Shown here: positions 1 to 64,000 of the stretch, in pieces
How the letters are laid out: every line of letters begins with the position of its first letter
How positions within the stretch are numbered: position 1 is the first letter of the stretch
DNA from: Escherichia phage HildyBeyeler
Sequence record: MZ501074
Reading direction: 5' to 3' (one strand)
Length of the DNA stretch: 64,000 bases
Notes under the pieces: generated by a model
Seen by the model: only the letters and a program-made list of their open reading frames with translations
Told to the model about the DNA's origin: nothing
Database searches by the model: none
Position numbers and translations under genes: made by a program

Positions 1-1220
1 TTAGAGTTATTAACAAAGGCTTTTAATGCCTGTTTTCGACCGTTATTAAAATAATCTTGAATATTACGACTATTATCTTTAGTTGCAATATACTCAGATA
101 AAGCTGGGCGGATCTCCTTCTCTAGCCAACCAAAATCTACACCATCCTCTAACGCTCGGTGATATAGCTTTGGAATAATACGTAGATATACACCATCCTC
201 AGCCTCTTCTAACTCGCTAATGGTTTCTTCTACTTTATCAGAAGCAATCTTTTTGCCTTTAATTTGATCGAGTAAAGAGTAGAATTCCTCTTTAAACTCC
301 CCTCTAGTTGTTTCATAGTCAACCAGATTATTAGGTAAATTTACTTTAGAACCCTTAACAAATACCAGACGTGAAGCACCCTCCGCTTTAAACGGATCAA
401 CTATACCATCAGTAAATAAAGGATCTGCAAAGTAATGGAGCTGTACGGAAGAGTAATAAGCTAAGTCGGCAATATCAAAGCCATACTTTTGTCTACTACT
501 TTCATTGATAGATGTAAATAAGAACTTGATCTGACCCTGTGTAACTTTAACATTAGATTCTAGTATTAAGTGCATTCGGATACCTGGTTTTAGTCCAGCC
601 GAAGACGATGCATGAGCAATAAACCCTGCATCAAGAGGAAACATATCCTCACTAATACTATTCAACATTCTAATAATATGACGCGCCATGCCAACAAGAT
701 CAAACTTGTTACAACCTCCTGTATCTACAATACCATCCACGTCCATTGCAATTATATGACTTGGGTTAGATACATTAAAGTTGTCCTTCTTACGCCGCAC
801 ATTATTTTTAGGTGCAAGACATCGACCTCGTACCGCAACGATATGGGGGTCAGACGTTAAACGTCTCATAAGAGGGAGCATTTCTACTAGGGTTTGAGGA
901 TCAACTTCATCAATTACATCAAACTTGAAGGGCATTGAAGCTGGTTTACCTTCAGGATGCTTTGAGGAAAATCTTTTAGCAAAAAGATAATCTTCTGCTT
1001 TAACTTCTCGCCAATTGCCCGTGGCTAAATCGCGATGAAATCCTGCATGACCTTGTAGGATTGAGAACACAACAATACTCCTGTGTTGGAAATGAAATAA
1101 GTTTTCTTTAGGACTATTCAGAAAGAATAGAACAACTGTTACTGTCAATTTCTCAACAATTAATCGCAAATACTGAAGTGGGGTGGCAACTTCCACTTTC
1201 ACGCTGCGCTGCTGCCTCAT
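1..1220 (-). CDS. hypothetical protein, C-terminal part runs off window start; possible primase/polymerase-like protein
   Basis: Hand translation: ATG at 1220-1218 stays open to position 1 (over 400 codons); absent from ORF track (no stop in window); IIAMDVDG and SAGLKPGIRMH motifs. Confidence 0.5.
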   Translation of the reverse strand, partial: MRQQRSVKVEVATPLQYLRLIVEKLTVTVVLFFLNSPKENLFHFQHRSIVVFSILQGHAGFHRDLATGNWREVKAEDYLFAKRFSSKHPEGKPASMPFKFDVIDEVDPQTLVEMLPLMRRLTSDPHIVAVRGRCLAPKNNVRRKKDNFNVSNPSHIIAMDVDGIVDTGGCNKFDLVGMARHIIRMLNSISEDMFPLDAGFIAHASSSAGLKPGIRMHLILESNVKVTQGQIKFLFTSINESSRQKYGFDIADLAYYSSVQLHYFADPLFTDGIVDPFKAEGASRLVFVKGSKVNLPNNLVDYETTRGEFKEEFYSLLDQIKGKKIASDKVEETISELEEAEDGVYLRIIPKLYHRALEDGVDFGWLEKEIRPALSEYIATKDNSRNIQDYFNNGRKQALKAFVNNS

Positions 1221-1771
1221 TATACCGCACAAATCCTTGAGGATGGCCGCTAAGCCGGATTTGCTCACCTAATGCTTCATATACTAGCTCATACTAGATG
1301 CAATATAACTTACAGAATCACGTCTCGGTAGTTTTTCACTCCTCCCATCTCACTTCACAACCACCTCATACTAGGTTGCTTCGAGGCCTTACCAGGGTTC
1401 CTATGGGACGCAGATCGCTAAGTATTCTATTAACTATTTGTTTAAAAACTAACACGTAACAGTTAAAACAACCCTTAATGGGGCAGCCTAACTGTTCCGT
1501 ATCGCGGATTGTAAACAAGAAAAAACTTTTTCGTAAAGCTCTAGCAACGTACCTTATGCAGCTATTTACGGGTCATCGATTCCTCTCGCCGTAAATCCAT
1601 TGTCAGCTTCACTAAGAAAAATTAGCAAAATCAATTTTTACTAATGTCTCTCAATTCAATATAAATATTATAGCAAGATTTTGAGCATCATGCAAGTAAA
1701 TTTTTAAGGAGAATGCTATCAGTGTCTTTGAGCACAGTGAAAACCGAGCCAAAATGACTCGGTTATGTGGA

Positions 1772-1966
1772 TTAGACACTTAAAATACTTCTAATCTCTT
1801 CTATATACTTATCTACTTTTTTAGCATCTATTTTACTTAGTTTTCCTATATCAAAATCAGGATCAGTCAAATATCTTGCCATAAATTTTACTTGTTTAGC
1901 TGAAAGTTGACCCTTATTCCACTTTTTAATTTTACCATAACATACCCAATATTCTTTATTCATCAT
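1772..1966 (-). CDS. hypothetical small protein
   Basis: ORF track; last gene of compact minus-strand array. Confidence 0.4.
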   Translation of the reverse strand: MMNKEYWVCYGKIKKWNKGQLSAKQVKFMARYLTDPDFDIGKLSKIDAKKVDKYIEEIRSILSV

Positions 1967-2348
1967 TTAGTCCCGAAACATAAATCCCAACACGGTTTAA
2001 TTGTTCTTTGGCTTCTTTGAGAATATCTGGAGTGTACTCCCAAATATCATCTTCCACCTGTAAAAGATGGGGCGAACAACCGTCATCGGGCACACGACAT
2101 ATGGCCAAACCACGTGGATGGAACAAAGAGAAATTTAGTGCAACAATTAAACCCATAGCAGACAACTCATTCCAATCCAATTCCCATTCCCTAGCGTAGC
2201 CTGATAGGAAAACACCAATACAGGGATCGTCTATTTGCTGCTCCGGAAAAGTAAAGGAGGCTTGTCTTACCCCCAACCAACGTTGTAGCAGCTTCTCCGC
2301 ACGCTTCACCAAACTAGGATCAATCTGACGCCAATATACTTGTTCCAT
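1956..2348 (-). CDS. hypothetical protein, paralog of 2358-2786
   Basis: ORF track; shares CIG...MGL(I/V)xALN...LF(H/M)P motifs with neighbour. Confidence 0.55.
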   Translation of the reverse strand: MEQVYWRQIDPSLVKRAEKLLQRWLGVRQASFTFPEQQIDDPCIGVFLSGYAREWELDWNELSAMGLIVALNFSLFHPRGLAICRVPDDGCSPHLLQVEDDIWEYTPDILKEAKEQLNRVGIYVSGLNDE

Positions 2349-2357
2349 TGTGCCACC

Positions 2358-2786
2358 TTAGGCAGTTAAACCAGGAATTTGATAACCAAAACGACGAAGT
2401 TTCTGGATACCATCATTTACTTCTTCCGGTGAGTAAGACCAACCGTAATGTTCATCAACTTGAAAGCCAGGAGATTCACTGGTTTTATAGTTAACAACAA
2501 TACGGTGTTTATTGGGCATAAATAGCTTATAGTTTAATGCAAAAACCAACCCCATTTCATCCAGCTCTTTCCAGCCGACAATCTCTTCCAGACCATCCTC
2601 TACCTGCACAACTAGACCAATACACGGGGCCTCATCAATATCATCTTTAAAAGCAAAGGAGATTTCATTATTTTCACACCATATTTTCAAGGAGTTAATA
2701 GTCTCATTATACAGGCTAGCTGGGAGAGTACGCCAGAAGTTAACCAAAATTGGATTAGCTTCTTTAGAGAATACATTATTGAACAT
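2358..2786 (-). CDS. hypothetical protein, paralog of 1956-2348
   Basis: ORF track; tandem duplicate. Confidence 0.55.
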   Translation of the reverse strand: MFNNVFSKEANPILVNFWRTLPASLYNETINSLKIWCENNEISFAFKDDIDEAPCIGLVVQVEDGLEEIVGWKELDEMGLVFALNYKLFMPNKHRIVVNYKTSESPGFQVDEHYGWSYSPEEVNDGIQKLRRFGYQIPGLTA

Positions 2787-2788
2787 AT

Positions 2789-3295
2789 TTACACCTTAAG
2801 TTGTTGTAGGGCTTTACACATTTCAAGATCTGGACTAAATTCTAGCATATAGCTAACAGCCATTAAATCTTGAAGGTTTATTCCAGTTCTACCGTTGACT
2901 ATAACCGTTGGATACTGGTACATCATAGCACCAGCGTCATCCAGCACACACCAATGTTTGAGCTTATGCTTTTCAACGAAGCGAAGAACAGAATTACCCC
3001 TAGATAGCCCACCACCAGTAAAATCCGTTGTACCAAGAAAACGATCAATAAGATCTAATCTGGTCATAATCTGAACGTTCTCCATCTCATTCCTGACAGA
3101 GAACCATGAAGATACCCCAACAATCATTATTGGAGAAGGACGAATAAAGTCCTGAAAAGCCTTGAGAAGCGGCTTAAAAACCCAGTCACTTCCAAAGAAA
3201 ATCTTTTCATCATCAGGTGCATGATGGTGGGAGATGCTCGAATTAAGCACCCCATCGATGTCTAGAAAAATAATTGGAGTATTACTTATTTCCAT
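2789..3295 (-). CDS. HAD-superfamily phosphatase-like protein
   Basis: N-terminal IIFLDIDGVLN (DxDG HAD motif I). Confidence 0.5.
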   Translation of the reverse strand: MEISNTPIIFLDIDGVLNSSISHHHAPDDEKIFFGSDWVFKPLLKAFQDFIRPSPIMIVGVSSWFSVRNEMENVQIMTRLDLIDRFLGTTDFTGGGLSRGNSVLRFVEKHKLKHWCVLDDAGAMMYQYPTVIVNGRTGINLQDLMAVSYMLEFSPDLEMCKALQQLKV

Positions 3296-3464
3296 TTCTG
3301 TTCCTTTCTAAGAACGTATCATACTCAACCGTATCAACATATATGACACCATAGTCATCGGATTTATAGTCCATTTCCCATAGCTCACATCGATAGCACC
3401 AACTACCATCCGCCCATACAAATATATCATCGGGATGTGTATACACAGATTTAACTATGGACAT
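3282..3464 (-). CDS. hypothetical small protein
   Basis: ORF track; overlaps neighbours by a few nt. Confidence 0.4.
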   Translation of the reverse strand: MSIVKSVYTHPDDIFVWADGSWCYRCELWEMDYKSDDYGVIYVDTVEYDTFLERNRNGNK

Positions 3465-4279
3465 ATTTGTTTTCCCGGCATATAAGGTCTACCCTCTAGA
3501 TGAGCTTCTACACGAGCAATAAAACCAGGATCACTGAAAGCATCTACTGCACCTTTACTCCAGTAAGGAATACCACGATCTTCCAGTTGGTACATATCAC
3601 TACGAGTCATACCTTGATAGCCTGGTTTCGACGCTAGGGCACTATCATAGTAGTTAACTACCATAAGTTTCGCAGCAGTCCGATTAAGAACAGGGAATAG
3701 TTCCCAGTAGAAGTTAATTACTTGGTTAGAGCAACCAACTACAACGATCATATCTTGACTGGTAATACCATCAAAAATATTGTACATTTCTGCGTACGCT
3801 GGAGCATGCTCACCAAAAAAGATTACATTAGGTTTAACCCATTTATAATCATCTGGGTCAATAGAGTTATACCCAACATCAATAACCCGTTTATTACTAC
3901 TATTGTAGCTATCAGCTACAACAACCTCTTTTAAATATCCGTGAATGTGCAGAATATCACTATGTGGAACGCCAGCACGCTCAATAAGGTCATCAACGTT
4001 GGTAGTCAAGTTTACTACTTGACCCGGATATTTCTTATACCATTCACCAATACGCAAGTGTGCAAGATTAGGTTCAACAGTTTCTAACTCTTCACGCCGC
4101 TTGTTGTAAAACATATGGGTTTTATGATAAAAGTTACCACGAAAGGCGTGAATATTACATACTTCTTCTAGATCATAATCATCCCACAGTGCTTTACCAC
4201 TAGCAGTATCGGTACGAAAAGCTCGTACACCACTTTCAACGCTCAAACCTGCACCGCTAATAATAATTAATCTACGCAC
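3455..4279 (-). CDS. Sir2-family NAD-dependent protein (sirtuin-like)
   Basis: GAGLSVESG near N-terminus, TTNVD, HG and VVVGCS motifs in sirtuin order. Confidence 0.65.
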   Translation of the reverse strand: MRRLIIISGAGLSVESGVRAFRTDTASGKALWDDYDLEEVCNIHAFRGNFYHKTHMFYNKRREELETVEPNLAHLRIGEWYKKYPGQVVNLTTNVDDLIERAGVPHSDILHIHGYLKEVVVADSYNSSNKRVIDVGYNSIDPDDYKWVKPNVIFFGEHAPAYAEMYNIFDGITSQDMIVVVGCSNQVINFYWELFPVLNRTAAKLMVVNYYDSALASKPGYQGMTRSDMYQLEDRGIPYWSKGAVDAFSDPGFIARVEAHLEGRPYMPGKQICP

Positions 4280-4473
4280 TATACGATTCCTCGCTTAAAT
4301 CCTTCGATAATATTTCGGAGTAAAATTGCTTCCTCCGGGCGTACCTTCTCTTGCTTAATAAGCATATCCAATCCAGCAATACAACTAGTTACACCAGCAT
4401 TATAACCAGAGTTCCATTGCTCAATGAGCATGTTTTCTAGATTACTTTTTAGATTCTGATTCAAGAAGTCCAT
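4279..4473 (-). CDS. hypothetical protein
   Basis: ORF track; AGGAG 7 nt upstream of ATG. Confidence 0.45.
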   Translation of the reverse strand: MDFLNQNLKSNLENMLIEQWNSGYNAGVTSCIAGLDMLIKQEKVRPEEAILLRNIIEGFKRGIV

Positions 4474-4648
4474 AAAGTTTCTCCTCTAGTCCCATAATAC
4501 GATTTTCATAAGAAGCACGCAACTTTTCAATTGCCAGCGCACGCACTGTAACCTCATTAGAATTAATAGCTAACTGGGCCAGATCTTCTGTTTCCATACG
4601 TCCGTTGTAAATTAAGCGATATTTAAGGTGTTTCACATTCTTGGTCAT
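4442..4648 (-). CDS. hypothetical protein
   Basis: ORF track frame; start moved to internal ATG 4648 preceded by GGAG. Confidence 0.4.
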   Translation of the reverse strand: MTKNVKHLKYRLIYNGRMETEDLAQLAINSNEVTVRALAIEKLRASYENRIMGLEEKLYGLLESESKK

Positions 4649-5021
4649 TATTAAACTCCACTGCAACTGTTTCTAGGTCTTCGTCAAAAAAACTAGAGTA
4701 TGTATCTTTAAGATACTGTTTAATACTCCAAGTAATATCTTCGTATCCATCTGGACTACGTTGGTATACTTTTAACACTCTATTATACACAAATTCAAGA
4801 TTACATTTTACTTCATCTCTGTCTTCATCAAACAAGCAATATGGGTTATATGGCGATACATCTAGATTTGTTTCCACCCAATCACCAATAACGGTGGGGT
4901 ATCCAGCACCATCTATATGAGAGTAATCACCTGTGGCAGCAAAGACAGCCTCAGCAATATCATCCACGCCCAGATGGAAATCACCACATGTAGATTCAAC
5001 TATATAGGGCTTTAATTCCAT
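4623..5021 (-). CDS. hypothetical acidic protein
   Basis: ORF track; immediately downstream of nrdD, no radical-SAM CxxxCxxC so not NrdG. Confidence 0.5.
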   Translation of the reverse strand: MELKPYIVESTCGDFHLGVDDIAEAVFAATGDYSHIDGAGYPTVIGDWVETNLDVSPYNPYCLFDEDRDEVKCNLEFVYNRVLKVYQRSPDGYEDITWSIKQYLKDTYSSFFDEDLETVAVEFNNDQECETP

Positions 5022-5120
5022 ATCTTTCTCCTCTCAAATTTATAAATCTATTATACATAAATTTTTAGCTGAAAGCAAATAAAATAAAAGCCAGGTCGAC
5101 TAGCAACCCGGCTGATTAGC

Positions 5121-6947
5121 TTACTTAAGATTTAAGTGTTTTACTCTACCAAGAACTTCTTTTTGTTTCCCAGAATTGAAAGGCCTACTGCTAGGGGATC
5201 CCAAGTACCCGCAAACCCTACGTGTAACCTCTATTTCTTCAGACCCACAACTCGGACATACAAACCCACGTTCAGAGGCAACAGATTCACCCATATACCC
5301 ACAGTTGAAGCACTCATCAATTGGTATATTAACACCAATATAATGGCTACATTCTAGCCCCTTATCCACCACATACTCAAGAGCTTTGTGGAACTTTTTC
5401 ATTTGAGGTAGTTCCACAAATGATATATTACCACCATTAGCTATTTTGGTAAAATGAGCCTCGTACTCAAATTTAGTATCTGGGGCTACCTTCTCTCTTA
5501 CGTCCAAATGGTGACTATTAGTGAGATAGCCTTTATCTGTTAGCCAAGAATACTCTGGGAATCTACGTTCTAGTAATTTATTAAAACGATTACATAGAGA
5601 CTCACTAGGAGTAGCGTATAAGCTAAATCCAAGATTAGTCTCATTAGCTTTAACTTCGCAACGATTTTTTAGGTGAGTAAGAACTTCTTCTGTAAATTCA
5701 ATACAATCCCTATGGGTTTGTGGTAGACCAAACATTATTTGGCACATCTCATAGACCCCAATGTATCCAAGAGATACAGAAGATCTACCCTCAAAAATAG
5801 GCCATACATACTCTTCCCCATCTAAACGCACACCAAAACCACCGTGCATATAAAGAATAGGGGCTTGTTTAGCCTTAACTTTCTTCAGTCTGTTTAAGAA
5901 GAAGTCATGCGCTTCAAAAGCCTCATCCACATATTTGTCTAGAATATCCCAGAAATCTTCAAAAACCCCATCTGCCTCAGCAGCAACCATAGGTAGATTA
6001 ATAGACACTACACCTAAATTATTGCGCCCTGCAATTTCTCCGGAGGGGATAGCAGATAAAAAGCTACGACAACCCATAGGTGCTTTAAAATCACCAGTAA
6101 CAGCTACAACTTTCTCATAGCTTAAATAGTCCGGGTACATACGGGTAGCAGAACACTCAAGTGCTAGCTGTTTTATATCGTAGTTAGGATCGCCTGGATT
6201 TTTATTTAACCCTTCTTTAACTGAGAATACTAGTTTAGGGAAGATAGGGGTTGACTCAGCAGCACCTAAACCTTTAATACGGTTTTGGAGGATGGCTTTC
6301 TGAATCATCCTTTCCTCCCACTCCTGTCCTAGCCCAAAGCCAAGCGTAACAAAAGGAGTCTGTCCATTAGAGTTAAATAATGAATTAGTTTCATACTCTA
6401 GGGCTTGGAATGCGTCATAACACTCTTTTTCAGTGAGTTCAGTAGCATATACAGCAGCTTTCCTTTCATCCTTGAGCCAACGTAGACCACGACCCAGGTG
6501 CTTATCATAAGACTTTCTGACATAAGGGGCTAAAACCTCATCGATACGATCAATAGAAGTGCCACCATACTGAGCACCAGATACTTGGGCAATAATCTGA
6601 GCAGTGATTGCACATGCAGTAGTTATGGATTTAGGAGTTTCAATATTTGCATTACCAATTTTAGTACCATTCTTCAGCATGCCACCAAGGTCTACTAAAC
6701 AACAGTTAGTGTATCCCTGTGCCCTGTAATCCATATCATGGATGTGTATTTTACCTAGATTATGGGAGTCTAATAGATGTTTAGGTAATTCTTGTGCTAC
6801 TAAATACTTGTTGATTTCTCCAGCTAATAAGTCTCTTTGGGTATGGAACATCTCACTAGGCTTATTAGCATTATTATGTTGTAAGTCCTTATCAGCAGTT
6901 AGAGTGAGCAGGCCTTTGCAATTCTCAATTAATTCATTCTCTGTCAT
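5121..6947 (-). CDS. nrdD: anaerobic ribonucleoside-triphosphate reductase (class III RNR)
   Basis: 608 aa; C-terminal CxxC..CxxC zinc ribbon followed by RVCGY glycyl-radical motif. Confidence 0.9.
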   Translation of the reverse strand: MTENELIENCKGLLTLTADKDLQHNNANKPSEMFHTQRDLLAGEINKYLVAQELPKHLLDSHNLGKIHIHDMDYRAQGYTNCCLVDLGGMLKNGTKIGNANIETPKSITTACAITAQIIAQVSGAQYGGTSIDRIDEVLAPYVRKSYDKHLGRGLRWLKDERKAAVYATELTEKECYDAFQALEYETNSLFNSNGQTPFVTLGFGLGQEWEERMIQKAILQNRIKGLGAAESTPIFPKLVFSVKEGLNKNPGDPNYDIKQLALECSATRMYPDYLSYEKVVAVTGDFKAPMGCRSFLSAIPSGEIAGRNNLGVVSINLPMVAAEADGVFEDFWDILDKYVDEAFEAHDFFLNRLKKVKAKQAPILYMHGGFGVRLDGEEYVWPIFEGRSSVSLGYIGVYEMCQIMFGLPQTHRDCIEFTEEVLTHLKNRCEVKANETNLGFSLYATPSESLCNRFNKLLERRFPEYSWLTDKGYLTNSHHLDVREKVAPDTKFEYEAHFTKIANGGNISFVELPQMKKFHKALEYVVDKGLECSHYIGVNIPIDECFNCGYMGESVASERGFVCPSCGSEEIEVTRRVCGYLGSPSSRPFNSGKQKEVLGRVKHLNLK

Positions 6948-7137
6948 TGATTATTTCCTCAATAAACTTTATAGCTACTTTTGGTTCAATATTGAAGAAT
7001 TCCGTAGCGCCGTCAAAATCTTTGTACTGGCAATTCTGCTCTTTAAAGTAGTTATGGGCTAATTTTTCTATTCGAACTGCACTACTATATTCTCCAATTT
7101 CAAATACTTTAATTTTTTCGGCATTACTCTTCTCCAC
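6934..7137 (-). CDS. hypothetical protein
   Basis: ORF track; first gene of leftward operon. Confidence 0.45.
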   Translation of the reverse strand: MEKSNAEKIKVFEIGEYSSAVRIEKLAHNYFKEQNCQYKDFDGATEFFNIEPKVAIKFIEEIINDRE

Positions 7138-7318
7138 AGAATTTTCACACCTATTATACTAAACATTATCCACTATGTCAATTAAAATTTTCTTTCGCCA
7201 CCTAATACTGTAATATTCCGCGTATAAATAAATGATTATCTAATACCATACATTTCCCGTTAAAAGCAAGCAAATTTTTTATTTAAATGCAATATCATAG
7301 GCTTATTTAAAATTGTAG

Positions 7319-7347
7319 TTGCTTTTTACTGCATATACTGGTATAAT
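7319..7347 (+). promoter_or_regulatory. sigma70-type promoter (TTGCTT-17-TATAAT)
   Basis: Hexamers read directly; upstream A/T tract; precedes phoH. Confidence 0.6.
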
Positions 7348-7423
7348 ATATTTGTAAGTTGATAAACAAGATCTCTTTGTTGATCCTCTGTTAGAAGCGA
7401 AGTACACTATAGGAGTGTTATGT

Positions 7424-8176
7424 ATGGGAAAAGCACGTCAAAAAAGAGAGAACCGCAATGGTTCAAGAAAGCGTGGCAACAAATATGAGAATAACGTAAT
7501 TCAGGCTGATTTTTCTAATGATTACGCTAACCCAGTTGCTAAATCCCTAGTAGGTAAAAACCGAGAGCAAAAATCATATATCAATATGATCAAGAACAAC
7601 ACAGTGACTGTGGGTATCGGTGAGCCAGGTACAGGTAAAACCTTTATCCCGTCTGTTCTTGCAGCTCAGGAACTCGTAGACATTCACTCAGATATTGAGC
7701 AAGTGATCCTCGTACGTCCTAATGAACCTCTAGGTAAGTCTCTTGGTATGCTTCCTGGTGATCTAGCAGAAAAGCTAGAGCCTTGGTTGGAGCCAATAGC
7801 TGATGGTATGAAATGGGCCATCGGTGATCATGCCTATAGGGGATACGTCGAACGTCAGAAAATTAAATTTTTGGCTATCGAACATGCTCGTGGCAGAACT
7901 TTCAACAACTCCTATGTAATTGTCGATGAAGCTCAGAATATTTCCGTTGAGGCAATGATTTGTCTCCTAACTCGTGTAGGACAAGACTGCCGTTTAATTA
8001 TCTGCGGAGATATAGCTCAGAAAGACATTAAAGGTGACTCAGGTCTAGCACTCCTTATGGAAGTCTATGAGAAATACGAAAATGCCCCCTTCTCAATGAT
8101 CGAATTGATTGATAACGTTCGTTCTGCTGAGTCTAAAGCATTCTACGATATTTTTAAAGACATGGGGAAGGTGTAA
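7424..8176 (+). CDS. phoH: PhoH-like ATPase
   Basis: Walker A GEPGTGKTF and VDEAQN; ATG 7424 with AGGAG 8 nt upstream (track start 7415 is GTG). Confidence 0.8.
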   Translation: MGKARQKRENRNGSRKRGNKYENNVIQADFSNDYANPVAKSLVGKNREQKSYINMIKNNTVTVGIGEPGTGKTFIPSVLAAQELVDIHSDIEQVILVRPNEPLGKSLGMLPGDLAEKLEPWLEPIADGMKWAIGDHAYRGYVERQKIKFLAIEHARGRTFNNSYVIVDEAQNISVEAMICLLTRVGQDCRLIICGDIAQKDIKGDSGLALLMEVYEKYENAPFSMIELIDNVRSAESKAFYDIFKDMGKV

Positions 8177-8177
8177 T

Positions 8178-8375
8178 ATGGGAGACGTTGTACATCTACA
8201 CCGAAAAACTAAAATACATCGTACTTCACTGAGTGCTGCTAATATGATTACACGTAAGGAAGGGGAAGAAAGTCCTAAGACTACCCTAGCGTGGAAAATT
8301 GTAACCTCAAATCCAAATCGGCCCTTCAATTATAACGAACTAAGTACCTCAATAGATATTCTGCTGAGAACTTAA
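8178..8375 (+). CDS. hypothetical small protein
   Basis: ATG directly after phoH stop; in frame with track ORF 8109-8375. Confidence 0.3.
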   Translation: MGDVVHLHRKTKIHRTSLSAANMITRKEGEESPKTTLAWKIVTSNPNRPFNYNELSTSIDILLRT

Positions 8376-8519
8376 GTGGCCAAAAACTAGACTGACAACA
8401 CAGAAGGCCTGGGTATGAAAGTACTCGGGCCTTTTCTATCAGAAAATTTTATTTGCCAAATGACTGAGAATAAAGTAAACTATTTCCTAAATCCTGATAA
8501 CTATAAAAAGGAAAGCCAA

Positions 8520-10853
8520 ATGAGCCATCGCATTGAAAAGGTAATTAAACGTGACGGTACTGTAGAAGACTTTGCTCCTGAAAAACTCAATGGTTGGGCA
8601 GAGTATGGTTGCAAAACAGTTGATGTAAGTTGGTCTGCCATTACTATGGCTGCTCAAAAAACTCTGCCTAAAGGGGTTGTAGATTCCGACACTCTGATGG
8701 ATGCGTTAATTAAAGCTGCTGAAAGTCTTATCAAAGATAATCCAGCATACGACGTGCCAGCAAAGGAATTACGTCTTGCGCAGATGCGTAAACGCCTTTA
8801 TGATTCCTTTGAACCACCTTCTCTACGCTTCTTCCACGATCATATGGTTAGTGTAGGTGCATGGGAAGACATGAGTGCATGGATTACCGATGAGCAATTT
8901 GAAGCTCTGAATCAGGTTATCGACCATGATCGTGACCGTCTTTTCACTAGTGGAGGACTGAAACAATTCTTTGATAAGTATTCCCGTCGTAACATAGCCA
9001 CCGGTGAAATTTATGAAACCCCGCAGTTTGCCTACATGGGTATGGCAATGGCGATGCTATCTCAACCTAACTGGACAATTCTCGATGCAATCGACCTATA
9101 CAACGCAATGTCACTCCACAAAATCAACGTTCCTACGCCGCCACTGGTTGGTCTGCGCTCTAGTGATCGTGGATTTGCTAGTTGTTGCCTCGTTGATTCC
9201 ACTGACACATTGGATTCAATCGACACAGCCGAGCACATCGTTTTTAAAATGGTCGCAGCCAGAGCGGGAATCGGGTATCATCTTGAAAGCAGATCAATTG
9301 CTGATCCGGTGCGAAATGGGGCATTCCCGCATTCCGGAAAACTGCCATATTATCGACACATTGACCGCTCAGTAAAGGCCAACACTCAGCAAACTCGTGG
9401 TGGTTCTGCTACAGTGTCTTATCCATACTTTGATCCTGAAATCATTCAGTTGATGCAGGTTAAGCAACAACGTGCTACAGACGAGAATAAAATCGATAAG
9501 ATGGATTATTCTCTGAGCTTCAACAATCTTTTGTTAAAACGTTATCTTAAAAATGAAGATATTACGCTAATGTCATACTTCTATGCTCCGGAAGTTCATG
9601 AAGCGTTTTATAGTGATGACGAGGCTAAATTTGAAGAAATCTATGTGGCAGCGGAGAAACGTGTGGCATCTCTTACAAAGATCGACCACGAAGGAAAAAC
9701 AGTTCCAGCAGCTCCTAAAGTCTCTGCAAAAGAAATCCTAGATACTTGGCTGCGTATCCGAATGGAAACAGGACGTATGTATGCCCACCACATTGGGGAA
9801 TCTAATCGTCACGGTAACTTCCTTGATCCGATCCGTATGACAAACCTTTGTGTTGAAATTACTCAGCCTACACGCCCGTTCCATCATATCACGGAACTGT
9901 ATAAAACGAAAGAGCAGCTTGACCAAATGAAGCCGGAGGATATTGGGGAAGTATCTCTATGTAACTTAGGTGGTGTTGTACTAGGACGCATGGAATCTCT
10001 AGCTGAGTGGGAAAAAACTTGCTACATCCTCCTGAAATTCGTTGATACAATTATTGAAATTCAGGATTATCCGTTCCCAACTATGGAATATACGGCTAAG
10101 AAACGTCGTAATGTTGGTATTGGCCTGATGAACGCAGCAGGTGCAATGGCAGCAGAAGGTCTGGCTTATGAAGGTATTGAAGCCCGTAACTGGATTCACC
10201 GTGAGGCTGAAAAACTGTCTTACTTCCTGCATAAAGCCTCTGTACGCCTAGCTAAAGAACAGGGTGCATGTGAGTGGTTTGATCGTACTAAACCATCTAA
10301 AGGAATTCTGGTAATCGACACATACAAGAAAACTGTTGATGAGCTGGTATCCGTAGGTCTAGAAATGGATTGGGAATCTCTGCGTGCAGATATTCTGAAA
10401 TACGGTATGCGTAACTCTGTTCTGACTGCGCAGATGCCTGGAGAAAGTTCCTCTGTACTATTGGGTGTTACCAACTCAATTGAGCCACCTCGTAGGATTG
10501 TATCTATCAAGGGTAGTGCAGTGAATAAAGTAATTGCAATTGCTCCGGGTGCAACTGATTGGGATACTCTCATGAGCTATAAACTGGCCTATGATATTGA
10601 TCGCACTGAGTGGATCAAATGGAACGCCGTTTACCAAAAATTCTTGAGCCAGTCATCAAGTTTCCAGATGTATTATGATTACTCTAAATTCGAGAATGAA
10701 ATCATTCCTGGCCCAGTAGTAGTTCGTGACTTTATGACTGCGGTTAAGTATGGTATAAAGACCTGGTATTATGCTAACTTTAACACTGCGAATGGTGGAG
10801 GAGCTGGTGAAGAGGCGGCAACAGGTTGTGCATCAGGCGGTTGTCAGTTATAA
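8520..10853 (+). CDS. nrdA: ribonucleotide reductase large subunit (class Ia)
   Basis: ATP-cone KRDGTVEDF, NLCVEI active-site loop, C-terminal CASGGC tail; ATG 8520 has AAGGAAA RBS (track start 8415). Confidence 0.9.
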   Translation: MSHRIEKVIKRDGTVEDFAPEKLNGWAEYGCKTVDVSWSAITMAAQKTLPKGVVDSDTLMDALIKAAESLIKDNPAYDVPAKELRLAQMRKRLYDSFEPPSLRFFHDHMVSVGAWEDMSAWITDEQFEALNQVIDHDRDRLFTSGGLKQFFDKYSRRNIATGEIYETPQFAYMGMAMAMLSQPNWTILDAIDLYNAMSLHKINVPTPPLVGLRSSDRGFASCCLVDSTDTLDSIDTAEHIVFKMVAARAGIGYHLESRSIADPVRNGAFPHSGKLPYYRHIDRSVKANTQQTRGGSATVSYPYFDPEIIQLMQVKQQRATDENKIDKMDYSLSFNNLLLKRYLKNEDITLMSYFYAPEVHEAFYSDDEAKFEEIYVAAEKRVASLTKIDHEGKTVPAAPKVSAKEILDTWLRIRMETGRMYAHHIGESNRHGNFLDPIRMTNLCVEITQPTRPFHHITELYKTKEQLDQMKPEDIGEVSLCNLGGVVLGRMESLAEWEKTCYILLKFVDTIIEIQDYPFPTMEYTAKKRRNVGIGLMNAAGAMAAEGLAYEGIEARNWIHREAEKLSYFLHKASVRLAKEQGACEWFDRTKPSKGILVIDTYKKTVDELVSVGLEMDWESLRADILKYGMRNSVLTAQMPGESSSVLLGVTNSIEPPRRIVSIKGSAVNKVIAIAPGATDWDTLMSYKLAYDIDRTEWIKWNAVYQKFLSQSSSFQMYYDYSKFENEIIPGPVVVRDFMTAVKYGIKTWYYANFNTANGGGAGEEAATGCASGGCQL

Positions 10854-10861
10854 TAAAAACA

Positions 10862-10890
10862 AGGAGATCTTCGGGTCTCCTTTTTCTTTG
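10862..10890 (+). terminator. rho-independent terminator
   Basis: GGAGATCTTCGGGTCTCC hairpin followed by TTTTTCTTT. Confidence 0.6.
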
Positions 10891-10899
10891 AAATTTTAC

Positions 10900-10928
10900 T
10901 TGCTAATCGCTACCAGATTTGCTATAAT
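10900..10928 (+). promoter_or_regulatory. sigma70-type promoter (TTGCTA-17-TATAAT)
   Basis: Hexamers read directly. Confidence 0.6.
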
Positions 10929-10954
10929 ATCTCCATTAGTTAAGGAGATTAGTT

Positions 10955-11470
10955 TTGATAACACAAGATGAATTAAAAAGGATTCTGGAGTATAATCCAG
11001 ATGAAGGAACATTTACTTGGTTAAATAACCAGGAAGTACACAATAAAGTAAGGGGACTACCTGCTGGCTGTTTAAAACCCCACTCAGTAGATCCTAACCG
11101 AAAAGACTTAGTAATACAAATCAAGGGTAAGAAGTATCCCGCACAAAATATTGCTTTCCTGTACATGACAGGAAACTTACCTAAAGTTATGGTTGACCAT
11201 ATAGATGGAGATTCACTAAACTATAAGTGGGCTAATCTAAGAGAAGCAGACTGGCAGTTAAATAGTCAAAATAGAAAAACTAGTAAAAACAATATATTGG
11301 GTACTAAGAATATTCGGAAGAAAGGGTCTGGATTTCAAGTTAGAAAATCCATTAACGGAAAAGAATATGTGAAAACTCTCCCAACTCTAGAAGAGGCGAT
11401 AGAGTATCGAGATTCTTTAATCCTCTCTATAACCAAAGATCCAACACTACTTAGAAACACAGATAAATAG
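10955..11470 (+). CDS. HNH homing endonuclease (free-standing, between nrdA and nrdB)
   Basis: VDHIDGD...N..WANLR HNH motif; TTG start with AAGGAG RBS. Confidence 0.75.
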   Translation: MITQDELKRILEYNPDEGTFTWLNNQEVHNKVRGLPAGCLKPHSVDPNRKDLVIQIKGKKYPAQNIAFLYMTGNLPKVMVDHIDGDSLNYKWANLREADWQLNSQNRKTSKNNILGTKNIRKKGSGFQVRKSINGKEYVKTLPTLEEAIEYRDSLILSITKDPTLLRNTDK

Positions 11471-11478
11471 GAGAACTA

Positions 11479-12624
11479 ATGACAACTTTACTTAACTTAA
11501 ACTGGGATCATACCAATAAAGATCTATTTCTCGGTGATTCTCTTGGTATTGCAGATTATGTACGAGTAGCCCATCCAGAGCTGGAAAGGCTGGCGTTATT
11601 AGCTCGCTCTCAATTCTGGACTGAAACTGAAATCAGTCTGGAAGCAGATAAGAAACAATGGCCTAATCTCCCACGAGAAATTCAGGAAATTACCCTCCTG
11701 AATTTAGCATGGCAGACTCAAACTGATTCCTTTATCAGTCGAGCGCCTGAAGCAGCTATTATGCCACTTGTAAGTCGTCCAGAATTGGAAGGTATGCTAA
11801 AGCAGTGGAGCTACTTCGAAGACCTGCATAGTCGCGCCTATAGCAATATTATTCGTAATGTGCTGACTGATCCAGCAGAATTTATTGATTCTGTAACCAA
11901 AAACCAGGAAGCATTCGCACGCATCGCTGATTCTGTTGAACTGTTCGATGAACTGTATCAGTTAGGTCAGTATTTCCTCGCAGTACGCGATCATCGTGGT
12001 GACAATACATATCCAGAAACTGAGTTCCCTGAAGTTAAACGTGAAACTCAGGCTAAACTATTAGACGCTTACTTTGCGATCTATGGTCTGGAAGCAATGC
12101 AGTTTTACGCATCCTTTGCATGTACTTTTGCTCTAGCAGAGAACGATATTCTGCAAGGTATTGCTAAGAACCTGCAATTAATCGCTAAAGATGAGGCTCT
12201 GCACACCCAGATGTCTAAAGCAATCATCCAGATTATGTTCCAGCAGTTTGACAAAGATCTGGTAGATGAAGCAGTGGCTAAAGCACCAGCACAGCTCCTG
12301 AAAACTCTGAAAACTGAAATTGAATGGGGTCATTTCATTTTCAAAGGTCGTAGTCTGATTGGCTTGAATGCAGAACTTCTAGAAGAATATCTGTACTTTG
12401 TGGGGCGTAATGCATTTATGCACATCGGTGTAGAATGGCCTAGTCATTTACCAGTAATCACTAAGAACCCCATTCCGTGGATCATGAACTGGCTGGATAC
12501 CACTTCTTTACAGCCTGCTCCACAAGAAATCCAGATTGGTGCAGCCTACCGTGTAGGTCAGGTAACTGAGACCTCTACTGATACTCTGAAAGATCTGGGT
12601 AATGAATTTGGAGATTTCTTATGA
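11479..12624 (+). CDS. nrdB: ribonucleotide reductase small subunit
   Basis: 381 aa immediately after nrdA/HNH; ferritin-like E/H-rich helices. Confidence 0.8.
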   Translation: MTTLLNLNWDHTNKDLFLGDSLGIADYVRVAHPELERLALLARSQFWTETEISLEADKKQWPNLPREIQEITLLNLAWQTQTDSFISRAPEAAIMPLVSRPELEGMLKQWSYFEDLHSRAYSNIIRNVLTDPAEFIDSVTKNQEAFARIADSVELFDELYQLGQYFLAVRDHRGDNTYPETEFPEVKRETQAKLLDAYFAIYGLEAMQFYASFACTFALAENDILQGIAKNLQLIAKDEALHTQMSKAIIQIMFQQFDKDLVDEAVAKAPAQLLKTLKTEIEWGHFIFKGRSLIGLNAELLEEYLYFVGRNAFMHIGVEWPSHLPVITKNPIPWIMNWLDTTSLQPAPQEIQIGAAYRVGQVTETSTDTLKDLGNEFGDFL

Positions 12625-13151
12625 TTACAGCAATGTATGCAGTTGGGCCGAATGGAGAGTTCGGCCTCCGAGGTAAACTTCCCTGGGGTTCCTTCAAAGA
12701 AGAGTTAGATGCTTTCTATTCTCAACTGGACGTGTTGAATCCAGATAACATCATCATTGGTGCGGGTACTTATTTAGCACTTCCAGAAGTTGTTAGGCAA
12801 CGTATGATTGGAGAATCCGACCTCTTTATTCGTGCTGACCGACCTCTGGCTGATAGCATCAAAGAAACTTACACTGCCATATCAAGGATAGGTGATACAC
12901 TACCTACTTTCCTAAAAGATCAGCAAACAGTAGTTCTAGGCGGAGCTAATCTTCTCCTAGAAATGTATCAGCATGGGCATATAGAAAGTGCTTTTGTATC
13001 TACAATCTTTAGTGAGCAGAAGCTAGAGGCAGATACATACCTAGATAGTATGATACTGGATTATAACTATGAATCCACTCGATTAGTCTATGCAGTTGGC
13101 GCAAACAGTGATAACAGCCTGCGATTTGTACAGGAATTGGTTACTTATTAA
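12621..13151 (+). CDS. frd: dihydrofolate reductase-like protein
   Basis: 176 aa; GLRGKLPW near N-terminus; positioned between nrdB and thyA. Confidence 0.55.
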   Translation: MITAMYAVGPNGEFGLRGKLPWGSFKEELDAFYSQLDVLNPDNIIIGAGTYLALPEVVRQRMIGESDLFIRADRPLADSIKETYTAISRIGDTLPTFLKDQQTVVLGGANLLLEMYQHGHIESAFVSTIFSEQKLEADTYLDSMILDYNYESTRLVYAVGANSDNSLRFVQELVTY

Positions 13152-13990
13152 TGCAACAATACTTAAAAATTTTGACAGATGTAATTTTACTAGGTGAACC
13201 CCGTAATGACCGTACAGGAACAGGCACAGTTTCAATTTTTGATTCCTATGCTAAGTTCGATCTACGTGAGGGATTCCCTGCCGTAACCACTAAACGTCTA
13301 GCCTGGAAATCAGTAGTAGGAGAACTTTTATGGTTCTTGTCTGGTTCCACAAATCTTCATGATCTACGTGTATTCACATTTGGGCGTGACGAAGGACAGT
13401 GGACCATCTGGACTCCAAATTATGAAGACCAAGCTATAAGTATGGGGTATGATAAGGGTAATCTAGGACCGGTATATGGTAAACAGTGGCGTAACTTTGG
13501 TGGGCGAGATCAGATTCTAGAACTTATTGAAGGACTCAAGAATAATCCTCATGGCCGCAGACATCTAGTTTCTGCATGGAACGTAGCTGAACTTGATAAA
13601 ATGGCATTACCGCCCTGCCACTACGGCTTCCAGTGCTATGTAAGTAACGATGGATACCTAGATCTTAAATGGACACAACGTTCTGTAGATTGTTTCCTCG
13701 GTTTACCCTTCAATATTGCTAGTTATGCTTTATTAACGCATATATTAGCAAAACTGACAGGATTAAAACCTCGTTATCTCATCTTTAGTGGTGGAGATAC
13801 TCATATCTATAATGACCACATGGAACAGGTAGAAGAACAGGTAAAACGCAAGCCACGCCCTCTACCAACTCTAGTAATGCCAGAGTTTGTAGATCTTTAC
13901 GATTTATTAGAAAATAATACGGCAGCTTGGTCCTTCCAGCTTGAAGGATATGATCCGCATCCGGCTCTTAAAGCTAAAATGTCTTCCTAA
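13151..13990 (+). CDS. thyA: thymidylate synthase
   Basis: Active-site LPPCHYGFQCYV motif. Confidence 0.9.
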   Translation: MQQYLKILTDVILLGEPRNDRTGTGTVSIFDSYAKFDLREGFPAVTTKRLAWKSVVGELLWFLSGSTNLHDLRVFTFGRDEGQWTIWTPNYEDQAISMGYDKGNLGPVYGKQWRNFGGRDQILELIEGLKNNPHGRRHLVSAWNVAELDKMALPPCHYGFQCYVSNDGYLDLKWTQRSVDCFLGLPFNIASYALLTHILAKLTGLKPRYLIFSGGDTHIYNDHMEQVEEQVKRKPRPLPTLVMPEFVDLYDLLENNTAAWSFQLEGYDPHPALKAKMSS

Positions 13991-13994
13991 CTCA

Positions 13995-14014
13995 AATAGC
14001 CCTTCGGGGCTATT
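13995..14014 (+). terminator. hairpin terminator
   Basis: AATAGCCCTTCGGGGCTATT palindrome after thyA. Confidence 0.5.
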
Positions 14015-14029
14015 ATATTTAAATTTCAT

Positions 14030-14058
14030 TTGCTTATTTAGTGAAATTTAAATATAAT
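14030..14058 (+). promoter_or_regulatory. sigma70-type promoter
   Basis: TTGCTT-17-TATAAT. Confidence 0.55.
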
Positions 14059-14083
14059 ATATTTTATAAATTGGAGGTATATA

Positions 14084-14365
14084 ATGATTTCAGCCAAAGA
14101 AGCTCAAGAACTTGCAGGATTAACAGAAGTACCCGCATTCCTAAAGTTTATAGAAGAAAAGATTGTAGAAGCTGCTAAGTCTGGAAATACAGAAGTAATT
14201 ATTCGAGATAATCCTTACGCTAGGTGGCTATATAATCCTAGAGAAATGCCAGGAGCAGCTAAATCGGTACTAAAAACCTTATCGGATAAGGGGTATCACC
14301 TCTCACAATACTACCGAGAAGCCGCCTTTGTAGACATGGGTCTTAAAATTAGTTGGGAGGTATAA
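14084..14365 (+). CDS. hypothetical protein
   Basis: ORF track; GGAGG RBS. Confidence 0.5.
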   Translation: MISAKEAQELAGLTEVPAFLKFIEEKIVEAAKSGNTEVIIRDNPYARWLYNPREMPGAAKSVLKTLSDKGYHLSQYYREAAFVDMGLKISWEV

Positions 14366-14841
14366 TGTCGGTTTTCCACATTTACACAGATGGTGCTTGT
14401 AAGTCTAACCCAGGTCCAGGTGCTTGGGGTTTTATTGTCTATAATGATAACGACGATCGTTTAGGTTCTAAATCTGGTTATAATCCTAAAACTACAAATA
14501 ATGAGATGGAACTCACAGCTATTGTAGAAGCTCTACGTTGGTCTGTTAAAAAAGATAATAGACCAATTGCTATCTATACTGATTCTGCTTATTGCAAAAA
14601 TGGCATGGAAAGTTGGATGTTTTCTTGGCAAAGGAAAGGCTGGAAGAAAGCAGATGGTGAAGTTCCCCTTAATCTAGAACTTTGGCAGGAAGCATTTAAA
14701 TTAACACAGCAGTATATCAACTTTCATAATATTAACCCTACTTTTATTAAGGTTAAAGGACATTCTGGTATTAGTGGTAATGAAGCTGTAGACGCCTTAT
14801 GTAACACAGTTATTACTGAGCAAGAACTTGCCGAGATGTGA
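14365..14841 (+). CDS. rnhA: ribonuclease H
   Basis: YTDGAC, MELTA, YTDS and GHSG...NE.D motifs; ATG 14365 with GGGAGG RBS. Confidence 0.8.
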   Translation: MSVFHIYTDGACKSNPGPGAWGFIVYNDNDDRLGSKSGYNPKTTNNEMELTAIVEALRWSVKKDNRPIAIYTDSAYCKNGMESWMFSWQRKGWKKADGEVPLNLELWQEAFKLTQQYINFHNINPTFIKVKGHSGISGNEAVDALCNTVITEQELAEM

Positions 14842-14861
14842 TAAGTAAATTAAAAATTCAA

Positions 14862-14890
14862 TTGCTTAAAGCCCTCTAATTTAGTATAAT
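14862..14890 (+). promoter_or_regulatory. sigma70-type promoter
   Basis: TTGCTT-17-TATAAT. Confidence 0.6.
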
Positions 14891-14917
14891 ATTCGTATTG
14901 AAAGTGAGGAGGGCTTT

Positions 14918-15202
14918 ATGAGAATTTATAACTCAAATTCATTAGGATTTAAACCATTGAGAAAACGTGCACAATCACCTCGTCAAATAAGAAAGGCTAA
15001 TATTGGTGAACCAGAAACACGTCTTCCACCTCCTCCAGAACAACGTTTAGTTTATCTGGACGAAGAATTAGCGGAACGCGAAAGAAAAGCTCAAGAAGAG
15101 ATTAAGCATAAGAAAATGTGTACTGCTCCAGCCTACTCCAAAGGGGCTTATCAATATATCTATACAGCCGAGGAGGCTAAAGATGCGGGGCGTAAAAAAT
15201 GA
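14918..15202 (+). CDS. hypothetical protein
   Basis: ORF track; GAGGAGGG RBS. Confidence 0.45.
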   Translation: MRIYNSNSLGFKPLRKRAQSPRQIRKANIGEPETRLPPPPEQRLVYLDEELAERERKAQEEIKHKKMCTAPAYSKGAYQYIYTAEEAKDAGRKK

Positions 15203-15648
15203 AGATTACTGAATTTAAAGGTACTTATAGTTTTTTATCTAACTTTTATTTATCACCAATTACTTTCGAATATCTAAATGAGATATGGCATGCTGATACT
15301 GTAGAACATGCTTTTCAGGCTATGAAATCCGACCAAAAAGATGATGTAGCTCATGTGCTGCGCTCCCTAAATGCAGGAGTTGCCAAACGTAGAGGACGTA
15401 AATTAACTCTGCGCTCTGACTGGGATAAGGTAAAAGATGATGTAATGTTAGAGCTTTTACGGTTAAAGTTTGCAATCCCTGATTTGAGGGACAAACTGTT
15501 AGCAACAAAAAATGCAACTTTGATCGAAGGAAATACCTGGGGAGATACATACTGGGGTGTTTGCCGAGGCATCGGGGATAATACTTTAGGAGTTCTTTTG
15601 ATGCAGGTAAGGTCTGAAATTAAAAGAAGTTTACAGTTAATAAATTAA
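15199..15648 (+). CDS. NADAR-domain (YbiA-like) protein
   Basis: FLSNFY, EHAFQAMK and WGD..WG motifs typical of NADAR/DUF1768. Confidence 0.55.
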   Translation: MKITEFKGTYSFLSNFYLSPITFEYLNEIWHADTVEHAFQAMKSDQKDDVAHVLRSLNAGVAKRRGRKLTLRSDWDKVKDDVMLELLRLKFAIPDLRDKLLATKNATLIEGNTWGDTYWGVCRGIGDNTLGVLLMQVRSEIKRSLQLIN

Positions 15649-15656
15649 AAATTCAT

Positions 15657-15685
15657 TTGCTAAACGCTTCAAATTCTAGTATAAT
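15657..15685 (+). promoter_or_regulatory. sigma70-type promoter
   Basis: TTGCTA-17-TATAAT. Confidence 0.6.
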
Positions 15686-15723
15686 ATACTTCATAAATTG
15701 ATAAACAAAAAGGAAAATAAATA

Positions 15724-16239
15724 ATGGCTAAGCAGAAAAACGCAAAAACTCAAGCAGCAACTACAGTTAAAACTTTCCCTCAGACTGAGGCTAACCGCAA
15801 AGCTCGTCTGGAACGCCACCTGCGCAAGCATCCTACTGATGCTCAAGCTGCACAGGCACTGAATCGTCCGGCTCCGATTCGTCAAAAGCCGAAGGCTAAG
15901 AATGCTACTCGTTCTGTAACCCGCCTTGTGACCTATGTACAGGGTTATGGCCACAAATCTGTTCCAGTAACACTGAGTTTCAATGCTGGAGCTGAATTGT
16001 TCCCTCGTAATGGCATGGCCATGAAAGATTACGAGAAAGCAGTTAACCAGAAACGCAAGCCAACGGCAGATGTGCTTCGTGACACTCATGGACAGTTTGG
16101 CTCTGTTAAGCCAAATATCTTTGGCGTAGAGTATAGTAAAGATAGTGTTCGTGCTCTGTGTTACGGTGTAGGCATTAAGTTCACTGGTGATTCTGCTCGT
16201 AAATCTGCTAAACCAGCTCGTAAACGTAAAGCGAAGTAA
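15724..16239 (+). CDS. hypothetical basic protein
   Basis: ORF track; promoter and RBS upstream; antisense ORF 15691-16266 rejected. Confidence 0.5.
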   Translation: MAKQKNAKTQAATTVKTFPQTEANRKARLERHLRKHPTDAQAAQALNRPAPIRQKPKAKNATRSVTRLVTYVQGYGHKSVPVTLSFNAGAELFPRNGMAMKDYEKAVNQKRKPTADVLRDTHGQFGSVKPNIFGVEYSKDSVRALCYGVGIKFTGDSARKSAKPARKRKAK

Positions 16240-16280
16240 TAGATAGGAGGGGCGAAAGCCCCTCATATTTTGGAGAAACT

Positions 16281-16517
16281 ATGCGTAATTTTGTAGTAAA
16301 GAATGATTTTAACCGTGCTAGCACCCATAAGTCCGCTAGAGATTATACACGACTTTCTAGTCATGAGGTAATGGATACCTGTTATGAAGAGCTGGAAGAT
16401 AACTGGAATGAATGGCCAGACTTTTCTATGGAAGAAAACTGGGATGTTAGTGAAGATATGCTTCCTGGTTTTAAAGACCCCAAGAAGTGGGAGTCTATTA
16501 AAGAGACAGCTCTTTAA
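16281..16517 (+). CDS. hypothetical acidic protein
   Basis: ORF track. Confidence 0.45.
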   Translation: MRNFVVKNDFNRASTHKSARDYTRLSSHEVMDTCYEELEDNWNEWPDFSMEENWDVSEDMLPGFKDPKKWESIKETAL

Positions 16518-16545
16518 TAGTTTTCTACACAATAAAGGATAAGTT

Positions 16546-17247
16546 ATGAAAGTAAAACCATTTGGTATGCTAGATATTGAATCTCTAGGAACTCCGGGGG
16601 ATTGTGGTACTACTCATATCGCAATGCCTTCTTTCGCTTTTGTGGCTATGCATGGGATTGATAAAGACCCTGACTTAGTATTTGCTACTTTGGATGTGCA
16701 GGATCAGCTTAATTCTGGTGCCAAAGTTACAGCATCTACTCTAGCATTCTGGATGGATCAAGCTAAAAATAGCCCGTCTGCTATTCACATTATGGAAGCT
16801 ATGAAGGAACGTAATCCAAAACTGATTGCCTTCCAAAATGGTAAACATCATTGCACTACTAAATTAGGCTCAAACTATGCTGCCTTCTCTATGGCTCAAA
16901 ATATTATGGAGTTGGCTCTAGGCGAAAATGCTTTGTATTATGGCAATGGCCCAGAGTTTGATATGACTATCTACTCTGCAAACACGTTCCATGCTGGAAC
17001 CAATGAAGAGGTAGTTCCGTGGAAATTCTGGAATTTAGGCAATGTTCGATCTCTTCGTAATCTCTGGATGCAAGCGGGTTATAGTTACAAAGATCTAGAG
17101 GCTGAAGGTATTAGCTGGGCAAAAGCTAAAATGGAGAAGATGGACACCATTCGTTATGGGATCTATCCGGTTAAGCACGACCCAGCATTCGATGCCCTAG
17201 TTGAGGGCTATTGTGTTGCAGCTATGATCGAAAAAATGAAAATTTGA
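16546..17247 (+). CDS. DEDDh-type 3-5 exonuclease-like protein
   Basis: LDIESLG (exo I) and KHDPAFDA (exo III) motifs. Confidence 0.5.
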   Translation: MKVKPFGMLDIESLGTPGDCGTTHIAMPSFAFVAMHGIDKDPDLVFATLDVQDQLNSGAKVTASTLAFWMDQAKNSPSAIHIMEAMKERNPKLIAFQNGKHHCTTKLGSNYAAFSMAQNIMELALGENALYYGNGPEFDMTIYSANTFHAGTNEEVVPWKFWNLGNVRSLRNLWMQAGYSYKDLEAEGISWAKAKMEKMDTIRYGIYPVKHDPAFDALVEGYCVAAMIEKMKI

Positions 17248-17248
17248 T

Positions 17249-17277
17249 TTGCTTCCGGCTCCAAAATTCTGTATAAT
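17249..17277 (+). promoter_or_regulatory. sigma70-type promoter
   Basis: TTGCTT-17-TATAAT. Confidence 0.6.
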
Positions 17278-17318
17278 ATATTTATAAATTTGAGAAAACA
17301 ATAAAAGGAAAAACAAAT

Positions 17319-17501
17319 ATGCCAGTATCTAAAAATGTTCGTAAAAATGGTAAGAAAGCTACTCGTAATCTGGGTATCCGTCGTATGGCCGAACGTCAAT
17401 CAGGTGTCCAGAAAATCTTTGATCTGTTAAATCGTGCTAATCCTAAAATTGATAACAGTAATGATACTGTTCTGCGCACTCTGCTGGCAATTGGTCTGTA
17501 A
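17319..17501 (+). CDS. hypothetical small basic protein
   Basis: ORF track; AAGGAAA RBS. Confidence 0.4.
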   Translation: MPVSKNVRKNGKKATRNLGIRRMAERQSGVQKIFDLLNRANPKIDNSNDTVLRTLLAIGL

Positions 17502-17554
17502 TAGATCAAATTTAAACAAATTCAAATCTCAAACTTCATATAAGGAAGCAAATA

Positions 17555-18193
17555 ATGACTACTCGTATTTCTAAAACTCGCGCTCTGGCAACTATCAAAT
17601 CTCTGGAAGCTAAAATCCGTAAAGCTGCTGAACAGCAGGTTCTGATCGCTGTTGGTGAAGGTAAGGATAAAAATAAGGTTGTAGTTGGCGCTGCAATCGA
17701 AGTAGACGATCTGTCCGCCCGTATTAAGGCAGATTTCCAATCTCTCCTGGATATGATGTCCCAGCGTGATCGTATCAAAGCTGCTCTGATTAAGAGCAAT
17801 GCGGAAACAATCGTTGAGATTGGCTCTCGTAAGATGACTGTTGCGGAAGCAATTGAAGCTAAGCGTTCTATGGAACTTAAAGCCCAACTGCTGGCTAACA
17901 TGCGTAAGCAGTTCCAAGCCGCTACGGCTAAGTTTAATACGCAGAAAGCACAGTTTGATGCTAAATATGAGCGTTTGCAGGATAGCATGGCTACCCGCGA
18001 TAAGAAAACTTCCGAAGATGAAGTTAAAATGCAGCTCAACCTGCTGGAACTCAAGAATACTCCATTCTTGATTGATCCGCTGGAACTGGAGAAGCTGATT
18101 AAGCAGCATGACGAGGAATACCAGGACTTTGCAACAAATGTTGACTTTGTTCTGTCCGAGTCTAACGCCTCTACCTTCATTGAAGTAGAGTAA
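17555..18193 (+). CDS. hypothetical coiled-coil protein
   Basis: ORF track; AAGGAAG RBS; overlapping minus ORFs rejected. Confidence 0.5.
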   Translation: MTTRISKTRALATIKSLEAKIRKAAEQQVLIAVGEGKDKNKVVVGAAIEVDDLSARIKADFQSLLDMMSQRDRIKAALIKSNAETIVEIGSRKMTVAEAIEAKRSMELKAQLLANMRKQFQAATAKFNTQKAQFDAKYERLQDSMATRDKKTSEDEVKMQLNLLELKNTPFLIDPLELEKLIKQHDEEYQDFATNVDFVLSESNASTFIEVE

Positions 18194-18576
18194 TAATTTA
18201 AAAGCTAGTAAATCGGTAGACGAAAGCCCAAGCATCTTACCTCGCAGCAGCGGTTGAAATACGAGGTTAAATAAGACCGCTGACCATACTATAAAGTATA
18301 ATCTATTGGAGATTATGTTTATTACATCAGACATTTAATCTGACACGTAAAAACAAAGCGTCGTTGATATTACCGACACAACTTCAAAGATCAACATTTA
18401 AGTATGAAAGCTGAAAAGTTTAAAGAACTCAAACTTCTAAACTTCTAAAGCTAAAAGATGCAAAGTATTCGTTGATGATTCAAACCCTAGATCAAAGGTA
18501 CATGGCTCATAAGATATGGCCTGTGGCGCCTCTAGGCTGTTTATCGGTTTACTAGTTTCACAATTTAAAAATGTAT

Positions 18577-18605
18577 TTGCTAATTTATTAAGTTATCTGT
18601 ATAAT
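18577..18605 (+). promoter_or_regulatory. sigma70-type promoter
   Basis: TTGCTA-17-TATAAT. Confidence 0.6.
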
Positions 18606-18635
18606 ATATTTTTAAATTGATGAAACGAGGCTATT

Positions 18636-19457
18636 ATGGGTAAATTACAAAAACAAATACTACCATATATAGATTATATCCGAGAAATTATAGAGTATAA
18701 TCCCTATACTGGTAAATTATTCTATAAGCCTAATAAATATAAGAATAAAACTTGGCATACTTTATATGCTGGGAGAGAAATATGTAGTAAGAACTCTGAT
18801 GGGTACATCAGAGTTAGTTTGCTCTTAGATAATAAACCCACAATTATTTATGGACACCGAATAGCGTGGCTCCTTCACTATGGGGAGGAACCACCTGCTA
18901 TGATTGATCATATAAATACTATACCGTGGGATAATAGAATTATTAACCTAAGAGAGACAAATTTTAAGTTAAACAGACTTAATACTAACAAAACGGTAGG
19001 TGTAGAGCTGCTGCCAGAAGGATTTGTGTACAGCATTACATTAGGTGAAAAGTTTTTTGTATCCCCCGGCTTCCCCACTTTCGAACAAGCTAAAGTGGAA
19101 AGAGAAAAACTAGTAAATGGTTTATGTAATGCAGAAATTGGGAAGCAGACCAATATTCTAATAGACGATGTTAGAGATTTACCTGAAATGTCCATTATTT
19201 GTCGTACAGTTATAGGTGCGCTGGAACTATCAGATGTGTTTAGTTTCACAGGATCCTATTTATTTATGGACTCAGATTTAGGAGATTCAGAGGTACAAGG
19301 AAAAGATTTATTAGATCATATACTATTATTAGGTCAAAGACCCCTAAAAGTGATTCTAGTAACATCTAATCCTGTTGACGCAGAGTACATGAGAGGTACT
19401 CTTACGTCTTATGGATACCGAGAAAATCCCAATAGATTAGAATATGATCTATTTTAA
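18636..19457 (+). CDS. HNH homing endonuclease
   Basis: GHRIAWLLHYGEEPPAMIDHIN...NLRETN HNH signature. Confidence 0.7.
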   Translation: MGKLQKQILPYIDYIREIIEYNPYTGKLFYKPNKYKNKTWHTLYAGREICSKNSDGYIRVSLLLDNKPTIIYGHRIAWLLHYGEEPPAMIDHINTIPWDNRIINLRETNFKLNRLNTNKTVGVELLPEGFVYSITLGEKFFVSPGFPTFEQAKVEREKLVNGLCNAEIGKQTNILIDDVRDLPEMSIICRTVIGALELSDVFSFTGSYLFMDSDLGDSEVQGKDLLDHILLLGQRPLKVILVTSNPVDAEYMRGTLTSYGYRENPNRLEYDLF

Positions 19458-19469
19458 GGAGTAAAAAGA

Positions 19470-19919
19470 ATGAAGGCAGCTTTGCTTTTAGTAGCTGCCC
19501 TTACCTTCAGCTTCAATAGTCATGCGACCTACGACTCAAAGCAGATTGATTGCATTGCAAAAAATATCTACTTCGAAGCACGAGGTGAGGGCATAAAGGG
19601 AATGACGGCGATTGCACACGTTACTAAAAACCGTGTTAACTCTGGTACTTTTCCTGATTCTTACTGTAAAGTAGTATATCAGTCTAACCAGTTCTCTTGG
19701 GTATCTAAGAGACCAAAAGTTGATAAAACTGATGAGGCTTGGAAAACCGCCAAGAATTTAGCTAGAGTGATATACTACGTTGATTCACCACAAGATCCTA
19801 CACATGGAGCGTTATACTTCCATAGTGGTAAAGATAAACCGCGCTGGACAAAGAAGTTTAAGAAAACAACTAAGATTGAGGGACATACATTTTATAAGCC
19901 TGTTGTCACTAAAACTTAA
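19470..19919 (+). CDS. secreted SleB/CwlJ-like cell-wall hydrolase
   Basis: Signal peptide then NIYFEARGE...AIAHVTKNR...CKVVYQSNQFSW motif. Confidence 0.5.
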   Translation: MKAALLLVAALTFSFNSHATYDSKQIDCIAKNIYFEARGEGIKGMTAIAHVTKNRVNSGTFPDSYCKVVYQSNQFSWVSKRPKVDKTDEAWKTAKNLARVIYYVDSPQDPTHGALYFHSGKDKPRWTKKFKKTTKIEGHTFYKPVVTKT

Positions 19920-19927
19920 AAATTTAT

Positions 19928-19956
19928 TTGCTTAAATACTTAAACTTCTGTATAAT
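19928..19956 (+). promoter_or_regulatory. sigma70-type promoter
   Basis: TTGCTT-17-TATAAT. Confidence 0.6.
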
Positions 19957-19987
19957 ACTTTCATAAATTAATGAGAGGAAGCGAAAT

Positions 19988-20158
19988 ATGAAAAACTTGA
20001 TCGTCATTGGTGTTAACACTCGCGGTATTCGTACTACGAAAACTGTTAAAACTTCTAACGTTGCTGAGATCACTACGAACCCTAAAAAGTTTGATTTCGC
20101 CAAAGTCTCAGCAGTTATGACAGAACAATCTTTTAACCAAGCGTTAGGAATGAAATAA
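19988..20158 (+). CDS. hypothetical small protein (56 aa)
   Basis: Not in ORF track (under 60 aa); GAGAGGAAG RBS; stop overlaps next ATG as TAATG. Confidence 0.45.
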   Translation: MKNLIVIGVNTRGIRTTKTVKTSNVAEITTNPKKFDFAKVSAVMTEQSFNQALGMK

Positions 20159-20601
20159 TGGGAGAGAATATTTTAGATGTTTTGCGTAGAGCTTTGCAGG
20201 ATTCTAAGTTTAATGGTTCTGATAAAGAAGTCGCTAAAAGCTATCAGACCATAATCGGGGATCTTCAGCGTATTGATAAAGATTTCATCACTTCTGAACA
20301 ATTTGTGTCTTATCTCAAAGCTCAACTAAAAAGCATTAACCAGATGAAAGCTAAACTTCATGGTCAAGATCTTGATAGTTATAGCTTGCAGTCCGCTCAG
20401 TATGAATACATTCTAAATAAGTGGTTGCAGGAGTATCTGCCTCCTCAGTTATCTGATACTGAGATTCGTAAATACTTTGCAGAATTAGTTAAGCTAAACC
20501 CTGGAATTACAAAAGGTATGCTGATGAAAGCGATTAAGGAAGAATTTCCTGGGCGTTATGATGGTGGTACTGCTGCTCAGATTGCTGGCGAATTTAATTA
20601 A
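20158..20601 (+). CDS. hypothetical protein
   Basis: ORF track. Confidence 0.5.
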   Translation: MGENILDVLRRALQDSKFNGSDKEVAKSYQTIIGDLQRIDKDFITSEQFVSYLKAQLKSINQMKAKLHGQDLDSYSLQSAQYEYILNKWLQEYLPPQLSDTEIRKYFAELVKLNPGITKGMLMKAIKEEFPGRYDGGTAAQIAGEFN

Positions 20602-20609
20602 AAATTTAT

Positions 20610-20638
20610 TTGCTAAATGCCTATAAATTCTGTATAAT
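20610..20638 (+). promoter_or_regulatory. sigma70-type promoter
   Basis: TTGCTA-17-TATAAT; drives ORF-free region. Confidence 0.55.
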
Positions 20639-20861
20639 ATATTAATAAATTAGAGAACAGCGGGCCGATTACGCTGAGTGCAGAATCCAAACCGGAGTGC
20701 ATTGAATAGAGTCGGTGGGTTAGTTGTAAAACTAGTACACAGTGGGCGGCAATCCCGGTTAGTGGCTAGAACGTGTAAAATGGGGCGTCTGAAACCTCTC
20801 CCCTAAACTCTTCTCTAGTTTATAAATAGTGGGGTGTGGAAATCACTTATGTAGTAACACT

Positions 20862-20933
20862 GCCGATCTAGTATAAACGGTATTATCAAGCCGTAACTGG
20901 TGGAAGATGTAGGTTCGAATCCTACGATCGGTA
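20862..20933 (+). ncRNA. tRNA-like element (acceptor plus canonical T-arm, poor anticodon arm)
   Basis: GCCGATC/GATCGGT acceptor pairing and GTAGG-TTCGAAT-CCTAC T-arm. Confidence 0.3.
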
Positions 20934-21434
20934 AGAACTGGATAACTGGTGCTTTTAACGTAAAAGCTTCCGAGGTTAGTTGCGCACTGCCTAAACCACG
21001 CGGTAGTTGGTTCCAGACTAACCAACCAGTCTGCTGAATAGTTTTATTACGATTTAACTATGTCCAGGCTAAAGAAGAACTTTAGAAGGTATTCTAGGTG
21101 GTGAAGTTTTTCCTCCATATCGGAGTAGTTTTTCAAGCTACCAACAAAGTGGGAAATGCTGACATGAGAGATGTCACTAATGGTGCACAATAGCACAGGT
21201 AATTCGCGATAACTCCTGTTGAGTAGCAGCAAAAGGCGGGAAGTCATGACCCCAAGCCTAACCGAGTCCTCAATATACCGCAGGACATAACCACTAAGTC
21301 ACCCTGACTTAAACTGGAAAATAATAGACGTTACTGTATTTTGTCTTGAAATACTTAATGAGTGAGACTTATGACTCTCCCGGTATCGTCTGTATTTTTA
21401 AGAGTTTTTACGAGAGTTCTTAAAAATACTTAAA

Positions 21435-21509
21435 CGGGGTGTAGTCTAAGGGAGAGGCAGGAGTCTTCTAAATTCCTTTATGCAGGTTCGAATCCTGTCA
21501 CCTCGGCCA
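21435..21509 (+). tRNA. tRNA-Arg (anticodon TCT)
   Basis: Hand-folded cloverleaf; 7-bp acceptor, loop CTTCTAA, T-loop TTCGAAT, encoded CCA. Confidence 0.7.
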
Positions 21510-21543
21510 ATTTTATTAACTGTAACTAAAACAAAGGAAATAT

Positions 21544-22491
21544 ATGTTTAATACTAAAAATATGAAAGAACTGACTTCTGAGCAAAAAGTAATTCGCACT
21601 ATTAAACGTTGGGGTATTGGTTCTGTAGTTGGTTTAGCAGGTTTAATCCTAGCTTTTAATTCATATACTATTGTTTCTGATGGTACAGTTAAAACCCAAA
21701 CATTTCTGGGTAAAGTAGATCCTAACCCAGTATTACCTGGTTTCCATCTTGTAAACCCATTTGCATCTTTCGATACTTTTAGTACAAAAGATATTGCTGT
21801 AAAATTAGATAAACTTCAGGTTCCTAGCCAGGATAAGTTTAAATCCACTGTTGACCTGACTGTTATGTTGCAGTTTGATGGTTCTAAGGCACCGATCAAC
21901 CGTATTAATGCAGGTACTCAGGATCAGGCGTTAGACAAATATGTTACTGAAAAATTACTGTCTACCATCCGTGAGTTTGGTAAGTCTGTACCTAAAGCAC
22001 AAGATTTGTTTGATGCTAAAATTCAAGCACAATTACAAACTGCAATTCAACAGGAAGTTGAAGAGTATGCACGCCCTTATGGTTACACAGTTAAGCAAGT
22101 GTTCCTTCAGGATATTACATTGCCACCGGTAATTATGGAACAGGTACAGAATACCAAAGTTCGTGAAGAACAAGTTAATGCTGCGAAAGCTGAATTGGCT
22201 CGTGTTGAACAAGAAGCACAGCAGAAGGTTAAACAAGCAGAAGCAGATCGTGAAGCTCGTAACAACCAAGCTATTGCAAACGAACGTGATGCAGATGCTA
22301 AACTGTATGCAGCTAAGAAAGAAGCCGAAGCTAACGCCGCTCTGCAACGTACTATTACTCCTGAGATGATTCGCTGGAAACAACTAGAAGTTGAAATGAC
22401 TCGTGCTCAGAAGTATCAAGGTGGTGTGCCTCAGACTGTAGTAGGTACTGGTTACGATGGTCAAATGATCATGGATATGCGTAACAAGTAA
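21544..22491 (+). CDS. SPFH/Band-7 (prohibitin-like) membrane protein
   Basis: N-terminal TM helix, Band-7-like core, long A/E/Q-rich coiled coil. Confidence 0.6.
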   Translation: MFNTKNMKELTSEQKVIRTIKRWGIGSVVGLAGLILAFNSYTIVSDGTVKTQTFLGKVDPNPVLPGFHLVNPFASFDTFSTKDIAVKLDKLQVPSQDKFKSTVDLTVMLQFDGSKAPINRINAGTQDQALDKYVTEKLLSTIREFGKSVPKAQDLFDAKIQAQLQTAIQQEVEEYARPYGYTVKQVFLQDITLPPVIMEQVQNTKVREEQVNAAKAELARVEQEAQQKVKQAEADREARNNQAIANERDADAKLYAAKKEAEANAALQRTITPEMIRWKQLEVEMTRAQKYQGGVPQTVVGTGYDGQMIMDMRNK

Positions 22492-22515
22492 TAGTTACAC
22501 GTAATCTTCGAAGTA

Positions 22516-22556
22516 AGCCCTGTGTTCCCTGGAGAGCGCAGGGCTTTTCTGTTTTA
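22516..22556 (+). terminator. rho-independent terminator
   Basis: AGCCCTG...CAGGGCT stem followed by TTTTCTGTTTT. Confidence 0.65.
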
Positions 22557-22717
22557 AGGTAGAGGATAAGTGTGTCTCTTTGGTCACTCAGCTATGACAA
22601 ATACTTTACACTATATCACATTGAAAATCAAGTGGGGATAACAATTTTGGGGTCTATCCACTTACCTGCTACCCTTAAGCATCCTGTTATTTTCCTCTAA
22701 AAAGTTAAAAAATTCAA

Positions 22718-22746
22718 TTGCTTGAATGCTAAATTCTCTGTATAAT
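22718..22746 (+). promoter_or_regulatory. sigma70-type promoter
   Basis: TTGCTT-17-TATAAT. Confidence 0.6.
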
Positions 22747-22778
22747 ATACTTATAAATTTGAGAGAGAGGAATCTAGT

Positions 22779-23297
22779 ATGACTGTTGATGAACTAACAG
22801 AACATCTCTTATCTAGAGGGTTTGATACAGATAAGTATCATTGCTGGTTAAGTCCGGAAGGATGGCTAACAGTCCCGTTGTATGACTTCTCTGGGATGTT
22901 GAGAGGCTATCAGACTTATAATCCTTCTGCTCCAAAAGGTCATGGTAAGTGCCCCTTTGAAGCTAAATATTTTACTTATTCAACTACACAGTGTGTATGG
23001 GGATTAGAAACTCTCAATGGAGATGAAAAAGTAGTATTGATTGCTGAATCTGTATTTAAGGCAGTTGCGTTACATAACGCTGGTTATCCAGCCCTGGCAA
23101 TGTTGGGTTCTTCCCCCGGAAAAGCATTGTTAAAGCAATTGAAATTATTACCTTTTAAATTGGTAGCTGTCGGAGATAATGATCCTGCGGGTGAAAAATT
23201 TGCTAGAAAATTAAACGGCTTTGTTTCTCCTGTAGATGTAGATGAGATGTCTACCGAAAACTTGAAAAATTTTCTTGCTATGAAGCTAAATTTCTAA
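22779..23297 (+). CDS. Toprim-domain protein
   Basis: VVLIAES (Glu) and VGDNDPAGE (DxD) Toprim motifs. Confidence 0.45.
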   Translation: MTVDELTEHLLSRGFDTDKYHCWLSPEGWLTVPLYDFSGMLRGYQTYNPSAPKGHGKCPFEAKYFTYSTTQCVWGLETLNGDEKVVLIAESVFKAVALHNAGYPALAMLGSSPGKALLKQLKLLPFKLVAVGDNDPAGEKFARKLNGFVSPVDVDEMSTENLKNFLAMKLNF

Positions 23298-23303
23298 TAT
23301 AAT
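23275..23303 (+). promoter_or_regulatory. sigma70-type promoter embedded in 3-prime end of CDS
   Basis: TTGCTA-17-TATAAT directly upstream of tRNA-Ser. Confidence 0.5.
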
Positions 23304-23317
23304 ATATTTATAAATTC

Positions 23318-23406
23318 GGAAGAATAGCATAACGGTATTGCAGCAGATTGCTAATCTGTCGGTTTGAAATATAGCCTTGTGGGTTCGATTCCCACTTCTT
23401 CCGCCA
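23318..23406 (+). tRNA. tRNA-Ser (anticodon GCT), class II
   Basis: GGAAGAA/TTCTTCC acceptor, loop TTGCTAA, long variable arm, T-loop TTCGATT, CCA. Confidence 0.7.
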
Positions 23407-23412
23407 AATTCT

Positions 23413-23490
23413 GGTTCTCAAGCTCATATGGTATGAGCACCCAGCTCATAACTGGAAGGTACGTAGGTTCGAATCCTCGGGGAGCCACCA
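23413..23490 (+). tRNA. tRNA with CAT anticodon (Met or Ile2)
   Basis: Acceptor with two GU pairs, D-arm GCTC/GAGC, loop CTCATAA, CCA. Confidence 0.5.
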
Positions 23491-23509
23491 AATTAAATAA
23501 GGACAACTA

Positions 23510-23698
23510 ATGGAATTATTCATAGTTTCTGTTAAATTTGCACAAGATAGAGAACGTTCGGATGAGTTTAAACAAGGGTACAGACTAGTAAAGGCTACAT
23601 CTGAACTCCATGCTATGGACAAAGTAGTAGACTATATGTATAATGTAGAAGATGTTTACTACGTCAATGCTTTAGAAGCCTCAAAAGTAATTGACTAA
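23510..23698 (+). CDS. hypothetical small protein
   Basis: ORF track; AAGGA RBS. Confidence 0.4.
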   Translation: MELFIVSVKFAQDRERSDEFKQGYRLVKATSELHAMDKVVDYMYNVEDVYYVNALEASKVID

Positions 23699-23707
23699 GG
23701 AGACTAT

Positions 23708-23893
23708 ATGTCTAAGTTTCAAGAACTCAAGCAAGAGCTAGAAGAATGTGCCTGCCCTGAGTGTAGAGGAATTGGTGAAAGTTCTGATGCAGAAGCAGTG
23801 GATACTTTTTGCAATATCTGGGTTTGCCCAAATTGCAAGGGTACAGGTATTAATCCTAACTGTGGTATTTCTCTAGATATTGAAAGAGGATAA
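23708..23893 (+). CDS. small zinc-finger protein with two DnaJ-type CxxCxGxG motifs
   Basis: CPECRGIG and CPNCKGTG in 61 aa. Confidence 0.45.
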   Translation: MSKFQELKQELEECACPECRGIGESSDAEAVDTFCNIWVCPNCKGTGINPNCGISLDIERG

Positions 23894-23993
23894 TACCTGT
23901 GAAACTAAAAGATTATTATATTGGTTGGTTTGTGGGACTAGTAGTAGGATTTTCACTAGGCTATAATATGTATCAACTAATAAACTGATTACA

Positions 23994-24070
23994 TGGGGGT
24001 GTAATCGAATTGGCATAGGTACTGTACTTAAAATTCAGGTTTTGTGGGTTCGAATCCCACCACCCCTACC
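23994..24070 (+). tRNA. tRNA, anticodon read as TAA (Leu-like) but class I architecture
   Basis: Acceptor GGGGGTG/CACCCCT, T-arm GTGGG-TTCGAAT-CCCAC, CCA; loop CTTAAAA. Confidence 0.45.
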
Positions 24071-24246
24071 AAATTAAGGAAATAAGATGTATAGACATCC
24101 ACCTCCGCCAACACGTCGTTCTAGAGAAGTTATTCTCATGGAATTGACGAAAAACTTCAAGGCAACCCTTGAGGATAGAGACTTAGGTACAGATGAAGAC
24201 GTTGATTTTATCTGTAAACTATTAAAAATGAAACTGGAGAAGCAAC

Positions 24247-24453
24247 ATGGCTAATCCTGAAATTACCATGCAACGACTCATGACTAAAGGTATGATATCC
24301 GAGGCAGGCATTGAACAAGAAGTAAAAAGTTATTACGAACAGATTAAGGGTATTATAGACTCTGCTAAAAACACAGGAGAAAAAGAACACGGTGCAGCAA
24401 TTATGGCTATAACTCTTATTAGTCTAGACTTGGCAGAAGAATCTGGAGTTTAG
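24247..24453 (+). CDS. hypothetical protein
   Basis: ORF track. Confidence 0.4.
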   Translation: MANPEITMQRLMTKGMISEAGIEQEVKSYYEQIKGIIDSAKNTGEKEHGAAIMAITLISLDLAEESGV

Positions 24454-24543
24454 CTCCTCCAAACAGAATTTTTAAAAATGTACTTGCCTTTTGCTTTAAA
24501 TTTCTGGTATAATAGTTATATAAATTGATGAAGGAGTTAACGA

Positions 24544-24819
24544 ATGCAAAATCGTGTTATAGCAACTGGTATTGAAAGTGCAATCTGTAAATCCTGGGAA
24601 GGCTGGGAAGGTGAGATTGAATGGCTTTATTTCTACGATGTAGAACTTCTGCCGGAAATTAAAGCTAAATGTGTTGAAGCTGGCATGGCTCCAGATGCAA
24701 AAGCTGATATTGATATTTCAATGTCTGAACTTAAAGGTCGTGTAGTTACCGTTAGTAATGAGGGCGAAGAAGTTTTTGAACTTCCGTTCTCCTTAGCTGT
24801 CACTCCTAAGTTCGACTAA
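24544..24819 (+). CDS. hypothetical protein
   Basis: ORF track; AAGGAG RBS. Confidence 0.45.
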   Translation: MQNRVIATGIESAICKSWEGWEGEIEWLYFYDVELLPEIKAKCVEAGMAPDAKADIDISMSELKGRVVTVSNEGEEVFELPFSLAVTPKFD

Positions 24820-24828
24820 CTAATACAG

Positions 24829-24866
24829 CACTGAGCAAGTCCTTTAAAATTTGACTTGCTCAGTGC
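24829..24866 (+). terminator. perfect 14-bp hairpin overlapping next promoter
   Basis: GCACTGAGCAAGTC...GACTTGCTCAGTGC; downstream TTGCTC-17-TATAAT. Confidence 0.5.
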
Positions 24867-25018
24867 CTTAAAACTTGGTATAATAGTTATCTAATTTGGA
24901 AAGTTCTTTTTAAGGTAGTTCTTACTTTAGCAGAGTAAACTTTCGGCAGATGGTGGCAGCCACTTTACCGATATTCCATAGTCAGTGCCGCAAACACTGG
25001 CTACCTTAAAGAGAATTT

Positions 25019-25106
25019 GGGCGTTTATTCCGTAAGTGGTAGCGGAGGGGATTGTAAATCCCTGGTCATTGCGACTCGAGTGGTTCGACTCCATTAACGC
25101 CCACCA
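25019..25106 (+). tRNA. tRNA-Tyr (anticodon GTA), class II
   Basis: GGGCGTT/AACGCCC acceptor, loop TTGTAAA, long variable arm, CCA. Confidence 0.65.
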
Positions 25107-25114
25107 AATTTAAT

Positions 25115-25189
25115 GCACCTATCGTCTAATGGCTAGGACATCAGGATTTCAATCTGAGAATCGGAGTTCAATTCTCCGTGGGTGTACCA
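25115..25189 (+). tRNA. tRNA-Glu (anticodon TTC)
   Basis: Loop ATTTCAA, T-arm CGGAG-TTCAATT-CTCCG, CCA. Confidence 0.6.
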
Positions 25190-25198
25190 ATTTCTGCA

Positions 25199-25274
25199 TT
25201 CCTAGAGTGTTACTGGACAGCATGTCGGTCTCCAAAACCGTACGGTCTAGGTTCGAGTCCTAGTAGGTTTGCCA
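25199..25274 (+). tRNA. possible tRNA-Trp (CCA anticodon loop CTCCAAA); acceptor pairing unresolved
   Basis: T-arm CTAGG-TTCGAGT-CCTAG and 3-prime GCCA; 5-prime acceptor not found by hand. Confidence 0.3.
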
Positions 25275-25280
25275 AAATTT

Positions 25281-25355
25281 GCACCTTTAGCTGAGATGGA
25301 TTAGCGCTTGCCTGAAGAGCTTGAGAGGTTGGATCGTTACCAACGGGGTGCACCA
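25281..25355 (+). tRNA. tRNA, anticodon uncertain (GAA or CTG)
   Basis: GCACCTT/GGGGTGC acceptor, unusual T-loop ATCGTTA, CCA. Confidence 0.45.
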
Positions 25356-25372
25356 AATTGAAGGAGCTGCTG

Positions 25373-25645
25373 ATGCATCCTGAAAACTTCTTTATTTACT
25401 GCGCGGATAAGTCGCTGAAACGTAGAATTAACAAAGTCTATCATTATCGTGCTAGTCAACAGCCTTATGTATACGCTTTTGACGGTGATCACATTCCACT
25501 AGAACAATTATCTTGTGATTACATGATATTGAAGAACTTTGACGAGACGAAGATCTCAAGCGTTTATAATCGACAGAATCCATTAACGTGGAAATATAAG
25601 AAGAAAAAGAAAGGCATCAAATTCTTAAAAAATATAGTTGCTTAG
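25373..25645 (+). CDS. hypothetical protein
   Basis: ATG 25373 with AAGGAG RBS (track start 25358 is TTG). Confidence 0.4.
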   Translation: MHPENFFIYCADKSLKRRINKVYHYRASQQPYVYAFDGDHIPLEQLSCDYMILKNFDETKISSVYNRQNPLTWKYKKKKKGIKFLKNIVA

Positions 25646-25666
25646 TTTCCAAAAGTTCTGTATAAT
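25638..25666 (+). promoter_or_regulatory. sigma70-type promoter
   Basis: TTGCTT-17-TATAAT. Confidence 0.6.
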
Positions 25667-25714
25667 AATTACATAAATTGAACTGGAGAAGCAACATGAT
25701 AGAACAAGATAAAT

Positions 25715-25790
25715 CGACCGTTGGCTGAATGGCTTAGGCGAAGGATTGCAAATCCTTTTTATGTGAGTTCAAATCTCATGCGGTCGTCCA
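25715..25790 (+). tRNA. tRNA-Cys (anticodon GCA)
   Basis: CGACCGT/GCGGTCG acceptor, anticodon stem AAGGA/TCCTT, loop TTGCAAA, CCA. Confidence 0.7.
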
Positions 25791-25792
25791 AT

Positions 25793-25933
25793 TTGCTGAA
25801 AGAATTGTTAAATCAATTCAGGCACGCGTAGGAACACTGTCTCCGTAATTGAAAGATGAGGCACGGTTTGGAGAGGTATGCCGCTACACGCTACGGTGCT
25901 AACTCCGTCTAGGTGAAAATCCTAGTCAGCAAT
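25793..25933 (+). ncRNA. 141-nt tRNA-like structured RNA candidate
   Basis: Perfect 7-bp terminal pairing TTGCTGA/TCAGCAA, 6-bp hairpin GAATTG/CAATTC, T-arm-like CTAGG-TGAAAAT-CCTAG. Confidence 0.35.
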
Positions 25934-25942
25934 GTAAATTTA

Positions 25943-26028
25943 GGGTCGTTGGCTGAACGGTTTAAGCGCCGGACTGTTAATCCGTATCCGCAAGGATAAA
26001 GTAGGTTCAACTCCTACACGGCCCGCCA
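25943..26028 (+). tRNA. class II tRNA, anticodon loop reads GTT (identity uncertain)
   Basis: GGGTCGT/ACGGCCC acceptor, variable-arm hairpin TATCC-GCAA-GGATA, T-loop TTCAACT, CCA. Confidence 0.5.
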
Positions 26029-26130
26029 AATTCTGTGTAGAGTTAAGTAAACCGGTAGCCAACCAGCTATCATTGCTGACATCGAATTCAGCCACAGATA
26101 CCATTTTCATTAATAACTAAGGAAACAAGC

Positions 26131-26316
26131 ATGTCCAAGAATGTGATTGCGCAGCTAGAAGTTCATCGTGATAGCACTATCAACAATATTAAGTGCCGAC
26201 AAAAAGATATTGAAGCTCAAAAGGCTGATCTTTTAATGAGTATTCGAGAGCTTAATGTACGAAAAGAGTTTCTTAAAGAACTTAATGCAGCTATTGAAAA
26301 ACTCAAAGCTGAGTAA
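26131..26316 (+). CDS. hypothetical small protein
   Basis: ORF track; AAGGAAA RBS. Confidence 0.4.
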   Translation: MSKNVIAQLEVHRDSTINNIKCRQKDIEAQKADLLMSIRELNVRKEFLKELNAAIEKLKAE

Positions 26317-26325
26317 ATGAATTAT

Positions 26326-26402
26326 GCGACCGGGGCTGGCTTGGTAATGGTACTCCCCTGTCACGGGAGGGAATGTGGGTTCAAATCCCATCGGTCGCGC
26401 CA
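26326..26402 (+). tRNA. tRNA-Asp (anticodon GTC)
   Basis: GCGACCG/CGGTCGC acceptor, stem CTCCC/GGGAG, loop CTGTCAC, CCA. Confidence 0.7.
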
Positions 26403-26419
26403 GATAAGGTAGGTTAGCT

Positions 26420-26578
26420 ATGGAACGTAGGGAGTTTACTCCAGAAGAGATAGAGCAGATAAAAGAATCTGCTATGAAAAATGCTAGAATATCTCTGTCA
26501 CTGGAAGGTATCATTATTAGTGATGTAAACTTTGAAAAAATCAAAGCCATAGCTGATGAACTGGAAAAAGTAATTTAA
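26420..26578 (+). CDS. hypothetical small protein (52 aa)
   Basis: Not in ORF track; AAGGTAGG RBS; fills gap between two tRNAs. Confidence 0.35.
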   Translation: MERREFTPEEIEQIKESAMKNARISLSLEGIIISDVNFEKIKAIADELEKVI

Positions 26579-26579
26579 T

Positions 26580-26655
26580 ACATCCATAGCTCAATGGTTA
26601 GAGCTACCGCCTCTTAAGCGGAGGGTTCTAGGTTCAAGTCCTAGTGGGTGTACCA
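26580..26655 (+). tRNA. tRNA-Lys (anticodon CTT)
   Basis: D-arm GCTC-AATGGTTA-GAGC, loop CTCTTAA, T-loop TTCAAGT, CCA. Confidence 0.6.
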
Positions 26656-26685
26656 AACAAACTAAACTAGCACGAGAAATATGCT

Positions 26686-27033
26686 ATGATTAATGCTAAA
26701 GAAGAATTGTTACTTGCCCTAAAGAATACTAATTCTGAAGTTAAGTGTATTAAGATAGAATTCGGTTATTATGGGGACAAAGAAGTTTTGGTATTACCCA
26801 TAGGTTACACAGAAAAAGATATTGAAGATTTTCTAAATAATCTAGACTTTAAATATGATTCTGGTTTCGGTGGACAATTGCTTTATGGTAACGTATGGTT
26901 TACTGATGGAACTTGGTTAGAACGTGGTGAATATGATGGTTCTGAATGGTGGGAATATAAGACTACACCAGCAATTCCAGAGGAATGCCGAACAATTAAT
27001 GGTGAAGTAGATCGTACTTTACTATTAAATTAA
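26686..27033 (+). CDS. hypothetical protein
   Basis: ORF track. Confidence 0.45.
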   Translation: MINAKEELLLALKNTNSEVKCIKIEFGYYGDKEVLVLPIGYTEKDIEDFLNNLDFKYDSGFGGQLLYGNVWFTDGTWLERGEYDGSEWWEYKTTPAIPEECRTINGEVDRTLLLN

Positions 27034-27155
27034 CAAAATCTCAGTGCAGAACACGGAGCTAGCAATTCGGAAATGCTGACTCATGATAAGCTGCCTATGT
27101 ACTTGCGAAGCGGTCGTGTCCAAGACTCGGACTCTTGCACTGAAAACAATCAAAC

Positions 27156-27276
27156 ATTCTAGCGTGGTTGATGGGGAAACCAGCTTGGCTAGGGCAGAAG
27201 CTCGTTCGATTCGAGTGAAAGAATGGTTCTCGTAAGTCCGCACAAGTGATAACAGGTTCGAGTCCTGTCTAGAATG
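27156..27276 (+). ncRNA. 121-nt tRNA-like structured RNA candidate
   Basis: Perfect 7-bp terminal pairing ATTCTAG/CTAGAAT, T-arm ACAGG-TTCGAGT-CCTGT, internal TTCGATT loop. Confidence 0.35.
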
Positions 27277-27425
27277 ACACTATAAAGTTTACTTATTATG
27301 TAGGTTCCGATAGACCGGCGGGTCTATTCTGGCATTTAAGAGAGGTCTCGCAAACTTCTTTGTCAGCCGTGGGGTTGATAGCCCCCAGGTGGCCTACACA
27401 ATAAGTAAATTTATGAAAAATGTAG

Positions 27426-27454
27426 TTGCTATTTAGCTTAATTCTCTGTATAAT
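27426..27454 (+). promoter_or_regulatory. sigma70-type promoter
   Basis: TTGCTA-17-TATAAT. Confidence 0.6.
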
Positions 27455-27486
27455 ATATTCTATAAAGTGAAGAGAAGGAAAGCAAA

Positions 27487-28062
27487 ATGGAAGGATTTAA
27501 ACCAATACCCGAGTATCCAGAATACTTAGTATCTGAGAAGGGAGAAATATACTCCACTATCAGTAATAAATATTTAAAACCTACCATAAACGGGAGCGGC
27601 TATTACCACTTTGCAGTACGTGAAGATACTAATGAGTATAGATGGCTTCTGCTGCACAGAGTTATATGCAGGGTTTATGGTAATCTCCCCTCTTTAGATA
27701 GTGAAATGGAAGTAGATCATAATGATTGTAATAGGCTTAATATACTCCCTAGTAATTTAGTTGCCAGAGAGAAGAAAGATCATTACGATAAAACTACACT
27801 GGAGAGAGGAAAAACTATAGGGGGCACTAGATGTATAGTCTGTAATAAGAGGATACACTCTGGTCGAGAATACTGCATAAATTGCAGTCCAGTTAAACAG
27901 ACTAAATCCCCAGAGATTACCGCAGAACAGATAGAATATTGGGTATCAAAGTATTCCTGGACTAGAGCTGCAAAAGAGTTAAATTTATCTGATAATGGTC
28001 TACGAAAACGGTATACTAAATTAACAGGTAAATCCCCAAAAGAAATTAAAAAATCAGGGTAA
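27487..28062 (+). CDS. HNH endonuclease inside tRNA cluster
   Basis: EVDHNDCNRLN...N HNH motif plus C-terminal Cys cluster; 3-prime end overlaps tRNA-Pro. Confidence 0.6.
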   Translation: MEGFKPIPEYPEYLVSEKGEIYSTISNKYLKPTINGSGYYHFAVREDTNEYRWLLLHRVICRVYGNLPSLDSEMEVDHNDCNRLNILPSNLVAREKKDHYDKTTLERGKTIGGTRCIVCNKRIHSGREYCINCSPVKQTKSPEITAEQIEYWVSKYSWTRAAKELNLSDNGLRKRYTKLTGKSPKEIKKSG

Positions 28063-28132
28063 GGGCGATAAGGTACGCCACCTCGTTTGGGGCGAGGAAA
28101 TCTTTAGAGTTCGAATCTCTATACCCTGACCA
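28055..28132 (+). tRNA. tRNA-Pro (anticodon TGG)
   Basis: D-stem GGCG/CGCC, stem CCTCG/CGAGG, loop TTTGGGG, CCA. Confidence 0.65.
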
Positions 28133-28138
28133 AACAAT

Positions 28139-28214
28139 TGCGGGTGGGAGGCATAGAGTTCTTCTTAGTCTCATAAGCTAAGTAAGTCCAGGGCAGTACT
28201 GGAACCCGCTACCA
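28139..28214 (+). tRNA. tRNA with CAT anticodon, atypical (1-72 mismatch, non-standard T-loop)
   Basis: Loop CTCATAA; T-arm TCCAG-GGCAGTA-CTGGA; CCA encoded. Confidence 0.4.
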
Positions 28215-28232
28215 ATTTCAAGAAAAACGCAG

Positions 28233-28261
28233 TTGCTTAATGCTTAATTTCTTGTTATAAT
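28233..28261 (+). promoter_or_regulatory. sigma70-type promoter
   Basis: TTGCTT-17-TATAAT; no ORF for 330 bp downstream. Confidence 0.6.
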
Positions 28262-28264
28262 ATT

Positions 28265-28597
28265 TATATAAATTGATGCGAAAATAGCTGCCTAGATACC
28301 AGGTGTATGACGTCTACACTAGCAGAGCTACCGAAAAAGAGATCCCCAGGATAAACGTCGTAGCAAAATTAGTCTGGTATCCATCAATTTAGTTCACTAA
28401 GGTATTAGCTCGACCTAGGACTGGCTGCCAAAAAGCACGATCCCTACGATTCGGGAGAAGTTCTAGATTAGTCCACTAGATTCAGCGGCAACTGAATAGT
28501 GTATTGGGTTTGCGAGATGACGCAGTTCCTTCCGCTCGAAGCGAAGGTGCTGTAGTTACGCCGAGCTAATAGCCTTAGTAAACTAGAAGGAATATCT
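28265..28597 (+). ncRNA. candidate promoter-driven non-coding RNA region
   Basis: ORF-free (longest ORF 15 codons), several imperfect hairpins, no tRNA T-loop. Confidence 0.35.
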
Positions 28598-28861
28598 ATG
28601 TTTGATCTGAAAGATATGGCTAAAAAGTTAATGTCGCAACGCTATCAACAAAGAACACTCCATAAACGAGTTTCCGATATGAAAAAACGTTGCAATAATG
28701 CTAAATATTATAATAGTCTTAATAAACTATCTGATGCAGATCTTGTTAAAACTGAAGCAATATATAATCACTTAGCAGTAGAGTATGATATAGTGAATAA
28801 AGATATTGCTAGGCTAGAAGCTCAGATTGTAGCAACTGTACTTGACATGTACAGGGAATAA
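28598..28861 (+). CDS. hypothetical protein
   Basis: ORF track; GAAGGAA RBS. Confidence 0.45.
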   Translation: MFDLKDMAKKLMSQRYQQRTLHKRVSDMKKRCNNAKYYNSLNKLSDADLVKTEAIYNHLAVEYDIVNKDIARLEAQIVATVLDMYRE

Positions 28862-28872
28862 ATAAAGAATTT

Positions 28873-28951
28873 GGGGGATGGGTCTGCTGGGAGTGGACAC
28901 CTCGCTTGCACCGAGGACATCAGAACGATTCGAATTCGTTATCCTCCACCA
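28873..28951 (+). tRNA. tRNA-Ala (anticodon TGC)
   Basis: GGGGGAT/ATCCTCC acceptor, stem CCTCG/CGAGG, loop CTTGCAC, CCA. Confidence 0.65.
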
Positions 28952-28956
28952 AATAC

Positions 28957-29033
28957 GCGTGATTGATGGAATTGGCATACATACCGTCCTTAGAAGTCGG
29001 GTTTTGAGGGTTCGAATCCCTTGTCACGCACCA
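28957..29033 (+). tRNA. tRNA, anticodon read as TAG (Leu-like) but class I architecture
   Basis: GCGTGAT/GTCACGC acceptor, loop CTTAGAA, T-arm GAGGG-TTCGAAT-CCCTT, CCA. Confidence 0.45.
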
Positions 29034-29157
29034 AATTTGATGGTCAGAGTAAATTAAACCTACTATCTCGGTTGAGCTGTTTTAATGGGTTCGAATCCCA
29101 GCGAGGCGTAACTGCCTGGTGTGATAGAGGCATCATTCCACTAATATTGGAAAACTA

Positions 29158-29388
29158 ATGAAACGAAAATTAAAAAAATCTTATATAATTAAGATAAATA
29201 AGCTAAGAAGTAGGGCAAAAGGATGGCCACTTCGGATATTAATTGCGGATAACCATATTAGATACCATGCGGAACAACGTCATTATAAACAGTGGGAGTC
29301 ATACTGCCGCTCAAAAGCAGGTCGTTTAGATGGATCTTATGAGTTTCTATTTGGTAAGAAGCCTACTAGAGTAGCTTTAGGTAATTAA
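29158..29388 (+). CDS. hypothetical basic protein
   Basis: ORF track. Confidence 0.4.
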   Translation: MKRKLKKSYIIKINKLRSRAKGWPLRILIADNHIRYHAEQRHYKQWESYCRSKAGRLDGSYEFLFGKKPTRVALGN

Positions 29389-29393
29389 TACTT

Positions 29394-29484
29394 GGAAGAG
29401 CAAATCGAATTGGCGACGAAAACCGCTTGGAAAGTGGCTGACCGGTAAAACGGCTTGAGAGTTCAAATCTCTCCTCTTCCGCCA
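29394..29484 (+). tRNA. tRNA-Ser (anticodon GGA), class II
   Basis: Perfect GGAAGAG/CTCTTCC acceptor, loop TTGGAAA, long variable arm, CCA. Confidence 0.65.
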
Positions 29485-29496
29485 AACAATTTATAT

Positions 29497-29591
29497 GGTA
29501 GGTCAATCCAACGGCTGGCGCTGGACTCCGACTTGAAATCGGTTGATCGTAGTGATACGGTGTAAGGGTTCGATCCCCTTACCTACCTCCA
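29497..29591 (+). tRNA. tRNA-Ser (anticodon TGA), class II
   Basis: Perfect GGTAGGT/ACCTACC acceptor, loop CTTGAAA, long variable arm, CCA. Confidence 0.65.
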
Positions 29592-29957
29592 AATCTTGAA
29601 GTATGCCGGAATCGGTAGACGGGGCTGCCTAAAAGGTTTATAGGGAACATCCACTCCCTGCAACATACCTCATAAAGCGGCTGAGATAAATGGTCTATCT
29701 CGTGAAGGTTCAAGTCCTTCTGCTTCTTGATACATCTATGGCTCAAAGTGTAACGGTGCTATTTGATGCTCTTGGTAAGACTTCCCCGACATGCGTTCGG
29801 GAGTAAGCTGCTAAGACTAGAGTAGAAGAGTTTCTGAGAGCCGCCACAATTGAAAATTCGTACTCGTCTTGAGCTGCGTGCAATAGGAGATAACTTGATT
29901 AGTATTCTAGAACATGCTAATTGAGGATGGTTTCGCTAACCCTGCGAGTTTTCAATT

Positions 29958-30034
29958 GTGGCTATATCATAATTGGTTAATGATCCTGATTGTGAATCAG
30001 GCCTATGTGGATTCGAATTCCACTAGCCACCCCA
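29958..30034 (+). tRNA. tRNA-His (anticodon GTG)
   Basis: Perfect GTGGCTA/TAGCCAC acceptor, stem CCTGA/TCAGG, loop TTGTGAA, CCA. Confidence 0.7.
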
Positions 30035-30059
30035 AATTAACTTAAATAGGAAATAAAAT

Positions 30060-30257
30060 ATGGCTGATTTCTGCAAACAATGCTCCATTGATATGTGGGG
30101 CAGAGATACTGGTGATCTTTCTGGTTTGATTACAGAAGCCGAAGTCAAAGAAGGTTATGGTGCAGTTGTGGTTTGCGAAGGATGCGGAGTTATTCGAGTA
30201 GATCATGAAGGCAAACGTTTAGAAGAACCGGAAAATTTAGGAGAAACAAATGAGTAA
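30060..30257 (+). CDS. hypothetical small zinc-ribbon protein
   Basis: CxxC...CxxC spacing; GGAAA RBS. Confidence 0.4.
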   Translation: MADFCKQCSIDMWGRDTGDLSGLITEAEVKEGYGAVVVCEGCGVIRVDHEGKRLEEPENLGETNE

Positions 30258-30486
30258 TGCTTTAATTAGTGAAATTATGTTAACACGTCTTGCAGAACTG
30301 CAAACTCTTCGAGATGAATCTCAGAATAACTTATCCTACCATAAACAGATGGTAGATACTCTTACTACTCGTATTGAAACTTACGAGCGTGATATTGCAG
30401 CATTACAAGCTCTTTTCTCCGTATCAGCACCAGATACGTTAGAACAGCCTGCTGTATCTCAGCCAGTAGAGACAGCATCTAGTTAA
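30250..30486 (+). CDS. hypothetical protein
   Basis: ORF track; translationally coupled to upstream ORF. Confidence 0.4.
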   Translation: MSNALISEIMLTRLAELQTLRDESQNNLSYHKQMVDTLTTRIETYERDIAALQALFSVSAPDTLEQPAVSQPVETASS

Positions 30487-30495
30487 TAGCATTTT

Positions 30496-30571
30496 TGGAG
30501 TGTAGATCAATTGGCAGATCGTCGGCCTCTGACTCCGAAGGTTCCTGGTTCGATCCCAGGCACTCCAGCCA
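30496..30571 (+). tRNA. tRNA-Gln (anticodon CTG)
   Basis: TGGAGTG/CACTCCA acceptor, D-stem GATC/GATC, loop CTCTGAC, CCA. Confidence 0.6.
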
Positions 30572-30577
30572 AATAAT

Positions 30578-30653
30578 TGGAGAGTAGTGTAACGGTTAGC
30601 ACAACGGCCTTTGACTCCGTTAATGGTAGGTTCGATTCCTCCTTCTCCAGCCA
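30578..30653 (+). tRNA. tRNA-Gln (anticodon TTG)
   Basis: TGGAGAG/TTCTCCA acceptor, loop CTTTGAC, T-loop TTCGATT, CCA. Confidence 0.6.
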
Positions 30654-30660
30654 AAATAAT

Positions 30661-30735
30661 GCGTGATTAGTTCAGTGGCTAGAACAACTGGCTTCCAACC
30701 AGTAGACACGAGTTCGACTCTCGTATCCCGCACCA
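30661..30735 (+). tRNA. tRNA-Gly (anticodon TCC)
   Basis: D-arm GTTC-AGTGGCTA-GAAC, stem ACTGG/CCAGT, loop CTTCCAA, CCA. Confidence 0.7.
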
Positions 30736-30749
30736 AATAAGGAATCTCT

Positions 30750-31001
30750 ATGCACGTTTTTGAGTTTCGTAATAAAAGTACCAATAAACGAGTTATTGTT
30801 ATTGGGGAAACATATCGAGCATATGAACAAACTGACGGCTCTGTTATCTTGAATGATGAGAAAGGGGGTTTTAGCTTTTATCCAGAAGAACCTTATGAAG
30901 AGTTTCGAAAACAATTTAACCTAGACTGGAGAAAGCATTTAAACACTGTTGCTTCATCTGTAGTACTGCCAACTACCAGTACTGTACTATCTAATGGCTG
31001 A
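30750..31001 (+). CDS. hypothetical protein
   Basis: ORF track; AAGGAA RBS. Confidence 0.4.
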   Translation: MHVFEFRNKSTNKRVIVIGETYRAYEQTDGSVILNDEKGGFSFYPEEPYEEFRKQFNLDWRKHLNTVASSVVLPTTSTVLSNG

Positions 31002-31158
31002 TAACCTAAAAGTCAAGATCGACAAACAAAAGAAACGTGTAGAAGTAGAGATTGGTGAAGAACGTGTAGCCTTCACCTTTGAATTTCTACAACAAATGGC
31101 AATGACAGTTATGACTGATAAGTCTCCTGTTATTGAAAAAGAAATCCCGTTGAAATAA
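30994..31158 (+). CDS. hypothetical small protein (54 aa)
   Basis: Not in ORF track; ATG overlaps upstream stop (ATGGCTGA); followed by hairpin. Confidence 0.3.
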   Translation: MADNLKVKIDKQKKRVEVEIGEERVAFTFEFLQQMAMTVMTDKSPVIEKEIPLK

Positions 31159-31166
31159 CGGGTTCT

Positions 31167-31253
31167 GCTGGGTTGGCAGAATGGTTGAATGCACCTGATT
31201 TGTAATCAGGAGGAGTAATCCCGTTGCAGGTTCGAATCCTGTGCCCAGCACCA
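31167..31253 (+). tRNA. tRNA with 15-nt variable region, anticodon loop reads TGT (identity uncertain)
   Basis: GCTGGGT/GCCCAGC acceptor, perfect stem CCTGA/TCAGG, loop TTTGTAA, CCA. Confidence 0.5.
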
Positions 31254-31267
31254 ATTTAAGGACTATT

Positions 31268-31435
31268 ATGTTTAAACTGTTAGTAGTTATCTGGTATAGT
31301 CAATCAAATAGAGCGAATACCTCCCACGTTATAGACTTTACTACTAAAAATGAAGCTGAAAAAGCATATGCTAATTTAATAGAACGCAATAAAGAATCTC
31401 GTAGTATAGTTTATGAAGTGACTAAACTTTATTAA
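31268..31435 (+). CDS. hypothetical small protein
   Basis: ATG 31268 after tRNA; AAGGAC RBS. Confidence 0.35.
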   Translation: MFKLLVVIWYSQSNRANTSHVIDFTTKNEAEKAYANLIERNKESRSIVYEVTKLY

Positions 31436-31443
31436 AAATTCAT

Positions 31444-31472
31444 TTGCTTTCCCTCTTATTTATTGTTATAAT
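31444..31472 (+). promoter_or_regulatory. sigma70-type promoter
   Basis: TTGCTT-17-TATAAT. Confidence 0.6.
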
Positions 31473-31502
31473 ATTTATATAAATTAATGAGAGGGAAACC
31501 AA

Positions 31503-31793
31503 ATGAAACGTTATCTTTCTGTTATGTTCCAAACCGGCGGCCAAAGATACACCTATGAATTTCCACCTTCCTGGAAAATCAGGGAAGGTGATCAAATAGT
31601 TGTGTTGACACCGCGTGAAGAATATAAAGTAGTGACGGTTAAACAAGTATTTCCAAAAGATCATGAACCAGCTATAGGCATCCGATATAAGATGATTCAT
31701 GGCGTGGTTCGTCAAGTACCACGAACTGAGGTAGAAGTAGATAATACTGGAGAAACTAAATTCCATTATACTTCTTACTTAGACAGTGTGTGA
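31503..31793 (+). CDS. hypothetical protein
   Basis: ORF track; GAGAGGGAAA RBS. Confidence 0.45.
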   Translation: MKRYLSVMFQTGGQRYTYEFPPSWKIREGDQIVVLTPREEYKVVTVKQVFPKDHEPAIGIRYKMIHGVVRQVPRTEVEVDNTGETKFHYTSYLDSV

Positions 31794-31807
31794 TGTAAAT
31801 ATTTTAA

Positions 31808-31884
31808 TGCTTCGGTAGCTTAGCGATCTAAAGCACTCGGCTGATAACCGAGAGATCAGGGGTTTAAATCCCTCCCGGAGTACC
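31808..31884 (+). tRNA. tRNA-Ile (anticodon GAT)
   Basis: D-stem GCTT/AAGC, perfect stem CTCGG/CCGAG, loop CTGATAA, CCA. Confidence 0.65.
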
Positions 31885-31981
31885 AAATCTAGGAATTAAG
31901 ACTATGCGTCCAGGAAAGTTTAAAAAAGCTAGTTGGTCTAAAGAGTACAAAGAATACTTACTTAGCCTAGTAAAACGTAAT

Positions 31982-32057
31982 AGTTAGTTGGCAGAGTGGT
32001 TATGCGCCTCCTTCATACGGAGCGACTACAGTGGTTCAAATCCACTACTAACTACCA
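31982..32057 (+). tRNA. tRNA with CAT anticodon (Met or Ile2)
   Basis: Perfect AGTTAGT/ACTAACT acceptor, loop TTCATAC, T-arm AGTGG-TTCAAAT-CCACT, CCA. Confidence 0.6.
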
Positions 32058-32070
32058 AACAGGAGATCTA

Positions 32071-32439
32071 ATGAAAGCGTATCAAAATCTTAAATCTGGC
32101 GTAATTAATATTGTTCATAATAATCAGATTATTCAACTGTACTCTAAAGATGGTGAACTTAAACAAAAGGTTCTAGTTGAAGATCTAGATGGTATCACAC
32201 CTCATTTTGACCCAGAATCCTTTCGTGAAGTCAAAGTGGAAGTCGCCCCTCAAATTGAAGGTGGTCAACACCTAAATGTCAATGTGTTAAGTCGTGATCA
32301 GCTTTTGGATGCGCAGAAACATCCTGAAAAATACCCTCAATTAACTATCCGTGTTTCAGGGTACGCTGTGCGTTTTAACGCACTGACGCGTGAACAGCAG
32401 AACGACGTTATTAGTCGTACATTTACTCAGGCGATGTAA
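32071..32439 (+). CDS. grcA: autonomous glycyl-radical cofactor (GrcA/YfiD-like)
   Basis: C-terminus [11 protein letters not shown]...[20 protein letters not shown] matches the PFL/YfiD glycyl-radical signature; ATG 32071 after AGGAG. Confidence 0.8.
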
Positions 32440-32520
32440 TGGGGCTTGGATACGGTTTCTACGAACTACGTAAGGTAGTCGAGCAAACTCCATTTATCTC
32501 CCAAGTTTTAGGAGAAATGT

Positions 32521-32835
32521 GTGGATCGAGCATTAAGACGTCATCACCGGCAACGTGTAAAGAACAACCGCAAGAAGTATTGGACAGTCTTCCCACATGA
32601 AGAAAGCCCTAAACGGTTAGGTATTATCACTACTACTCCTTGTATCTGTTCTTGTTGGATGTGCGGGAACCCTCGCAAACACTTTAAGAATAGTAAAGCA
32701 GGGATGAAAACCTCGGAGATTAGGAAAATGGAAGCAATGATTACGGATATTTCAAATGATGAATTTGATGGCTTCGTAGGATTCGGGGAAGATATTAGCT
32801 CGGACTGTTTCGAAGATGAGCTCCCAGGTCTATGA
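32521..32835 (+). CDS. hypothetical protein
   Basis: ORF track (GTG start after AGGAG). Confidence 0.4.
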   Translation: MDRALRRHHRQRVKNNRKKYWTVFPHEESPKRLGIITTTPCICSCWMCGNPRKHFKNSKAGMKTSEIRKMEAMITDISNDEFDGFVGFGEDISSDCFEDELPGL

Positions 32836-32843
32836 TTAATAAC

Positions 32844-32881
32844 AAACCCCAGCTATTGAATAAGTAGTCTGGGGTTTTTCT
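32844..32881 (+). terminator. rho-independent terminator
   Basis: AAACCCCAG...CTGGGGTTT stem followed by TTCTG. Confidence 0.6.
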
Positions 32882-32956
32882 GTATACAGGTAGATAATTT
32901 ATGTATAATAAAATTCATCCACATTAGGTTAATTCAAAAGACTTAATGGAGGTAAT

Positions 32957-33304
32957 ATGAGCCGTACTTATCGTAGACAAACTGGTGATCAGTGGTGGAA
33001 GTCTAAAGCTAATTACACCCAGGGATATACTTTCCTCAAAGCAAGTGACTACTACATTCGTGTTACTTATGCTAAATCCTGGGATGAGGTAGAACAGGAA
33101 ATGGAAGAAGCAACCATTCGTAATGAGAAAAAGGATGGTTATAGCTGGAATTCTGTTAGTAAGAATGTTAAGTGGCATTCTAATAAAATGGTTCGTCAAG
33201 GAAATCGTCAAGAACTCCACCGCGTGATGAAAGACCCAGAAAATTACGACTATAATCGCGATCATGACATGCGTAAGCGTGGGTTACGGTGGTGCTATGA
33301 CTAA
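32957..33304 (+). CDS. hypothetical protein
   Basis: ORF track; GGAGG RBS. Confidence 0.45.
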   Translation: MSRTYRRQTGDQWWKSKANYTQGYTFLKASDYYIRVTYAKSWDEVEQEMEEATIRNEKKDGYSWNSVSKNVKWHSNKMVRQGNRQELHRVMKDPENYDYNRDHDMRKRGLRWCYD

Positions 33305-33321
33305 ATTCTGAAATAATTCAT

Positions 33322-33350
33322 TTGCTAAACCTCTCTTTTCTTGCTATAAT
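33322..33350 (+). promoter_or_regulatory. sigma70-type promoter
   Basis: TTGCTA-17-TATAAT. Confidence 0.6.
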
Positions 33351-33380
33351 ATATTTATAAATTGATGAGAGAGGTTTGAA

Positions 33381-33662
33381 ATGAAAACTCGTCTAGACTG
33401 TGCTGTTCATGTTCTTGAACATGATGTTGTGGGAACCTGTATGTCTTATCACGAAGCAGGTCGTTTAATTAAAGAACGTGTGGCAGATGTATGTGGGTTG
33501 AAGATTACTGCTGAGGAAGCTGATGATCTTCTAGACCAGGCACTGGGGAAAACAGAAATATTCCTCTGCGATTCCTGCTCCTGGTGGTGTGAAGCTCACG
33601 AACATTCCTTCAACGATTATGATGTATGCCGTGACTGTAATGAGGGGGACCATGATGAATAA
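33381..33662 (+). CDS. hypothetical Cys-rich protein
   Basis: ORF track; C-terminal CDSCSWWC...CRDC cluster. Confidence 0.45.
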   Translation: MKTRLDCAVHVLEHDVVGTCMSYHEAGRLIKERVADVCGLKITAEEADDLLDQALGKTEIFLCDSCSWWCEAHEHSFNDYDVCRDCNEGDHDE

Positions 33663-33954
33663 GTTTATTGTTGCACTGATGGTTTCAGCAGTTAGTTTCG
33701 GTTCTCTAGCATCTACCAAAGTTTTTATGAAAAACGGTAATGTTAGGGTACAACAGAATGGTATTATTACCGAGTATGGTAAAGTGCGTGATATTAAAGA
33801 ACGTAATGGCAAAGTAGAAATATATACTAATAAAAACTTCTCTACTCCAGCCGTTACTGTTAGCAAACGCGGTGAAATAACCACTCAACGTACTAATAGC
33901 TCTAGTTCTTTTACTTGTCGTTATGATTGCGACTTTGAAGGTGAAGATGAATAA
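33652..33954 (+). CDS. hypothetical secreted protein
   Basis: Start moved to ATG 33652 (MMNKFIVALMVSAVSFGSLAS signal peptide). Confidence 0.45.
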   Translation: MMNKFIVALMVSAVSFGSLASTKVFMKNGNVRVQQNGIITEYGKVRDIKERNGKVEIYTNKNFSTPAVTVSKRGEITTQRTNSSSSFTCRYDCDFEGEDE

Positions 33955-34297
33955 TTTAGATCCTAGAATTAAATTTGCAATTACAGAAATCCAAGATCAA
34001 ATTGATGAAGACTTCACTGTTTGGTCAAGGTCCGGTAACGGGGAATACTGCCAGCTTTATAGCATGAAAATGGGTATCTCAATTGAGCTTAATATCAACT
34101 CTGAAGGTAGAGTAGAAGCCCAACCCATGTTCAGTGTTCCAGGCTTCTCTGGATTTGTTGCAGGTATGAAATTGTGTCTACCAAATAACCATCTTCATCG
34201 AGTTATTTGTCAACTAGAGACTATTAAACACTTCTTGCCAGAAGGTAATATTAATGACTACTACCATGAAGTTGTAGCAGCTCATATGATGAAATAA
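33947..34297 (+). CDS. hypothetical protein
   Basis: In-frame ATG 33947 after GGTGA RBS; track ORF 33923-34297. Confidence 0.4.
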   Translation: MNNLDPRIKFAITEIQDQIDEDFTVWSRSGNGEYCQLYSMKMGISIELNINSEGRVEAQPMFSVPGFSGFVAGMKLCLPNNHLHRVICQLETIKHFLPEGNINDYYHEVVAAHMMK

Positions 34298-34319
34298 TGC
34301 AAACGTCGGAGAGAAGAAC

Positions 34320-34616
34320 GTGAAAAGACTAAACATCAACAGCACAGTGCAGATTCCAGCAACTAAGGATATTTTAACCTTCCTACGGAGTGAAAACGCT
34401 CAGTTTTGGCATGATCATGTTGTAAAGAACGGTAGTACTCCAGATGTAGTTGCCTTTGCTAAAAAACGTATCGAGGAGTACAAAGATCCAGAGATTAAAG
34501 ATGGTATGATTACTATGCAGTTGTGGGTAGCTATGCAAACCTTTGGCCCCACCATGTGTTTAGGAAATACTCCATTATTTACAAATATTTTAATTAATGA
34601 AAAGGATTTGAAATGA
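34320..34616 (+). CDS. hypothetical protein
   Basis: ORF track. Confidence 0.45.
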   Translation: MKRLNINSTVQIPATKDILTFLRSENAQFWHDHVVKNGSTPDVVAFAKKRIEEYKDPEIKDGMITMQLWVAMQTFGPTMCLGNTPLFTNILINEKDLK

Positions 34617-34897
34617 TTGTTTCTCCATTTGCTCTTTGGTTCGTCATTGGGTCTATAGTTGCTATTTATAGTCTAATAGATGATTTATTCATCTCCAAGA
34701 ATAAAGATGTGTTCTTATATGTTGCACACAAAACACGCCCATCAGACCTAGCACCTCTTGATGATAAAACGCTACTAAGATGTGCTAGAGCTGCAATATT
34801 TATTATGGATATTCTGCTAGGACCAGCATCTGTATTTTTCTATTACCGAAAAACTCGTAATATGAAAAAATTTAAAGCAGAAATGCAGAATAACTAA
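34613..34897 (+). CDS. hypothetical membrane protein
   Basis: ORF track; two hydrophobic segments; ATGA overlap. Confidence 0.45.
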   Translation: MIVSPFALWFVIGSIVAIYSLIDDLFISKNKDVFLYVAHKTRPSDLAPLDDKTLLRCARAAIFIMDILLGPASVFFYYRKTRNMKKFKAEMQNN

Positions 34898-35007
34898 AGA
34901 ACTCGCGTAGGACCGAGTTGCGTCACCTGCAACTGTTACGGATAAGGGAGTCGTGCCCCTTAGTGCGGTAAGTGGTGAGTTGGTCGCTGACCCTAACTGG
35001 AGATGAT

Positions 35008-35352
35008 ATGACTATATTACTAATTCTTGTTACTACCTGGTTTTTAATCGGTGCTGGATATGCAATAGCTATTATTAGACATTTGGATGAACATTCTGCT
35101 GAATGGTTTGTTAAATATCTACGTATAGACAACAAGGATCACGAGTTTAAAGATGAAAAGCAGAAAAAAGCAGTTGAAGAAATGACAGGCGAAGAATGTT
35201 TATTCTATATGCGTGCAATAGGATTCTTAGGATTATTTAGTGCTGGCCCACTAGGTTTTACCATAGCTCCTTATAAAGAAACAGTAGACGATATTAAGTT
35301 ATGGAGAAATGCAGGGGTACTACGCAAAGCTAGAGAAACTAATATTACATAA
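35008..35352 (+). CDS. hypothetical membrane protein
   Basis: ATG 35008 after GGAG; N-terminal TM helix. Confidence 0.45.
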   Translation: MTILLILVTTWFLIGAGYAIAIIRHLDEHSAEWFVKYLRIDNKDHEFKDEKQKKAVEEMTGEECLFYMRAIGFLGLFSAGPLGFTIAPYKETVDDIKLWRNAGVLRKARETNIT

Positions 35353-35446
35353 GATTGACACTAAGTCAGCTTACTAGCAAAAGCAAATAATGACAAAGCC
35401 CAGCCTGCACTTTTGCAACTGGGCTATTTTTATAATAAAATTTTAG

Positions 35447-35475
35447 TTGCTTAGATGCCCAAACTTTTGTATAAT
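35447..35475 (+). promoter_or_regulatory. sigma70-type promoter
   Basis: TTGCTT-17-TATAAT. Confidence 0.6.
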
Positions 35476-35506
35476 ATGTTTATAGATTGAGGCAAGAGGA
35501 TTAAAT

Positions 35507-36187
35507 ATGAGGATTATTTCTAAGTTCGCCGATGTGTATGATCTGCAGAACAGTTTGTTTGACCCAGATCGTGTGTGGGAACGTAAAACTGAAGAGCTAA
35601 CAATAAAAGCCCCAGATGATGACAACTATACGATCATGCAAGAACGTAGGATTGCTCGTATTGAGGGAAAGATTGGTTACTTTAAAATTTTGCCTTTCTT
35701 CCTAGCTGGGGAGATTTACTGGTTATACCACATTGATGTACTGGATACCCAAGTAAAAACCTTCAGTTTGGACGAGGCGTTAGAAATTTTGGAGGAGAAG
35801 GGATGGTCAACAGGGTTTTCTTTGCTAGACATAAATAGGGGGAAGCCAAAAGAGTCTATCTTAGCATGGCAAGAAGAAGTTACCCCCAAAGCTAAAGAAG
35901 CCTTAACTGAGTTAAGAGTACCCTTAGCAATTCTAGACTCAGTAGTTCCAAATGATAAAGATAACAATAAATACTTCAAGGTTATAACTAATCCACGCCT
36001 ACACCTATCAGGAATACCGTGGCAGAGTGTGGAACCTAACTTATATCGACTGCACCAAAGAATCGAGCAGTATATTTGGGGTGTACTAGGAACTGGTGAG
36101 CCTGATATGATTACTGTGTCAGATAAAGACCGCCTAGCAGCACATGGATTTGATACGGTTACGTCATTCAGGAATATGAAAAGATGA
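35507..36187 (+). CDS. hypothetical protein
   Basis: ORF track; AAGAGGA RBS. Confidence 0.5.
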   Translation: MRIISKFADVYDLQNSLFDPDRVWERKTEELTIKAPDDDNYTIMQERRIARIEGKIGYFKILPFFLAGEIYWLYHIDVLDTQVKTFSLDEALEILEEKGWSTGFSLLDINRGKPKESILAWQEEVTPKAKEALTELRVPLAILDSVVPNDKDNNKYFKVITNPRLHLSGIPWQSVEPNLYRLHQRIEQYIWGVLGTGEPDMITVSDKDRLAAHGFDTVTSFRNMKR

Positions 36188-36627
36188 TAAAAAACTTTAT
36201 TAGTTCTCTATGGCAAGGTAAATGGTATATCCTGGGAGCAGGTCTAGCGATAGGCATCGGATTCGGTGCTTATCACTTAGTAGATAAAGTGGAGACTTTA
36301 GCAGGAGATCTTGCGGTAGCTACTAAAAAGATTTCTTCCCTAGAAACTTCCCTCAATAAGGTGAAAGCTGAAAGCGAACTTCGTGAGACTAGAATGAATC
36401 AGTATTTCACAATGAATAATATTTCGCAAGCAGATCTAGACAAAAAGATTAAGCAGTTAGATAAAGCTCTTAGTCGCCAAGATATTATAGCTGCAAAGCC
36501 TGGATTGGTAACATTAATTGCTAAAAAGCAGAGTAAAGAATTTGAGGAGAGATTAGCATGTCTTTCTGGAAGTGTGGAATACTGCTCGCAGCCGCAATCA
36601 CAATCACAGGCTGTGCACAAGAAATAA
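36184..36627 (+). CDS. i-spanin-like protein (N-terminal TM plus coiled coil)
   Basis: ILGAGLAIGIGFGAY TM helix then coiled coil; overlaps downstream lipoprotein gene. Confidence 0.4.
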   Translation: MIKNFISSLWQGKWYILGAGLAIGIGFGAYHLVDKVETLAGDLAVATKKISSLETSLNKVKAESELRETRMNQYFTMNNISQADLDKKIKQLDKALSRQDIIAAKPGLVTLIAKKQSKEFEERLACLSGSVEYCSQPQSQSQAVHKK

Positions 36628-36911
36628 AGCCAGAGCCCTCTCATGAGCTACCAACAGCTCACGTAGATTGGCCTAAAGGACTTCAACCTTGTAGCTTTGA
36701 CTTTAAGTTTGAAAAGAAAGTAGCTACAAATGGAGAAGAGGGCGTAGTAGTTGTTGTACCATATAAAGATTGGAATATGTTGGCAAAATGCCGTGAGGCA
36801 GAATATTCCTTTATTTCACGACTGACTAGTATGGTTTGCTTCTATCGCCAAGATTTACAAGAAAAACGTTGCTTAATTTACTATCCACCCATTAACAGTA
36901 GGAAAGATTAA
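36558..36911 (+). CDS. o-spanin-like lipoprotein
   Basis: Signal peptide with lipobox ITGC; start embedded in 3-prime end of 36184-36627. Confidence 0.4.
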   Translation: MSFWKCGILLAAAITITGCAQEIKPEPSHELPTAHVDWPKGLQPCSFDFKFEKKVATNGEEGVVVVVPYKDWNMLAKCREAEYSFISRLTSMVCFYRQDLQEKRCLIYYPPINSRKD

Positions 36912-37663
36912 TGTCAGTATTAGTAGGTTTACATGGCGAGGCAGGTGCAGGAAAAGATACCGTTGCAAAATTAATTATCGATTGGTGTAATGACACGTAT
37001 CCAACGTGTTTACCACGTCGTTACAGTTTTGCTAAACCAGTTTATGAGCTTGCATCCGTAATCCTCGGGGTAACTCCAGAGTTTCTAGGAGAGCGCAGGG
37101 GAAAAGAAATTGACCAATGGTTTACGGTCACACAATCTCAATTGGAGCGAGCTAGAGACGTATGGTTTAAATATGGTATCGATAAGTTTGAAGACTTCTC
37201 GTACGTTTGGCCGATTTTTGAGGAAAAATATCTTAATCCTCAACAACTTATCTCAGAGAATAAAGAAGACGGACTTTATAGTTTATTTATTTCTCCGAGA
37301 AAAATGTTACAGCTCGTAGGAACAGAGCTAGGAAGGCAGCTGGTACATGAACGCATTTGGCTCATAATTCTGGAGCAATCCATCGCTAAAGACGACCCAG
37401 ATGTCGCCGTAATAACAGATGTGAGATTCCCCAATGAAGGAGAGTTACTCAGAGAAACGAACCATTTAGATATGGATTCTTTACTAATAAATGTAGTGCC
37501 CGCTGAGCAGAAGTTCACTATTAAATCAGATCATCCATCTGAAAGTGGTATTCCTACAAAATATATCACTCACGAATTAGTTAATAAATTCGATGGTATC
37601 AATAACCTTAAACTAGAAGTGTATAACTTCTGTGACTTAGAGCTAGAACCACTAGTTGGATAA
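36911..37663 (+). CDS. deoxynucleoside monophosphate kinase-like P-loop kinase
   Basis: GLHGEAGAGKDT P-loop at N-terminus; 250 aa. Confidence 0.5.
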   Translation: MSVLVGLHGEAGAGKDTVAKLIIDWCNDTYPTCLPRRYSFAKPVYELASVILGVTPEFLGERRGKEIDQWFTVTQSQLERARDVWFKYGIDKFEDFSYVWPIFEEKYLNPQQLISENKEDGLYSLFISPRKMLQLVGTELGRQLVHERIWLIILEQSIAKDDPDVAVITDVRFPNEGELLRETNHLDMDSLLINVVPAEQKFTIKSDHPSESGIPTKYITHELVNKFDGINNLKLEVYNFCDLELEPLVG

Positions 37664-37675
37664 TCAAGGATTGCT

Positions 37676-38269
37676 ATGGCTAATAAAAAAGAAGAAAAGA
37701 CTAACCTGTTTCACTCCATTCGCCAATCTAACGAGTATACCTTTTTCTTTGATGAAGAACTTGGTCCGCCTGATGAATACCGTGATTTATCAATGGTACT
37801 TATGCAGGCAAATGAGGACGACGAAATTAATCTGATGATTAATGGCCCTGGTGGCTATGTTGATACCGCTGCACAGTTATCTAACTTAATTGCCAATTGC
37901 CGTGGAACAGTTATAGGACATCTGATTGGTCCTAGTGCTTCTGCTTATTGCACAATTTTCCTATCCTGTCATAGATGGGTAGTACATCCACATGCTACGC
38001 TAATGGGACACACGTTCTCTGGCGGATTCTGTGAGAAAGGTCAAGAAATCAAGAAAGCCTATGAATCTTACAACAAGTTTGTAGAAGATATGATGCTAGA
38101 TGTCTACTATCCGTTCTTCTCAATAGATGAAATCGACGAGATGGTAAAAGACAACAAAAATATCTATCTAGATAGCAAGGAAATTCATAAGCGTATTGAA
38201 ATCTTGGCAAAATATCGATCTGAGCAATATAATAAAGCCCAGTTACCTCAATCCTGGGGGCACAACTAA
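37676..38269 (+). CDS. ClpP-family serine peptidase-like protein
   Basis: INGPGGYV, GPSASAY (Ser) and HPHATLMGH (His) in ClpP order. Confidence 0.45.
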   Translation: MANKKEEKTNLFHSIRQSNEYTFFFDEELGPPDEYRDLSMVLMQANEDDEINLMINGPGGYVDTAAQLSNLIANCRGTVIGHLIGPSASAYCTIFLSCHRWVVHPHATLMGHTFSGGFCEKGQEIKKAYESYNKFVEDMMLDVYYPFFSIDEIDEMVKDNKNIYLDSKEIHKRIEILAKYRSEQYNKAQLPQSWGHN

Positions 38270-38285
38270 GAGTAAGTAGTTTTAA

Positions 38286-38316
38286 GCCAGGGTTTAACGA
38301 CCCTGGCCTTTCTTTT
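38286..38316 (+). terminator. rho-independent terminator
   Basis: GCCAGGGT...ACCCTGGC stem followed by CTTTCTTTT. Confidence 0.65.
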
Positions 38317-38378
38317 ATCTAAAATTCTTCTTGACAACGACATAATTTTGTGCTCCAAGTGTAACGTTTAAAAACCAA

Positions 38379-38407
38379 TTGAAATTTTCCTCCAAAATTA
38401 GTATAAT
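38379..38407 (+). promoter_or_regulatory. sigma70-type promoter
   Basis: TTGAAA-17-TATAAT; also TTGACA at 38329. Confidence 0.55.
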
Positions 38408-38432
38408 GGTACTGGTTAGAGGAGGTTACAAA

Positions 38433-39089
38433 TTGGAAAAGTTCTTACAATTATTAACAGTACTGCTCCAAGAAGCGAAAGACCCAGCATCGCTTCTTAA
38501 ACGTCTGCTAACTATCTTAGTTGCTGTCATTATTTTCTTATTTGTTAGTAATACTAGTGAGGTGATGTCATTCTTAAAGACTTTCTCCACGTCTGCGGTT
38601 CTACAGGATGTTCAAACTCAAAGGATAAGTAATTTTCCTAACGTAGCTAGAGAAAAGAGCATGGTGCTTTTTTCCCAAACGGGTGCGGATGCTGTTTTTG
38701 TAGTCAAGTATAAACCCGATGCCATTAATGATTATTCTAACATTATTGCATGGGAAAGCAATGCGCAATTAGATAGGGCTGACTTGGCTGATAAAGCGGT
38801 AAATAAGACGTCTGAGCTATATAGACGTCACTTAGACGGCTTTAACTACGCATCGGATTTAAGTGTAAAAGTAAATAAATACATGGGGTTAAATATACCT
38901 GCGTTTAAGAACGTTACTTTTAATTACATATACACTTGTCCGTATTTCAATCTAAACAATATCTATGCTGGATATATTGGTATTGCTTGGAAAGATAATC
39001 CTGTAGATACAGCTGATTCTGAACAGTTCAAGGAATATTTAGCAAAGCTCTGTTCCCCACAACAGAGATCTTTAGGTAGGTCAATATGA
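38433..39089 (+). CDS. holin-like membrane protein
   Basis: TTG 38433 after GAGGAGG (218 codons); TM segment; immediately upstream of endolysin with ATGA overlap. Confidence 0.5.
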   Translation: MEKFLQLLTVLLQEAKDPASLLKRLLTILVAVIIFLFVSNTSEVMSFLKTFSTSAVLQDVQTQRISNFPNVAREKSMVLFSQTGADAVFVVKYKPDAINDYSNIIAWESNAQLDRADLADKAVNKTSELYRRHLDGFNYASDLSVKVNKYMGLNIPAFKNVTFNYIYTCPYFNLNNIYAGYIGIAWKDNPVDTADSEQFKEYLAKLCSPQQRSLGRSI

Positions 39090-39499
39090 GTTTTAAATTT
39101 AGTAAAAGAAGTTTAGATAGATTAAAGGGTGTTCATCCAGATTTAGTAAAAGTAACTCATAGAGCTTTAGAATTAAGCCCATATGATTTTACTATTACAG
39201 AAGGATTACGTTCCTTAGAACAAAGCGCCCAAAATATTAAGAATGGAACCTCGTTTTTAAAAGACCCGAGCAAGTCAAAACACGTACAAGGGCTGGCTGT
39301 TGACTTTGCTCCTCTTAAAAATGGGGAGATTGATTGGAATGATTTAGAATCATTCAAATTAGTGGCAGATGCCTTCTTTAAGGCAGCAGAAGAGCTAGGA
39401 GTAAAGATTAGATGGGGTGGTGATTGGAACCAGAACGGAAGTTATAAGGATGAAATCCAACGTGGTACTTTTGATGGCCCACATATAGAATTGATTTAA
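39086..39499 (+). CDS. lys: endolysin, L-alanyl-D-glutamate peptidase (M15-type)
   Basis: 137 aa; SKSKHVQGLAVDFAP...GGDWN...DGPHIEL zinc-peptidase motifs. Confidence 0.85.
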   Translation: MSFKFSKRSLDRLKGVHPDLVKVTHRALELSPYDFTITEGLRSLEQSAQNIKNGTSFLKDPSKSKHVQGLAVDFAPLKNGEIDWNDLESFKLVADAFFKAAEELGVKIRWGGDWNQNGSYKDEIQRGTFDGPHIELI

Positions 39500-39508
39500 G
39501 TAAAATAC

Positions 39509-39531
39509 GGCGGGAATACTCCCGCCTTTTT
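39509..39531 (+). terminator. rho-independent terminator
   Basis: GGCGGGA-ATAC-TCCCGCC followed by TTTTT. Confidence 0.7.
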
Positions 39532-39574
39532 AGGCAAAGGGGGCTTTAATAACTTTTGAAGATAGGAGAAAGCC

Positions 39575-39991
39575 ATGTTTGCAGAACTATTCACTACGAT
39601 GCTGCTAGGTATCTGGAAAATAAGTCTAGTAGTATTCGTTTTAATAATAGTCTTTACTATCCTTGCACTAACTACCAGAAATATCTTATTAATAAAGATT
39701 ACTCATGGACTAGAGTATATAATTATGGGTTCATTCGGCGTTTGTAAATGCAATTGCCATAGAGATACGAAATATTGTTGGTTATGGATGGAACTAGAGA
39801 ATCCTATATCCATAGCTTTGGCTGTTTCATTCGGTATGATTCTTATGGCCCTTACTCTAGCATTAATACCTTTGATGTTAGCTGGGGGAGTTACAGCGTA
39901 TTTCACCCTTTTATCCCCGATACTTATGTACTCAATTTACCCAATAACTATGTATCTAGTTAGGAAAAGATTTATACATGCAGTAGATTAA
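39575..39991 (+). CDS. hypothetical multi-pass membrane protein
   Basis: ORF track; AGGAGAAAG RBS; several hydrophobic helices. Confidence 0.45.
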   Translation: MFAELFTTMLLGIWKISLVVFVLIIVFTILALTTRNILLIKITHGLEYIIMGSFGVCKCNCHRDTKYCWLWMELENPISIALAVSFGMILMALTLALIPLMLAGGVTAYFTLLSPILMYSIYPITMYLVRKRFIHAVD

Positions 39992-40004
39992 GATAAAAAA
40001 GTAG

Positions 40005-40033
40005 TTGACTTTTAGCCCTAGTTATTATATAAT
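40005..40033 (+). promoter_or_regulatory. sigma70-type promoter
   Basis: TTGACT-17-TATAAT. Confidence 0.6.
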
Positions 40034-40066
40034 ATATACATAAATTAGTTAAGAGAGGTATATATT

Positions 40067-40474
40067 ATGTCTGATCGTTTCTATACTCAAATGGCGGAAC
40101 ATTATAACATGGCTCCATATGAGTTGAACATCGCATTACGTGACCTCGATTCACCAGAGCGTAAAAAACTTGAGAAGAAGGCAGGAACTACTATGTCTAA
40201 AGGCAAAAAGTTAACTCGTCTTGATCTTAATAAAATTTTAACTGAACTTTTGGGTACTGATATTGAAGGTGCTAAATTACCGCTTCTTGTACTAGAGACT
40301 ATGATTAAAAAGGTCAAAAATAAAGAATATAAGAAGGTAGAAGTCCCAGAAGGCAGATTAAAGGCTCCTTATCAGGAAGCATTAACCGAGTGTTTGGGTG
40401 TAAATCTTGATCTGAGCACCGCAACCGTAAAAACTATGAAAAACTTCTTAGAGGCCATTAATAACTATGAGTAA
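40067..40474 (+). CDS. hypothetical protein
   Basis: ORF track; GAGAGG RBS. Confidence 0.45.
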   Translation: MSDRFYTQMAEHYNMAPYELNIALRDLDSPERKKLEKKAGTTMSKGKKLTRLDLNKILTELLGTDIEGAKLPLLVLETMIKKVKNKEYKKVEVPEGRLKAPYQEALTECLGVNLDLSTATVKTMKNFLEAINNYE

Positions 40475-40757
40475 ATTAGTATATCTATTAAAAGGTTCCA
40501 CGTGTCGTCCTTGTGCTCTTTTCGAGCCAGTATTTGATAAAGTAGTCAATGAGTATAATTTGGAAGTCCATAAAGAGACTGATAATACAGAATTAATGCA
40601 GAAATTTGGCGTACGCCAAGTTCCTGTAGTAGTTCTGGCGGATCGCTTACCTAATGGTCGAGTAGAAGCTAATCATATTTTGATTGGACGTCAGCTTCGT
40701 AAAGAAACTATGCACGAAGCTATTAAAAATTTCCTGGATGATAATCCAGAAGGTTAA
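40467..40757 (+). CDS. thioredoxin/glutaredoxin-like protein
   Basis: CRPC CxxC motif in thioredoxin-fold context (VPVVVL). Confidence 0.5.
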   Translation: MSKLVYLLKGSTCRPCALFEPVFDKVVNEYNLEVHKETDNTELMQKFGVRQVPVVVLADRLPNGRVEANHILIGRQLRKETMHEAIKNFLDDNPEG

Positions 40758-40763
40758 TAAACC

Positions 40764-40796
40764 AAGCCTGATCTTAGCGGATCAGGCTTTTATTTT
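40764..40796 (+). terminator. rho-independent terminator
   Basis: AGCCTGAT...ATCAGGCT stem followed by TTTTATTTT. Confidence 0.65.
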
Positions 40797-40798
40797 AC

Positions 40799-40827
40799 TT
40801 GCTTTTTGCTAAAAATTTTGGTATAAT
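40799..40827 (+). promoter_or_regulatory. sigma70-type promoter
   Basis: TTGCTT-17-TATAAT. Confidence 0.55.
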
Positions 40828-40884
40828 ACTTATATAAATTGATAAGAAGGCTATCTACGCACTACAAAAAATAGGAGTATTCCA

Positions 40885-41262
40885 ATGAACTATGCATATC
40901 TAATTATTAATAATAACGTAGTTTGTGGTACTCGCGCTGTTGAGATGGGTATTACAGAAGAAGAGTATAAGTCACTTCCAGAAAAGGAACAACAATATTA
41001 TGTTGAAGAAGCTGCTTGGGAGTATGCTGAGGTTTATCCCGAACAACGTGAAGATCGCGTTACTATTGTTGTTTCTTTGGGGCTGGTTGGCTGTGATACC
41101 GAAGTTGATACAGACCTAGAGACTTTAGAGGAGTGGGAAGAGTTAGATATTTCAGCTAAAAACTCCTTAATCCGTGAAGCCTTTTGGGAAGCTGTAGATT
41201 GCCACGTAGTATTTGAGCCTAATGATGAAGAGGCTGAAAAACATACTAACCATTGGAGATAA
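40885..41262 (+). CDS. hypothetical acidic protein
   Basis: ORF track; GGAG RBS. Confidence 0.45.
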   Translation: MNYAYLIINNNVVCGTRAVEMGITEEEYKSLPEKEQQYYVEEAAWEYAEVYPEQREDRVTIVVSLGLVGCDTEVDTDLETLEEWEELDISAKNSLIREAFWEAVDCHVVFEPNDEEAEKHTNHWR

Positions 41263-41266
41263 TTAA

Positions 41267-41512
41267 ATGTTAGCAGAGCGAGCAAAACGTTTAGCTAGGG
41301 TTAATAGAGCTGCTCTTCTCAAGAGCAGGAAGAAATCATATAAGTATGTTAAAAGACGGATTATAGCTTCTGTAGAGGCTGGAGGTTCTTATGTGCAGTT
41401 TAACCGTGACGAAATTAGTTATGAAGCTATAAAAGCCCTCAATAAAGATGGTTATACTCTCAAACTATCTAATGAGTATGGCACAACTATTTTAACTGTT
41501 ATTTGGGAATAA
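41267..41512 (+). CDS. hypothetical protein
   Basis: ORF track. Confidence 0.4.
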   Translation: MLAERAKRLARVNRAALLKSRKKSYKYVKRRIIASVEAGGSYVQFNRDEISYEAIKALNKDGYTLKLSNEYGTTILTVIWE

Positions 41513-42366
41513 TTATGAAAAAAGAATTTAATGTACATAAAACTCTAGTAGTGCCAGATGATGCCAACTTGTTTTTCGTTGGTGATATTCATGGGTGCAA
41601 CGATTTGCTAGAAGATGCACTACAATTAGCTGGCTATAACGGCAAGAAAGATTGCGTTGTATGCGTAGGGGATTTAATTGACCGAGGCACGCAGAACCTA
41701 CAAGTTTTAGCCAAATTCCTGTATAATCCACGCTTTATCAGTGTCCGTGGTAATCATGACCAATTTATGATTGTGGGAGATTGGGCTAACTGGATGTATA
41801 ACGGTGGTATGTGGGCTATGAATGAACTAGATGCAGATACCATTAAAAATATTGCCGAAGACATGGCTGAAAAAATGCCAGTATTCCTAACTGTTAAACA
41901 TCGTGGCAAGAAGTATGGTGTTGTTCACGGTGCGGTTCCCTACAGGCATAAAGGGGATAATAACATATCTAAAATCCCAAATTGGGACACTCTTATTCTG
42001 GAGGCAGAGCAGGCCAAAGGGCTTGATTTAGCAGATATTATAGACGATGCTCTATGGGATAGGGATGTGATCCAAGATGTATTTTCCCATATGTCTGAGG
42101 ATGCTGACCACCCGTATTTTCAAAGATATGCTGGACTTCCAGAAAACTTAATTAATCACATTCCTAAGGTAGAAGGAGTAGAATTCGTATTTCACGGGCA
42201 TACTGGAGTTCCTTACCCAATATTATATAAGAACCGTGTCTATCTTGATACTGGCGGTGTTTTCAACGGGCAGTTGACGGTTGCGCAGGTTAATGATGAA
42301 ACTGGCAAAATCACCACATTTACCACAGACAAAAATGATAGCTGCGGTGTACAGAGGGTTCTTTAA
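41503..42366 (+). CDS. Ser/Thr protein phosphatase (calcineurin-like metallophosphoesterase)
   Basis: GDIHG, GDLIDRG and GNHD motifs in order. Confidence 0.7.
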   Translation: MGIIMKKEFNVHKTLVVPDDANLFFVGDIHGCNDLLEDALQLAGYNGKKDCVVCVGDLIDRGTQNLQVLAKFLYNPRFISVRGNHDQFMIVGDWANWMYNGGMWAMNELDADTIKNIAEDMAEKMPVFLTVKHRGKKYGVVHGAVPYRHKGDNNISKIPNWDTLILEAEQAKGLDLADIIDDALWDRDVIQDVFSHMSEDADHPYFQRYAGLPENLINHIPKVEGVEFVFHGHTGVPYPILYKNRVYLDTGGVFNGQLTVAQVNDETGKITTFTTDKNDSCGVQRVL

Positions 42367-42653
42367 TGAATGATAGAATGAAAGAAGTACAAGAAGAGTT
42401 ACGAGCAATGCGTATTGATGCCCTTCGTTGGAGGGCATTAGTTAATGCTTTCGTAAAAGGAGATACCGGAGTAATATATTCTGGAATAGCAGTCAATTTT
42501 TGTTTTAATTCTCCTGCTGAAATAGAGATAGAAACAAGGCTTACTACCTTCCTTAATGAGGTAGACCTTAAGGAAGGAGAGACTCCCGAGGAGTTTAAAA
42601 CTAGAGTATTAACTACCTGGGTTGATAATTTAATACAAAAAAGGAGTAAGTGA
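42366..42653 (+). CDS. hypothetical protein
   Basis: ORF track; ATGA overlap. Confidence 0.4.
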   Translation: MNDRMKEVQEELRAMRIDALRWRALVNAFVKGDTGVIYSGIAVNFCFNSPAEIEIETRLTTFLNEVDLKEGETPEEFKTRVLTTWVDNLIQKRSK

Positions 42654-43243
42654 TGAGGGTTAAATTCTGGTCAGACTTGCACTTAGACCACCCTGGAGCA
42701 CTACGTTTCCGTCCGTGGTTTAAGAACATGAAAGAGCACGATGAGTATATTCTAGATACTTTGTCCAAGCATATTGGTAAACGAACAAAACTTATTTTGC
42801 TAGGAGATATTGCAGTAGGTCGTGAAGGTCTGGCCAAATTAAAGTCGGTTATCCACAATGTCCCTAATCAACTCATTATGGGTAATCATGATGCGGAGCG
42901 TCAAGGACTGAGTATTAGGGACTTAGCGGAAGTTTATGACGATATTCAAGCTCTAGGCAAACAGACTGGAGGTGGCAAAAAGTTTTGGCTATCTCATTGC
43001 CCTTTGCACCCCAATGAGCTTCGGGGCAAATTAAATATTCACGGACACGTACATGCTACTTCTATACGTGACCCTCGTTACATCAATGTCTCATTTGAAA
43101 TGAGCAAAACTCCTATTCCTCTAGAAGATATTGTATCAGGTAAGTTTACTAGCTATGATAGAGTAGTTAATTGTACTACTGGCGAAGTATTACAAATAGG
43201 GGAAGATGTAGCTGCTGTATTACGTGGCGATATAAATGTCTAA
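42650..43243 (+). CDS. metallophosphoesterase
   Basis: SDLHLD, GD, GNHD and HGHVH motifs. Confidence 0.6.
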   Translation: MMRVKFWSDLHLDHPGALRFRPWFKNMKEHDEYILDTLSKHIGKRTKLILLGDIAVGREGLAKLKSVIHNVPNQLIMGNHDAERQGLSIRDLAEVYDDIQALGKQTGGGKKFWLSHCPLHPNELRGKLNIHGHVHATSIRDPRYINVSFEMSKTPIPLEDIVSGKFTSYDRVVNCTTGEVLQIGEDVAAVLRGDINV

Positions 43244-43351
43244 GTATATAGCTGGGGCTATAATTAAACGAGTCATACAAGCAGTAGCAATACTTATAAT
43301 CATTTGTATTGCTATTGGTACAGGACTAGGCATTTTAATTAAAAGTTTTAT

Positions 43352-43380
43352 TTGCTAAAATGCCTAAGTTTCTGTATAAT
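43352..43380 (+). promoter_or_regulatory. sigma70-type promoter
   Basis: TTGCTA-17-TATAAT. Confidence 0.6.
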
Positions 43381-43410
43381 TACTTTATAAATTGATGAGA
43401 GGGAAACAAA

Positions 43411-43842
43411 ATGAACAAAGTAGATAAAGCTCTAGTTTTTGCAGCAGCAGATAAGTTTGAACAAGTTAAAGCTACTTTCCGAACCCTGTTCCAGTCTTAC
43501 GTTCAGGATAAGTCTAATCCTATTTCTGAACGCTTGATGGTTTGGGAGTGTCATGCTTGCAATGCCTTGCTAATTGCTGATTACCGTAGTGATATAGATA
43601 AAGATCTTTGTGAAATCCTTATCCCCGAGGAAGCAGAACGTTATCAGTTAATCTCTTTTCAAGATTTAGCAGAACAGATCATCCCTGATGATCTTTGGGA
43701 CAAGTATTATGGTGATCCTGAAGACGAAGGAATGACTCCAGAAGCATGTATTGAACTGATCTGCAAAGATCATCCTGAAATTGCAGAAAAATTTGAGAAA
43801 GTTTTTGTTTCTGAGTTCTCCGGTGTTGTTAACGATTGGTAA
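43411..43842 (+). CDS. hypothetical protein
   Basis: ORF track; GAGAGGGAAA RBS. Confidence 0.45.
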   Translation: MNKVDKALVFAAADKFEQVKATFRTLFQSYVQDKSNPISERLMVWECHACNALLIADYRSDIDKDLCEILIPEEAERYQLISFQDLAEQIIPDDLWDKYYGDPEDEGMTPEACIELICKDHPEIAEKFEKVFVSEFSGVVNDW

Positions 43843-43859
43843 GTAATTAAAAAATTCAG

Positions 43860-43888
43860 TTGCTTCAAGCCTTAAAATTCTGTATAAT
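43860..43888 (+). promoter_or_regulatory. sigma70-type promoter
   Basis: TTGCTT-17-TATAAT. Confidence 0.6.
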
Positions 43889-43920
43889 AAGTTCATAAAT
43901 TAATGAGAGAGGAAATTCTA

Positions 43921-44199
43921 ATGGAAAACATGACTAAAGACTTCGACGCCTCTAACCTTACCAAGACTGAAATGGCCAATGTATTAGCAATTCTCCTCGA
44001 CATGCAAGGATTTGAGGGGCAACTGATGAAAATGTCTATTCCGGCGATGAAGAAGATGTATGATTCTCTTAACAAGAACGCCATGGCCTTTAACTTAGCA
44101 AAACAAGAGGCACGCTTTGCTAAGGAGCACCAAGCAGTGGCAGAACGCCGAGCAGCTAGCTTTGAGCGTGAAGTTAAGCAATTAAAGAAAAAATGCTAA
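43921..44199 (+). CDS. hypothetical protein
   Basis: ATG 43921 after GAGAGAGG (track start 43903 lies in promoter-proximal sequence). Confidence 0.45.
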   Translation: MENMTKDFDASNLTKTEMANVLAILLDMQGFEGQLMKMSIPAMKKMYDSLNKNAMAFNLAKQEARFAKEHQAVAERRAASFEREVKQLKKKC

Positions 44200-44729
44200 C
44201 ACAAGAAAGATTAAAAGAGCTATTTGAATACCGCCCGGAAACGGGCGAGTTTATTAGATTAGTAAGTATAGGTAATCAAAAAGCTGGTAGTACTGCTGGC
44301 TGTCTAAGAAAGACTGGGTATATAGAAATAAGAGTAGATAAAGTAGGCTACAAAGCACATCGACTAGCCTTCCTCTATATGGAAGGTTATATTCCCGAAG
44401 TAATAGACCACGTAAATCGTATACGGAGTGATAATAGGTGGGCTAACCTTAGAGAATCTAATAACCAAGAAAATTCTAGAAATAGAACAGCAAGGAGCAA
44501 ATCATGGTATTTGGGAATCTTTTGGCATAAACAAAAGCAAAAATGGGAAGTAAGGGTTGTAGATTCGTACAAAAAGTTAGTGCATGGTGGGTATTTTGAT
44601 TTTCTAGATCTAGAATTAGCGGTTCAAAGAGCTAATGAACTACGTTTAGAACTACATGGGCCTAACGCTGTTATAGAAACTTTTGATCATACAAAACCCT
44701 TACCTACTTTAGAGGAATTAAATAAATGA
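44193..44729 (+). CDS. HNH homing endonuclease
   Basis: HRLAFLYMEGYIPEVIDHVN...NRWANLRESN HNH signature. Confidence 0.65.
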   Translation: MLTQERLKELFEYRPETGEFIRLVSIGNQKAGSTAGCLRKTGYIEIRVDKVGYKAHRLAFLYMEGYIPEVIDHVNRIRSDNRWANLRESNNQENSRNRTARSKSWYLGIFWHKQKQKWEVRVVDSYKKLVHGGYFDFLDLELAVQRANELRLELHGPNAVIETFDHTKPLPTLEELNK

Positions 44730-45007
44730 TTACAGAAATTCTTATTGGGTTACTAGTTCTTACTACACTAGTAGCGATTGGCGGAGTTATTGGGATTGTG
44801 AATGCACGAAAAAACATGGAAAATATGCTCATTACTAATGATGGGCTACACCACCGCTTGCTAGAGCAAGAGCAGGATATTGAACTAGCACAGAGACGCT
44901 CAGATATTCTTAAAGAAAAATTAAATAATATAGAAGCAATAGTTGGGAATAATAAATTACCTGCTAAAGTAATGCGTACACAGATAATTACGGAGATTAA
45001 AAAATGA
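44726..45007 (+). CDS. hypothetical membrane protein
   Basis: ORF track; N-terminal TM helix. Confidence 0.4.
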   Translation: MITEILIGLLVLTTLVAIGGVIGIVNARKNMENMLITNDGLHHRLLEQEQDIELAQRRSDILKEKLNNIEAIVGNNKLPAKVMRTQIITEIKK

Positions 45008-45246
45008 TGTTTATTCTAGCGTTTTATTTGATTGTGGTAGGAGTTCTGGTTACTAAGTACCATACATGGGCACCAAAGAATGTAGCTAAGGTAGCACTAT
45101 TTGTTATCCCAGTTCCACTTATTATACTTTCTATGTTACTGGTGATGTTAATCGGTAAAGTGACGAAGACCGATATTAAGCGCATTGCTGACGAATTGCA
45201 ACAGTCCTGTGATATGATTGAGGATATTATTAAAGATGAAACTTAA
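45004..45246 (+). CDS. hypothetical membrane protein
   Basis: ORF track; two TM helices. Confidence 0.4.
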   Translation: MMFILAFYLIVVGVLVTKYHTWAPKNVAKVALFVIPVPLIILSMLLVMLIGKVTKTDIKRIADELQQSCDMIEDIIKDET

Positions 45247-45562
45247 TTTCAATGAGTTAAATACCTTGCATGAGCTGTTACAGTTTGTAAATAATAATAT
45301 TAGTATTCCAGCTGACACACTAGAAGTTCTCACGGTAATCGAGAAAAAGGTAGGAATTGAAATTGAGGACTCTTGGAAACCACTTTCTGTATTAACGCCA
45401 CTCAATATGAAAGTGATTGTTAAAAATATCAATACCGGAGAAGAACGTGAGATGGTTCGTACAGAACTGGCTGATAGTTACTCTCCAACGTCTGTAGTGA
45501 TGCAACATGATGGTGTTTCTGAAGTTCTACAGACAGCTAATTACGTATGGCGTCTCCCATGA
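45236..45562 (+). CDS. hypothetical protein
   Basis: In-frame ATG 45236; track ORF 45218-45562. Confidence 0.4.
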   Translation: MKLNFNELNTLHELLQFVNNNISIPADTLEVLTVIEKKVGIEIEDSWKPLSVLTPLNMKVIVKNINTGEEREMVRTELADSYSPTSVVMQHDGVSEVLQTANYVWRLP

Positions 45563-45661
45563 TTGATCTAGTACCAATTACTGCGGGACTAATAGCACTA
45601 TTAGTGCTCGCAGTTTTCATTATTGTGGAGCAGGCCAAAGTAATAAGGAGACTTAAAAACA

Positions 45662-45862
45662 ATGATAAAACGTCTTGTTTATCAGACACCAAAGATTGTA
45701 ACTGAGTATTTTGTATTACTGCCTCAAATTGTATTTCTAACAGCATTATTTAATATACTTTTTCGACATCTAGGAATAACAGAAAATATATTCTATACTT
45801 CTGGGTTACTTCCTTTTATGTACGAAGGCATCATTATGGCGATTAACGGGGTTCGTAAATGA
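45662..45862 (+). CDS. hypothetical membrane protein
   Basis: ORF track; AAGGAG RBS. Confidence 0.4.
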   Translation: MIKRLVYQTPKIVTEYFVLLPQIVFLTALFNILFRHLGITENIFYTSGLLPFMYEGIIMAINGVRK

Positions 45863-46326
45863 CAGCGCTACAACAACTACAGAATTACTGGTTTGATAAC
45901 CAATTTAACGATCTTTTCATCCAGTTGTTTGTCGAAACGAACGGACGCTTCAACTACCGATTCTTTAATAAGTTTCATGAAACAAAATTCTCACATACAG
46001 AAATTAATGCAGCGATCCAAGACCTAACTGGTTCTAAAGTAATTCAATATCGCGAAGTAGACTTTACACCAGATTGTTTTGGGTTTGAATTGTTTAAGAA
46101 AGCATATAAGTTTGGTAAGTTTGAAGATGCTCGTCAATGGGTTCACGATTTTTGGTATAACACCGATATTGTTCCTAGTCGCGTGCTGATTCTTAACTGG
46201 ATTGCTAAGCAACATCCACCTAAAATGCAATCATCCTTCTTACCGACTGCCACAGGAAACCTCTACCATGACAGAAAAGAAGAATCCATTATTGGAGCAG
46301 ATGAAGGAGTGGGAGAGCAATATTGA
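45859..46326 (+). CDS. hypothetical protein
   Basis: ORF track; ATGA overlap. Confidence 0.45.
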   Translation: MTALQQLQNYWFDNQFNDLFIQLFVETNGRFNYRFFNKFHETKFSHTEINAAIQDLTGSKVIQYREVDFTPDCFGFELFKKAYKFGKFEDARQWVHDFWYNTDIVPSRVLILNWIAKQHPPKMQSSFLPTATGNLYHDRKEESIIGADEGVGEQY

Positions 46327-46639
46327 ATCTGGTCTAATAGACGGTGAAGATATTGTTAATTCCATGTTAGAAGTAACAGTAGATAATATTAATCCTATTT
46401 TGGAGGGAGAAACCTCAGATCTTATAGGACTCTCTAGCACATTTGATTCTTTGGCTAAATTAGCTTTAGACGATGAAGAGATAACCAAAGAAGATCTCGC
46501 TACAGCTATGAATATGGCTATTAATGCTTACATCGGTAAACGTACTGATGAACTTGGTAAACAGATCAAAAAGCGTGATGCTACGCTAGGTCTTATGGAA
46601 ACGGCCACTATGTTACGAAGTGGTAAACAACTTCATTAA
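46268..46639 (+). CDS. hypothetical acidic protein
   Basis: In-frame ATG 46268 after AGGAAA; track ORF 46202-46639. Confidence 0.4.
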   Translation: MTEKKNPLLEQMKEWESNIESGLIDGEDIVNSMLEVTVDNINPILEGETSDLIGLSSTFDSLAKLALDDEEITKEDLATAMNMAINAYIGKRTDELGKQIKKRDATLGLMETATMLRSGKQLH

Positions 46640-46695
46640 TTTTAGGGGGCCAGGGCTTAACTGTTCTGGCCTTTTATGTTTTCAAGGAAATTCAA

Positions 46696-46899
46696 ATGCA
46701 AGTATATGTCCTTACTAGAGATATAAATGAGTATAATCAGGATGGTGAGTATTTTGTAAAAGTATTCGCTGAAAAGCCAAGTAAACAACAATTATTAGAT
46801 GTTGGAGTACCGGAAGACCAGGCTAAGTGTTTATTACAGGATAAAGAGTTTACTGGAGATGCTTACGAATGTTTCCACCTTAGCTGTGAGACTATTTAG
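46696..46899 (+). CDS. hypothetical small protein
   Basis: ORF track. Confidence 0.4.
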   Translation: MQVYVLTRDINEYNQDGEYFVKVFAEKPSKQQLLDVGVPEDQAKCLLQDKEFTGDAYECFHLSCETI

Positions 46900-46900
46900 T

Positions 46901-47347
46901 ATGAGAGAAAAAGTAAATGAATTATTAATCGAGGAAGCTAACAACTTTCCAATAAATAGGTTCGTCAAATCAGATGGGTCTATTAATAGAACTAAGATTA
47001 AGCAGCTACACCCCGACTTCCAGCAAGAAGCGCTAAACCTTATCTTTATCAAGAAAGCCATTGCAGCTCACGGGGCTTTCTTTGGGTATGAGCGTGTAAA
47101 TTATAAAACAATGCAGCAGCAAGTCGAGATCTATTGTCCAGACCATGATGGTTATTACTGGCAAACTGCTAGATCTCATTTAGAAGGGCATGGATGTCGA
47201 CTGTGCGCACACAAGGTTGTGCAGCGTGTCACGGATTATGGAACTTATACCGTACCAGCATGTTACCATAAATTTGTAATTGACGATAATCACATAGTTT
47301 GGTATAATAAGTTTTCAAAGTTAAGAATGGAGATAAGTAGTGAGTAG
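46901..47347 (+). CDS. hypothetical protein with CxxH...CxxC zinc-binding-like motif
   Basis: ATG 46901 directly after upstream stop; CPDHDGYYW...HGCRLCAH. Confidence 0.45.
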   Translation: MREKVNELLIEEANNFPINRFVKSDGSINRTKIKQLHPDFQQEALNLIFIKKAIAAHGAFFGYERVNYKTMQQQVEIYCPDHDGYYWQTARSHLEGHGCRLCAHKVVQRVTDYGTYTVPACYHKFVIDDNHIVWYNKFSKLRMEISSE

Positions 47348-47630
47348 CTATATTGTATGGTCAAACCCACTAGCAGCACTTAGTAACAAACTATTTAAAA
47401 CAACGTGGGGGTATAATGAAATAGACTTAGGTAGTCACCCAATACCAAACAAACATCCCTTAGTTCCAGAGCTGTATAGGGTAGTGATAAATGGCGCGGA
47501 GTATTTGGTTGATAAATTTGACAGAAAACGTTTACTAGAGGGTATCTACGATAATTCTACATCAATAAATGAATTAGTAGAACATGCCCAAATATATGAT
47601 AAAAGCTGGATGTTAATATGGAGATCATAG
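47340..47630 (+). CDS. hypothetical protein
   Basis: ORF track. Confidence 0.4.
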   Translation: MSSYIVWSNPLAALSNKLFKTTWGYNEIDLGSHPIPNKHPLVPELYRVVINGAEYLVDKFDRKRLLEGIYDNSTSINELVEHAQIYDKSWMLIWRS

Positions 47631-47842
47631 TAATTATTTTAGCAGTTATGTTGTTTATTGTAACATTTGTATCATTTGCTATTATGCGCAGAGCTAGAGA
47701 ACTAGCGGAAGATATAACAAAATTACGTGGTGAGTTGGCTGCCCTTAAACTACAGCGCGAGGCTTTAAAGTTATTTGTGGTTCAAGTAGCGTGGAGCATA
47801 CAACAGAAGACTTCATCACGTATCTCAAACATTACATGGTAA
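47618..47842 (+). CDS. hypothetical membrane protein
   Basis: ORF track; TM helix. Confidence 0.35.
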   Translation: MEIIVIILAVMLFIVTFVSFAIMRRARELAEDITKLRGELAALKLQREALKLFVVQVAWSIQQKTSSRISNITW

Positions 47843-47849
47843 TTAAATA

Positions 47850-48035
47850 ATGGAAACTCTTTTTCTTTTAATGCTTGTAGGTTCCCTGCTAGTCATATTA
47901 GCACTTCTACTAATCTGCAATATTCTTAATAATAAGAATTTAGAGTTAAAGTGTGAGAACCAAATCCTTAATCGTGAACTTAAACAATATAATCTAGCAG
48001 CTCATAAACTGCTAGACAAACTGGAGAATAAATAA
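47850..48035 (+). CDS. hypothetical membrane protein
   Basis: ORF track; TM helix. Confidence 0.35.
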   Translation: METLFLLMLVGSLLVILALLLICNILNNKNLELKCENQILNRELKQYNLAAHKLLDKLENK

Positions 48036-48643
48036 TGTTTACACAACAACCTATTCAAGTAGTACCAGATCATGAACTGAATACATGGGATTATAGCTTT
48101 AAAGATTTAACTGCTACTGTACAATTCAAATCTATGAAGCTAACCTTTGCACACACTAATATTAAAGCATGTAAAGATTTTGAAGGTAGGCTCAACAACG
48201 CTCGTAAGATTTTTGGTACGGCTCGGATTCCAGCTGATAACCTTATTAACGCATTAATAGATGCGGGCTATAAACTCGTGAAGGCTGAGGTGAACCGCCC
48301 TAGTACTCCAGTAACTGTTAGTGATCCGTGGCAGTCAGGGCCAATTATAAGGTGGAACAGTCCTAAAATAACGTCGGATTTGCACAATGTTCCATGCGGT
48401 GGTGCGCTGTCGTCTAATCAGTCCTATCGAGTTGGGGAAGATTATGGGCCTTCTGCACAGTTGAAACATACTCAAGAAGCTTTTGAATCTGACATGAAAA
48501 GCGTAGCACCTGCAGATGCTGGAGTTTCTAGGAGTTCTGTTTGTACTATTCATTTTAATAATCCTAGTAAACATGGAAGTCTAGAAGATGCTATTATGGG
48601 GGCGTTGGGAGCTGCTCTTAATGAAGATAAGAGAGGTAATTAA
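48035..48643 (+). CDS. hypothetical protein
   Basis: ORF track; ATGA overlaps. Confidence 0.45.
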   Translation: MFTQQPIQVVPDHELNTWDYSFKDLTATVQFKSMKLTFAHTNIKACKDFEGRLNNARKIFGTARIPADNLINALIDAGYKLVKAEVNRPSTPVTVSDPWQSGPIIRWNSPKITSDLHNVPCGGALSSNQSYRVGEDYGPSAQLKHTQEAFESDMKSVAPADAGVSRSSVCTIHFNNPSKHGSLEDAIMGALGAALNEDKRGN

Positions 48644-49368
48644 TGAGTATTAAAAAGAATTTAGCAGAGATTATTAAATTAGCTAGAGCTTGTAATGGAA
48701 AATGTGTTTCTCAACTTAATGAACTAGAGGCACATGCAGTAGCGTTTTGTGCAGAGTTTTATCCTGCATATATTAACGCTAGTGGACAGCCGAAATATAA
48801 TAAAGATGCAGAAGAAGTTACGTTAGCTCCTTCGTATATTAGTATACGTCGTCTGATTCAAACTGTTGACCCTAATATTAAAGGATTTTCAGCAGATTCA
48901 TTCCATGTTTTTGCGGATAAAGAACTCCCACATTTTAAAGAAGGAAGTGCAAAGACAGCCCTAGAATGTTATCCTAATATTTTGATGATTCCACCTAAGC
49001 AATGTAAGTATGATCATCTTCCTAGACTTACAAAGAAAGTAGAACCACCTTATTCTTCTCTATCTGAATTAAAGCTAGGAATTGTATCTACACTTGCGCA
49101 GGTTCATCTAAGTATAGTTGACGACTCAACAACATCTAATCCAGTCTTAGATGCTGCACATTATGAAATTTTACGTGACCCTGAACAGGCTAGAAAAGTT
49201 GCGAAGTCTGTTAAGTTTGACATCTCAACAATTCTTGATACGATGCAAGATACGAGACCTAGAGGAAGTGTAGATTATTCTGCGCTAAATTCCGAGTCAT
49301 CTTACCTAGCAACATTCCTTTTCATGGCATCGAAGGGAATCATACTCAAAGTCAATCACGATGTATAA
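48643..49368 (+). CDS. hypothetical protein
   Basis: ORF track; last gene before repeat region. Confidence 0.45.
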   Translation: MSIKKNLAEIIKLARACNGKCVSQLNELEAHAVAFCAEFYPAYINASGQPKYNKDAEEVTLAPSYISIRRLIQTVDPNIKGFSADSFHVFADKELPHFKEGSAKTALECYPNILMIPPKQCKYDHLPRLTKKVEPPYSSLSELKLGIVSTLAQVHLSIVDDSTTSNPVLDAAHYEILRDPEQARKVAKSVKFDISTILDTMQDTRPRGSVDYSALNSESSYLATFLFMASKGIILKVNHDV

Positions 49369-49385
49369 ACGTTAACAAAATCTTC

Positions 49386-49414
49386 TTGACATTATTTGAG
49401 CTGTATGTTATAAT
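49386..49414 (+). promoter_or_regulatory. consensus sigma70 promoter TTGACA-17-TATAAT
   Basis: Both hexamers perfect, 17-bp spacer; no ORF downstream. Confidence 0.7.
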
Positions 49415-49767
49415 AATCTCATAGATTAAAAACATCAACTTGTTTTTACCTCTAGGCCGTAGATTTACATCATTCCTCGTAGGAAAACACTTGATGACGG
49501 TTCTGTTCGCAGGTTCTCGTCAATTGTTCTTCCTCCCCGAGACTCAGGAGGATGTATCAAATCGCACGCGCCTAGAGGGGCTAACTCTCATGAAATGGGG
49601 GTATATTAACTTTTAAATAACTGATAAATATTTAAAGGCAATATCTGTGTTCAAGATGATACACCTGTTGCCGCTCATCTGCTAGGATGGCACAACACTT
49701 TCTTCTAGACTCCTAAGTTTCTAGGAAATTGATAAGCACAAATTCTAGAGATCGCACAAAAATATTC

Positions 49768-50546
49768 ATCGGATTTGCACATATTCTAGGAAATTGATAA
49801 GTACAAAAATATTCATCGGATTTGCACATATTCTAGGGCAGTTTCTCTCAAACGTTACACATACTAGGCGGTTAATATAGGGCGGTTATAGGGAGGGCGG
49901 TTATTTCTAGGAGACATTTTTTGAAAACACATTTCTGGATTTTACTGTCGGATTTGCACACTGCATTTCTAGAAATTTATGGTCGGATTTGCACAAACGC
50001 CTAAGTTTTTAGGAACATATAATCTCTTGAAAATGGCAGCATTATTTCGGGCCGAAGGCCCATGATTGCCTGAGTTTTTAGAGCCACAGGAATTTTCACT
50101 TGTCAAGCTATTTTGCCCCATTTTGCTAATAAAATTTTACTTTTTCTGCACCTATCTCAAATTTCCCCAAATTATCTCAACTCTTCCCCAAAACCCCGCA
50201 AATCAGGTGCTCCGCACCAATCCTGCGCCCACACCATTCTAGCCTCCCAAATTTCTCTCGCTCTCTCATCTTCTCCTCAAACCTATACAATCACACACCC
50301 TCTCATCGAAGTCACAAAAATTTCATCGGATTCGCACAAATAAACCCATGTCGGATTTGCACATATTCTAGCTAATTCCACAGGATTGATGCGCAGCATC
50401 GGATTGCTGGAGTTTTTGGGAAAATTCGTCGTCGGATTCGCACATCACAAAAGTTTTTAGGGTCGGATTTGCACACTACCAAAAATTGTCGGATTCGCAC
50501 ATACACGCCCGCACGTAACACCCGTGGAGCAATGTCGGATTTGCAC
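49768..50546 (+). repeat. ten direct copies of 13-bp iteron TCGGATT(T/C)GCACA
   Basis: Copies start at 49768, 49815, 49947, 49982, 50325, 50350, 50431, 50462, 50488, 50534, all same orientation. Confidence 0.85.
49866..49902 (+). repeat. three direct copies of GGCGGTTA at 14-15 bp spacing
   Basis: Copies at 49866, 49880, 49895. Confidence 0.7.
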
Positions 50547-50575
50547 AAAAGCGCAGGGCAATTGCCCTGCGACTT

Positions 50576-50800
50576 TGAATGAGAATCATTATCATTTAAG
50601 AAGTGGAATGCAAATGATAATTATTCTCATTTAAGAAGTGGAATGATTCTCATTTAATAAGTGGAATGCAAATGATAATTATTCTCATTTAAGAAGTGGA
50701 ATGAGAACTATTCAAGAAGTGAAACGATTCTCATTAAAGAAGCGAAACGATTCTCATCCTAGAAAGGGAATGCAAATGATAATGATTCTCATTTAAAAAC
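50576..50800 (+). repeat. tandem array of about 24-bp units (GATTCTCATTTAAGAAGTGGAATG and variants)
   Basis: About eight degenerate contiguous units read directly. Confidence 0.8.
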
Positions 50801-50822
50801 GGAAGTGAGAAACACTGTTATT

Positions 50823-50936
50823 TAAGTTATCCACAGACTTATTAACAGCACGATTTGACTTGACAGAATCCTAGCCATTTTGAGGCGTTATCCACAGACT
50901 TATCCACAGCTTATTCTACTGTATAAATATACAGTA
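50823..50936 (+). promoter_or_regulatory. left inverted repeat with three perfect DnaA boxes and 20-bp palindrome
   Basis: TTATCCACA at 50827, 50888, 50900; TACTGTATAAATATACAGTA at 50917-50936. Confidence 0.8.
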
Positions 50937-51191
50937 TTCCTACGCAGTGAATAATTCTAATATAGGCCTAAAACGTCCTGAATCGCATTCTAGCGCGTTT
51001 TATTTTGGCGGGGATACTAAAACAAGGGCAAAACTGGAGGAGGCTTAGAAATTAGTTAGCTCGCTAACGATCACACAAGGCGACACGTAACACCCTAATC
51101 ATTAGCAGGCTAACCATCGCGGGCGCGGTCAAATGAGAATCATTCTCATTTGAGGATTGGGGGCACTTCCTGATAATTGCCCCCGTGATTA

Positions 51192-51386
51192 TTAGTCCGG
51201 TAATTGATGCGTGATCTTCTCCTCTTCCCCGTAGGAATCGACTAAATGCTGATAATAACCATCATGATCATAAATGACTTTATCATATTCGCCCAGCTCG
51301 ACCGCTTGCCGGTTTTCCGGAGTATCGGGCACATAAAAAACGTCAACCATTGTGGTAGTTTTGGTCACAATAATTTTATCGCTCAT
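51192..51386 (-). CDS. hypothetical protein
   Basis: ORF track; last gene of leftward operon. Confidence 0.4.
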   Translation of the reverse strand: MSDKIIVTKTTTMVDVFYVPDTPENRQAVELGEYDKVIYDHDGYYQHLVDSYGEEEKITHQLPD

Positions 51387-51401
51387 AATAACGCCCCGTT
51401 A

Positions 51402-51683
51402 TTAGTTGACTATCTCAAAGATAGCGTTCTCAAGTGTCGCCCTTAGGATCCCATCGCGCCCTACTACGGAATACTTGAGATCAGGTATTTTGTAACGCTC
51501 AATTGCTTTGAGTAATTGATCTTTTTGGGCTTTATATTTTTGCCCTTCTCGCGCTATCGTGTCGCCTTCGGCTTTAATGCAAATCAGTGTAACCATAATA
51601 ATCCCCCTAGTAAATATATTTTTGCCAATAGCGGCGAACGTTATCGCCACCAGCGGAATCATTAGCTGCCTTACTATTACCAA
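51402..51683 (-). CDS. hypothetical protein (start uncertain)
   Basis: ORF track; possible internal start at MVTLICIK. Confidence 0.4.
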   Translation of the reverse strand: MVIVRQLMIPLVAITFAAIGKNIFTRGIIMVTLICIKAEGDTIAREGQKYKAQKDQLLKAIERYKIPDLKYSVVGRDGILRATLENAIFEIVN

Positions 51684-51707
51684 CGAAAATATATAATCTC
51701 ATTAGTA

Positions 51708-51869
51708 TTATTTTCCCCGCATTAATTTATACATAACTAACATCCCGCAAAACTGACCTAAGATAGTGCAGACAACAAGGGATAACACAATATTGCCTAT
51801 GGTGTTATAAGTAACCACACCAACAATAAGGGATAATGCATACCCTAGCAGGGCAATATAAACAGCCAT
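51708..51869 (-). CDS. hypothetical mini membrane protein (53 aa)
   Basis: Hand translation MAVYIALLGYALSLIVGVV...; not in ORF track. Confidence 0.35.
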   Translation of the reverse strand: MAVYIALLGYALSLIVGVVTYNTIGNIVLSLVVCTILGQFCGMLVMYKLMRGK

Positions 51870-51878
51870 ATTATTTAC

Positions 51879-52214
51879 CTATTTTCGAAACGCTGTTTCA
51901 ATACTATCAGCCGTGGATTGAATATACGCGCCTTTCATTATCAGGCGCTCGGTGCATACTTTGCGAAAAATATTAATAAAATCATCTTCATTTTCTGCGA
52001 TTAACGCCTCCCCCATGACCTGAATATCACACGATGCAAAGGTCAAAAATTGAAACGCTAGTTCACGGGCGACGACCGCATTAATTTTATAATGCGCCTT
52101 TCCATCGTAAATATTAACAACGCCCTTATATTCAGGCGAAAGCTGATTTAAGTAGTTTGCTAATAATCCCGGGCGGCAATTAGTAACAAAGCGATTCCCT
52201 TCATAAATTACCAT
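51879..52214 (-). CDS. hypothetical protein
   Basis: ATG 52214 (MVIYEGNRF) preceded by GGGAGG; track ORF 51879-52229. Confidence 0.45.
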   Translation of the reverse strand: MVIYEGNRFVTNCRPGLLANYLNQLSPEYKGVVNIYDGKAHYKINAVVARELAFQFLTFASCDIQVMGEALIAENEDDFINIFRKVCTERLIMKGAYIQSTADSIETAFRK

Positions 52215-52215
52215 T

Positions 52216-52341
52216 TTATAACCTCCCAATCAGATAGCCAGATAAAAGCATAAAAATCCCCAGCGAACTAGGGTCATTCTTAAACAAGGTGGCGGTAAAA
52301 CCGCCAACCATTGCAAGGATAACAACAATAACGCTTTTCAT
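52216..52341 (-). CDS. hypothetical mini membrane protein (41 aa)
   Basis: Hand translation MKSVIVVILAMVGGFTATLF...; ATGA-coupled to upstream gene; not in ORF track. Confidence 0.35.
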   Translation of the reverse strand: MKSVIVVILAMVGGFTATLFKNDPSSLGIFMLLSGYLIGRL

Positions 52342-52550
52342 AGTACCCCACGAAACGCAGCGTAAAAGGTGGCAAAGTGTCTAACCGTTTCAGCTATCAC
52401 GTTGCCGCGCTTATCGAATTTTTTCTCGGTAACACGAAAGGCGTTTTTATTCCGTGCTACATATTCGATTTTACAATCTTCCCGCTCGAACGTGTTAACG
52501 TCCACCAGCTTAAAGCCTTTGGAACGAGCAAGGGAAACATTACGAATCAT
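52338..52550 (-). CDS. hypothetical protein
   Basis: ORF track. Confidence 0.4.
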   Translation of the reverse strand: MIRNVSLARSKGFKLVDVNTFEREDCKIEYVARNKNAFRVTEKKFDKRGNVIAETVRHFATFYAAFRGVL

Positions 52551-52552
52551 TT

Positions 52553-52741
52553 TTATTCTCCTTTACTATTCATGCAGCCCAGCAGATAAGAAAATACAGC
52601 GACACCCGCGCCAATAATAACCATAGGTTTAGTATTTGCTAAACTGCAATAAGAATCCTGAATACCATAAGCGGTGGCGAAAAGAGTCAAAATAGCGCCC
52701 AAGATACCTGCTAAAAAAGCCCGAAAAATAACCATTTTCAT
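52553..52741 (-). CDS. hypothetical two-helix membrane protein
   Basis: ORF track; two hydrophobic stretches. Confidence 0.4.
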   Translation of the reverse strand: MKMVIFRAFLAGILGAILTLFATAYGIQDSYCSLANTKPMVIIGAGVAVFSYLLGCMNSKGE

Positions 52742-52781
52742 TCTCCTAGTTAGTGGGGCGAAAGTAGCGCCCCGTTATTAC

Positions 52782-53012
52782 TTACATTAAAACGATTTTG
52801 GCGGCTTGTTTTTTGGTGCAATGTTCTGCTTTCAGGGTATCCAGCAAAAAGCCCGCCGTTTGCTGATCGATTTGATCATTATCATAAAGCGCCTGAATGG
52901 TAGTGTAAGTTTTAGCAATGCCGTATTCTTGCACCATTTCTTGAATGATCCAGCGATTTGATACCCAGCCTTTTCCAGTGAAAAGATGACTAGCAGAAGA
53001 ATAAGCAACCAT
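52782..53012 (-). CDS. hypothetical protein
   Basis: ORF track. Confidence 0.4.
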   Translation of the reverse strand: MVAYSSASHLFTGKGWVSNRWIIQEMVQEYGIAKTYTTIQALYDNDQIDQQTAGFLLDTLKAEHCTKKQAAKIVLM

Positions 53013-53130
53013 TATAAGCCTCCAAAATTTTTTGGGAAATTTTCAACCGTCCTCAAACGGTGTAAGGGCATTATAACAAAAAGGCCGCCATAATCGGCGA
53101 CCTTTACAAAACTTTACATTAGATTATTTA

Positions 53131-54123
53131 TTACTCGTTTTCGGTGTTAGTGGTAAAAGTAGAAATATCGATACCTTTTACCATTTCATCAATCATCTCA
53201 GCGATGTTAAAACTTTGCACCATTTCCAACATTGCCGCTTCCATAGCCGCTCCTGCTACCGCTTTCGCTTTCTGGTTATTCGGGGCGTACTGGTCAACCG
53301 CTACACTCAGCAGGTTAGCGATCACTACTCGACCGATCGGCGTATCAATATAGCCTTTAATCATAAATGGCGCTTTTTTAGCCGCTACTTTCGTGATTTG
53401 AGTTAGTGCAATTTTACCCGCTTCCAGTTTTGCAGCATTTACAACAGCGGATTTATTAGCGGCAACGATGTTAGCGATCTTAGTCATGGTATTTTTTCCT
53501 TTGTTTTCAGTGGTTTGAGTGTTAACGCTTTGAGTGTTAGAATTTACAGCATGTTTTTCTATATTGTCAATAGGCTGATCTTCATCTTTCCAGAAAGAAA
53601 AGCCCGCGCTTTCTATATCCCCATCGTATACGTATGGGTATACTTCCGACGGTAGCAAAAAATTGCCATCATCATCAAAGGCCATTACAGCCGCCAGACG
53701 ATACCCGTCACCGATTGACCGATTCCAGCCAACTGATAAATAACGCCAAAATGAATCAAGAAAGTTTTCAACGTCATAAAGATCCTTATCATAAGGCTCA
53801 TAATTTTCTATTGAAAAAACTTCTAAGCCCGCCCCAGCATCATAGGCTTTTACTGTGCTACCTTTTACGATTATGAAATCAGTGTCCGGCCCCCTACTAG
53901 TAAGCAGGTGATTATCCCTATTATATAAGATAATAGTTGCCCCTTGCTTATATAATGGTAGAAAACTACTCATATCATAGGCGTCGAAATCATCAAAAAA
54001 ATTCTGGTGAATATCTTCGGCCTTGTTAACAAAGTGCTTAATGCTGGTTGTTCTGCTACCGTCCAGCAGGTTGCGCAGCGCACCTTTTAAGACGGTTGCG
54101 TTATCTGGTTTATATAGCCTCAT
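53131..54123 (-). CDS. hypothetical two-domain protein (330 aa)
   Basis: ORF track; acidic N-terminal domain, N/T/Q-rich linker, A/K-rich C-terminal domain; no motif recognised. Confidence 0.55.
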   Translation of the reverse strand: MRLYKPDNATVLKGALRNLLDGSRTTSIKHFVNKAEDIHQNFFDDFDAYDMSSFLPLYKQGATIILYNRDNHLLTSRGPDTDFIIVKGSTVKAYDAGAGLEVFSIENYEPYDKDLYDVENFLDSFWRYLSVGWNRSIGDGYRLAAVMAFDDDGNFLLPSEVYPYVYDGDIESAGFSFWKDEDQPIDNIEKHAVNSNTQSVNTQTTENKGKNTMTKIANIVAANKSAVVNAAKLEAGKIALTQITKVAAKKAPFMIKGYIDTPIGRVVIANLLSVAVDQYAPNNQKAKAVAGAAMEAAMLEMVQSFNIAEMIDEMVKGIDISTFTTNTENE

Positions 54124-54389
54124 TTGTTGGCCTCCCTCGTTAATCGGTGAGTGAATGATAAAGGCAATTTTCTAGCATAGGCAAATATTATTTTACCTTT
54201 TTATTTTCCTTGCCTAGCGCCTAGTTTTATGCTAACCGCGCAGCGGTACAGTAAAGAGCAAAACACGGTGAAGCCACCAGGCCGACGCGTTGAGGCTTTA
54301 CTTTAATATTACCCCACTGCGTTTAGCTCGTTAGAAAGCGATTTAGGCCGCTTAAAATTGATTGCAGTTGTTAACACTACCTTTTTACC

Positions 54390-54497
54390 CTGTATATTTA
54401 TACAGTAGGATAACCTGTGGATAAGTCTGTGGATAAGCCCTTATATCGCCGCCTATTGTGTCAAATCATTTTGTGCTGTGATTAAGTCTGTGGATAA
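54390..54497 (-). promoter_or_regulatory. right inverted repeat with three DnaA boxes (reverse orientation) and palindrome
   Basis: TGTGGATAA at 54416, 54428, 54489; CTGTATATTTATACAG at 54390-54405; mirrors 50823-50936. Confidence 0.8.
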
Positions 54498-54538
54498 CTT
54501 AAATGATAGTTTTTCTCACTTAGGCCGATAGTTTCTTA

Positions 54539-54580
54539 TAGTGATTATTTTTATAGTGATTATTTTTATAGTTATTATTT
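54539..54580 (+). repeat. tandem 15-bp AT-rich repeats (ATAGTGATTATTTTT)
   Basis: Two perfect units plus one degenerate, read directly. Confidence 0.6.
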
Positions 54581-55247
54581 CTCATTAATTTATATGTATA
54601 TTATATAATATGAAATAGTTAGTTGGCTAATGAGATTTTACGGGATTAGTAGTCTGCTAATGGTTCAGGCTGTTACAATCCACCAGCACGATTATCATTC
54701 TAGTAATTATTAGTCTGCTATCTTTCTAATACACAACAACAAATAAAAGTCAATTAATTAATTTTATAAAATAACTCATTTAGTCTTGATTTTTAAAAGT
54801 CAATACCTTTTACAACTATTTTTCAATTTTGCTTTTATTAAATATTTGTTAAGTCGAAAATAAGCCGCCTAAAACGCCCTAGAAAGCGGTAAAATTTTCA
54901 GGTATCCCATCATAAGGGGATAGCCCGTTTATCGTCACCTGATGGATTCTAGAAAAATCAAGTAGGGCAAGGCAAATATAAGTGAAAAAATTACTTGCCT
55001 ATCTGCTATGTTTTGTGGTATCCGCGCGCCCGTTTCCTTTAAACTTGGGCAATCGCCGGACACCTTGCTTTCTTTACATTTCTTTACAAAAATAAGGTTG
55101 CGCCATTTTTGGTATTTGCTATTATTTACCTCGTAGGGCGGCAATGACGAACTACACGGCGGGAAGTTTACCGCCGCGCTCTTTAAAAATTGGGTATATC
55201 TTAAAGTCTATCGGCGGCAAACTTATACATTATAAGGAATCGCAGAT

Positions 55248-55451
55248 ATGAAACAAACTTTATTGATCACTGGCAAGCCAGCTAAAAAACTGGATGGCAA
55301 TACTAGAAAGCTGTTGACAGTAGCGCAAAGATCAGTAAAATATCGATTTAAGCAGTACAAGAAAGGCCGCCAGCAAGGTCTAGAAATGATCTGGCGAAAT
55401 ATTATGATCGACCTAAAGGAAAATCATAAAAAACTGCAAAAAATTGTTTGA
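55248..55451 (+). CDS. hypothetical basic protein
   Basis: ORF track; AAGGAA RBS. Confidence 0.4.
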   Translation: MKQTLLITGKPAKKLDGNTRKLLTVAQRSVKYRFKQYKKGRQQGLEMIWRNIMIDLKENHKKLQKIV

Positions 55452-55679
55452 CAACCTAGCCGATAGGCTTTAAGATGTACCCAGTTCGATAAGAGCGATA
55501 ACTTGATACAATTTGACGGCCGGTACTTGCCATAATGTGCCCCGCCCCCTAACTGGGATATAGCGGCCCGCGTGGAGTTCTTTAAATTGATTATATTGGC
55601 AAGCGGATTTTTTCTTATTACCTGCTAGAAAGTAGCAGGTAATGCGGAACAATCCACTAAATAAACTGGAGTTTATACT

Positions 55680-55931
55680 ATGCAAAACATTACTAATGCG
55701 CCGAAAGTTGGTCAATCCGTTTTTATCCCTTTCGTTACTAAAACGGACGAGGCAACCGGAAAGGCCGAACGCATCAAAGGCGCGGCGCTTATGCCGTTTG
55801 ATGTGATTGATGCGGTATACGCTGAAACGGAACAGAGTAACAACGGGAAAACCGTTTTTAGCGTTCGCGTTAAATCCGGCGACGTTGTAAAGGTTGCCCA
55901 GCGTAACGAAAAATGGGAAGCTGTAGCGTAA
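55680..55931 (+). CDS. hypothetical protein
   Basis: ORF track; followed by CCCCCAG...CGGGGGG hairpin. Confidence 0.45.
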   Translation: MQNITNAPKVGQSVFIPFVTKTDEATGKAERIKGAALMPFDVIDAVYAETEQSNNGKTVFSVRVKSGDVVKVAQRNEKWEAVA

Positions 55932-56034
55932 TATAGTGTTAACTTTATATTCCCCCAGTAGTTCGGGGGGAATATAACGATTAACATTATGTTAATCATT
56001 TAATCCCTTAAATTAAATCGATAGGAGCTATATC

Positions 56035-56451
56035 ATGACTAACGTTAAAGCCGAAAAATCCGCAAAATTTGCTTGGAATGAAGAAAACACCCAGCAGGCG
56101 GTTACTATGTATCAGCAGTTAATTAATGAAAACGGATTAGATTTTGCAAATAGCGACGGTTTAAAAGAGATTGCGAAAGCAGTTGGCGCGGCTTCTCCCG
56201 TGTCCGTTCGGTCAAAATTGACCAGCGCGAAAGCCTATCAAAAAAGCGATAAGCCGCGCAAAGTTGGCGGCGGCAGTTCAATCCGCAAAGCGCATTACGT
56301 GCGCGTTATTGCAAAACATGCCATCGATTCCGGCATTATCAAGGACGCCGATGATCTGGCATCACTGGAAAGCGCAAAATTAGAAACGTTGGACGTCGTG
56401 GCGCAGATGTTAGGCGTTGCCGATGAAGTAAAACAAGCCGCAGGCGAATAA
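56035..56451 (+). CDS. hypothetical protein
   Basis: ORF track; GGAG RBS. Confidence 0.45.
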   Translation: MTNVKAEKSAKFAWNEENTQQAVTMYQQLINENGLDFANSDGLKEIAKAVGAASPVSVRSKLTSAKAYQKSDKPRKVGGGSSIRKAHYVRVIAKHAIDSGIIKDADDLASLESAKLETLDVVAQMLGVADEVKQAAGE

Positions 56452-56540
56452 TAGTTATATCTTGCCCCTTCTAGCGAGGGGGCAATAATATAACTGTTTA
56501 GCGATAGTTATTTTCTTCCCCTAAATCAGGAGTTTTAAAA

Positions 56541-56738
56541 ATGATCTTTTACCCTACTGAATCGCTCATTCTAGGATTATTTATTATGGCGGCCTCATTA
56601 TTGTTTGCTTATTTCCAAAATGATCTGGATTCGTATTATTTTAAGCGCAAAGCTAAATTAGCAAAGCGGTTGGGCTTACTTTGCTTAATTGCCGCCGTTG
56701 CTTGTGGTGTTAGTTCTAGCCTGATGCCGATTAGTTAA
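56541..56738 (+). CDS. hypothetical membrane protein
   Basis: ORF track; two TM helices; hairpin ATAACGCC...GGCGTTAT downstream. Confidence 0.4.
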   Translation: MIFYPTESLILGLFIMAASLLFAYFQNDLDSYYFKRKAKLAKRLGLLCLIAAVACGVSSSLMPIS

Positions 56739-56835
56739 ATATCGCAAGTTATAACGCCTATTATTTAAGGCGTTATATCTGGCAATATTGCCAATAACAA
56801 ACGTTTTTTAATCCCTTTAATGGAGTTTTATTATT

Positions 56836-58506
56836 ATGGTTATTTCCGCAGAAAAACAAACCCAGATCCTCAACCTTGCCGCTGATTTCAATTTCTATGG
56901 TAAACGTCTGCGCGCTACTAAGCTGGAAGTTTGTGACGATATTTCAAAAGCTGTTTATGATACGCCGAAACATTCCACCGCTATTTGTGACTGGTTGGAA
57001 GCAAATAAACCAGCGAAACCGAAAGCGGCGAAAGTAGCAAAAGCCATAAAAAACGATGACCGCCCTGAAGCCGCTGGAGTTATTTCTAGCACGGTGGAGC
57101 AATGGGAAGTAAAACAAGGCAAACGCTTTATCATTACATCGATTCAGAATAATACTTTCCCGCATAAAAACTTTTTGGCCGCGCTTGAACAATATGCCCA
57201 ATTTATTGGAGCTGATTTGCTGGTTAGCAAGTATATTTATAATAAAAACGGTTTTCAAAATGGGGAAGGGGCAGACGGAATCAAATATGATTCTGCATTT
57301 GACAAATATATTTGCAGCAAAAACGTGTTTTTAAATAACCGCCGCTTTGCTTTCATGGCTGAAATTAATGTTTTGCCAACCGCAGATTATCCGCTATCTG
57401 GATTTGCTGAAACTGCAACCGCGCTTAATCTGGAAGGTCTGGCAATTGGTCACGCTAAAATCACCGCCGAAAGCGTGCCAGCTTTAAAAGGTGAAGTAGT
57501 GCGCCGCATGTATTCAACCGGAACGGCAACGCTAAAAAATTACATTCAGCAGAAGGCAGGGCAAAAAGCGGAAGCGTTACATAATTTTGGTGCGCTGATT
57601 GTCGAGTTCGACGAGGACGGAGAATTTTTTGTTCGCCAGCTTGAAACGATGGACGAAAGCGGCGTTTTTTACGATTTGAATATTTGCGCCACTCCCACCG
57701 GATGCTATGAAACAACGGGGCACGTTTTAGGTTTACAGTATGGTGACATCCACGCTGAAAAATTAGATGAAGAGTGCGCCGCTGCATCATGGGGGCATGG
57801 TGATACCTATGGGCTTGTGGATATTCTCAAACCAAAATATCAATTCGTCCATGACGTGCATGATTTTACATCACGCAACCATCACAACCGCGCCTCCGGT
57901 GTATTCCTAGCAAAACAGTACGCCGCCGGACGTGATAAGGTTCTGGATGATCTTATCGATACGGGGCGCGTACTGGAAGCAATGGAGCGTGATTTCTCTC
58001 AAACAATCATTGTTGAATCGAATCACGATCTGGCGTTATCCCGCTGGCTTGATGATCGTAATGCTAACATTAAAGACGACCCAGCAAACGCGGAACTATA
58101 TCACCGCCTGAATGCCGCGATTTACGGAGCTATCGCAGAAAAAGACGAAACCTTCAACGTGCTTGATTATGCGTTGCGCAAGGTTGCAGGTTGCGAGTTT
58201 AACGCCATTTTCCTAACGACTGACCAATCTTTCAAGATTGCAGGCATTGAATGCGGCGTACACGGTCACAATGGCATTAACGGGAGTCGTGGCAATCCTA
58301 AACAGTTTAAGAAATTGGGCAAATTAAACACGGGGCATACTCATACGGCAAGCATTTACGGCGGTGTATATACCGCTGGCGTTGCTGGTAGTCTGGACAT
58401 GGGTTACAACGTTGGCGCGTCAAGCTGGACGCAAACGCATATTATTACCTATGTAAACGGTCAGCGCACTTTGATTGACTTTAAGAATGGTAAATTTTTC
58501 GCATAA
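56836..58506 (+). CDS. A1: A1-like pre-early protein, metallophosphoesterase-type nuclease
   Basis: 556 aa; GDIH, ESNHD and GVHGHNG phosphoesterase motifs; size and context recalled to match T5 A1. Confidence 0.5.
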   Translation: MVISAEKQTQILNLAADFNFYGKRLRATKLEVCDDISKAVYDTPKHSTAICDWLEANKPAKPKAAKVAKAIKNDDRPEAAGVISSTVEQWEVKQGKRFIITSIQNNTFPHKNFLAALEQYAQFIGADLLVSKYIYNKNGFQNGEGADGIKYDSAFDKYICSKNVFLNNRRFAFMAEINVLPTADYPLSGFAETATALNLEGLAIGHAKITAESVPALKGEVVRRMYSTGTATLKNYIQQKAGQKAEALHNFGALIVEFDEDGEFFVRQLETMDESGVFYDLNICATPTGCYETTGHVLGLQYGDIHAEKLDEECAAASWGHGDTYGLVDILKPKYQFVHDVHDFTSRNHHNRASGVFLAKQYAAGRDKVLDDLIDTGRVLEAMERDFSQTIIVESNHDLALSRWLDDRNANIKDDPANAELYHRLNAAIYGAIAEKDETFNVLDYALRKVAGCEFNAIFLTTDQSFKIAGIECGVHGHNGINGSRGNPKQFKKLGKLNTGHTHTASIYGGVYTAGVAGSLDMGYNVGASSWTQTHIITYVNGQRTLIDFKNGKFFA

Positions 58507-58561
58507 TTAAATTATTCCCTAGCGGCTTGAAATATAGCCGCTATTACAGGAGCCACAAAAA

Positions 58562-58852
58562 ATGAAAATTAATTTACCTAGCAATGAATTTTCCCCTAAA
58601 ACTTCTTTACTAGATGATATTTCTTATCAAGATGCTTATATAAATGAGGAAGTATATCGCGCTTGTTCTGACCTCCTAGAATATCCCGATTATCCAATCT
58701 ATAAAGGTGATTTCATTATACCCGTTTATAATGGTGTGCTAGTAGTAGGCAAAGCTGGGGTTATTGTTATAGATAGTTGTACATTGTCACAAGAAACGTT
58801 TAAAGTGCCACTAGAGTTAACTAATTATTCTCCTAGTATTACAGTACAATAA
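58562..58852 (+). CDS. hypothetical protein
   Basis: ORF track. Confidence 0.4.
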   Translation: MKINLPSNEFSPKTSLLDDISYQDAYINEEVYRACSDLLEYPDYPIYKGDFIIPVYNGVLVVGKAGVIVIDSCTLSQETFKVPLELTNYSPSITVQ

Positions 58853-58889
58853 ATTAAGTCCCTTATTAAACTAATTGGAGTTTATAAAT

Positions 58890-59282
58890 ATGAAAAAGCA
58901 AAATATCCCATTCGATCGCGCTCAGTCTTCTATCGTTCTGGTTTATTCTAATGGTGCGCGGTATCACGTCGAGGCCGGTCACGTTGTCGATGACTTAATC
59001 GAGTTTAATGACGTTTTGCAGGTTACTACTTTCGCCTATACCACGGGCAAGCTATCCAGCCGCATCAAGGCGAAAGGCGTTCACATTGACACGATGAAAC
59101 AAGAAACCATCATTATTGACGCGGTAAAATCCGGCCTAGCCTTTGCAGTTGTCGCGCCTTGCCCCGCTTGCCTTGATGATCAGCTAATGAGCGCAAAAGT
59201 ATTTACTTGTGCGGGGATTCGTTCCGATGTATCAGGTGAAGATATTAGTTTTATCGCTGATGCGCTGGCTTATGGTCTTTGA
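58890..59282 (+). CDS. A2-like pre-early protein (about 15 kDa)
   Basis: ATG 58890 after GGAG; position between A1-like and dmp-like genes. Confidence 0.35.
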   Translation: MKKQNIPFDRAQSSIVLVYSNGARYHVEAGHVVDDLIEFNDVLQVTTFAYTTGKLSSRIKAKGVHIDTMKQETIIIDAVKSGLAFAVVAPCPACLDDQLMSAKVFTCAGIRSDVSGEDISFIADALAYGL

Positions 59283-59320
59283 TAGTTGATTTATTATTGC
59301 CCGCTGATAAATAGCGGGCA

Positions 59321-60097
59321 ATGCTGGATAAACTAAATCCCTTTAATGGAGAACGTAACAAAATGAATCAAGTTAAAACGAATATTACCCGTAATTTCCC
59401 GCATGTTTCCCGCGTCATGATCTGGGATCTGGATGGCACTATCGTTAACTCATTCCATCGCGTAGCGCCTTGCTTTGATAGTGATGGTAATCTAGATCTG
59501 AATAAGTATAAAAATGAAGCGTGCAAACATGATTTAATAATGCAAGATACTTTATTGCCGCTTGTTACATATATGCGCCAATGCATGAATGACGCAAATA
59601 CTTTAAACATTATTTGTACCGCTCGACTGATGAGCAAGTCGGACTATTATTATTTGCGCAAACAAGGCTTGCGAGGGCGTGGGAATAGCAATATCCGTGT
59701 ATTTTCCCGCGATACACTGCATAAGTATTTTGAAGCTGATAAAGTTAGCGAAATATACCACAGTAAGGACGCAGTTTATAAAAGCCACTACTTTGAGTTA
59801 TTTAAGCAGTTATATCCGAACGCTGATTTCACGATGATAGACGATCATAAAGGTGTGCTAGCAGCGGCGGCATCATACGGATTTAAAACGTTGGACGCGC
59901 AAGCCGTTAACGATATTCTATCAATCGGTGTTACATTGATAGGCGAAACCTTTATCGACGAATCTCTTGAGGATGATAATGATTATCAGTTCCTAGTCGA
60001 TCGCTTGCAATTATGTTGGGAAAGTATGACCGAGGAAGAACGCGCAGAATATAGTTGCAGCCCGCAACAATATATCGAGAAACTAAAAGTTGCATAG
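59321..60097 (+). CDS. dmp: HAD-superfamily 5-prime deoxyribonucleotidase-like protein
   Basis: MIWDLDGTIVNS HAD motif I; 258 aa; pre-early context. Confidence 0.55.
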   Translation: MLDKLNPFNGERNKMNQVKTNITRNFPHVSRVMIWDLDGTIVNSFHRVAPCFDSDGNLDLNKYKNEACKHDLIMQDTLLPLVTYMRQCMNDANTLNIICTARLMSKSDYYYLRKQGLRGRGNSNIRVFSRDTLHKYFEADKVSEIYHSKDAVYKSHYFELFKQLYPNADFTMIDDHKGVLAAAASYGFKTLDAQAVNDILSIGVTLIGETFIDESLEDDNDYQFLVDRLQLCWESMTEEERAEYSCSPQQYIEKLKVA

Positions 60098-60103
60098 TAA
60101 TTA

Positions 60104-60140
60104 AAGTTGATATTGTTTCACCTTGCAATTAAAATGGTTG
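60104..60140. terminator. bidirectional terminator, perfect 14-bp hairpin
   Basis: GTTTCACCTTGCAA-TTAAAATGG-TTGCAAGGTGAAAC between convergent genes. Confidence 0.7.
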
Positions 60141-60272
60141 CAAGGTGAAACAGTTAGCATGATAATAGTAACGGGGGTGGCGGTTAGCAGACTAAGTATT
60201 TTCGCCCAGCCCACTGCACCCACCCACGCGTACGTAATCCAAAGAATTTGGCAAAAGTCATTTTAGCGCTAA

Positions 60273-60812
60273 TTACCTGTTTAATTGGGCAACGTCTGGT
60301 ATACTTCCTTTGAACATCTCCTGTATTGCAAAGTCACCATGAAATGTCCTTCTTAGTAAATTTGCATAATTTACGGCATCTTCTAATTCGCTATAGGGAA
60401 AGTACTTAGTAGTGCCCCTTATCAGCCCCTGTTTATCGTGTAATCTTACCATCCACTTCTGAAGTTCTTTATGCCATGTAACATTTAGATAGCCTGATGA
60501 TGCTCTTGAGATTCTGCCATTATGATTATTCTCTGTAATTGAAGCCTCTCTTAAATTTGACCATCTATTATTTAGTTTATTCCTATCTATGTGGTCTACA
60601 CATTCCTCTGGCCATCTATTCTCCATAATAACAAAAGCTACTTGATGTGCATAAGCTTTAAACCCTCGATACTTGAGCTGCCTATATCCCCTATTTAAAG
60701 TACCTGCTTCTTTACCCTTACGATTGCCGCTTTTCCAGGTAAAAACTCCAGTTTCGGGGTCATAAGCAAATACTTCTTGTATTTCCTGTATATTTAGATT
60801 ATTCTTCACCAT
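60273..60812 (-). CDS. HNH homing endonuclease
   Basis: HQVAFVIMENRWPEECVDHIDRN...NRWSNLREAS HNH signature. Confidence 0.65.
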   Translation of the reverse strand: MVKNNLNIQEIQEVFAYDPETGVFTWKSGNRKGKEAGTLNRGYRQLKYRGFKAYAHQVAFVIMENRWPEECVDHIDRNKLNNRWSNLREASITENNHNGRISRASSGYLNVTWHKELQKWMVRLHDKQGLIRGTTKYFPYSELEDAVNYANLLRRTFHGDFAIQEMFKGSIPDVAQLNR

Positions 60813-60854
60813 GAACCTCCATGTGTAATCTTATGAAATTTGGCAAAAGTCAAA

Positions 60855-61100
60855 TTAGTGCATAGAAGGGTCATCAAACCTGTGTTCTGGTCTAAACTCA
60901 CGGAATCTCTTCCGCGACGCCCGAGAACCATCATTCCACTCCCGTTCAAACTCCGCACGTTTCTCATCGAACTTCCGCTCCCTTTCCGCAATCTCCCGCG
61001 ATACTTCCGCAATATATTTACGATGCCTGTCGATAGCCGCAGTCATCCCGAAAACTCCCGCAAGTACCCCGATAATAAAAGCAATTATAATACTAAACAT
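60855..61100 (-). CDS. mini membrane protein (array member a)
   Basis: ORF track; N-terminal TM IIIAFIIGVLAGVFG then charged tail. Confidence 0.45.
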   Translation of the reverse strand: MFSIIIAFIIGVLAGVFGMTAAIDRHRKYIAEVSREIAERERKFDEKRAEFEREWNDGSRASRKRFREFRPEHRFDDPSMH

Positions 61101-61287
61101 CTAATTCCCTCTCAATTTGCAGAATACGGGTGCTACCACAACGTTGCAGTAGTACTAGCTTTTCTAGAGCAACTTGTTGTTGTTTTACTTGAGCTTCTAG
61201 AGTTTTTAGGCGAACATACGCGTTATAAGAAACAATGAAAGTTGCCCAGACTAGTATTACTATTAGTGTAGCTACTATTTCCATCAT
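61093..61287 (-). CDS. mini membrane protein (array member b)
   Basis: ORF track; TM helix then coiled coil. Confidence 0.45.
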   Translation of the reverse strand: MMEIVATLIVILVWATFIVSYNAYVRLKTLEAQVKQQQVALEKLVLLQRCGSTRILQIERELDV

Positions 61288-61391
61288 TTACGCTTCTCCG
61301 TTAATAAGGTTTCAATTCTAGCTAAGTGATTATCTAAAATACATTGCCCGATAATCACAATCCCTAGTAGTGCAATAATTACCCATTCCAT
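61284..61391 (-). CDS. mini membrane protein (array member c, 35 aa)
   Basis: Hand translation MEWVIIALLGIVIIG...RIETLLTEKRK; ATGA/TAATG coupling; not in ORF track. Confidence 0.4.
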   Translation of the reverse strand: MEWVIIALLGIVIIGQCILDNHLARIETLLTEKRK

Positions 61392-61546
61392 TATTTACGC
61401 TCCTCTAATAAAGTTTCAATTCTAGATAATCTATTGCTCAACTGCATTAATTTAACCTCTACTTGGGTTACAGAGGTATCTATTACACGTAAGCCTACAA
61501 AGAGAAGTATTAGTAAGACGAATATGCCAATAATTACCCATTCCAT
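61391..61546 (-). CDS. mini membrane protein (array member d, paralog of c)
   Basis: Start MEWVIIGIFVLL at internal ATG of track ORF; C-terminus RIETLLEERK. Confidence 0.45.
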   Translation of the reverse strand: MEWVIIGIFVLLILLFVGLRVIDTSVTQVEVKLMQLSNRLSRIETLLEERK

Positions 61547-61683
61547 TAAATCCACCCCGCCATAGCTGCTAACCAAAAACCTACGAAAATAAAGAATAGA
61601 ATAGTTCCGAATCCAAAGCTATTAATCCAGCTATCGTACACTTCCCCACGTCTACTTTTTCTTCTGTTTGACATATCTTTCAT
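61546..61683 (-). CDS. mini membrane protein (array member e, C-terminal TM)
   Basis: Hand translation MKDMSNRRKSRRGEV...TILFFIFVGFWLAAMAGWI; TAATG coupling to d; not in ORF track. Confidence 0.4.
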   Translation of the reverse strand: MKDMSNRRKSRRGEVYDSWINSFGFGTILFFIFVGFWLAAMAGWI

Positions 61684-61850
61684 GCTCCTATAAGTGCGGT
61701 ATTTGAAATATTCTATAACTTGTGCACAACCAACCGTGCCTATGAACTCCTAGAAGGACTTCTACTTTTCCTACCTAGTGGTTTCTGCCAGTACACCATC
61801 CGAGAAATAAAAAATTTAGTTTACTTGGATGTCTTTTTGCTTTATACTAA

Positions 61851-62117
61851 TTACAGGTAGTTAGATTGCTCTAGTTTAAATTTACAATCACCGTATTTAA
61901 GATCAAACTGACTGAGATCCCACCACCCAAACTTAGTACGGAGCTGTACTACTGGAAAGCGATCTCCCTTAATACGAACTTTTTGAACCTTGAGGCCGTA
62001 ATGCTCCTCCCCAGCACCGCCAAAAGATTTTACAAATCCCGTACAAAATGGTTTGGGAGCAGGTGCACAACCAGATAACATAGCTGCGGCAACTAGTGCA
62101 ATTACAAACTTTTTCAT
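61851..62117 (-). CDS. llp: Llp-like lipoprotein (candidate receptor-blocking superinfection exclusion protein)
   Basis: Signal peptide with lipobox LSGC; divergent from receptor-binding-protein gene as in T5. Confidence 0.5.
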   Translation of the reverse strand: MKKFVIALVAAAMLSGCAPAPKPFCTGFVKSFGGAGEEHYGLKVQKVRIKGDRFPVVQLRTKFGWWDLSQFDLKYGDCKFKLEQSNYL

Positions 62118-62202
62118 ATTTATCTCTCCATTTCTAATTTATGAATCTATTATAGCAAAATAGAGGGATGAAAGCAAATACATTTTTATAATAGGAGATT
62201 AT

Positions 62203-63990
62203 ATGGGTTTTTTCGCTGGAAAATATAGTGATGGTAAAACTGTATTATCACTAAACAAGGTGAATGGGGGGGATATTAATGCTCACAAAACTCCTAACGC
62301 CAATACTATATTTCATTCTGACATGCCATTTGTTCTAGTTGAGAGTACGTATGAGAGTGCGTTAAGTAGTGCTGGTAATGGGTTCTTTGTATGTCAAATG
62401 CCTTCTGATATAGCTAATTTAAAGAGCAACGACCCTGGTAGAGTTATACTAACCGCTGTTGAGATAAACGGTACACATAGAGCTTTTCTTAATGGTACTC
62501 AATCCCAGGTTGGGCAGTTCTCAGCATTTTTCGAGGATTTTGCTAGTGGTAGGGCTGGTGCTGAATTATCTGTAACATCTGCTTTTGCGATCGGTGATAG
62601 TTTAGCACACGGTACTTATACTTATAACTCTGGTTTAGGCCATGAGGAATCTATTGCTCGACAAGGTTCTGGGGGCAGTTTACTACAGGCCTCTGGGTTC
62701 CTGATCTATAGACCTGGTGGTGTTTCTGCTGGTGAAGCCATTTCCAGAGCCTGGAATCTTATGGGTTTTCCAGCGGGTGTCTCTACTGTTCCTTTAGATA
62801 GTAATCACGCAGATTATTGGGAGCCTAACTGGCAGGCACCTATTGGGTCTGCTGGTAGAGGTCACAATTGGTTTTATGTTTGTAACTCCAATATTCGTGG
62901 CTTTGCAGGTAAGAAAGGTGTATTACCAAATAACGTAAACGTTATTTATAAATCCCCCGCATACCCAGAAAAAATCTATGTTTGTAGAGGTTCTACCTCT
63001 AACTTAGCGAATCAAAGTGCTAAAAAAATGATTGTACAAGATAATTTTAATGTAACTCCAACTAAGGTTATTTGGTACGTATTGAATCTTAAGTACTCTA
63101 ATGGGGGTATGAGTGTTGCTAGTAATCCCTTTACTGGATCCGATATTCATATAAGTCCATCTAACTTTACTATAAAAGGTGTTAGTCTTCCAAACACTAG
63201 CTACAAATTCATTAATCAGAATGCTTTTGGTAATTTAGCGTCTAGACCTGATATGGAGTATGTTGGTAATAACGCTGCGTATACCGGAGTTTTTGGTGAT
63301 AATACTGCAAGATGTGAAATTGTAGGTTCTAATAAAGGCTCTTTATGGTCTCCAGTAGATTATGGTGGTTCTAAGTCTCAGATAAGTATTTACAAATTCT
63401 CTGCTGGTAAGCAATGGTATGTTAATTCCAACAATAATACTATAGGTAATGAGCATGGAGTTGTTTGGGGACCCTCTTCAGTACCTTTACGATTACTACC
63501 AAATAACGTAGCCAGTACTTATATAGGTGATGACATAAACCCTTCTTACCCGGGTACAGGTAACAAGTATGTAGCCTTATCCACAGTAAGTCTTGGACTA
63601 CCAAATGCAAACTCTACAGTAATCCTAACTACTGAAGTAGTTGCTGGAAATCTTAATACTGCTGGAATGCCTGTGCGTACTTACAGTGGTAGCGCTTGGC
63701 AGGTACAAGGTAGACGTAAACAAAGTTACACAGCTGGTGATGGCATATTCCATCAAATATTAACTTTACCACCCAACCATCTAGTACCATTCCATACTAC
63801 AGCTTCCTATAGCTATGCACAAACTCAGGCTAGTAGGCCTGATGATTTAACATTTACTAGAAATGGGTTTATTTATACTATTAAAAATTTGGGTAACGGT
63901 AACGTTGAGTTGGGTGTAGTTATACATGCTGCGGAAGCGGCAGCTGTTTTCTTACCAAGACTACGTGTAACAGTTCAACGCCTTACCTAA
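62203..63990 (+). CDS. receptor-binding tail protein candidate (pb5/Oad-like)
   Basis: 595 aa Gly/Asn/Ser-rich protein adjacent and divergent to llp-like gene; AGGAG RBS; no sequence motif recognised. Confidence 0.4.
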   Translation: MGFFAGKYSDGKTVLSLNKVNGGDINAHKTPNANTIFHSDMPFVLVESTYESALSSAGNGFFVCQMPSDIANLKSNDPGRVILTAVEINGTHRAFLNGTQSQVGQFSAFFEDFASGRAGAELSVTSAFAIGDSLAHGTYTYNSGLGHEESIARQGSGGSLLQASGFLIYRPGGVSAGEAISRAWNLMGFPAGVSTVPLDSNHADYWEPNWQAPIGSAGRGHNWFYVCNSNIRGFAGKKGVLPNNVNVIYKSPAYPEKIYVCRGSTSNLANQSAKKMIVQDNFNVTPTKVIWYVLNLKYSNGGMSVASNPFTGSDIHISPSNFTIKGVSLPNTSYKFINQNAFGNLASRPDMEYVGNNAAYTGVFGDNTARCEIVGSNKGSLWSPVDYGGSKSQISIYKFSAGKQWYVNSNNNTIGNEHGVVWGPSSVPLRLLPNNVASTYIGDDINPSYPGTGNKYVALSTVSLGLPNANSTVILTTEVVAGNLNTAGMPVRTYSGSAWQVQGRRKQSYTAGDGIFHQILTLPPNHLVPFHTTASYSYAQTQASRPDDLTFTRNGFIYTIKNLGNGNVELGVVIHAAEAAAVFLPRLRVTVQRLT

Positions 63991-64000
63991 AGGAGGAAAT

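What the first reader, a model, noticed from the sequence alone, without database searches (positions are those of the whole stretch)
51192..54123. Nine-gene operon of uncharacterised proteins, GC-richer than the early region, including three mini membrane proteins
Gene order right to left: a 330-aa two-domain protein, 76-aa, 62-aa (two TM), 70-aa, 41-aa (TM), 112-aa, 53-aa (TM), about 64-93-aa and 64-aa products, several translationally coupled (ATGA overlaps, GGGAGG RBS). None shows a motif I can assign. The block sits next to A1/A2/dmp-like pre-early genes, so it is probably injected and expressed first. That makes it a prime candidate for host-takeover or anti-defence functions, or a small toxin/immunity set.
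Basis: partly seen in the sequence, partly recalled or inferred. Interest (0 to 1): 0.8.

Follow-up and report, generated by a model that had tools for sequence, protein, structure and literature searches.

The report
T5-like phage pre-early accessory operon
This is the already-described right-hand "pre-early" gene cluster of a T5-like phage (it matches Escherichia phage HildyBeyeler/Bas33 protein for protein), which enters the cell first and helps attack the host and blunt its defences; two of its ten small genes have published functions and the rest are still unassigned.

Summary
The block is not an unknown operon. It is the right-hand operon of the first-step-transfer (FST) terminal repeat of a Tequintavirus, homologous to T5 genes 011-017. 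Eight products are identical to bas33_0169-0174, 0176 and 0177 of phage HildyBeyeler (0175 not matched).

- **Coding:** every product tested across relatives shows purifying selection (dN/dS 0.05-0.25; T5.016 untested). I count ten ORFs, not nine. A conserved 31-aa ORF was missed, and the T5.016-like gene is most likely the 64-aa form.
- **Transcription:** a strong terminator followed by an invariant TGTTATAAT splits the block into two likely units.
- **Expression:** published Bas33 RNA-seq shows these genes stay on when only FST DNA is expressed.
- **Known functions:** the 111-aa product is 94% identical to T5.015, the Ung-dependent abasic-site nickase. The 70-aa product is 98.6% identical to T5 "orf015", which modulates bacterial NLR-like defence. 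RefSeq and PHROGs appear to put the nickase label on the 70-aa protein by mistake.
- **Other data:** T5 011, 013 and 015 are toxic when expressed alone, and a T5 mutant lacking hegG-017 (with left-arm deletions) is viable.

The host-takeover and anti-defence reading is largely right but already published. The toxin/immunity idea has no support. New here: the 330-aa gene probably also makes a 118-aa C-terminal product.

The parts
54129..54216 (-). Promoter region of the first gene: -35 TTGCCT, 18-nt spacer, -10 TATCAT at 54184-54155, with an A-rich upstream stretch
   Evidence: The consensus scan finds the site. The region is almost identical to the promoter annotated at T5 6411-6489 and is conserved in five other phages. 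Annor 2026 states that a promoter upstream of T5 gene 011 was characterised experimentally.
53131..54123 (-). 330-aa protein, identical to bas33_0177 and homologous to T5.011 (DUF7566). It has an alpha/beta N-domain (residues 1-182), a disordered linker (183-227) and a helical C-module (about 213-326).
   Evidence: Pfam PF24450 E=4e-112 and phrog_4263. 79% identical to T5.011. Exact match to bas33_0177. AF2 model pLDDT 74, N-domain about 90. No PDB fold match. dN/dS 0.05. T5.011 is toxic in E. coli.
53131..53487 (-). Candidate nested product: 118-aa C-terminal module translated from internal Met213 (ATG at 53487), with AAGGA 9 nt upstream
   Evidence: A Met lies at the module boundary in 125 of 141 diverse homologues, against 17% of control windows. 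An SD-like motif at 8-9 nt spacing is present in all 7 sequences examined, against 16% of random ATGs. The two halves are separate ORFs in Klebsiella phage vB_Kpn_B01. Gene calls of 118 aa exist in public data. This is inferred and not shown.
53080..53105 (-). Intrinsic terminator after the 330-aa gene: 10-11-bp stem (11 pairs in the scan, 10 in the RNA fold) followed by a T-run
   Evidence: Scan. Folding energy -16.4 kcal/mol. The stem is almost invariant across 7 phages (one C/T change in SPC35, which keeps a G-U pair). It corresponds to the terminator annotated at T5 7534-7559.
53070..53078 (-). TGTTATAAT, a candidate extended -10 promoter for the downstream genes
   Evidence: Invariant in all 7 phages aligned. 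AY587007 annotates a putative pre-early promoter T5P5 at the same place. In Bas33, bas33_0176 RNA is about two-thirds of bas33_0177 despite the terminator between them. The promoter is inferred.
52782..53012 (-). 76-aa protein, identical to bas33_0176 and homologous to T5.012; function unknown
   Evidence: 95% identical to T5.012. phrog_5145. dN/dS 0.15. Not toxic in T5 screens.
52755..52773 (-). GC-rich hairpin GGGGCG...CGCCCC after the 76-aa gene; possible attenuator
   Evidence: Folding energy -11.7 kcal/mol. Bas33 RNA drops about 4-fold between bas33_0176 and bas33_0175. The attenuator role is inferred.
52553..52741 (-). Two-TM mini protein homologous to T5.013, long-loop allele. It is 62 aa from the first ATG; the likely start is the second ATG at 52735 (60 aa).
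   Evidence: About 89-92% identical to T5.013. Two hydrophobic segments. Alleles of 49 aa and 59-62 aa exist. T5.013 expression lysed part of the cells in Annor 2026 and was not toxic in Mahata 2021.
52338..52550 (-). 70-aa basic protein (pI 10.1), identical to bas33_0174 and homologous to T5.014, which is 'ORF015' (AAX11952.1) in the AY587007 numbering; modulator of bacterial NLR-related (bNACHT) defence
   Evidence: 98.6% identical to T5.014. AAX11952.1 is this 70-aa protein. Kibby 2022: orf015 weakens bNACHT11/12/25/32 protection, rescues the toxicity of hyperactive bNACHT25, and is mutated in T5 escapers of bNACHT01. dN/dS 0.07.
52216..52341 (-). 41-aa hydrophobic mini protein, identical to bas33_0173. 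It is absent from T5 and overlaps the 70-aa gene's stop by ATGA.
   Evidence: tblastn finds it in 158 phage records, including a 49%-identical variant of similar length (41 or 46 aa to the first stop) in the same slot. phrog_19184. dN/dS 0.25. Caveat: only 3-6 RNA-seq reads are assigned to it in Bas33, probably a counting artefact.
51879..52214 (-). 111-aa protein, identical to bas33_0172 and homologous to T5.015, the Ung-dependent endonuclease that nicks abasic sites
   Evidence: 94% identical to T5.015. UniRef names the family 'DNA-(apurinic or apyrimidinic site) endonuclease'. Function from Mahata 2021. Toxicity reproduced by Annor 2026. dN/dS 0.06.
51708..51869 (-). 53-aa two-TM mini protein, identical to bas33_0171; a rare cassette absent from T5
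   Evidence: Found in only 38 phage records. No PHROG or Pfam family. Intact in all 8 sequences compared, dN/dS 0.21. Transcribed in Bas33, RPKM about 500-680. An unrelated 52-aa TM ORF occupies the same slot in phage KPP2018.
51607..51702 (-).
   Evidence: Intact in 10 of 11 phages, pN/pS 0.36 against 1.48 for the overlapping T5.016-extension frame. In T5 its ATG overlaps the T5.015 stop. It is annotated in ZJUN2, ESCO40, JLBYU43 and others. The evidence is modest.
51402..51596 (-). 64-aa core of the T5.016 homologue (bas33_0170 is annotated as the 86-aa form, extending to 51662); a very rare cassette
   Evidence: The cassette is bounded on both sides by the junction GGGG(C)GTTATTATG, and relatives lacking it join exactly there. 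It occurs in only 8 phage records: T5, ESCO30 and IME178. 93-95% identical to T5.016.
51192..51386 (-). 64-aa acidic protein (pI 4.4), identical to bas33_0169 and homologous to T5.017; function unknown
   Evidence: 89% identical to T5.017. phrog_6973. dN/dS 0.10. Present in 294 records, including Epseptimavirus S113. Low RNA in Bas33, RPKM about 35.
51129..51184 (-). Two hairpins downstream of the last gene, marking the start of the injection-stop-signal-like repeat region
   Evidence: Folding energy -25.9 kcal/mol. The palindrome AAATGAGAATnATTCTCATTT recurs through 50575-51152. In T5 the injection stop signal begins at the end of T5.017.

Best explanation
The block is the right-hand pre-early operon of the first-step-transfer (FST) terminal repeat of a Tequintavirus. 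The window matches Escherichia phage HildyBeyeler (Bas33).

**How it works.** After adsorption only the roughly 8% terminal-repeat DNA enters the cell. Host sigma-70 RNA polymerase transcribes this block leftwards from a strong promoter upstream of the 330-aa gene. A second, extended -10 promoter just after that gene's terminator very likely also contributes. Tightly packed, partly coupled ORFs then produce a set of independent accessory effectors during the pause before the rest of the genome enters.

**Functions known from near-identical T5 orthologues:**
- The 111-aa protein binds host uracil-DNA glycosylase and nicks the abasic sites it creates. This stops host replication and division.
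- The 70-aa basic protein interferes with bacterial NLR-related (bNACHT) immune proteins.
- The 330-aa DUF7566 protein disturbs nucleoid organisation.
- The two-TM T5.013-like protein damages the envelope when over-produced.

**Variable parts.** The 41-aa, 53-aa and T5.016-like genes are cassettes swapped between phages at stop-SD-start junctions.

**Dispensability.** The block is not needed for growth on laboratory E. coli. Its value is most likely conditional on the host, for example on which defence systems the host carries and on its Ung/dUTP status.

**Shown:** homology, synteny, coding constraint and pre-early expression in Bas33. **Inferred by homology:** the biochemical functions in this phage. 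**Inferred:** the second promoter, the roles of the mini-proteins, and conditional fitness value.
For: - **Synteny and identity with T5 011-017** inside the annotated FST repeat.
- **Exact protein identity** to bas33_0169-0174, 0176, 0177 and to Bas33 A1.
- **Purifying selection** in frame for nine of the ten ORFs; T5.016 could not be tested.
- **Regulatory signals:** promoter conserved with the T5 promoter; terminator and TGTTATAAT invariant in 7 phages.
- **Expression:** in Bas33 RNA-seq, bas33_0169-0177 change only by log2FC -0.4 to -1.25 under daunorubicin, while sampled early and late genes fall by about 2^-4 to 2^-15.
- **T5.015 function:** Ung-dependent AP nickase. The UniRef name sits on the 114-aa family.
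- **T5 orf015 (70 aa, AAX11952.1):** modulates bNACHT defence.
- **Toxicity** of T5 011, 013 and 015, and viability of a T5 mutant whose deletions include hegG-017.
- **Cassette variability** at conserved junctions.
Against: - Function is transferred from T5 orthologues. Nothing was measured for this phage's proteins.
- Seven of the ten products have neither a phenotype nor a function: the homologues of T5.012, T5.016 and T5.017, and the 41-, 53- and 31-aa ORFs. The 011 and 013 homologues have only a phenotype.
- Deleting the T5 block has no clear phenotype of its own on E. coli F. The smaller plaques appear only in a mutant that also lacks dmp and other genes.
[quoted passage not shown] Host-takeover details may therefore differ.
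- RefSeq and PHROGs attach the nickase label to the 70-aa protein rather than the 111/114-aa protein. One of the two assignments must be wrong.
- The w41 gene has almost no assigned RNA-seq reads.
Confidence: 0.85

Rival explanations
1. The block is a small toxin/immunity (toxin-antitoxin-like) set. The toxic products (the 330-aa, T5.013-like and T5.015-like proteins) would be held in check by neighbouring small proteins.
For: Three T5 orthologues are toxic when expressed alone. Small membrane proteins are interleaved with them.
Against: No product matches any toxin, antitoxin or defence family in Pfam, NCBIfam or PADLOC. T5.015 toxicity is explained by a host target, Ung. The interleaved mini-genes (41 aa, 53 aa) are absent from T5, which carries the same toxic genes. 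No neutralisation has been reported.
Confidence: 0.05
2. The block encodes core functions needed for second-step DNA transfer, replication or another housekeeping step of the phage cycle.
For: It lies in the FST DNA beside A1 and A2, which are essential for second-step transfer.
Against: A T5 mutant keeping only A1, A2, hdi and 009 is viable. T5 escapers of bNACHT01 delete orf009-012, which covers hegG and T5.011. AY692264 annotates T5.011 as an unessential gene. DT571/2 and saus132 naturally lack most of 011, and several cassettes vary in presence. CRISPRi-ART names A1 and A2 among its top fitness genes.
Confidence: 0.03
3. The mini-ORFs (41 aa, 53 aa, 31 aa) are not genes. They would be conserved spacer or regulatory DNA between real genes that happens to stay open.
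For: They are very short. Bas33 RNA-seq assigns only 3-6 reads to the 41-aa gene. The 31-aa ORF has weak statistics: pN/pS 0.36 over 96 nt, and a second frame scores 0.40. The 53-aa ORF is left unannotated in several records.
Against: The ORFs are intact in every relative compared. Variable sites are enriched about 2-fold at third codon positions for the 41- and 53-aa ORFs, and dN/dS is 0.21-0.25 in frame against 0.75-1.0 out of frame. A 49%-identical variant of the 41-aa protein keeps a similar length and its hydrophobic pattern. Each has an SD-like motif and tight coupling to its neighbours. An unrelated TM mini-ORF fills the same slot in KPP2018.
Confidence: 0.15
4. The RefSeq/PHROGs label is correct: the 70-aa protein is the Ung-dependent nickase and the 111-aa protein is of unknown function.
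For: RefSeq T5, SPC35 and saus132 records and phrog_4227 carry this name on the 70-aa family. The 70-aa protein is lysine-rich and basic. Mahata 2021 inactivated the nickase by replacing three lysines.
Against: - Mahata's list of 13 genes fits NC_005859 locus tags, where T5.015 is the 114-aa protein.
- Annor 2026 cites NC_005859 explicitly and finds 015 toxic with the same phenotype, while 014 is not toxic.
- UniRef names the 114-aa family as the AP endonuclease.
- The 70-aa protein is called 'ORF015' only in AY587007, an obvious source of confusion.
- Kibby 2022 induced the 70-aa protein without growth inhibition.
Confidence: 0.1

Closest known systems
Bacteriophage T5 pre-early genes T5.011-T5.017 (right operon of the FST terminal repeat, NC_005859 6495-9157)
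   Same: Same position between the divergent promoter region and the injection stop signal. Same order and strand. 79-99% protein identity for seven genes. Promoter and terminator are conserved.
   Different: This phage carries two extra membrane mini-genes (41 aa, 53 aa) that T5 lacks. Its T5.015 homologue ends 3 residues earlier. The N-domain of 011 is diverged. hegG is absent upstream.
T5.015, the Ung-dependent AP-site nickase (Mahata et al. 2021, PNAS; PMC8201957)
   Same: The 111-aa product is 94% identical over its whole length and belongs to the narrow Markadamsvirinae-restricted family that UniRef names DNA-(apurinic or apyrimidinic site) endonuclease.
   Different: No biochemical test was done on this allele. 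The C-terminal three residues are missing because the 53-aa cassette is inserted right after the gene.
T5 'orf015' (AAX11952.1; T5.014 in NC_005859 numbering), a modulator of bacterial NACHT/NLR-related defence (Kibby et al. 2022 preprint, 10.1101/2022.07.19.500537)
   Same: The 70-aa product differs from the T5 protein at one residue (98.6% identity) and lies in the same operon position.
   Different: The mechanism is unknown even in T5. In T5 it acts together with orf008 (T5.007), whose homologue lies outside this block at 55680-55931.
Early 'host-takeover / anti-defence' gene arrays of other virulent coliphages, such as the T7 class I genes 0.3-0.7 and T4 immediate-early small ORFs (from general knowledge, not tested here)
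   Same: It works like them. It is first-expressed, made of many small non-essential genes, often toxic to the host when expressed alone, mosaic between relatives, and aimed at host replication, division and immunity.
   Different: There is no sequence or fold relationship. Here the timing is enforced physically by two-step DNA injection rather than by transcription-coupled entry or promoter class.

Membership tests
T5-like FST pre-early right operon (T5.011-T5.017) | Sequence homology and conserved gene order with T5 011-017 | tested here: met
   tblastn gives 79-99% identity for seven genes in the same order. Megablast finds 431 related phage records.
T5-like FST pre-early right operon (T5.011-T5.017) | Location inside the terminal repeat, between the divergent pre-early promoter region and the injection stop signal | tested here: met
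   A1, A2, dmp and hdi homologues lie on the opposite strand at 55144-60094. The repeat-rich, injection-stop-like region lies at 49700-51160. Related records annotate the matching region as DTR or left terminal repeat. The second copy of the repeat is not in the window.
T5-like FST pre-early right operon (T5.011-T5.017) | Expression when only first-step-transfer DNA is expressed (pre-early class) | not testable with these tools
   Published Bas33 RNA-seq (Ernst 2026, Table S1): bas33_0169-0177 change by log2FC -0.4 to -1.25 under the daunorubicin block, while early and late genes collapse. This is taken from the paper, not computed here.
T5.015 Ung-dependent AP endonuclease family | Full-length sequence membership of the 114-aa family | tested here: met
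   94% identity to T5.015. All 17 homologue clusters carry precomputed PF26847. The UniRef name is on T5.015 and on bas33_0172.
T5.015 Ung-dependent AP endonuclease family | Binds Ung, nicks abasic sites, and has ung-dependent toxicity | not testable with these tools
   This needs pull-down, nicking and ung-knockout toxicity assays. No solved structure exists for any relative.
T5 orf015/T5.014 bNACHT-modulating protein | Sequence identity with AAX11952.1 | tested here: met
   98.6% identity over 70 aa, and AAX11952.1 is confirmed as the 70-aa protein.
T5 orf015/T5.014 bNACHT-modulating protein | Suppresses bNACHT-mediated defence or toxicity | not testable with these tools
   Only the T5 data of Kibby 2022 are available.
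DUF7566 (PF24450) / T5.011 family | Pfam match above the gathering threshold over the full length | tested here: met
   E=4.1e-112, 375 bits against a cut-off of 27, residues 2-330.
Toxin-antitoxin or toxin/immunity module | Homology of any product to a known toxin, antitoxin, immunity or defence family | tested here: not met
   No significant hit in Pfam, NCBIfam, PADLOC or PDB sequences.
Toxin-antitoxin or toxin/immunity module | A cognate neighbour neutralises the toxic product | not testable with these tools
   This needs co-expression experiments. The candidate neighbours (41 aa, 53 aa) are absent from T5, which has the same toxic genes.
Holin or lysis membrane protein (for the T5.013-like two-TM protein) | Match to a holin family above threshold | tested here: not met
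   The best hit is Phage_holin_10 at E=0.053, 14 bits against a cut-off of 27. The gene lies in the pre-early region, not the lysis region.

The most novel reading that the evidence does not exclude
Among the still-unassigned products are further anti-defence effectors. These products are the homologues of T5.011, T5.012, T5.013, T5.016 and T5.017, and the 41-, 53- and 31-aa mini-proteins. On this reading they would include the unidentified FST-encoded factor that makes Tequintaviruses insensitive to type I/II/III restriction unless the sites lie in the FST DNA itself.

The evidence does not exclude this. The factor is expected to be made during the FST stage, and the mutant lacking hegG-017 was characterised only on E. 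coli strain F.

Against it: 011, 012-015 and 017 also occur in restriction-sensitive Epseptimaviruses, and A1 is an obvious alternative.
Probability: 0.15. Interest if true: 0.65.

Novelty: already known. Interest (0 to 1): 0.3.

Why it matters
The block itself is ordinary for a T5-like phage and is already annotated and partly studied. Three practical points remain.

1. **Annotation error.** A public annotation (RefSeq and PHROGs phrog_4227) very probably puts the 'Ung nickase' name on the wrong protein. The cause looks like the clash between T5.015 and ORF015 numbering, and the error is spreading to new phage records.
2. **Two products from one gene.** The DUF7566 gene appears to make two products. 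Its 118-aa C-terminal module is shared by hundreds of phage protein clusters with different N-domains, some of them HIRAN. That gives a concrete handle on a toxic protein that has resisted prediction.
3. **Open questions in T5 biology.** Most products here have no assigned function, in the very DNA segment that must hold some long-sought T5 activities such as restriction insensitivity. Deletion mutants and a well-characterised BASEL phage (Bas33) now make this directly testable.

Tried and rejected
- **First structure prediction.** AF2 on the 330-aa protein with 28 close homologues gave pLDDT 47 and was discarded. A deeper alignment with 50%-identity representatives gave pLDDT 74.
- **Sequence searches.** PDB sequence and profile searches for five products found nothing. 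Pfam, NCBIfam and PADLOC gave no informative family apart from DUF7566.
- **Papers not available.** Davison 2015 (PMC4743489) is not held, and the Mahata 2021 supplement is not held. The T5.014/T5.015 question therefore had to be settled indirectly.
- **Retron papers.** The papers on retrons Eco2 and Kva2 name triggers outside this block (A1, D5).
- **Presence/absence test.** A simple Tequintavirus-versus-Epseptimavirus comparison to pinpoint an anti-restriction gene failed. 011, 012-015 and 017 occur in both genera.
- **Rejected readings.** 'GC-richer' as a meaningful signal. The 86-93-aa form of the T5.016 homologue as the likely product.

Full report
**1. Observation**

After checking start codons and junctions, the products are:
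- 330 aa (53131-54123)
- 76 aa (52782-53012)
- 62 aa, or more likely 60 aa from the second ATG (52553-52735/52741)
- 70 aa (52338-52550)
- 41 aa (52216-52341)
- 111 aa from ATG 52214 (51879-52214)
- 53 aa (51708-51869)
- an ORF that can be read as 93, 86 or 64 aa (51402-51596/51662/51683)
- 64 aa (51192-51386)

Only the 70-aa to 41-aa junction is an ATGA overlap. Two more junctions have gaps of 1-2 nt, and GGGAGG precedes the 330-aa and 111-aa genes. GC content is 40.8% against 38.8% for the early region. A difference that size is reached by 11% of equal-sized windows, so it is not a meaningful signal.

**2. What the region is**

Megablast finds the block in 431 phage records, all T5-like (Salmonella, Escherichia and Shigella phages). 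The best hit is 94% identical, and the matching region is often annotated as direct terminal repeat or first-step-transfer DNA.

In phage T5 (NC_005859) the homologous segment is genes T5.011-T5.017. They lie in the left terminal repeat, downstream of an annotated promoter and upstream of the injection stop signal.

The rest of the window fits this picture:
- Homologues of T5.009, hdi (T5.008), T5.007, A2, T5.005, A1, T5.002 and dmp lie on the other strand at 55144-60094.
- A repeat-rich, injection-stop-like region lies at 49700-51160.

Exact-sequence look-ups show that eight products of the block, plus A1, are identical to proteins of Escherichia phage HildyBeyeler (Bas33, MZ501074; genus Tequintavirus). 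The matches are bas33_0169-0174, 0176 and 0177. The window is therefore Bas33 or an indistinguishable relative, and GenBank already annotates these genes there as hypothetical proteins.

**3. Gene-by-gene mapping**

| Window product | T5 homologue | Identity | Note |
|---|---|---|---|
| 330 aa | T5.011 | 79% | DUF7566, Pfam E=4e-112 |
| 76 aa | T5.012 | 95% | |
| 60/62 aa | T5.013 | 89-92% | two transmembrane segments |
| 70 aa | T5.014 | 98.6% | |
| 111 aa | T5.015 | 94% | |
| 64/86 aa | T5.016 | 93% | |
| 64 aa | T5.017 | 89% | |

The 41-aa and 53-aa genes are absent from T5. The 41-aa gene occurs in 158 phage records, including a 49%-identical variant of similar length (41 or 46 aa to the first stop) in the same slot. 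The 53-aa gene occurs in only 38 records and has no PHROG family. The T5.016 core occurs in only 8 records: T5, ESCO30 and IME178. Bas33 is thus unusual in combining both rare cassettes.

**4. Are they genes?**

I built codon-level comparisons with 8-13 distinct relatives for most genes (only three same-length sequences for the 330-aa and T5.013 genes). In-frame dN/dS is 0.05-0.25 for all eight products with enough orthologues, including the 41-aa (0.25) and 53-aa (0.21) mini-genes. The two control frames give 0.74-3.9.

An alignment of the segment between T5.015 and T5.017 shows a cassette structure:
- Relatives that lack the 53-aa gene or the T5.016 core join precisely at short stop-SD-start junctions (GGGG(C)GTTATTATG).
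- A 31-aa ORF (51607-51702) is intact in 10 of 11 phages. In T5 its ATG overlaps the T5.015 stop.
- Its pN/pS is 0.36, against 1.48 for the overlapping frame that would extend T5.016 to 86-93 aa.

I therefore read ten ORFs, with T5.016 as a 64-aa product. The evidence for the 31-aa ORF is modest.

**5. Transcription**

- The region upstream of the 330-aa gene is almost identical to the promoter annotated at T5 6411-6489, which Annor 2026 describes as experimentally characterised.
- Directly after the 330-aa gene there is a 10-11-bp-stem terminator (-16.4 kcal/mol) followed by TGTTATAAT. The motif is invariant and the stem almost so in seven phages, and AY587007 annotates a putative pre-early promoter at that spot.
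- The 'operon' is therefore probably two units.

Published Bas33 RNA-seq at 20 min (Ernst 2026, Table S1) gives these RPKM values for the two replicates without drug:

| Gene | RPKM |
|---|---|
| bas33_0177 | 3150 / 3930 |
| bas33_0176 | 2322 / 2405 |
| bas33_0175, 0174, 0172, 0171, 0170 | roughly 240-680 |
| bas33_0169 | 33 / 37 |

With daunorubicin, which confines expression to the pre-early genes, the block changes only by log2FC -0.4 to -1.25. Early and late genes fall by 2^-4 to 2^-15. The near-zero count for the 126-nt bas33_0173 and the 12-fold drop before bas33_0169 are unexplained. The first is probably a read-assignment artefact.

**6. Known functions**

[quoted passage not shown] They showed that T5.015 binds Ung and nicks the abasic sites Ung generates, which arrests replication and division.
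- **Toxicity and dispensability.** Annor 2026 cites NC_005859 and found 011, 013 and 015 toxic. Gene 011 disturbs the nucleoid, 013 lyses part of the cells, and 015 gives elongation with mid-cell DNA. They also built a viable T5 that retains only A1, A2, hdi and 009.
- **T5 orf015.** Kibby 2022 isolated T5 escapers of the NLR-like defence protein bNACHT01. The escapers carried mutations in orf008 (AAX11945.1) and orf015 (AAX11952.1). Orf015 alone weakened bNACHT11/12/25/32 protection and rescued the toxicity of hyperactive bNACHT25.

AAX11952.1 is the 70-aa protein, because AY587007 numbers the ORFs one higher than NC_005859 after splitting 011 in two. AAX11945.1 is T5.007.

This numbering clash very probably explains why RefSeq and phrog_4227 label the 70-aa family as the 'endonuclease nicking abasic sites generated by host uracil glycosylase Ung'. 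Four lines of evidence point to the 114-aa family as the nickase:
- the UniRef name;
- the gene list of Mahata 2021, which fits NC_005859 locus tags;
- the reproduced phenotype in Annor 2026;
- the lack of toxicity of the 70-aa protein in Kibby 2022.

I put about 0.9 on the 111-aa product being the nickase homologue and the 70-aa product being the bNACHT modulator.

**7. The 330-aa protein**

- A search of 1.84 billion representatives found 687 clusters at E<=1e-3. Most match only residues about 200-325, at the C-terminus of proteins of 110-540 aa with unrelated N-terminal parts. Two of ten sampled proteins carry an N-terminal HIRAN domain above Pfam's cut-off, with a third weaker hit, and stand-alone forms of about 120 aa exist.
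- With a deep alignment, AF2 gives a confident alpha/beta N-domain (residues 1-182, pLDDT about 90), a disordered linker and a helical C-module (pLDDT about 73).
- A Met sits at the start of the C-module in 125 of 141 diverse homologues, against 17% of control windows.
- In all seven sequences for which I had DNA, an SD-like motif (AAGGA, GGAG or AGGA) lies 8-9 nt upstream of that Met. This compares with 16% of random ATGs and 6 of 43 other in-frame Met codons.
- In Klebsiella phage vB_Kpn_B01 the two halves are separate ORFs, and 118-aa gene calls exist in public data.

I infer, at about 0.45 probability, that the gene also yields a 118-aa product from Met213 (53131-53487).

**8. Most likely mechanism**

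The block works as a set of independent, accessory early effectors. They are delivered by two-step injection and expressed by host RNA polymerase before the rest of the genome arrives.

- **Shown:** homology, synteny, coding constraint and pre-early expression in Bas33.
- **Inferred by homology:** nicking of uracil-containing host DNA through Ung, interference with NLR-like immunity, nucleoid disturbance and envelope damage.
- **Inferred:** the second promoter, the roles of the membrane mini-proteins, and the idea that the block's value depends on the host's defence repertoire.

**9. Rival readings**

- A toxin/immunity set is unsupported: no family matches, and the candidate 'immunity' genes are absent from T5.
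- A housekeeping role is refuted by the deletion mutants.
- Non-coding mini-ORFs are made unlikely by the substitution pattern.

**10. Novelty and verdict**

The operon, its timing, the toxicity of three members, the functions of two, and its dispensability are all published, and the very phage is annotated. It is already known, and I score its interest as low to moderate.

What remains open is the function of most products. A simple presence/absence comparison does not single out a Tequintavirus-specific anti-restriction gene here, because 011, 012-015 and 017 also occur in Epseptimaviruses.

Noticed in passing
window 51607-51702 (-): A 31-aa ORF (MRLYIFVGNSKAANDSAGGDNVRRYWQKYIY) lies between the 53-aa gene and the T5.016-like gene. 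It is intact in 10 of 11 related phages and in T5 is coupled to the T5.015 stop by ATGA. It is not annotated in Bas33, where the overlapping 86-aa bas33_0170 is called instead.
   Followed up: yes
window 53131-53487 (-), internal ATG at 53487: The DUF7566 gene probably has a conserved internal translation start (Met213) with an SD-like motif 8-9 nt upstream, giving a 118-aa C-terminal module. That module occurs in 687 protein clusters with varied N-domains, some of them HIRAN, and as a separate ORF in Klebsiella phage vB_Kpn_B01 (L018 1429-1797).
   Followed up: yes
window 52338-52550 (-); NC_005859 T5.014; phrog_4227: RefSeq and PHROGs name the 70-aa T5.014 family 'endonuclease nicking abasic sites generated by host uracil glycosylase Ung'. 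The published nickase T5.015 is most likely the neighbouring 114-aa protein. The 70-aa protein is 'ORF015' only in the AY587007 numbering, and it is the bNACHT modulator of Kibby 2022.
   Followed up: yes
window 49700-51160: Non-coding, injection-stop-signal-like region. It holds eight or more copies of the TGTCGGATT(T/C)GCACA motif in the main repeat family (more across overlapping families), repeated palindromes AAATGAGAATnATTCTCATTT, and two DnaA-box-like GTTATCCACAGACTTAT motifs at 50826 and 50887.
   Followed up: partly
window 53080-53105 (-) and L003 7534-7559: The terminator stem after the 330-aa gene is almost invariant (one C/T change in SPC35), but the 6-nt loop differs. It is GATTAT in the window and ZJUN2, and its exact reverse complement ATAATC in T5, LmqsSP1, Kenya-K20 and ESCO40. 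This looks like an inversion of the hairpin loop.
   Followed up: no
window 52216-52341 and 51192-51386 (bas33_0173, bas33_0169): In published Bas33 RNA-seq the 41-aa gene gets only 3-6 reads although both neighbours have hundreds of RPKM. RNA also falls about 12-fold between bas33_0170 and bas33_0169, at the small hairpin TAATAACGGGGCGTTATTA.
   Followed up: partly
L010 (Klebsiella phage KPP2018) 1759-2253 and 3469-3627; L017 (NBSal002) 1952-2443: Other cassettes occupy the same slots. A roughly 164-aa ORF (acidic in KPP2018) lies between 011 and 012 in KPP2018 and NBSal002. An unrelated 52-aa two-TM ORF sits in KPP2018 where this phage has the 53-aa gene. The slot after T5.015 seems to collect small membrane proteins.
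   Followed up: partly
window 54124-55250 and 58510-58890: The window has no homologue of the HNH endonuclease hegG (T5.010) or of T5.003 in its FST region. It does keep T5.009 and T5.016, which Annor 2026 lists among the rarest pre-early genes.
   Followed up: partly
window 55680-55931 (+): This 83-aa ORF is 90% identical to T5.007, which is 'orf008' (AAX11945.1) of Kibby 2022. That protein inhibited growth when co-expressed with bNACHT alleles, and in T5 escapers it is co-mutated with the 70-aa protein of this block.
   Followed up: partly
window 52553-52741 (-): T5.013 homologues come in two alleles that differ by an 11-residue loop between the two transmembrane segments: 59-62 aa here, in T5 and in SPC35, and 49 aa in ZJUN2, ESCO40, KPP2018 and saus132.
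   Followed up: no

What the first reader, a model, noticed from the sequence alone, without database searches (positions are those of the whole stretch)
54124..55247. 1.1-kb AT-rich ORF-free control region between divergent operons
The region lies between the leftward unknown operon and the rightward A1/A2/dmp-like genes. It contains the right DnaA-box arm, tandem ATAGTGATTATTTTT repeats (54539-54580), repeated TAGTCTGCTA and AAAAGTCAAT motifs and long A/T runs. This looks like divergent promoters and possibly an origin-like unwinding element.
Basis: partly seen in the sequence, partly recalled or inferred. Interest (0 to 1): 0.5.

Follow-up and report, generated by a model that had tools for sequence, protein, structure and literature searches.

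The report
T5-type pre-early intergenic control region
This is the already described non-coding "repeat region 1+2" in the middle of the terminal repeat of a T5-like phage: it carries pre-early promoters and one of two mirror-image DnaA-box modules, and it is not a replication origin.

Summary
54124-55247 is the longest ORF-free stretch in the window, and its core holds the lowest-GC 400 nt. All the listed repeats are present and exceed chance.

The window is a T5-like phage (Demerecviridae) with a collapsed terminal repeat. The region is orthologous to T5 "Repeat Regions 1+2", between hdi (T5.008) and gene 011, annotated since 2005 and analysed by Davison (2020).

It contains:
- the leftward promoter P11, verified in T5;
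- a candidate hdi promoter and leader;
- the 132-nt IRC-spacer-IRD module with four DnaA-type boxes, the inverted copy of the injection-stop-associated module 3.5 kb away;
- a variable AT-rich core.

The strong rightward promoters PH22 and PD/E20 lie just outside, in and after hdi.

The origin idea fails. The 15-mer tandem varies from 1 to 5 copies and is replaced by insertions (an HNH endonuclease gene in T5) in half of the relatives. A viable T5 mutant (Annor 2026) deletes the equivalent of about 51.25-54.77 kb.

New here:
- The two DnaA modules do not co-evolve, so they are conserved as binding sites, not for pairing.
- IRA/IRA' around hdi behaves as an RNA helix (652 Watson-Crick, 48 G-U and 0 A-C cells).

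Verdict: already known, modest interest.

The parts
54124..54184 (-). P11-type pre-early promoter and 5' leader of gene 011. -35 TTGCCT at 54184-54179, 18-nt spacer, -10 TATCAT at 54160-54155, SD GGAGG at 54135-54131, ATG at 54123.
   Evidence: Consensus scan. One spacer mismatch to T5 promoter T5P4. Hexamers conserved in 24 genomes. T5 P11 verified by primer extension and listed as experimentally characterised.
54185..54389 (.). Conserved upstream block. It holds an A/T-rich UP-like tract, a second TTGCCT in inverted orientation at 54209-54214, a small hairpin with T-run on the - strand at 54279-54266, and IRB' at about 54328-54355.
   Evidence: Conservation 0.73-0.92. T5 annotation of IRB'. 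IRB/IRB' show no covariation: 336 Watson-Crick, 52 other, 10 G-U, 10 A-C cells.
54390..54521 (-). IRC-spacer-IRD module (the R2 arm). Palindrome CTGTATATTTATACAG at 54390-54405. DnaA-type boxes at 54416-54424, 54428-54436, 54477-54485 (TTAATCACA) and 54489-54497. Central TTGACA. Terminal AAATGATAG..TCTCAC.
   Evidence: Inverted repeat with 50803-50934. Box matches. Orthologous to T5 6022-6152. Box-position variability fits TTWTNCACA.
54536..54580 (.). Variable-number 15-16-nt tandem repeat (TTATAGTGATTATTT), 3 copies here.
   Evidence: TRF. 1-5 copies, or replaced by a >=300-nt inserted segment, in 23 relatives. Least conserved part of the region.
54581..54860 (.). AT-rich variable core. AAAAGTCAAT (TTGACTTTT on the - strand) at 54745 and 54795.
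   Evidence: Moderately conserved, with conserved islands at 54744-54763 and 54794-54803.
54861..54888 (.). IRB, the partner of IRB'.
   Evidence: T5 annotation, alignment. No support for pairing.
54958..55040 (.). Strongly conserved block of unknown role. AGGCAAATAT ... A6TTACTTGCCTATCTGCTATGTTTT ... CCGCGCGCCCG. It is a direct-repeat paralogue of the P11 -35/UP region (54179-54228). It has no conserved canonical -10 on either strand.
   Evidence: Direct repeats D4 and D10. Conservation 0.86-0.95. A - strand TTGCCT-18-TAGAAT hit exists in the window only.
55098..55125 (+). Candidate hdi promoter: TTGCGC, 16 nt, TATTAT, preceded by an A-rich tract at 55085-55094.
   Evidence: Both hexamers invariant in 24 genomes while the spacer varies. 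Inference only: it falls below the threshold of the consensus scan and is not mapped experimentally.
55158..55175 (+). Conserved hairpin in the hdi leader (GGCGG / CCGCC).
   Evidence: RNAalifold. In two genomes the changes fall in the loop.
55177..55215 (+). IRA, the 5' arm of a long-range helix that encloses hdi.
   Evidence: Inverted repeat I1. RNAalifold predicts it independently. 98.5% of cells paired, 0/500 shuffles reach this. 652 Watson-Crick, 48 G-U, 0 A-C. MFE z-score -9.0.
55248..55451 (+). hdi (T5.008, FtsZ inhibitor) homologue. Outside the finding but part of the unit. Contains PH22 (55314-55341).
   Evidence: 92.5% aa identity to T5 by tblastn. PHROG 4718. Function from PMC10714956. 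Promoter position.
55448..55497 (+). PD/E20 promoter (TTGACA-17-TAAGAT, 55448-55476), overlapping IRA' (55459-55497), the 3' arm of the helix.
50803..50934 (+). IRD'-spacer-IRC' module in Repeat Region 3 (injection-stop candidate), the inverted partner of 54390-54521.
   Evidence: T5 9332-9462. Davison 2020.

Best explanation
**Identity (shown).** The region is the central non-coding control region of the first-step-transfer DNA (the terminal repeat) of a T5-like phage. It is the fused equivalent of T5 Repeat Regions 1 and 2.

**Left edge.** It carries the sigma-70 promoter P11, which drives the leftward pre-early operon 011-017. This is shown by orthology to a promoter verified in T5.

**Right third.** It carries a candidate promoter and a highly conserved leader for the toxic FtsZ inhibitor gene hdi. 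The leader includes the 5' arm (IRA) of a helix of about 32 bp. Its 3' arm (IRA') lies just after hdi and overlaps promoter PD/E20. The substitution pattern shows that the pairing is selected in the + strand RNA. I infer that it is a processing, stability or translation control of hdi, for example an RNase III-type substrate. It would exist only in transcripts that start upstream of hdi.

**DnaA-box module.** The IRC-spacer-IRD module holds two pairs of DnaA-type boxes, a central TTGACA and a flanking palindrome. It is one of two mirror-image copies that bracket the 011-017 operon. The two copies evolve independently and share only these motifs, so I infer that they are protein-binding modules, most likely for host DnaA, and not a pairing structure. 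This copy is accessory: a viable T5 mutant lacks it, and Davison reports that some natural T5-like phages lack it too.

**AT-rich core.** The core with the 15-mer tandem is variable spacer DNA and a landing site for inserted segments (in T5 a homing-endonuclease gene).

**Not an origin.** The region does not act as a replication origin.
For: **Identity**
- 519 phage records match, and the match lies inside annotated terminal repeats.
- Alignment with T5 and Shivani, read against the T5 feature table (IRA, IRA', IRB, IRC, IRD, IRB', T5P1-P4).
- Davison's description of R1/R2/R3 and the 8 DnaA boxes.
- Flanking A1, A2 and dmp-like genes.

**Promoters**
-.

**DnaA module**
- Six of the eight perfect boxes in the 64-kb window lie in the two mirror clusters.
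- Over 144 boxes, positions 1 and 2 are invariant and positions 8 and 9 nearly so. Almost all variation sits at positions 3 (A/T only), 5 and 6.
- Arm identity within a genome is 77.4%, against 77.2% between genomes. Orthologous arms are 88% (R2) and 94% (R3) identical.

**RNA helix**
-.

**Variable core**
-.

**Dispensability**
- The T5 deltaL-deltaR deletion primers map to AY587007 5360-5390 and 9082-9107. The deletion therefore removes about 5391-9081: hegG, IRC, IRD, IRB', P11 and genes 011-017. The phage is viable with small plaques.
- Type 4 T5-like phages lack IRC/IRD.
Against: - No transcription start, DnaA binding or RNA cleavage has been measured for this phage. [quoted passage not shown]
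- The hdi promoter has a weak -35 (TTGCGC) and falls below the threshold of the consensus scan.
- The helix covariation rests on few independent events: 5 pairs with double changes and 7 pairs with G-U. Part of IRA' is independently constrained by the PD/E20 promoter.
- The conserved block 54958-55040 is not explained.
- The small plaques of the T5 deletion mutant leave room for a quantitative role of the deleted elements. That mutant also lacks dmp and other genes.
Confidence: 0.8

Rival explanations
1. Replication origin. DnaA binds the four boxes and melts the adjacent AT-rich 15-mer tandem, as at oriC.
For: - Four DnaA-type boxes lie directly next to three AT-rich tandem 15-mers and the lowest-GC DNA of the window.
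- The cumulative GC skew turns here.
Against: - The tandem has 1-5 copies, or is replaced by an inserted segment, in relatives, and is the least conserved segment.
- The same box module occurs a second time without such a tandem.
- T5 origins are reported near the genome centre, and replication genes are absent at the first-step-transfer stage.
- A viable T5 mutant deletes the boxes and the AT-rich part.
- The skew turn coincides with the change of gene strand.
- The flanking genes are host-takeover genes, not replication genes.
Confidence: 0.03
2. Second arm of the injection-stop device (Davison 2020). Membrane-bound DnaA binds both IRC-spacer-IRD and IRD'-spacer-IRC'. This anchors or knots the entering DNA so that transfer halts until A1/A2 release it.
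For: - The two modules are conserved in position and content across T5-like phages.
- The boxes behave like selected DnaA boxes.
- An old report describes a minor first-step-transfer band of about 5.8 kb near IRC.
- The T5 mutant lacking the R2 arm makes smaller plaques.
Against: - The R2 arm is dispensable for viability in T5 and is absent from type 4 phages.
- There is no complementarity-preserving co-evolution of the arms.
- No experiment has tested DnaA involvement.
- The arm lies 3.5 kb before the stop point.
Confidence: 0.15
3. The DnaA-box modules are transcriptional insulators or regulators. DnaA bound on either side of the 011-017 operon would block read-through, or would tune P11 and the rightward promoters during the pre-early phase.
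For: - The modules bracket exactly the 011-017 operon, in inverted orientation.
- The R2 module lies about 200 nt upstream of P11, between it and promoter-like sites reading leftward.
- DnaA/box complexes are known to block RNA polymerase (own knowledge, asnC/mioC literature; not checked here).
Against: No transcript data. Each module also carries other conserved motifs (a palindrome and TTGACA) that this idea does not explain.
Confidence: 0.15
4. IRA/IRA' is only a DNA-level duplication of the PD/E20 promoter region and has no RNA function.
For: IRA' contains the -10 and start region of PD/E20, so its conservation is expected anyway.
Against: - Every departure from Watson-Crick pairing is G-U on the + strand. 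There are 48 such cells in 7 pairs, with 0 A-C and 0 other.
- 5 pairs show changes on both sides, against 0.7 in shuffles.
- IRA on the - strand has no usable -35.
Confidence: 0.25

Closest known systems
Bacteriophage T5 left-terminal-repeat Repeat Regions 1 and 2 (Wang et al. 2005 annotation of AY587007; Davison 2020, bioRxiv 10.1101/866236)
   Same: - Same position, between hdi (T5.008) and gene 011.
- Same order of elements: IRA, IRB, IRC-spacer-IRD, IRB', P11.
- Same 61-nt spacing of the box pairs.
- Same inverted partner in Repeat Region 3.
- The IRC-spacer-IRD arm is about 82% identical to T5, and the whole region aligns with T5 end to end.
   Different: - No HNH (hegG/009) insertion, so R1 and R2 are fused, as Davison says for most T5-like phages.
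- Three perfect boxes and one variant box in this arm.
- Three copies of the 15-mer, where T5 has an insertion.
E. coli oriC-type origin (DnaA-box cluster plus AT-rich 13-mer unwinding element)
   Same: A cluster of same-orientation DnaA boxes lies next to AT-rich tandem repeats.
   Different: - The repeats are not conserved.
- The element is dispensable in T5.
- It is duplicated in inverted orientation.
- It sits in DNA that acts before replication genes enter the cell.
Non-origin chromosomal DnaA-box clusters (datA, DARS) and DnaA-box transcription blocks
   Same: A few closely spaced boxes of mixed strength, with no unwinding function needed.
   Different: A phage context. Fixed architecture of two pairs (9+3+9 nt) 61 nt apart. 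No IHF site was tested. Function unknown.
Long-range RNase III processing stems (rRNA operons; phage T7 early mRNA sites)
   Same: A helix of about 32 bp with an internal loop brings together the two ends of one cistron in a polycistronic early transcript.
   Different: No cleavage has been shown. The 3' arm doubles as a promoter. The enclosed gene is a 67-aa toxic protein.

Membership tests
T5-type terminal-repeat Repeat Region 1+2 | Sequence orthology to the T5 LTR 4.7-6.4 kb non-coding DNA | tested here: met
   Alignment with T5 and Shivani. 519 matching T5-like records, 164 of them covering at least 80% of the region.
T5-type terminal-repeat Repeat Region 1+2 | Located inside the terminal repeat, between hdi/A2/A1/dmp and genes 011-017 | tested here: met
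   Genome terminus at about 60207.
T5-type terminal-repeat Repeat Region 1+2 | IRC-spacer-IRD of about 131 nt with paired DnaA boxes, inverted relative to IRD'-spacer-IRC' in Repeat Region 3 | tested here: met
   132-nt arms, 83% complementary. Mirror-image box positions. Present in most of the fetched relatives: 18 distinct genomes have both arms.
T5-type terminal-repeat Repeat Region 1+2 | IRA/IRA' and IRB/IRB' inverted repeats | tested here: met
   IRA/IRA' 39 nt, 82% complementary. IRB/IRB' 15 of 17 positions paired.
Sigma-70 divergent promoter region | Leftward promoter with a mapped start | tested here: met
   One spacer mismatch to T5 T5P4/P11. The T5 promoter is verified by primer extension. 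Not mapped in this phage.
Sigma-70 divergent promoter region | Rightward promoter inside 54124-55247 | tested here: inconclusive
   Only a candidate at 55098-55125, with invariant hexamers and a variable spacer. The known promoters PH22 and PD/E20 lie at 55314-55476, outside the region.
DnaA-dependent replication origin | Cluster of DnaA boxes | tested here: met
DnaA-dependent replication origin | Conserved AT-rich unwinding element next to the boxes | tested here: not met
   The 15-mer tandem has 1-5 copies or is replaced by an inserted segment, with 65% gaps in the alignment.
DnaA-dependent replication origin | Required for propagation, or shown to initiate replication | tested here: not met
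   From the literature, not from my own experiment. A viable T5 deletion removes it. Origins are reported at the genome centre.
DnaA-binding module | Physical binding of DnaA | not testable with these tools
   Only sequence constraint that fits TTWTNCACA. The literature says no experiments exist.
RNase III-type long-range processing helix | Conserved helix of at least 20 bp, supported by covariation on the transcribed strand | tested here: met
RNase III-type long-range processing helix | Cleavage by RNase III | not testable with these tools
   Needs northern blots or 5' and 3' end mapping in rnc+ and rnc- hosts.
Known RNA families (Rfam 15) | Match at the gathering score | tested here: not met
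   Only a chance-level hit: RF00623, 20.9 bits against a gathering score of 100, E = 0.77.

The most novel reading that the evidence does not exclude
The IRA/IRA' repeat, so far listed only as a DNA inverted repeat, may be a selected long-range RNA helix. It would enclose the toxic FtsZ-inhibitor gene hdi in transcripts that start upstream of it. It would act as a processing or translation switch that sets how much Hdi is made relative to A2/A1, which have their own internal promoters PH22 and PD/E20. In addition, the 12-mer TTAG-N4-CTAA recurs in this region, in Repeat Region 3 and about 30 nt from the genome terminus. It could be the operator of a phage DNA-binding protein.
Probability: 0.4. 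Interest if true: 0.4.

Novelty: already known. Interest (0 to 1): 0.2.

Why it matters
The mechanism of T5 two-step DNA transfer is still unsolved, and the DnaA-box modules are the main sequence clue to it.

This analysis adds three constraints on the copy in this region:
- It is conserved as a set of binding motifs, not for pairing with its partner.
- It is accessory, not essential.
- It is not an origin.

The analysis also gives a concrete, testable RNA-level role for IRA/IRA' in controlling the toxic hdi gene. For genome annotation, it shows that the "hypothetical proteins" called in this stretch in some records are not supported.

Tried and rejected
- **Rfam scan of 50000-56900 at E <= 1.** It gave only a chance hit.
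- **Search for promoter PH207 (sequence from memory) in the T5 LTR.** No match. It is not a promoter of this region, or my recalled sequence is wrong.
- **IRB/IRB' as an RNA or DNA stem.** No covariation and many mismatches. Rejected.
- **Pairing or gene conversion between the two 132-nt arms.** Rejected: identity within a genome equals identity between genomes.
- **Small ORFs 54935-55144 (-) and 55008-55136 (+) as genes.** Rejected because of frame-breaking indels and a 416-nt insertion in relatives.
- **Leftward promoter at 54975-54946 and TTGACT-based promoters at 54745-54804.** The -10 elements are not conserved. Left open.
- **Supplement of Klimuk 2020.** It held no promoter coordinates.
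- **Davison 2015.** The paper is not held in the library.

Full report
**What the window is**

The stretch 54124-55247 matches 519 phage records, almost all T5-like phages of Salmonella, Escherichia and Klebsiella. The best matches are about 91% identical. In records with annotated ends, the match lies inside the long direct terminal repeat, for example at Shivani 5189-6756 of an 11.1-kb repeat.

The flanking ORFs are the T5 pre-early genes:
- to the right, hdi (67 aa, 92.5% identical to T5.008), an 83-aa ORF, A2, A1 and a dmp-like gene;
- to the left, the gene 011 homologue (330 aa).

The window runs opposite to the usual T5 map. Homology to the T5 left terminus ends at about 60206 and another record ends at 60207, after which unrelated genes follow. 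The window therefore comes from an assembly in which the terminal repeat is collapsed.

**Check of the observation**

- The stretch is the longest one in the window without an ORF of 75 aa or more. Its core contains the lowest-GC 400 nt of the window.
- AT-richness is confined to 54356-54860 (27.5% GC). The two flanks are 42-44% GC.
- The 15-mer tandem, the TAGTCTGCTA and AAAAGTCAAT pairs and the DnaA-box arm are real.
- Repetitiveness far exceeds dinucleotide-preserving shuffles: 26 recurring 10-mers against 2.2 expected.
- The two small mechanical ORFs inside are broken by indels in relatives. "ORF-free" therefore holds.

**Identity**

A three-way alignment with T5 (AY587007) and Shivani, read against the T5 feature table, shows this is T5 "Repeat Region 1" plus "Repeat Region 2". 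These are Davison's terms.

Listed from the high-coordinate end (55497) towards 54124, the elements run:
- IRA' and PD/E20 (T5P1);
- hdi, with PH22 (T5P2) inside it;
- IRA;
- IRB;
- the AT-rich core;
- IRC-spacer-IRD;
- IRB';
- P11 (T5P4);
- gene 011.

T5 and Shivani each carry an HNH endonuclease gene inserted at a different point. This phage has none, which Davison describes as the common and ancestral state.

The 132-nt arm 54390-54521 is the inverted copy of 50803-50934, which lies in Repeat Region 3, the candidate injection-stop signal.

**Promoters**

- **P11.** TTGCCT-18-TATCAT at 54184-54155, - strand. It differs from the T5 sequence by one spacer base, and its hexamers are conserved in 24 genomes. 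In T5, P11 gives pre-early primer-extension products, and Annor et al. list a promoter upstream of gene 011 among three experimentally characterised pre-early promoters.
- **PH22 and PD/E20.** These are the other two characterised promoters, and they overlap hdi "fully or partially". Here they are TTGACA-16-TAAAAT at 55314-55341 and TTGACA-17-TAAGAT at 55448-55476. Both lie outside the finding.
- **Candidate hdi promoter.** Inside the finding I see TTGCGC-16-TATTAT at 55098-55125. Both hexamers are invariant in all 24 genomes while the spacer varies. This is an inference only.
- **Unexplained block.** 54958-55040 is strongly conserved and is a direct-repeat paralogue of the P11 upstream region. 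It has no conserved -10 on either strand. I leave it unexplained.

**The DnaA-box module**

Six of the eight perfect TTATCCACA sites in 64 kb sit in the two mirror-image clusters.

I aligned both arms from 18 distinct genomes. Each arm keeps four boxes, arranged as two pairs. Within a pair the boxes are 3 nt apart, and the pairs are 61 nt apart start to start. Between the pairs lies a central TTGACA, and a palindrome CTGTATAAATATACAG flanks the module.

Over 144 boxes, positions 1 and 2 never vary and positions 8 and 9 vary once or twice. Almost all variation is at position 3 (A or T only), position 5 (any base) and position 6 (C or A). This fits selection for the DnaA-box consensus TT(A/T)TNCACA. 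The first and last box of each module are strong, and the two nearest the spacer are weaker.

The two arms do not co-evolve. Identity between the arms is 77.4% within a genome and 77.2% between genomes, while orthologous arms are 88% (R2) and 94% (R3) identical. What is conserved is therefore a set of binding motifs, not complementarity between the arms. That argues against any model requiring the arms to pair.

DnaA binding itself has never been tested.

**Why it is not an origin**

- The 15-16-nt tandem next to the boxes is a variable-number repeat. It has 1, 2, 3 or 5 copies in different genomes. In about half of them it is replaced by an inserted segment that begins right after the module; in T5 that insert carries the HNH endonuclease gene. 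It is the least conserved part of the region.
- Davison cites mapping of T5 origins near the genome centre. He also notes that replication genes are not yet in the cell when this DNA acts.
- I mapped the published primers of the T5 "hegG to 017" deletion to AY587007 5360-5390 and 9082-9107. The viable deltaL-deltaR phage therefore lacks about 5391-9081: IRC, IRD, IRB', P11 and genes 011-017. In this window that corresponds to about 51.25-54.77 kb. The mutant is viable, though with small plaques.

The same result, together with the natural phages that lack IRC/IRD, makes this copy of the module accessory for the injection stop as well.

**A new point: IRA/IRA'**

The 163 nt upstream of hdi (55085-55247) are more conserved than hdi itself.

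RNAalifold on 23 genomes independently predicts a long-range helix between 55177-55215 and 55459-55497, enclosing the whole hdi ORF. The evidence for it is as follows:
- 98.5% of cells are paired, and no shuffle out of 500 reaches this.
- Five pairs changed on both sides, against 0.7 in shuffles.
- Sliding the 3' partners by 1-3 columns drops pairing to 32-39%.
- After leaving out one genome whose 5' arm is replaced by an insertion, the 32 pairs in 22 genomes give 652 Watson-Crick, 48 G-U, 0 A-C and 0 other cells.
- The window sequence folds with this helix at z = -9.0.

Transitions in a DNA repeat under no RNA constraint should give G-T and A-C equally. Seven pairs with G-U and none with A-C therefore point to pairing in the + strand RNA.

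Only transcripts that start upstream of IRA contain both arms. Transcripts from PH22 and PD/E20 do not.

I infer a processing, stability or translation control of the toxic hdi gene, possibly an RNase III site. This is not shown. By contrast, IRB/IRB' show no such support.

**Other motifs**

- The exact form TTAGCAGACTAA lies at 60184, about 30 nt from the T5-type left terminus. It is conserved at T5 27-36 and Shivani 25-34.
- One-mismatch copies lie at 54649, 54710 and 51102.
- Four of the six TTAG-N4-CTAA sites in the window fall in the terminal repeat, which is 15% of the window.

This looks like an operator for a dimeric DNA-binding protein. I did not test that.

**Verdict**

The "divergent promoters" reading is half right, and the "origin" reading is wrong.

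The element is a well-described feature of T5-like phages, so its novelty is "already known". Interest is modest. The role of the DnaA-box modules in two-step DNA transfer remains an open question. The analyses here constrain the role of this copy and add a testable RNA-level function for IRA/IRA'.

Noticed in passing
window 60184-60195; also 54619, 54649, 54710, 51102, 51192: The palindromic 12-mer TTAGCAGACTAA (TTAG-N4-CTAA) lies about 30 nt from the T5-type left genome terminus. It is conserved at that position in T5 and Shivani. Near-copies recur in the two non-coding repeat regions. 4 of the 6 TTAG-N4-CTAA sites in the window are in the terminal repeat.
   Followed up: partly
window about 60206-60220: Homology to the T5 left terminus ends here and unrelated genes follow directly (an HNH endonuclease at 60273-60812 on the - strand, then a membrane protein). 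Another record ends at the position matching 60207. The assembly therefore has a collapsed, circularly joined terminal repeat spanning about 50.5-60.2 kb.
   Followed up: partly
window 50300-51200: This is Repeat Region 3, the injection-stop candidate. It has five or more copies of GTCGGATTTGCACA (50348-50547), the palindrome CGCAGGGCAATTGCCCTGCG (50552-50571) that matches the T5 7.9% nick site, and nested repeats of 23-, 35- and 104-nt spacing containing AATGATAATTATTCTCATTTAAGAAGTGG (50565-50811).
   Followed up: partly
window 54521/54522, 55068, 55247 (insertion points seen in relatives L003-L032, T5, Shivani): The region is a hot spot for insertions in relatives. Segments of 300 nt or more (in T5 the hegG/009 HNH genes) begin after 54521. 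An insertion of about 416 nt sits at 55068 (in Shivani, an HNH endonuclease gene at that point). A 155-nt insertion sits at 55247. The insertions lie just downstream of promoter-like blocks.
   Followed up: partly
window 54958-55040: A block that is almost invariant across 24 genomes. It duplicates the P11 -35/UP region (AGGCAAATAT ... CTTGCCTA) and contains CCGCGCGCCCG, but has no conserved -10 on either strand. Its function is unexplained.
   Followed up: partly
window 42849-42857 and 63577-63585: Two isolated perfect DnaA boxes (TTATCCACA) lie outside the terminal repeat. The overall count of TTWTNCACA in the window is not above chance: 12 against 7.5 +/- 2.4.
   Followed up: no
public records matching 54124-55247 (e.g. 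GEC_vB_N3, NC_103212 4942-6073): Some deposited genomes annotate up to five "hypothetical proteins" inside this non-coding region. The comparative data here do not support them.
   Followed up: partly

What the first reader, a model, noticed from the sequence alone, without database searches (positions are those of the whole stretch)
60855..61683. Five translationally coupled mini membrane-protein genes (35-81 aa) between HNH and llp
Minus-strand genes e-d-c-b-a overlap by TAATG/ATGA at every junction. Members c and d share an MEWVII N-terminus and an RIETLL(T)E(K/E)RK C-terminus, so they are clear paralogs. All five have a single TM helix plus a charged or coiled tail. Lying beside the receptor-blocking lipoprotein gene, this could be a diversified family of membrane-acting exclusion, holin-like or immunity peptides. 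Three of the five are below the ORF-track size cutoff.
Basis: partly seen in the sequence, partly recalled or inferred. Interest (0 to 1): 0.65.

Follow-up and report, generated by a model that had tools for sequence, protein, structure and literature searches.

The report
T5.159–162 small membrane protein operon
These are five real, overlapping genes for tiny membrane proteins that nearly all T5-like phages carry next to their receptor-blocking gene; they are already annotated as hypothetical proteins, and their function is still unknown.

Summary
On the minus strand, 60855-61683 carries five consecutive, overlapping small ORFs of 42 (or 45), 51, 35, 64 and 81 aa. Each has its own Shine-Dalgarno sequence and one hydrophobic helix.

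They are not new. They are the orthologues of phage T5 genes T5.159, T5.160, T5.161 and T5.162 (PHROGs 8596, 6369, 5851, 6447), plus an extra 51-aa paralogue of T5.160. The window matches Escherichia phage HildyBeyeler (Bas33), where they are bas33_0191 to bas33_0187.

Four of the five are under purifying selection (dN/dS 0.09-0.30). For the 51-aa gene the test is inconclusive. The first and last genes occur in about 445 phage records, that is all Markadamsvirinae. The middle family varies from one to three copies.

Published Bas33 RNA-seq shows the locus transcribed at about the level of llp, and only after second-step DNA transfer.

Charge distribution predicts that all soluble parts face the cytoplasm. 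T5 has its holin and spanins elsewhere, the array persists in phages without llp, and it does not vary with receptor type. The holin and receptor-linked readings are therefore not supported. An inner-membrane exclusion or host-takeover role remains plausible but untested.

This is a known feature of unknown function, of modest interest.

The parts
62149..62177 (-). Probable llp promoter: TTGCTT, 17-nt spacer, TATAAT preceded by TG (extended -10).
   Evidence: Read directly from the sequence. The consensus scan missed it because the -35 hexamer matches only 3 of 6. T5 has an annotated promoter at the equivalent place.
61851..62117 (-). llp, the receptor-blocking lipoprotein (88 aa, BF23/BtuB type). 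It is the upstream neighbour and probably the first gene of the transcript.
   Evidence: phrog_1119 Cor superinfection exclusion, E 1.5e-25, and a lipobox (Pfam LPAM_1). dN/dS 0.05.
61675..61850 (-). Spacer between llp and the first mini-gene. It holds a decayed remnant of a longer ORF that is intact in phage Shivani (gp148, 108 aa, phrog_16810). No terminator or consensus promoter was found.
   Evidence: Alignment of spacers, ORF listing, phrog_16810 E 3e-48 for Shivani gp148, promoter/terminator scan and RNA fold z-score +1.0.
61546..61674 (-). Gene 1, orthologue of T5.159 / bas33_0191. 42 aa (45 aa if the ATG at 61683 is used). Basic N-terminal head, conserved RGEVY(D/E)SW(I/V)NSFGxG motif, C-terminal transmembrane helix (tail-anchored, N-terminus predicted in the cytoplasm).
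   Evidence: phrog_8596 E 1.6e-31. dN/dS 0.09. Found in 446 phage records. Alignment. Hydropathy and charge.
61391..61546 (-). Gene 2, extra paralogue of T5.160 / bas33_0190. 51 aa. Absent from T5. N-terminal transmembrane helix and a longer helical tail ending RIETLLEERK.
   Evidence: phrog_6369 E 1.1e-15. hhalign against the 35-aa family: probability 95.8%. Found in 34 phage records. 13 distinct DNA versions, all intact, but dN/dS 0.31 is inconclusive.
61284..61391 (-). Gene 3, orthologue of T5.160 / bas33_0189. 35 aa. N-terminal transmembrane helix and a 16-aa tail, LDNHLARIETLLTEKRK.
   Evidence: phrog_6369 E 2.8e-26. dN/dS 0.12. Alignment A1.
61093..61287 (-). Gene 4, orthologue of T5.161 / bas33_0188. 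64 aa. The transmembrane helix varies between phages; the heptad-patterned tail (residues 25-64) is nearly invariant.
   Evidence: phrog_5851 E 2.7e-33. 100% identical to bas33_0188. dN/dS 0.30. AlphaFold2: one helix, residues 2-63, pLDDT 85. Alignment A6.
60855..61100 (-). Gene 5, orthologue of T5.162 / bas33_0187. 81 aa. Transmembrane helix with a conserved G11xxxG15xxG18 pattern, then an E/R/K-rich helix, then a conserved EWxDGSRxSRxRF motif. The last ~15 residues vary.
   Evidence: phrog_6447 'membrane protein' E 8.4e-47. Found in 442 phage records. dN/dS 0.28. AlphaFold2: one helix, residues 2-69, pLDDT 73. Alignment A5.
61373..61393 (.). Perfect 21-nt direct repeat with 61528-61548, marking the starts of the 35-aa and 51-aa genes. 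With the 87-90% identical 3' ends (61279-61325 versus 61386-61429), it gives a substrate for unequal recombination that would add or remove the 51-aa gene.
   Evidence: the repeat finder families D1, D3 and D4.
60273..60812 (-). HNH homing endonuclease (bas33_0186), the downstream neighbour. It is absent from T5 and is not part of the array.
   Evidence: Pfam HNH_3 E 7e-12 and phrog_99 E 9e-52. Absent at this place in T5, DaisyDussoix and NBSal005.

Best explanation
The five ORFs are the conserved small-membrane-protein operon of T5-like phages: the orthologues of T5.159, T5.160, T5.161 and T5.162, plus an extra T5.160 paralogue. In Bas33 they are bas33_0191 to bas33_0187.

Shown:
- They are real protein-coding genes. 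Each has its own ribosome-binding site, and the stop/start overlaps are conserved.
- Each encodes one hydrophobic helix that continues into a helical polar segment.
- The locus is transcribed after second-step DNA transfer at roughly the level of llp.

Inferred:
- They ride on the early llp transcript, because the 176-nt spacer has no terminator or promoter consensus.
- Translational coupling delivers them together to the inner membrane.
- The first is tail-anchored with its basic head in the cytoplasm. The other four insert N-out/C-in, so all soluble parts face the cytoplasm.
- They associate through small-residue (GxxxG-like) helix packing and coiled-coil tails into a membrane-anchored assembly.

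The function has not been tested. The most likely role is an accessory action on the infected cell's inner membrane. That could be exclusion of incoming phage DNA at the inner membrane, as described for HK97 gp15, or neutralisation of a host inner-membrane protein. A role in lysis or in blocking the outer-membrane receptor is less likely.
For: Identity: significant hits to PHROGs 8596, 6369 (twice), 5851 and 6447. Same order and spacing as T5.159-T5.162, which T5's record annotates as 'contains single transmembrane domain'. Gene coordinates match Bas33 with one constant offset, and the 64-aa protein is 100% identical to bas33_0188.

Coding: the ORFs are intact in nearly all of the roughly 31 related loci examined; five carry a truncated, frameshifted or deleted 64-aa or 81-aa gene. 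Junction types are conserved wherever the genes are intact. dN/dS is 0.09, 0.12, 0.30 and 0.28, against 0.4-2.5 in the shifted frames.

Distribution: the first and last genes are in about 445 phage records.

Expression: Bas33 RNA-seq at 20 min gives TPM for llp 219/127, the 51-aa gene 162/137 and the 64-aa gene 462/408. All fall to about 0 when second-step transfer is blocked (PMC13250531).

Structure and topology: one uncharged stretch of 17-24 aa per protein, with K/R only on the N side (gene 1) or the C side (genes 2-5). AlphaFold2 gives single long helices.

Operon: no terminator or promoter consensus in the spacer, which is decayed coding sequence.

Precedent: HK97 gp15 is a small inner-membrane exclusion protein (PMC3594210).
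Against: - No experiment assigns any function. No homologue with a known function was found in Pfam, NCBIfam, PADLOC or the PDB.
- The topology rests only on the positive-inside rule.
- Co-transcription with llp is inferred from the absence of signals and from unstranded RNA-seq. In that dataset the two smallest genes have about 1 TPM and the 81-aa gene 13-22 TPM. This is probably a read-assignment artefact but is unproven.
- Complex formation is not tested.
- The array persists without llp, so the adjacency may be only positional.
- The 81-aa gene is truncated, frameshifted or carries a deletion within its transmembrane helix in some phages (L020, L026, PS3-1), and the 64-aa gene is truncated in NBSal005. 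At least these two are therefore dispensable.
- The selection test for the 51-aa gene is inconclusive.
Confidence: 0.55

Rival explanations
1. Lysis control. The peptides would be holin-like, antiholin-like or spanin-like components that permeabilise the membrane or set the time of lysis.
For: Small single-pass membrane proteins with charged tails are typical of lysis proteins. There are weak sub-threshold PHROG matches to Rz-like spanins and to a holin (E 0.12-0.66). An outer-membrane lipoprotein gene (llp) lies next door, as with an o-spanin.
Against: None of those matches is significant. T5 already has Rz-like spanins T5.044/T5.045, and a T5-type lysis cassette with holin, endolysin and both spanins is described in the literature (PMC4342426). 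The predicted topology puts the tails in the cytoplasm, the opposite of an i-spanin. Llp has a demonstrated receptor-blocking role (PMC9586334, listed).
Confidence: 0.08
2. Anti-defence or host takeover. The micro-proteins would bind and inhibit host inner-membrane proteins, such as membrane-anchored abortive-infection effectors, proteases or transporters. The variable middle family would reflect an arms race.
For: The middle family varies from one to three copies. In divergent T5-like phages it is replaced by unrelated proteins of the same build (transmembrane helix plus coil). The transmembrane helix of the 64-aa protein is the variable part while its tail is invariant. Expression is early-type and accessory.
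Against: There is no PADLOC or other family match and no known target. The first and last genes are very conserved rather than fast-evolving (dN/dS 0.09 for the first). This rival overlaps with the best explanation and differs only in the target.
Confidence: 0.22
3. Virion or tail-assembly proteins, as many database records name them ('tail assembly protein', 'tail fiber protein', 'receptor binding/blocking protein').
For: Those names appear in several GenBank and UniRef records for these orthologues. The locus also sits beside the receptor-binding protein gene.
Against: The names are inconsistent between records for the same orthologue. In one record even the dNMP phosphatase is called 'tail assembly protein', so they look like propagated errors. 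The proteins are 35-81 aa hydrophobic helices. They are transcribed divergently from the late RBP gene, together with early llp.
Confidence: 0.03
4. Chance ORFs or decaying remnants that make no functional product.
For: Three are shorter than 60 aa. The 51-aa gene shows no clear selection signal (dN/dS 0.31 versus 0.35 in a shifted frame). Some relatives carry truncated copies of the 64-aa and 81-aa genes. The neighbouring spacer is itself a decayed ORF.
Against: There is purifying selection on four of the five, specific to the annotated frame. The ORFs are intact and the coupling is conserved across about 31 loci, and the first and last genes occur in about 445 phage records. Each start has a Shine-Dalgarno sequence. 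The locus is transcribed.
Confidence: 0.04

Closest known systems
Phage T5 genes T5.159, T5.160, T5.161, T5.162 (NC_005859), which are PHROGs 8596, 6369, 5851, 6447; in Bas33 HildyBeyeler, bas33_0191 to bas33_0187
   Same: Same genes: 78-97% protein identity to the T5 products, same order, same overlaps, same position between llp and the right terminal repeat. T5's record already notes 'contains single transmembrane domain'.
   Different: The window, like 34 phage records including DaisyDussoix and NBSal005, has an extra 51-aa paralogue of T5.160 between the T5.159 and T5.160 orthologues. An HNH gene follows the last gene here.
HK97 gp15 (YebO-like), a small inner-membrane superinfection-exclusion protein
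   Same: A small phage protein that inserts into the inner membrane and blocks genome entry without touching the outer-membrane receptor (PMC3594210). It is a precedent for what such peptides can do beside a Cor/Llp-type system.
   Different: No sequence relationship was detected (no Pfam match to any such family at E up to 1). gp15 is a prophage moron expressed from a lysogen, whereas these genes belong to a virulent phage. No exclusion phenotype has been tested here.
Lambda Rz-type i-spanins
   Same: N-terminal transmembrane helix followed by a coiled-coil region, next to an outer-membrane lipoprotein gene. Weak PHROG similarity (E 0.12-0.3).
   Different: Much shorter. The tails are predicted to be cytoplasmic, not periplasmic. 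T5 has bona fide spanins elsewhere. Llp is a receptor blocker, not an o-spanin.
Bacterial bitopic proteins with an N-terminal anchor and a helical tail (LapA domain, ZapG/YhcB-like, FtsL)
   Same: Same build as the 81-aa protein. Sub-threshold matches: LapA_dom E 1.4e-4 (22.1 bits against a cut-off of 28), FtsL E 0.005 (16.4 bits against 50).
   Different: All are below the curated thresholds. The similarity is driven by composition and architecture, so there is no evidence of homology or shared function.

Membership tests
T5.159-T5.162 orthologous groups (PHROGs 8596 / 6369 / 5851 / 6447) | Significant full-length profile match | tested here: met
   E 1.6e-31, 1.1e-15 and 2.8e-26 (both to phrog_6369), 2.7e-33, 8.4e-47.
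T5.159-T5.162 orthologous groups (PHROGs 8596 / 6369 / 5851 / 6447) | Conserved position and order: after the RBP/llp module, before the dNMP phosphatase gene at the start of the right terminal repeat | tested here: met
   Same order in T5, NBSal005, DaisyDussoix, LmqsSP1 and 22 IMG/VR loci.
Holins | Match to a holin family | tested here: not met
   Best match is phrog_689, E 0.66. No Pfam holin family at E up to 1.
Holins | Gene lies in the lysis cassette next to the endolysin | tested here: not met
   The locus is flanked by llp and an HNH gene. The T5 spanins T5.044/045 lie at about 22.5-23.2 kb of the T5 genome, far from this locus (PMC4342426).
Holins | Causes membrane permeabilisation and endolysin release | not testable with these tools
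   Needs expression experiments.
Two-component spanins (Rz/Rz1) | i-spanin: N-in/C-out topology with a periplasmic coiled-coil domain | tested here: not met
   K/R residues lie on the C-terminal side of the helix in genes 2-5, which predicts cytoplasmic tails. This is an inference from the positive-inside rule.
Two-component spanins (Rz/Rz1) | Significant match to a spanin family, with the role otherwise vacant in the phage | tested here: not met
   Rz-like PHROG matches have E 0.12-0.3. T5.044 and T5.045 are annotated as Rz-like spanins.
Cor/Llp receptor-blocking lipoproteins | Lipobox signal peptide and a match to phrog_1119 | tested here: not met
   Only the neighbouring llp gene matches (E 1.5e-25 plus LPAM_1). 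None of the five has a lipobox or a match.
Inner-membrane superinfection-exclusion proteins (HK97 gp15, T4 Imm type) | Expression alone blocks DNA entry by a superinfecting phage | not testable with these tools
   This class is defined by function. No sequence family linked to it was matched.
Type I toxin-like membrane peptides (Hok, TisB, Ldr) | Associated antisense RNA or a match to an Rfam or Pfam family | tested here: not met
   No Rfam match at E up to 1 in 60200-62300. No Pfam match.

The most novel reading that the evidence does not exclude
The array is a multi-subunit micro-protein machine. It would be led by the invariant tail-anchored 42-aa protein and closed by the 81-aa protein, which holds a conserved EWxDGSRxSRxRF motif away from the membrane on a rigid E/R/K helix. 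It would act at the cytoplasmic face of the inner membrane to shut the door behind the infecting T5 genome: a receptor-independent second layer of superinfection exclusion complementing Llp, or an inhibitor of membrane-bound defence effectors. The middle MEW-helix/RIETLL family would diversify by duplication as an arms-race element.
Probability: 0.2. Interest if true: 0.55.

Novelty: already known. Interest (0 to 1): 0.3.

Why it matters
T5 is a classical model phage, and its relatives are widely used for biocontrol and in the BASEL collection. This operon is conserved across the whole subfamily, under purifying selection and expressed, yet it has no assigned function.

Database names for these genes are inconsistent and often wrong ('tail fiber', 'tail assembly', 'receptor blocking'), and several records omit one or more of them.

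If the proteins prove to be an inner-membrane exclusion or anti-defence module, they would add a second layer to the well-studied Llp system. They would also be a tractable example of phage micro-proteins working as a set. As it stands, the finding mainly confirms known hypothetical genes and adds a comparative description.

Tried and rejected
- Family searches. Pfam, NCBIfam, PADLOC and PDB sequence searches on all five (PDB on the 81-aa protein only) gave nothing above threshold. Rfam found nothing in the locus.
- Wider homologue searches. Searches of 5.8 billion proteins with the 81-aa protein, the 42-aa family and the 64-aa family returned only T5-like phage proteins. An exhaustive profile search with the 42-aa family found only 5 clusters among 1.84 billion representatives.
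- Literature. Searches for 'T5.159' to 'T5.162', and for small membrane proteins of T5, found no functional study. The phiR2-01 proteomics supplement is not held, so protein detection could not be checked.
- Spanin idea. Rejected after finding T5.044/045 and the predicted topology.
- Separate promoter or terminator between llp and the array. None was found, and the spacer is a decayed ORF.
- Homology of the 64-aa family to the 35-aa family. Only suggestive: hhalign probability 59%, driven largely by the transmembrane segment. The phiR2-01 homologue does start MEWV.
- Selection on the 51-aa gene. Still inconclusive after ten more loci were fetched (nine of which supplied a full-length copy), because diversity is low (pS 0.075).
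- Fold search. Not run, because single-helix models give meaningless matches.

Full report
**What is there.** On the minus strand, downstream of llp (61851-62117), five small ORFs follow one another:
- 61546-61683 (45 aa; 42 aa from the ATG at 61674)
- 61391-61546 (51 aa)
- 61284-61391 (35 aa)
- 61093-61287 (64 aa)
- 60855-61100 (81 aa)

The junctions are TAATG, TAATG, ATGA and an 8-nt overlap (ATGTTTAG). Each start is preceded by a Shine-Dalgarno-like sequence inside the upstream gene: AGGAG, GGGGTGG, GAGGAG, GGAG and GAGAGGGA. For the first gene, AGGAG is 10 nt from the second ATG and 1 nt from the first. The PHROG profile and every annotated relative also use the 42-aa form.

**Identity.** All five match existing phage protein families: phrog_8596 (E 1.6e-31), phrog_6369 (1.1e-15 for the 51-aa gene and 2.8e-26 for the 35-aa gene), phrog_5851 (2.7e-33) and phrog_6447 'membrane protein' (8.4e-47). 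In the T5 reference genome the same position holds T5.159 (42 aa), T5.160 (35 aa), T5.161 (64 aa) and T5.162 (81 aa). Each is annotated 'contains single transmembrane domain', and they are followed directly by the right terminal repeat. T5 lacks the 51-aa gene. NBSal005, DaisyDussoix and LmqsSP1 have all five, annotated as hypothetical proteins.

The window itself corresponds to Escherichia phage HildyBeyeler (Bas33). The 64-aa protein is 100% identical to bas33_0188. The coordinates of bas33_0185 to bas33_0193 in a published dataset equal the window coordinates plus 37,863 for every gene.

**Are they genes?** In 26 related loci the ORFs are intact in nearly all. Across 31 loci, including divergent ones, the junction types are conserved. 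Pairwise dN/dS values:

| Gene | dN/dS |
|---|---|
| 42-aa gene | 0.09 |
| 35-aa gene | 0.12 |
| 64-aa gene | 0.30 |
| 81-aa gene | 0.28 |
| llp, for comparison | 0.05 |
| The same DNA read in shifted frames | 0.4-2.5 |

The 51-aa gene is less clear. Its 13 distinct DNA versions are all intact and their substitutions are conservative. Diversity is low (pS 0.075), and dN/dS of 0.31 is no better than the +1 frame at 0.35. Its coding status therefore rests on paralogy, coupling and its ribosome-binding site.

**Paralogy.** The 35-aa and 51-aa genes are paralogues. hhalign gives probability 95.8%, E 7e-9. Their DNA shares a perfect 21-nt repeat at the starts and 87-90% identity over the last ~50 nt. 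These repeats would allow unequal recombination to add or remove the 51-aa gene. That fits its patchy presence in 34 of the ~445 T5-like phage records that carry the 42-aa and 81-aa genes, beside both T5-type and BF23-type llp. The 64-aa family may be a more distant member. The hhalign probability is only 59%, but the phiR2-01 homologue begins MEWV and carries an RIQRLE motif.

**Comparative anatomy.**
- The 42-aa and 81-aa genes are found in 446 and 442 phage records, that is all Markadamsvirinae.
- The middle varies. T5 and most Tequintavirus have the 35-aa and 64-aa genes. The window and relatives have the 51-, 35- and 64-aa genes. Several Tequintavirus and Epseptimavirus phages have a single 34-aa gene. 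phiR2-01 has a single 64-aa gene. PS3-1 has a 41-aa gene, a 48-aa gene and the 64-aa gene.
- In more divergent T5-like contigs, reached through homologues of the 42-aa protein, the same slot again holds coupled single-pass proteins. One has 41, 60, 26 and 91 aa, the last a weak phrog_6447 match. An Eos-like phage has 38, 80, 107, 76 and 183 aa, all with an N-terminal helix plus coil. A third has 37 and 38 aa.
- The 42-aa family is confined to this lineage: 5 clusters among 1.84 billion representatives.
- The 81-aa gene has four alternative C-termini associated with HNH insertions, heptad-sized in-frame deletions, and occasional truncations. The 64-aa gene is truncated in NBSal005. At least these two are dispensable in some phages.

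**Protein features.** Each protein has one uncharged hydrophobic stretch of 17-24 residues. In the 42-aa protein the stretch is at the extreme C-terminus, after a basic head and the most conserved motif of the locus, RGEVY(D/E)SW(I/V)NSFGxG. In the other four it starts at residues 1-4 and is followed by K/R-containing tails. The positive-inside rule therefore predicts that every soluble part is cytoplasmic. This is an inference.

AlphaFold2 models the 64-aa and 81-aa proteins as single continuous helices: residues 2-63 at pLDDT 85, and residues 2-69 at pLDDT 73. In the 64-aa family the membrane helix varies and the tail is nearly invariant. In the 81-aa family, G11, A14, G15 and G18 of the helix and a distal EWxDGSRxSRxRF motif are conserved, separated by an E/R/K-rich helix.

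**Expression.** A near-consensus promoter (TTGCTT, 17 nt, TG-n-TATAAT) precedes llp. T5 has an annotated promoter at the equivalent place and none between llp and T5.159. The 176-nt spacer shows no terminator or promoter consensus and no unusual RNA structure. It is the decayed remnant of an ORF that is intact in Shivani.

Published, unstranded RNA-seq of Bas33 at 20 min after infection (PMC13250531, Dataset S1) gives these TPM values in two replicates:

| Gene | TPM (rep 1 / rep 2) |
|---|---|
| RBP | 252 / 162 |
| llp | 219 / 127 |
| 42-aa gene | 0.8 / 1.0 |
| 51-aa gene | 162 / 137 |
| 35-aa gene | 0.5 / 1.2 |
| 64-aa gene | 462 / 408 |
| 81-aa gene | 22 / 13 |
| HNH | 525 / 444 |
| Major capsid protein | 5136 / 3009 |

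All fall to about zero when daunorubicin blocks second-step transfer. The near-zero counts for the 108-nt and 129-nt genes, which sit between well-covered neighbours, are most simply a read-assignment artefact. That is my interpretation and was not tested. I found no protein-level evidence.

**Function.** Nothing known matches.
- The holin and spanin readings are disfavoured. T5 has Rz-like spanins T5.044/045 and a complete lysis cassette elsewhere (PMC4342426). The family matches are insignificant, and the tails are predicted to be cytoplasmic.
- A direct partnership with Llp is disfavoured. The array is kept where llp is missing. It is also about 90% identical beside the FhuA-type and BtuB-type llp genes, which the literature describes as non-homologous (PMC10644984).
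- What remains is an accessory action at the inner membrane. That could be receptor-independent exclusion of incoming DNA, with HK97 gp15 as the precedent (PMC3594210), or interference with a host inner-membrane protein or defence effector. The copy-number turnover of the middle family fits either. I favour this class of explanation, but the specific role is unproven.

**Verdict.** The genes are real. They have long been annotated as hypothetical membrane proteins of T5-like phages, so the feature is not new. The functional suggestions are untested, and two of them (holin-like, and linked to Llp's receptor block) are weakened by the evidence here.

Noticed in passing
window 61675-61850 (minus strand); compare L031 611-937 and L029 1309-1624: The spacer between llp and the first mini-gene is not a regulatory region. 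It is the decayed remnant of an acidic ~108-aa ORF (phrog_16810) that is intact in phage Shivani and fragmented in Epseptimavirus. T5 keeps only an 18-codon tail (MEGVMGIFTLITAIARVF).
   Followed up: partly
window 60273-60812 (minus strand); L017, L019, L021-L026, L029: HNH homing endonuclease genes insert at the 3' end of the 81-aa gene in many relatives. They are often coupled to it by ATGA. They go with four alternative C-termini of the 81-aa protein (…REFRPEHRFDDPSMR, …AKVSDEE, …IDGKS, …MSESGDKPVDRRSS). In the window the HNH gene lies 42 nt after an intact 81-aa gene.
   Followed up: partly
whole window: The window equals Escherichia phage HildyBeyeler (Bas33) coordinates 37,864-101,863 of the Bas33Jul assembly. 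The coordinates of bas33_0185 to bas33_0193 differ from window coordinates by a constant 37,863. This phage gave no match of 99% or more in the phage collection searched.
   Followed up: yes
relatives: L003 (LmqsSP1), L039 (JLBYU43), L045 (ESCO30), L037 (HK6), L030 (phiR2-01), L040 (SA001): Annotation of these mini-genes is inconsistent. The same orthologues are named 'tail fiber protein', 'tail assembly protein', 'receptor binding protein' or 'receptor blocking protein' in some records. One or more of them (usually the 42-, 51- or 35-aa gene) are not annotated at all in others.
   Followed up: partly
alignment A5 (homologues of window 60855-61100): Several homologues of the 81-aa protein carry in-frame deletions of exactly 7 residues (GILAGVF within the membrane helix; REIAERE or IAEVSRE in the charged helix). 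There is also an 11-residue deletion and a 4-residue AEKR duplication. This suggests slippage between short repeats and tolerance of length changes in the helix.
   Followed up: no
window 59321-60097 (plus strand): The dNMP phosphatase (dmp) ORF is listed as 258 aa from the first ATG, but relatives and Bas33 annotate 244 aa (735 nt). This gene marks the start of the terminal repeat in T5, so the mini-gene array is the last unique coding block before the right repeat.
   Followed up: no
L046 (Salmonella phage PS3-1) 118-772: A further arrangement: the 42-aa gene is N-terminally truncated by an HNH insertion. It is followed by a 41-aa MEFW-helix gene, a 48-aa gene with two copies of the ARVETQL/SRIETLL motif, the 64-aa gene, and a frameshifted 81-aa gene. 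The 48-aa form suggests that the 51-aa gene arose by internal duplication of the tail motif.
   Followed up: partly
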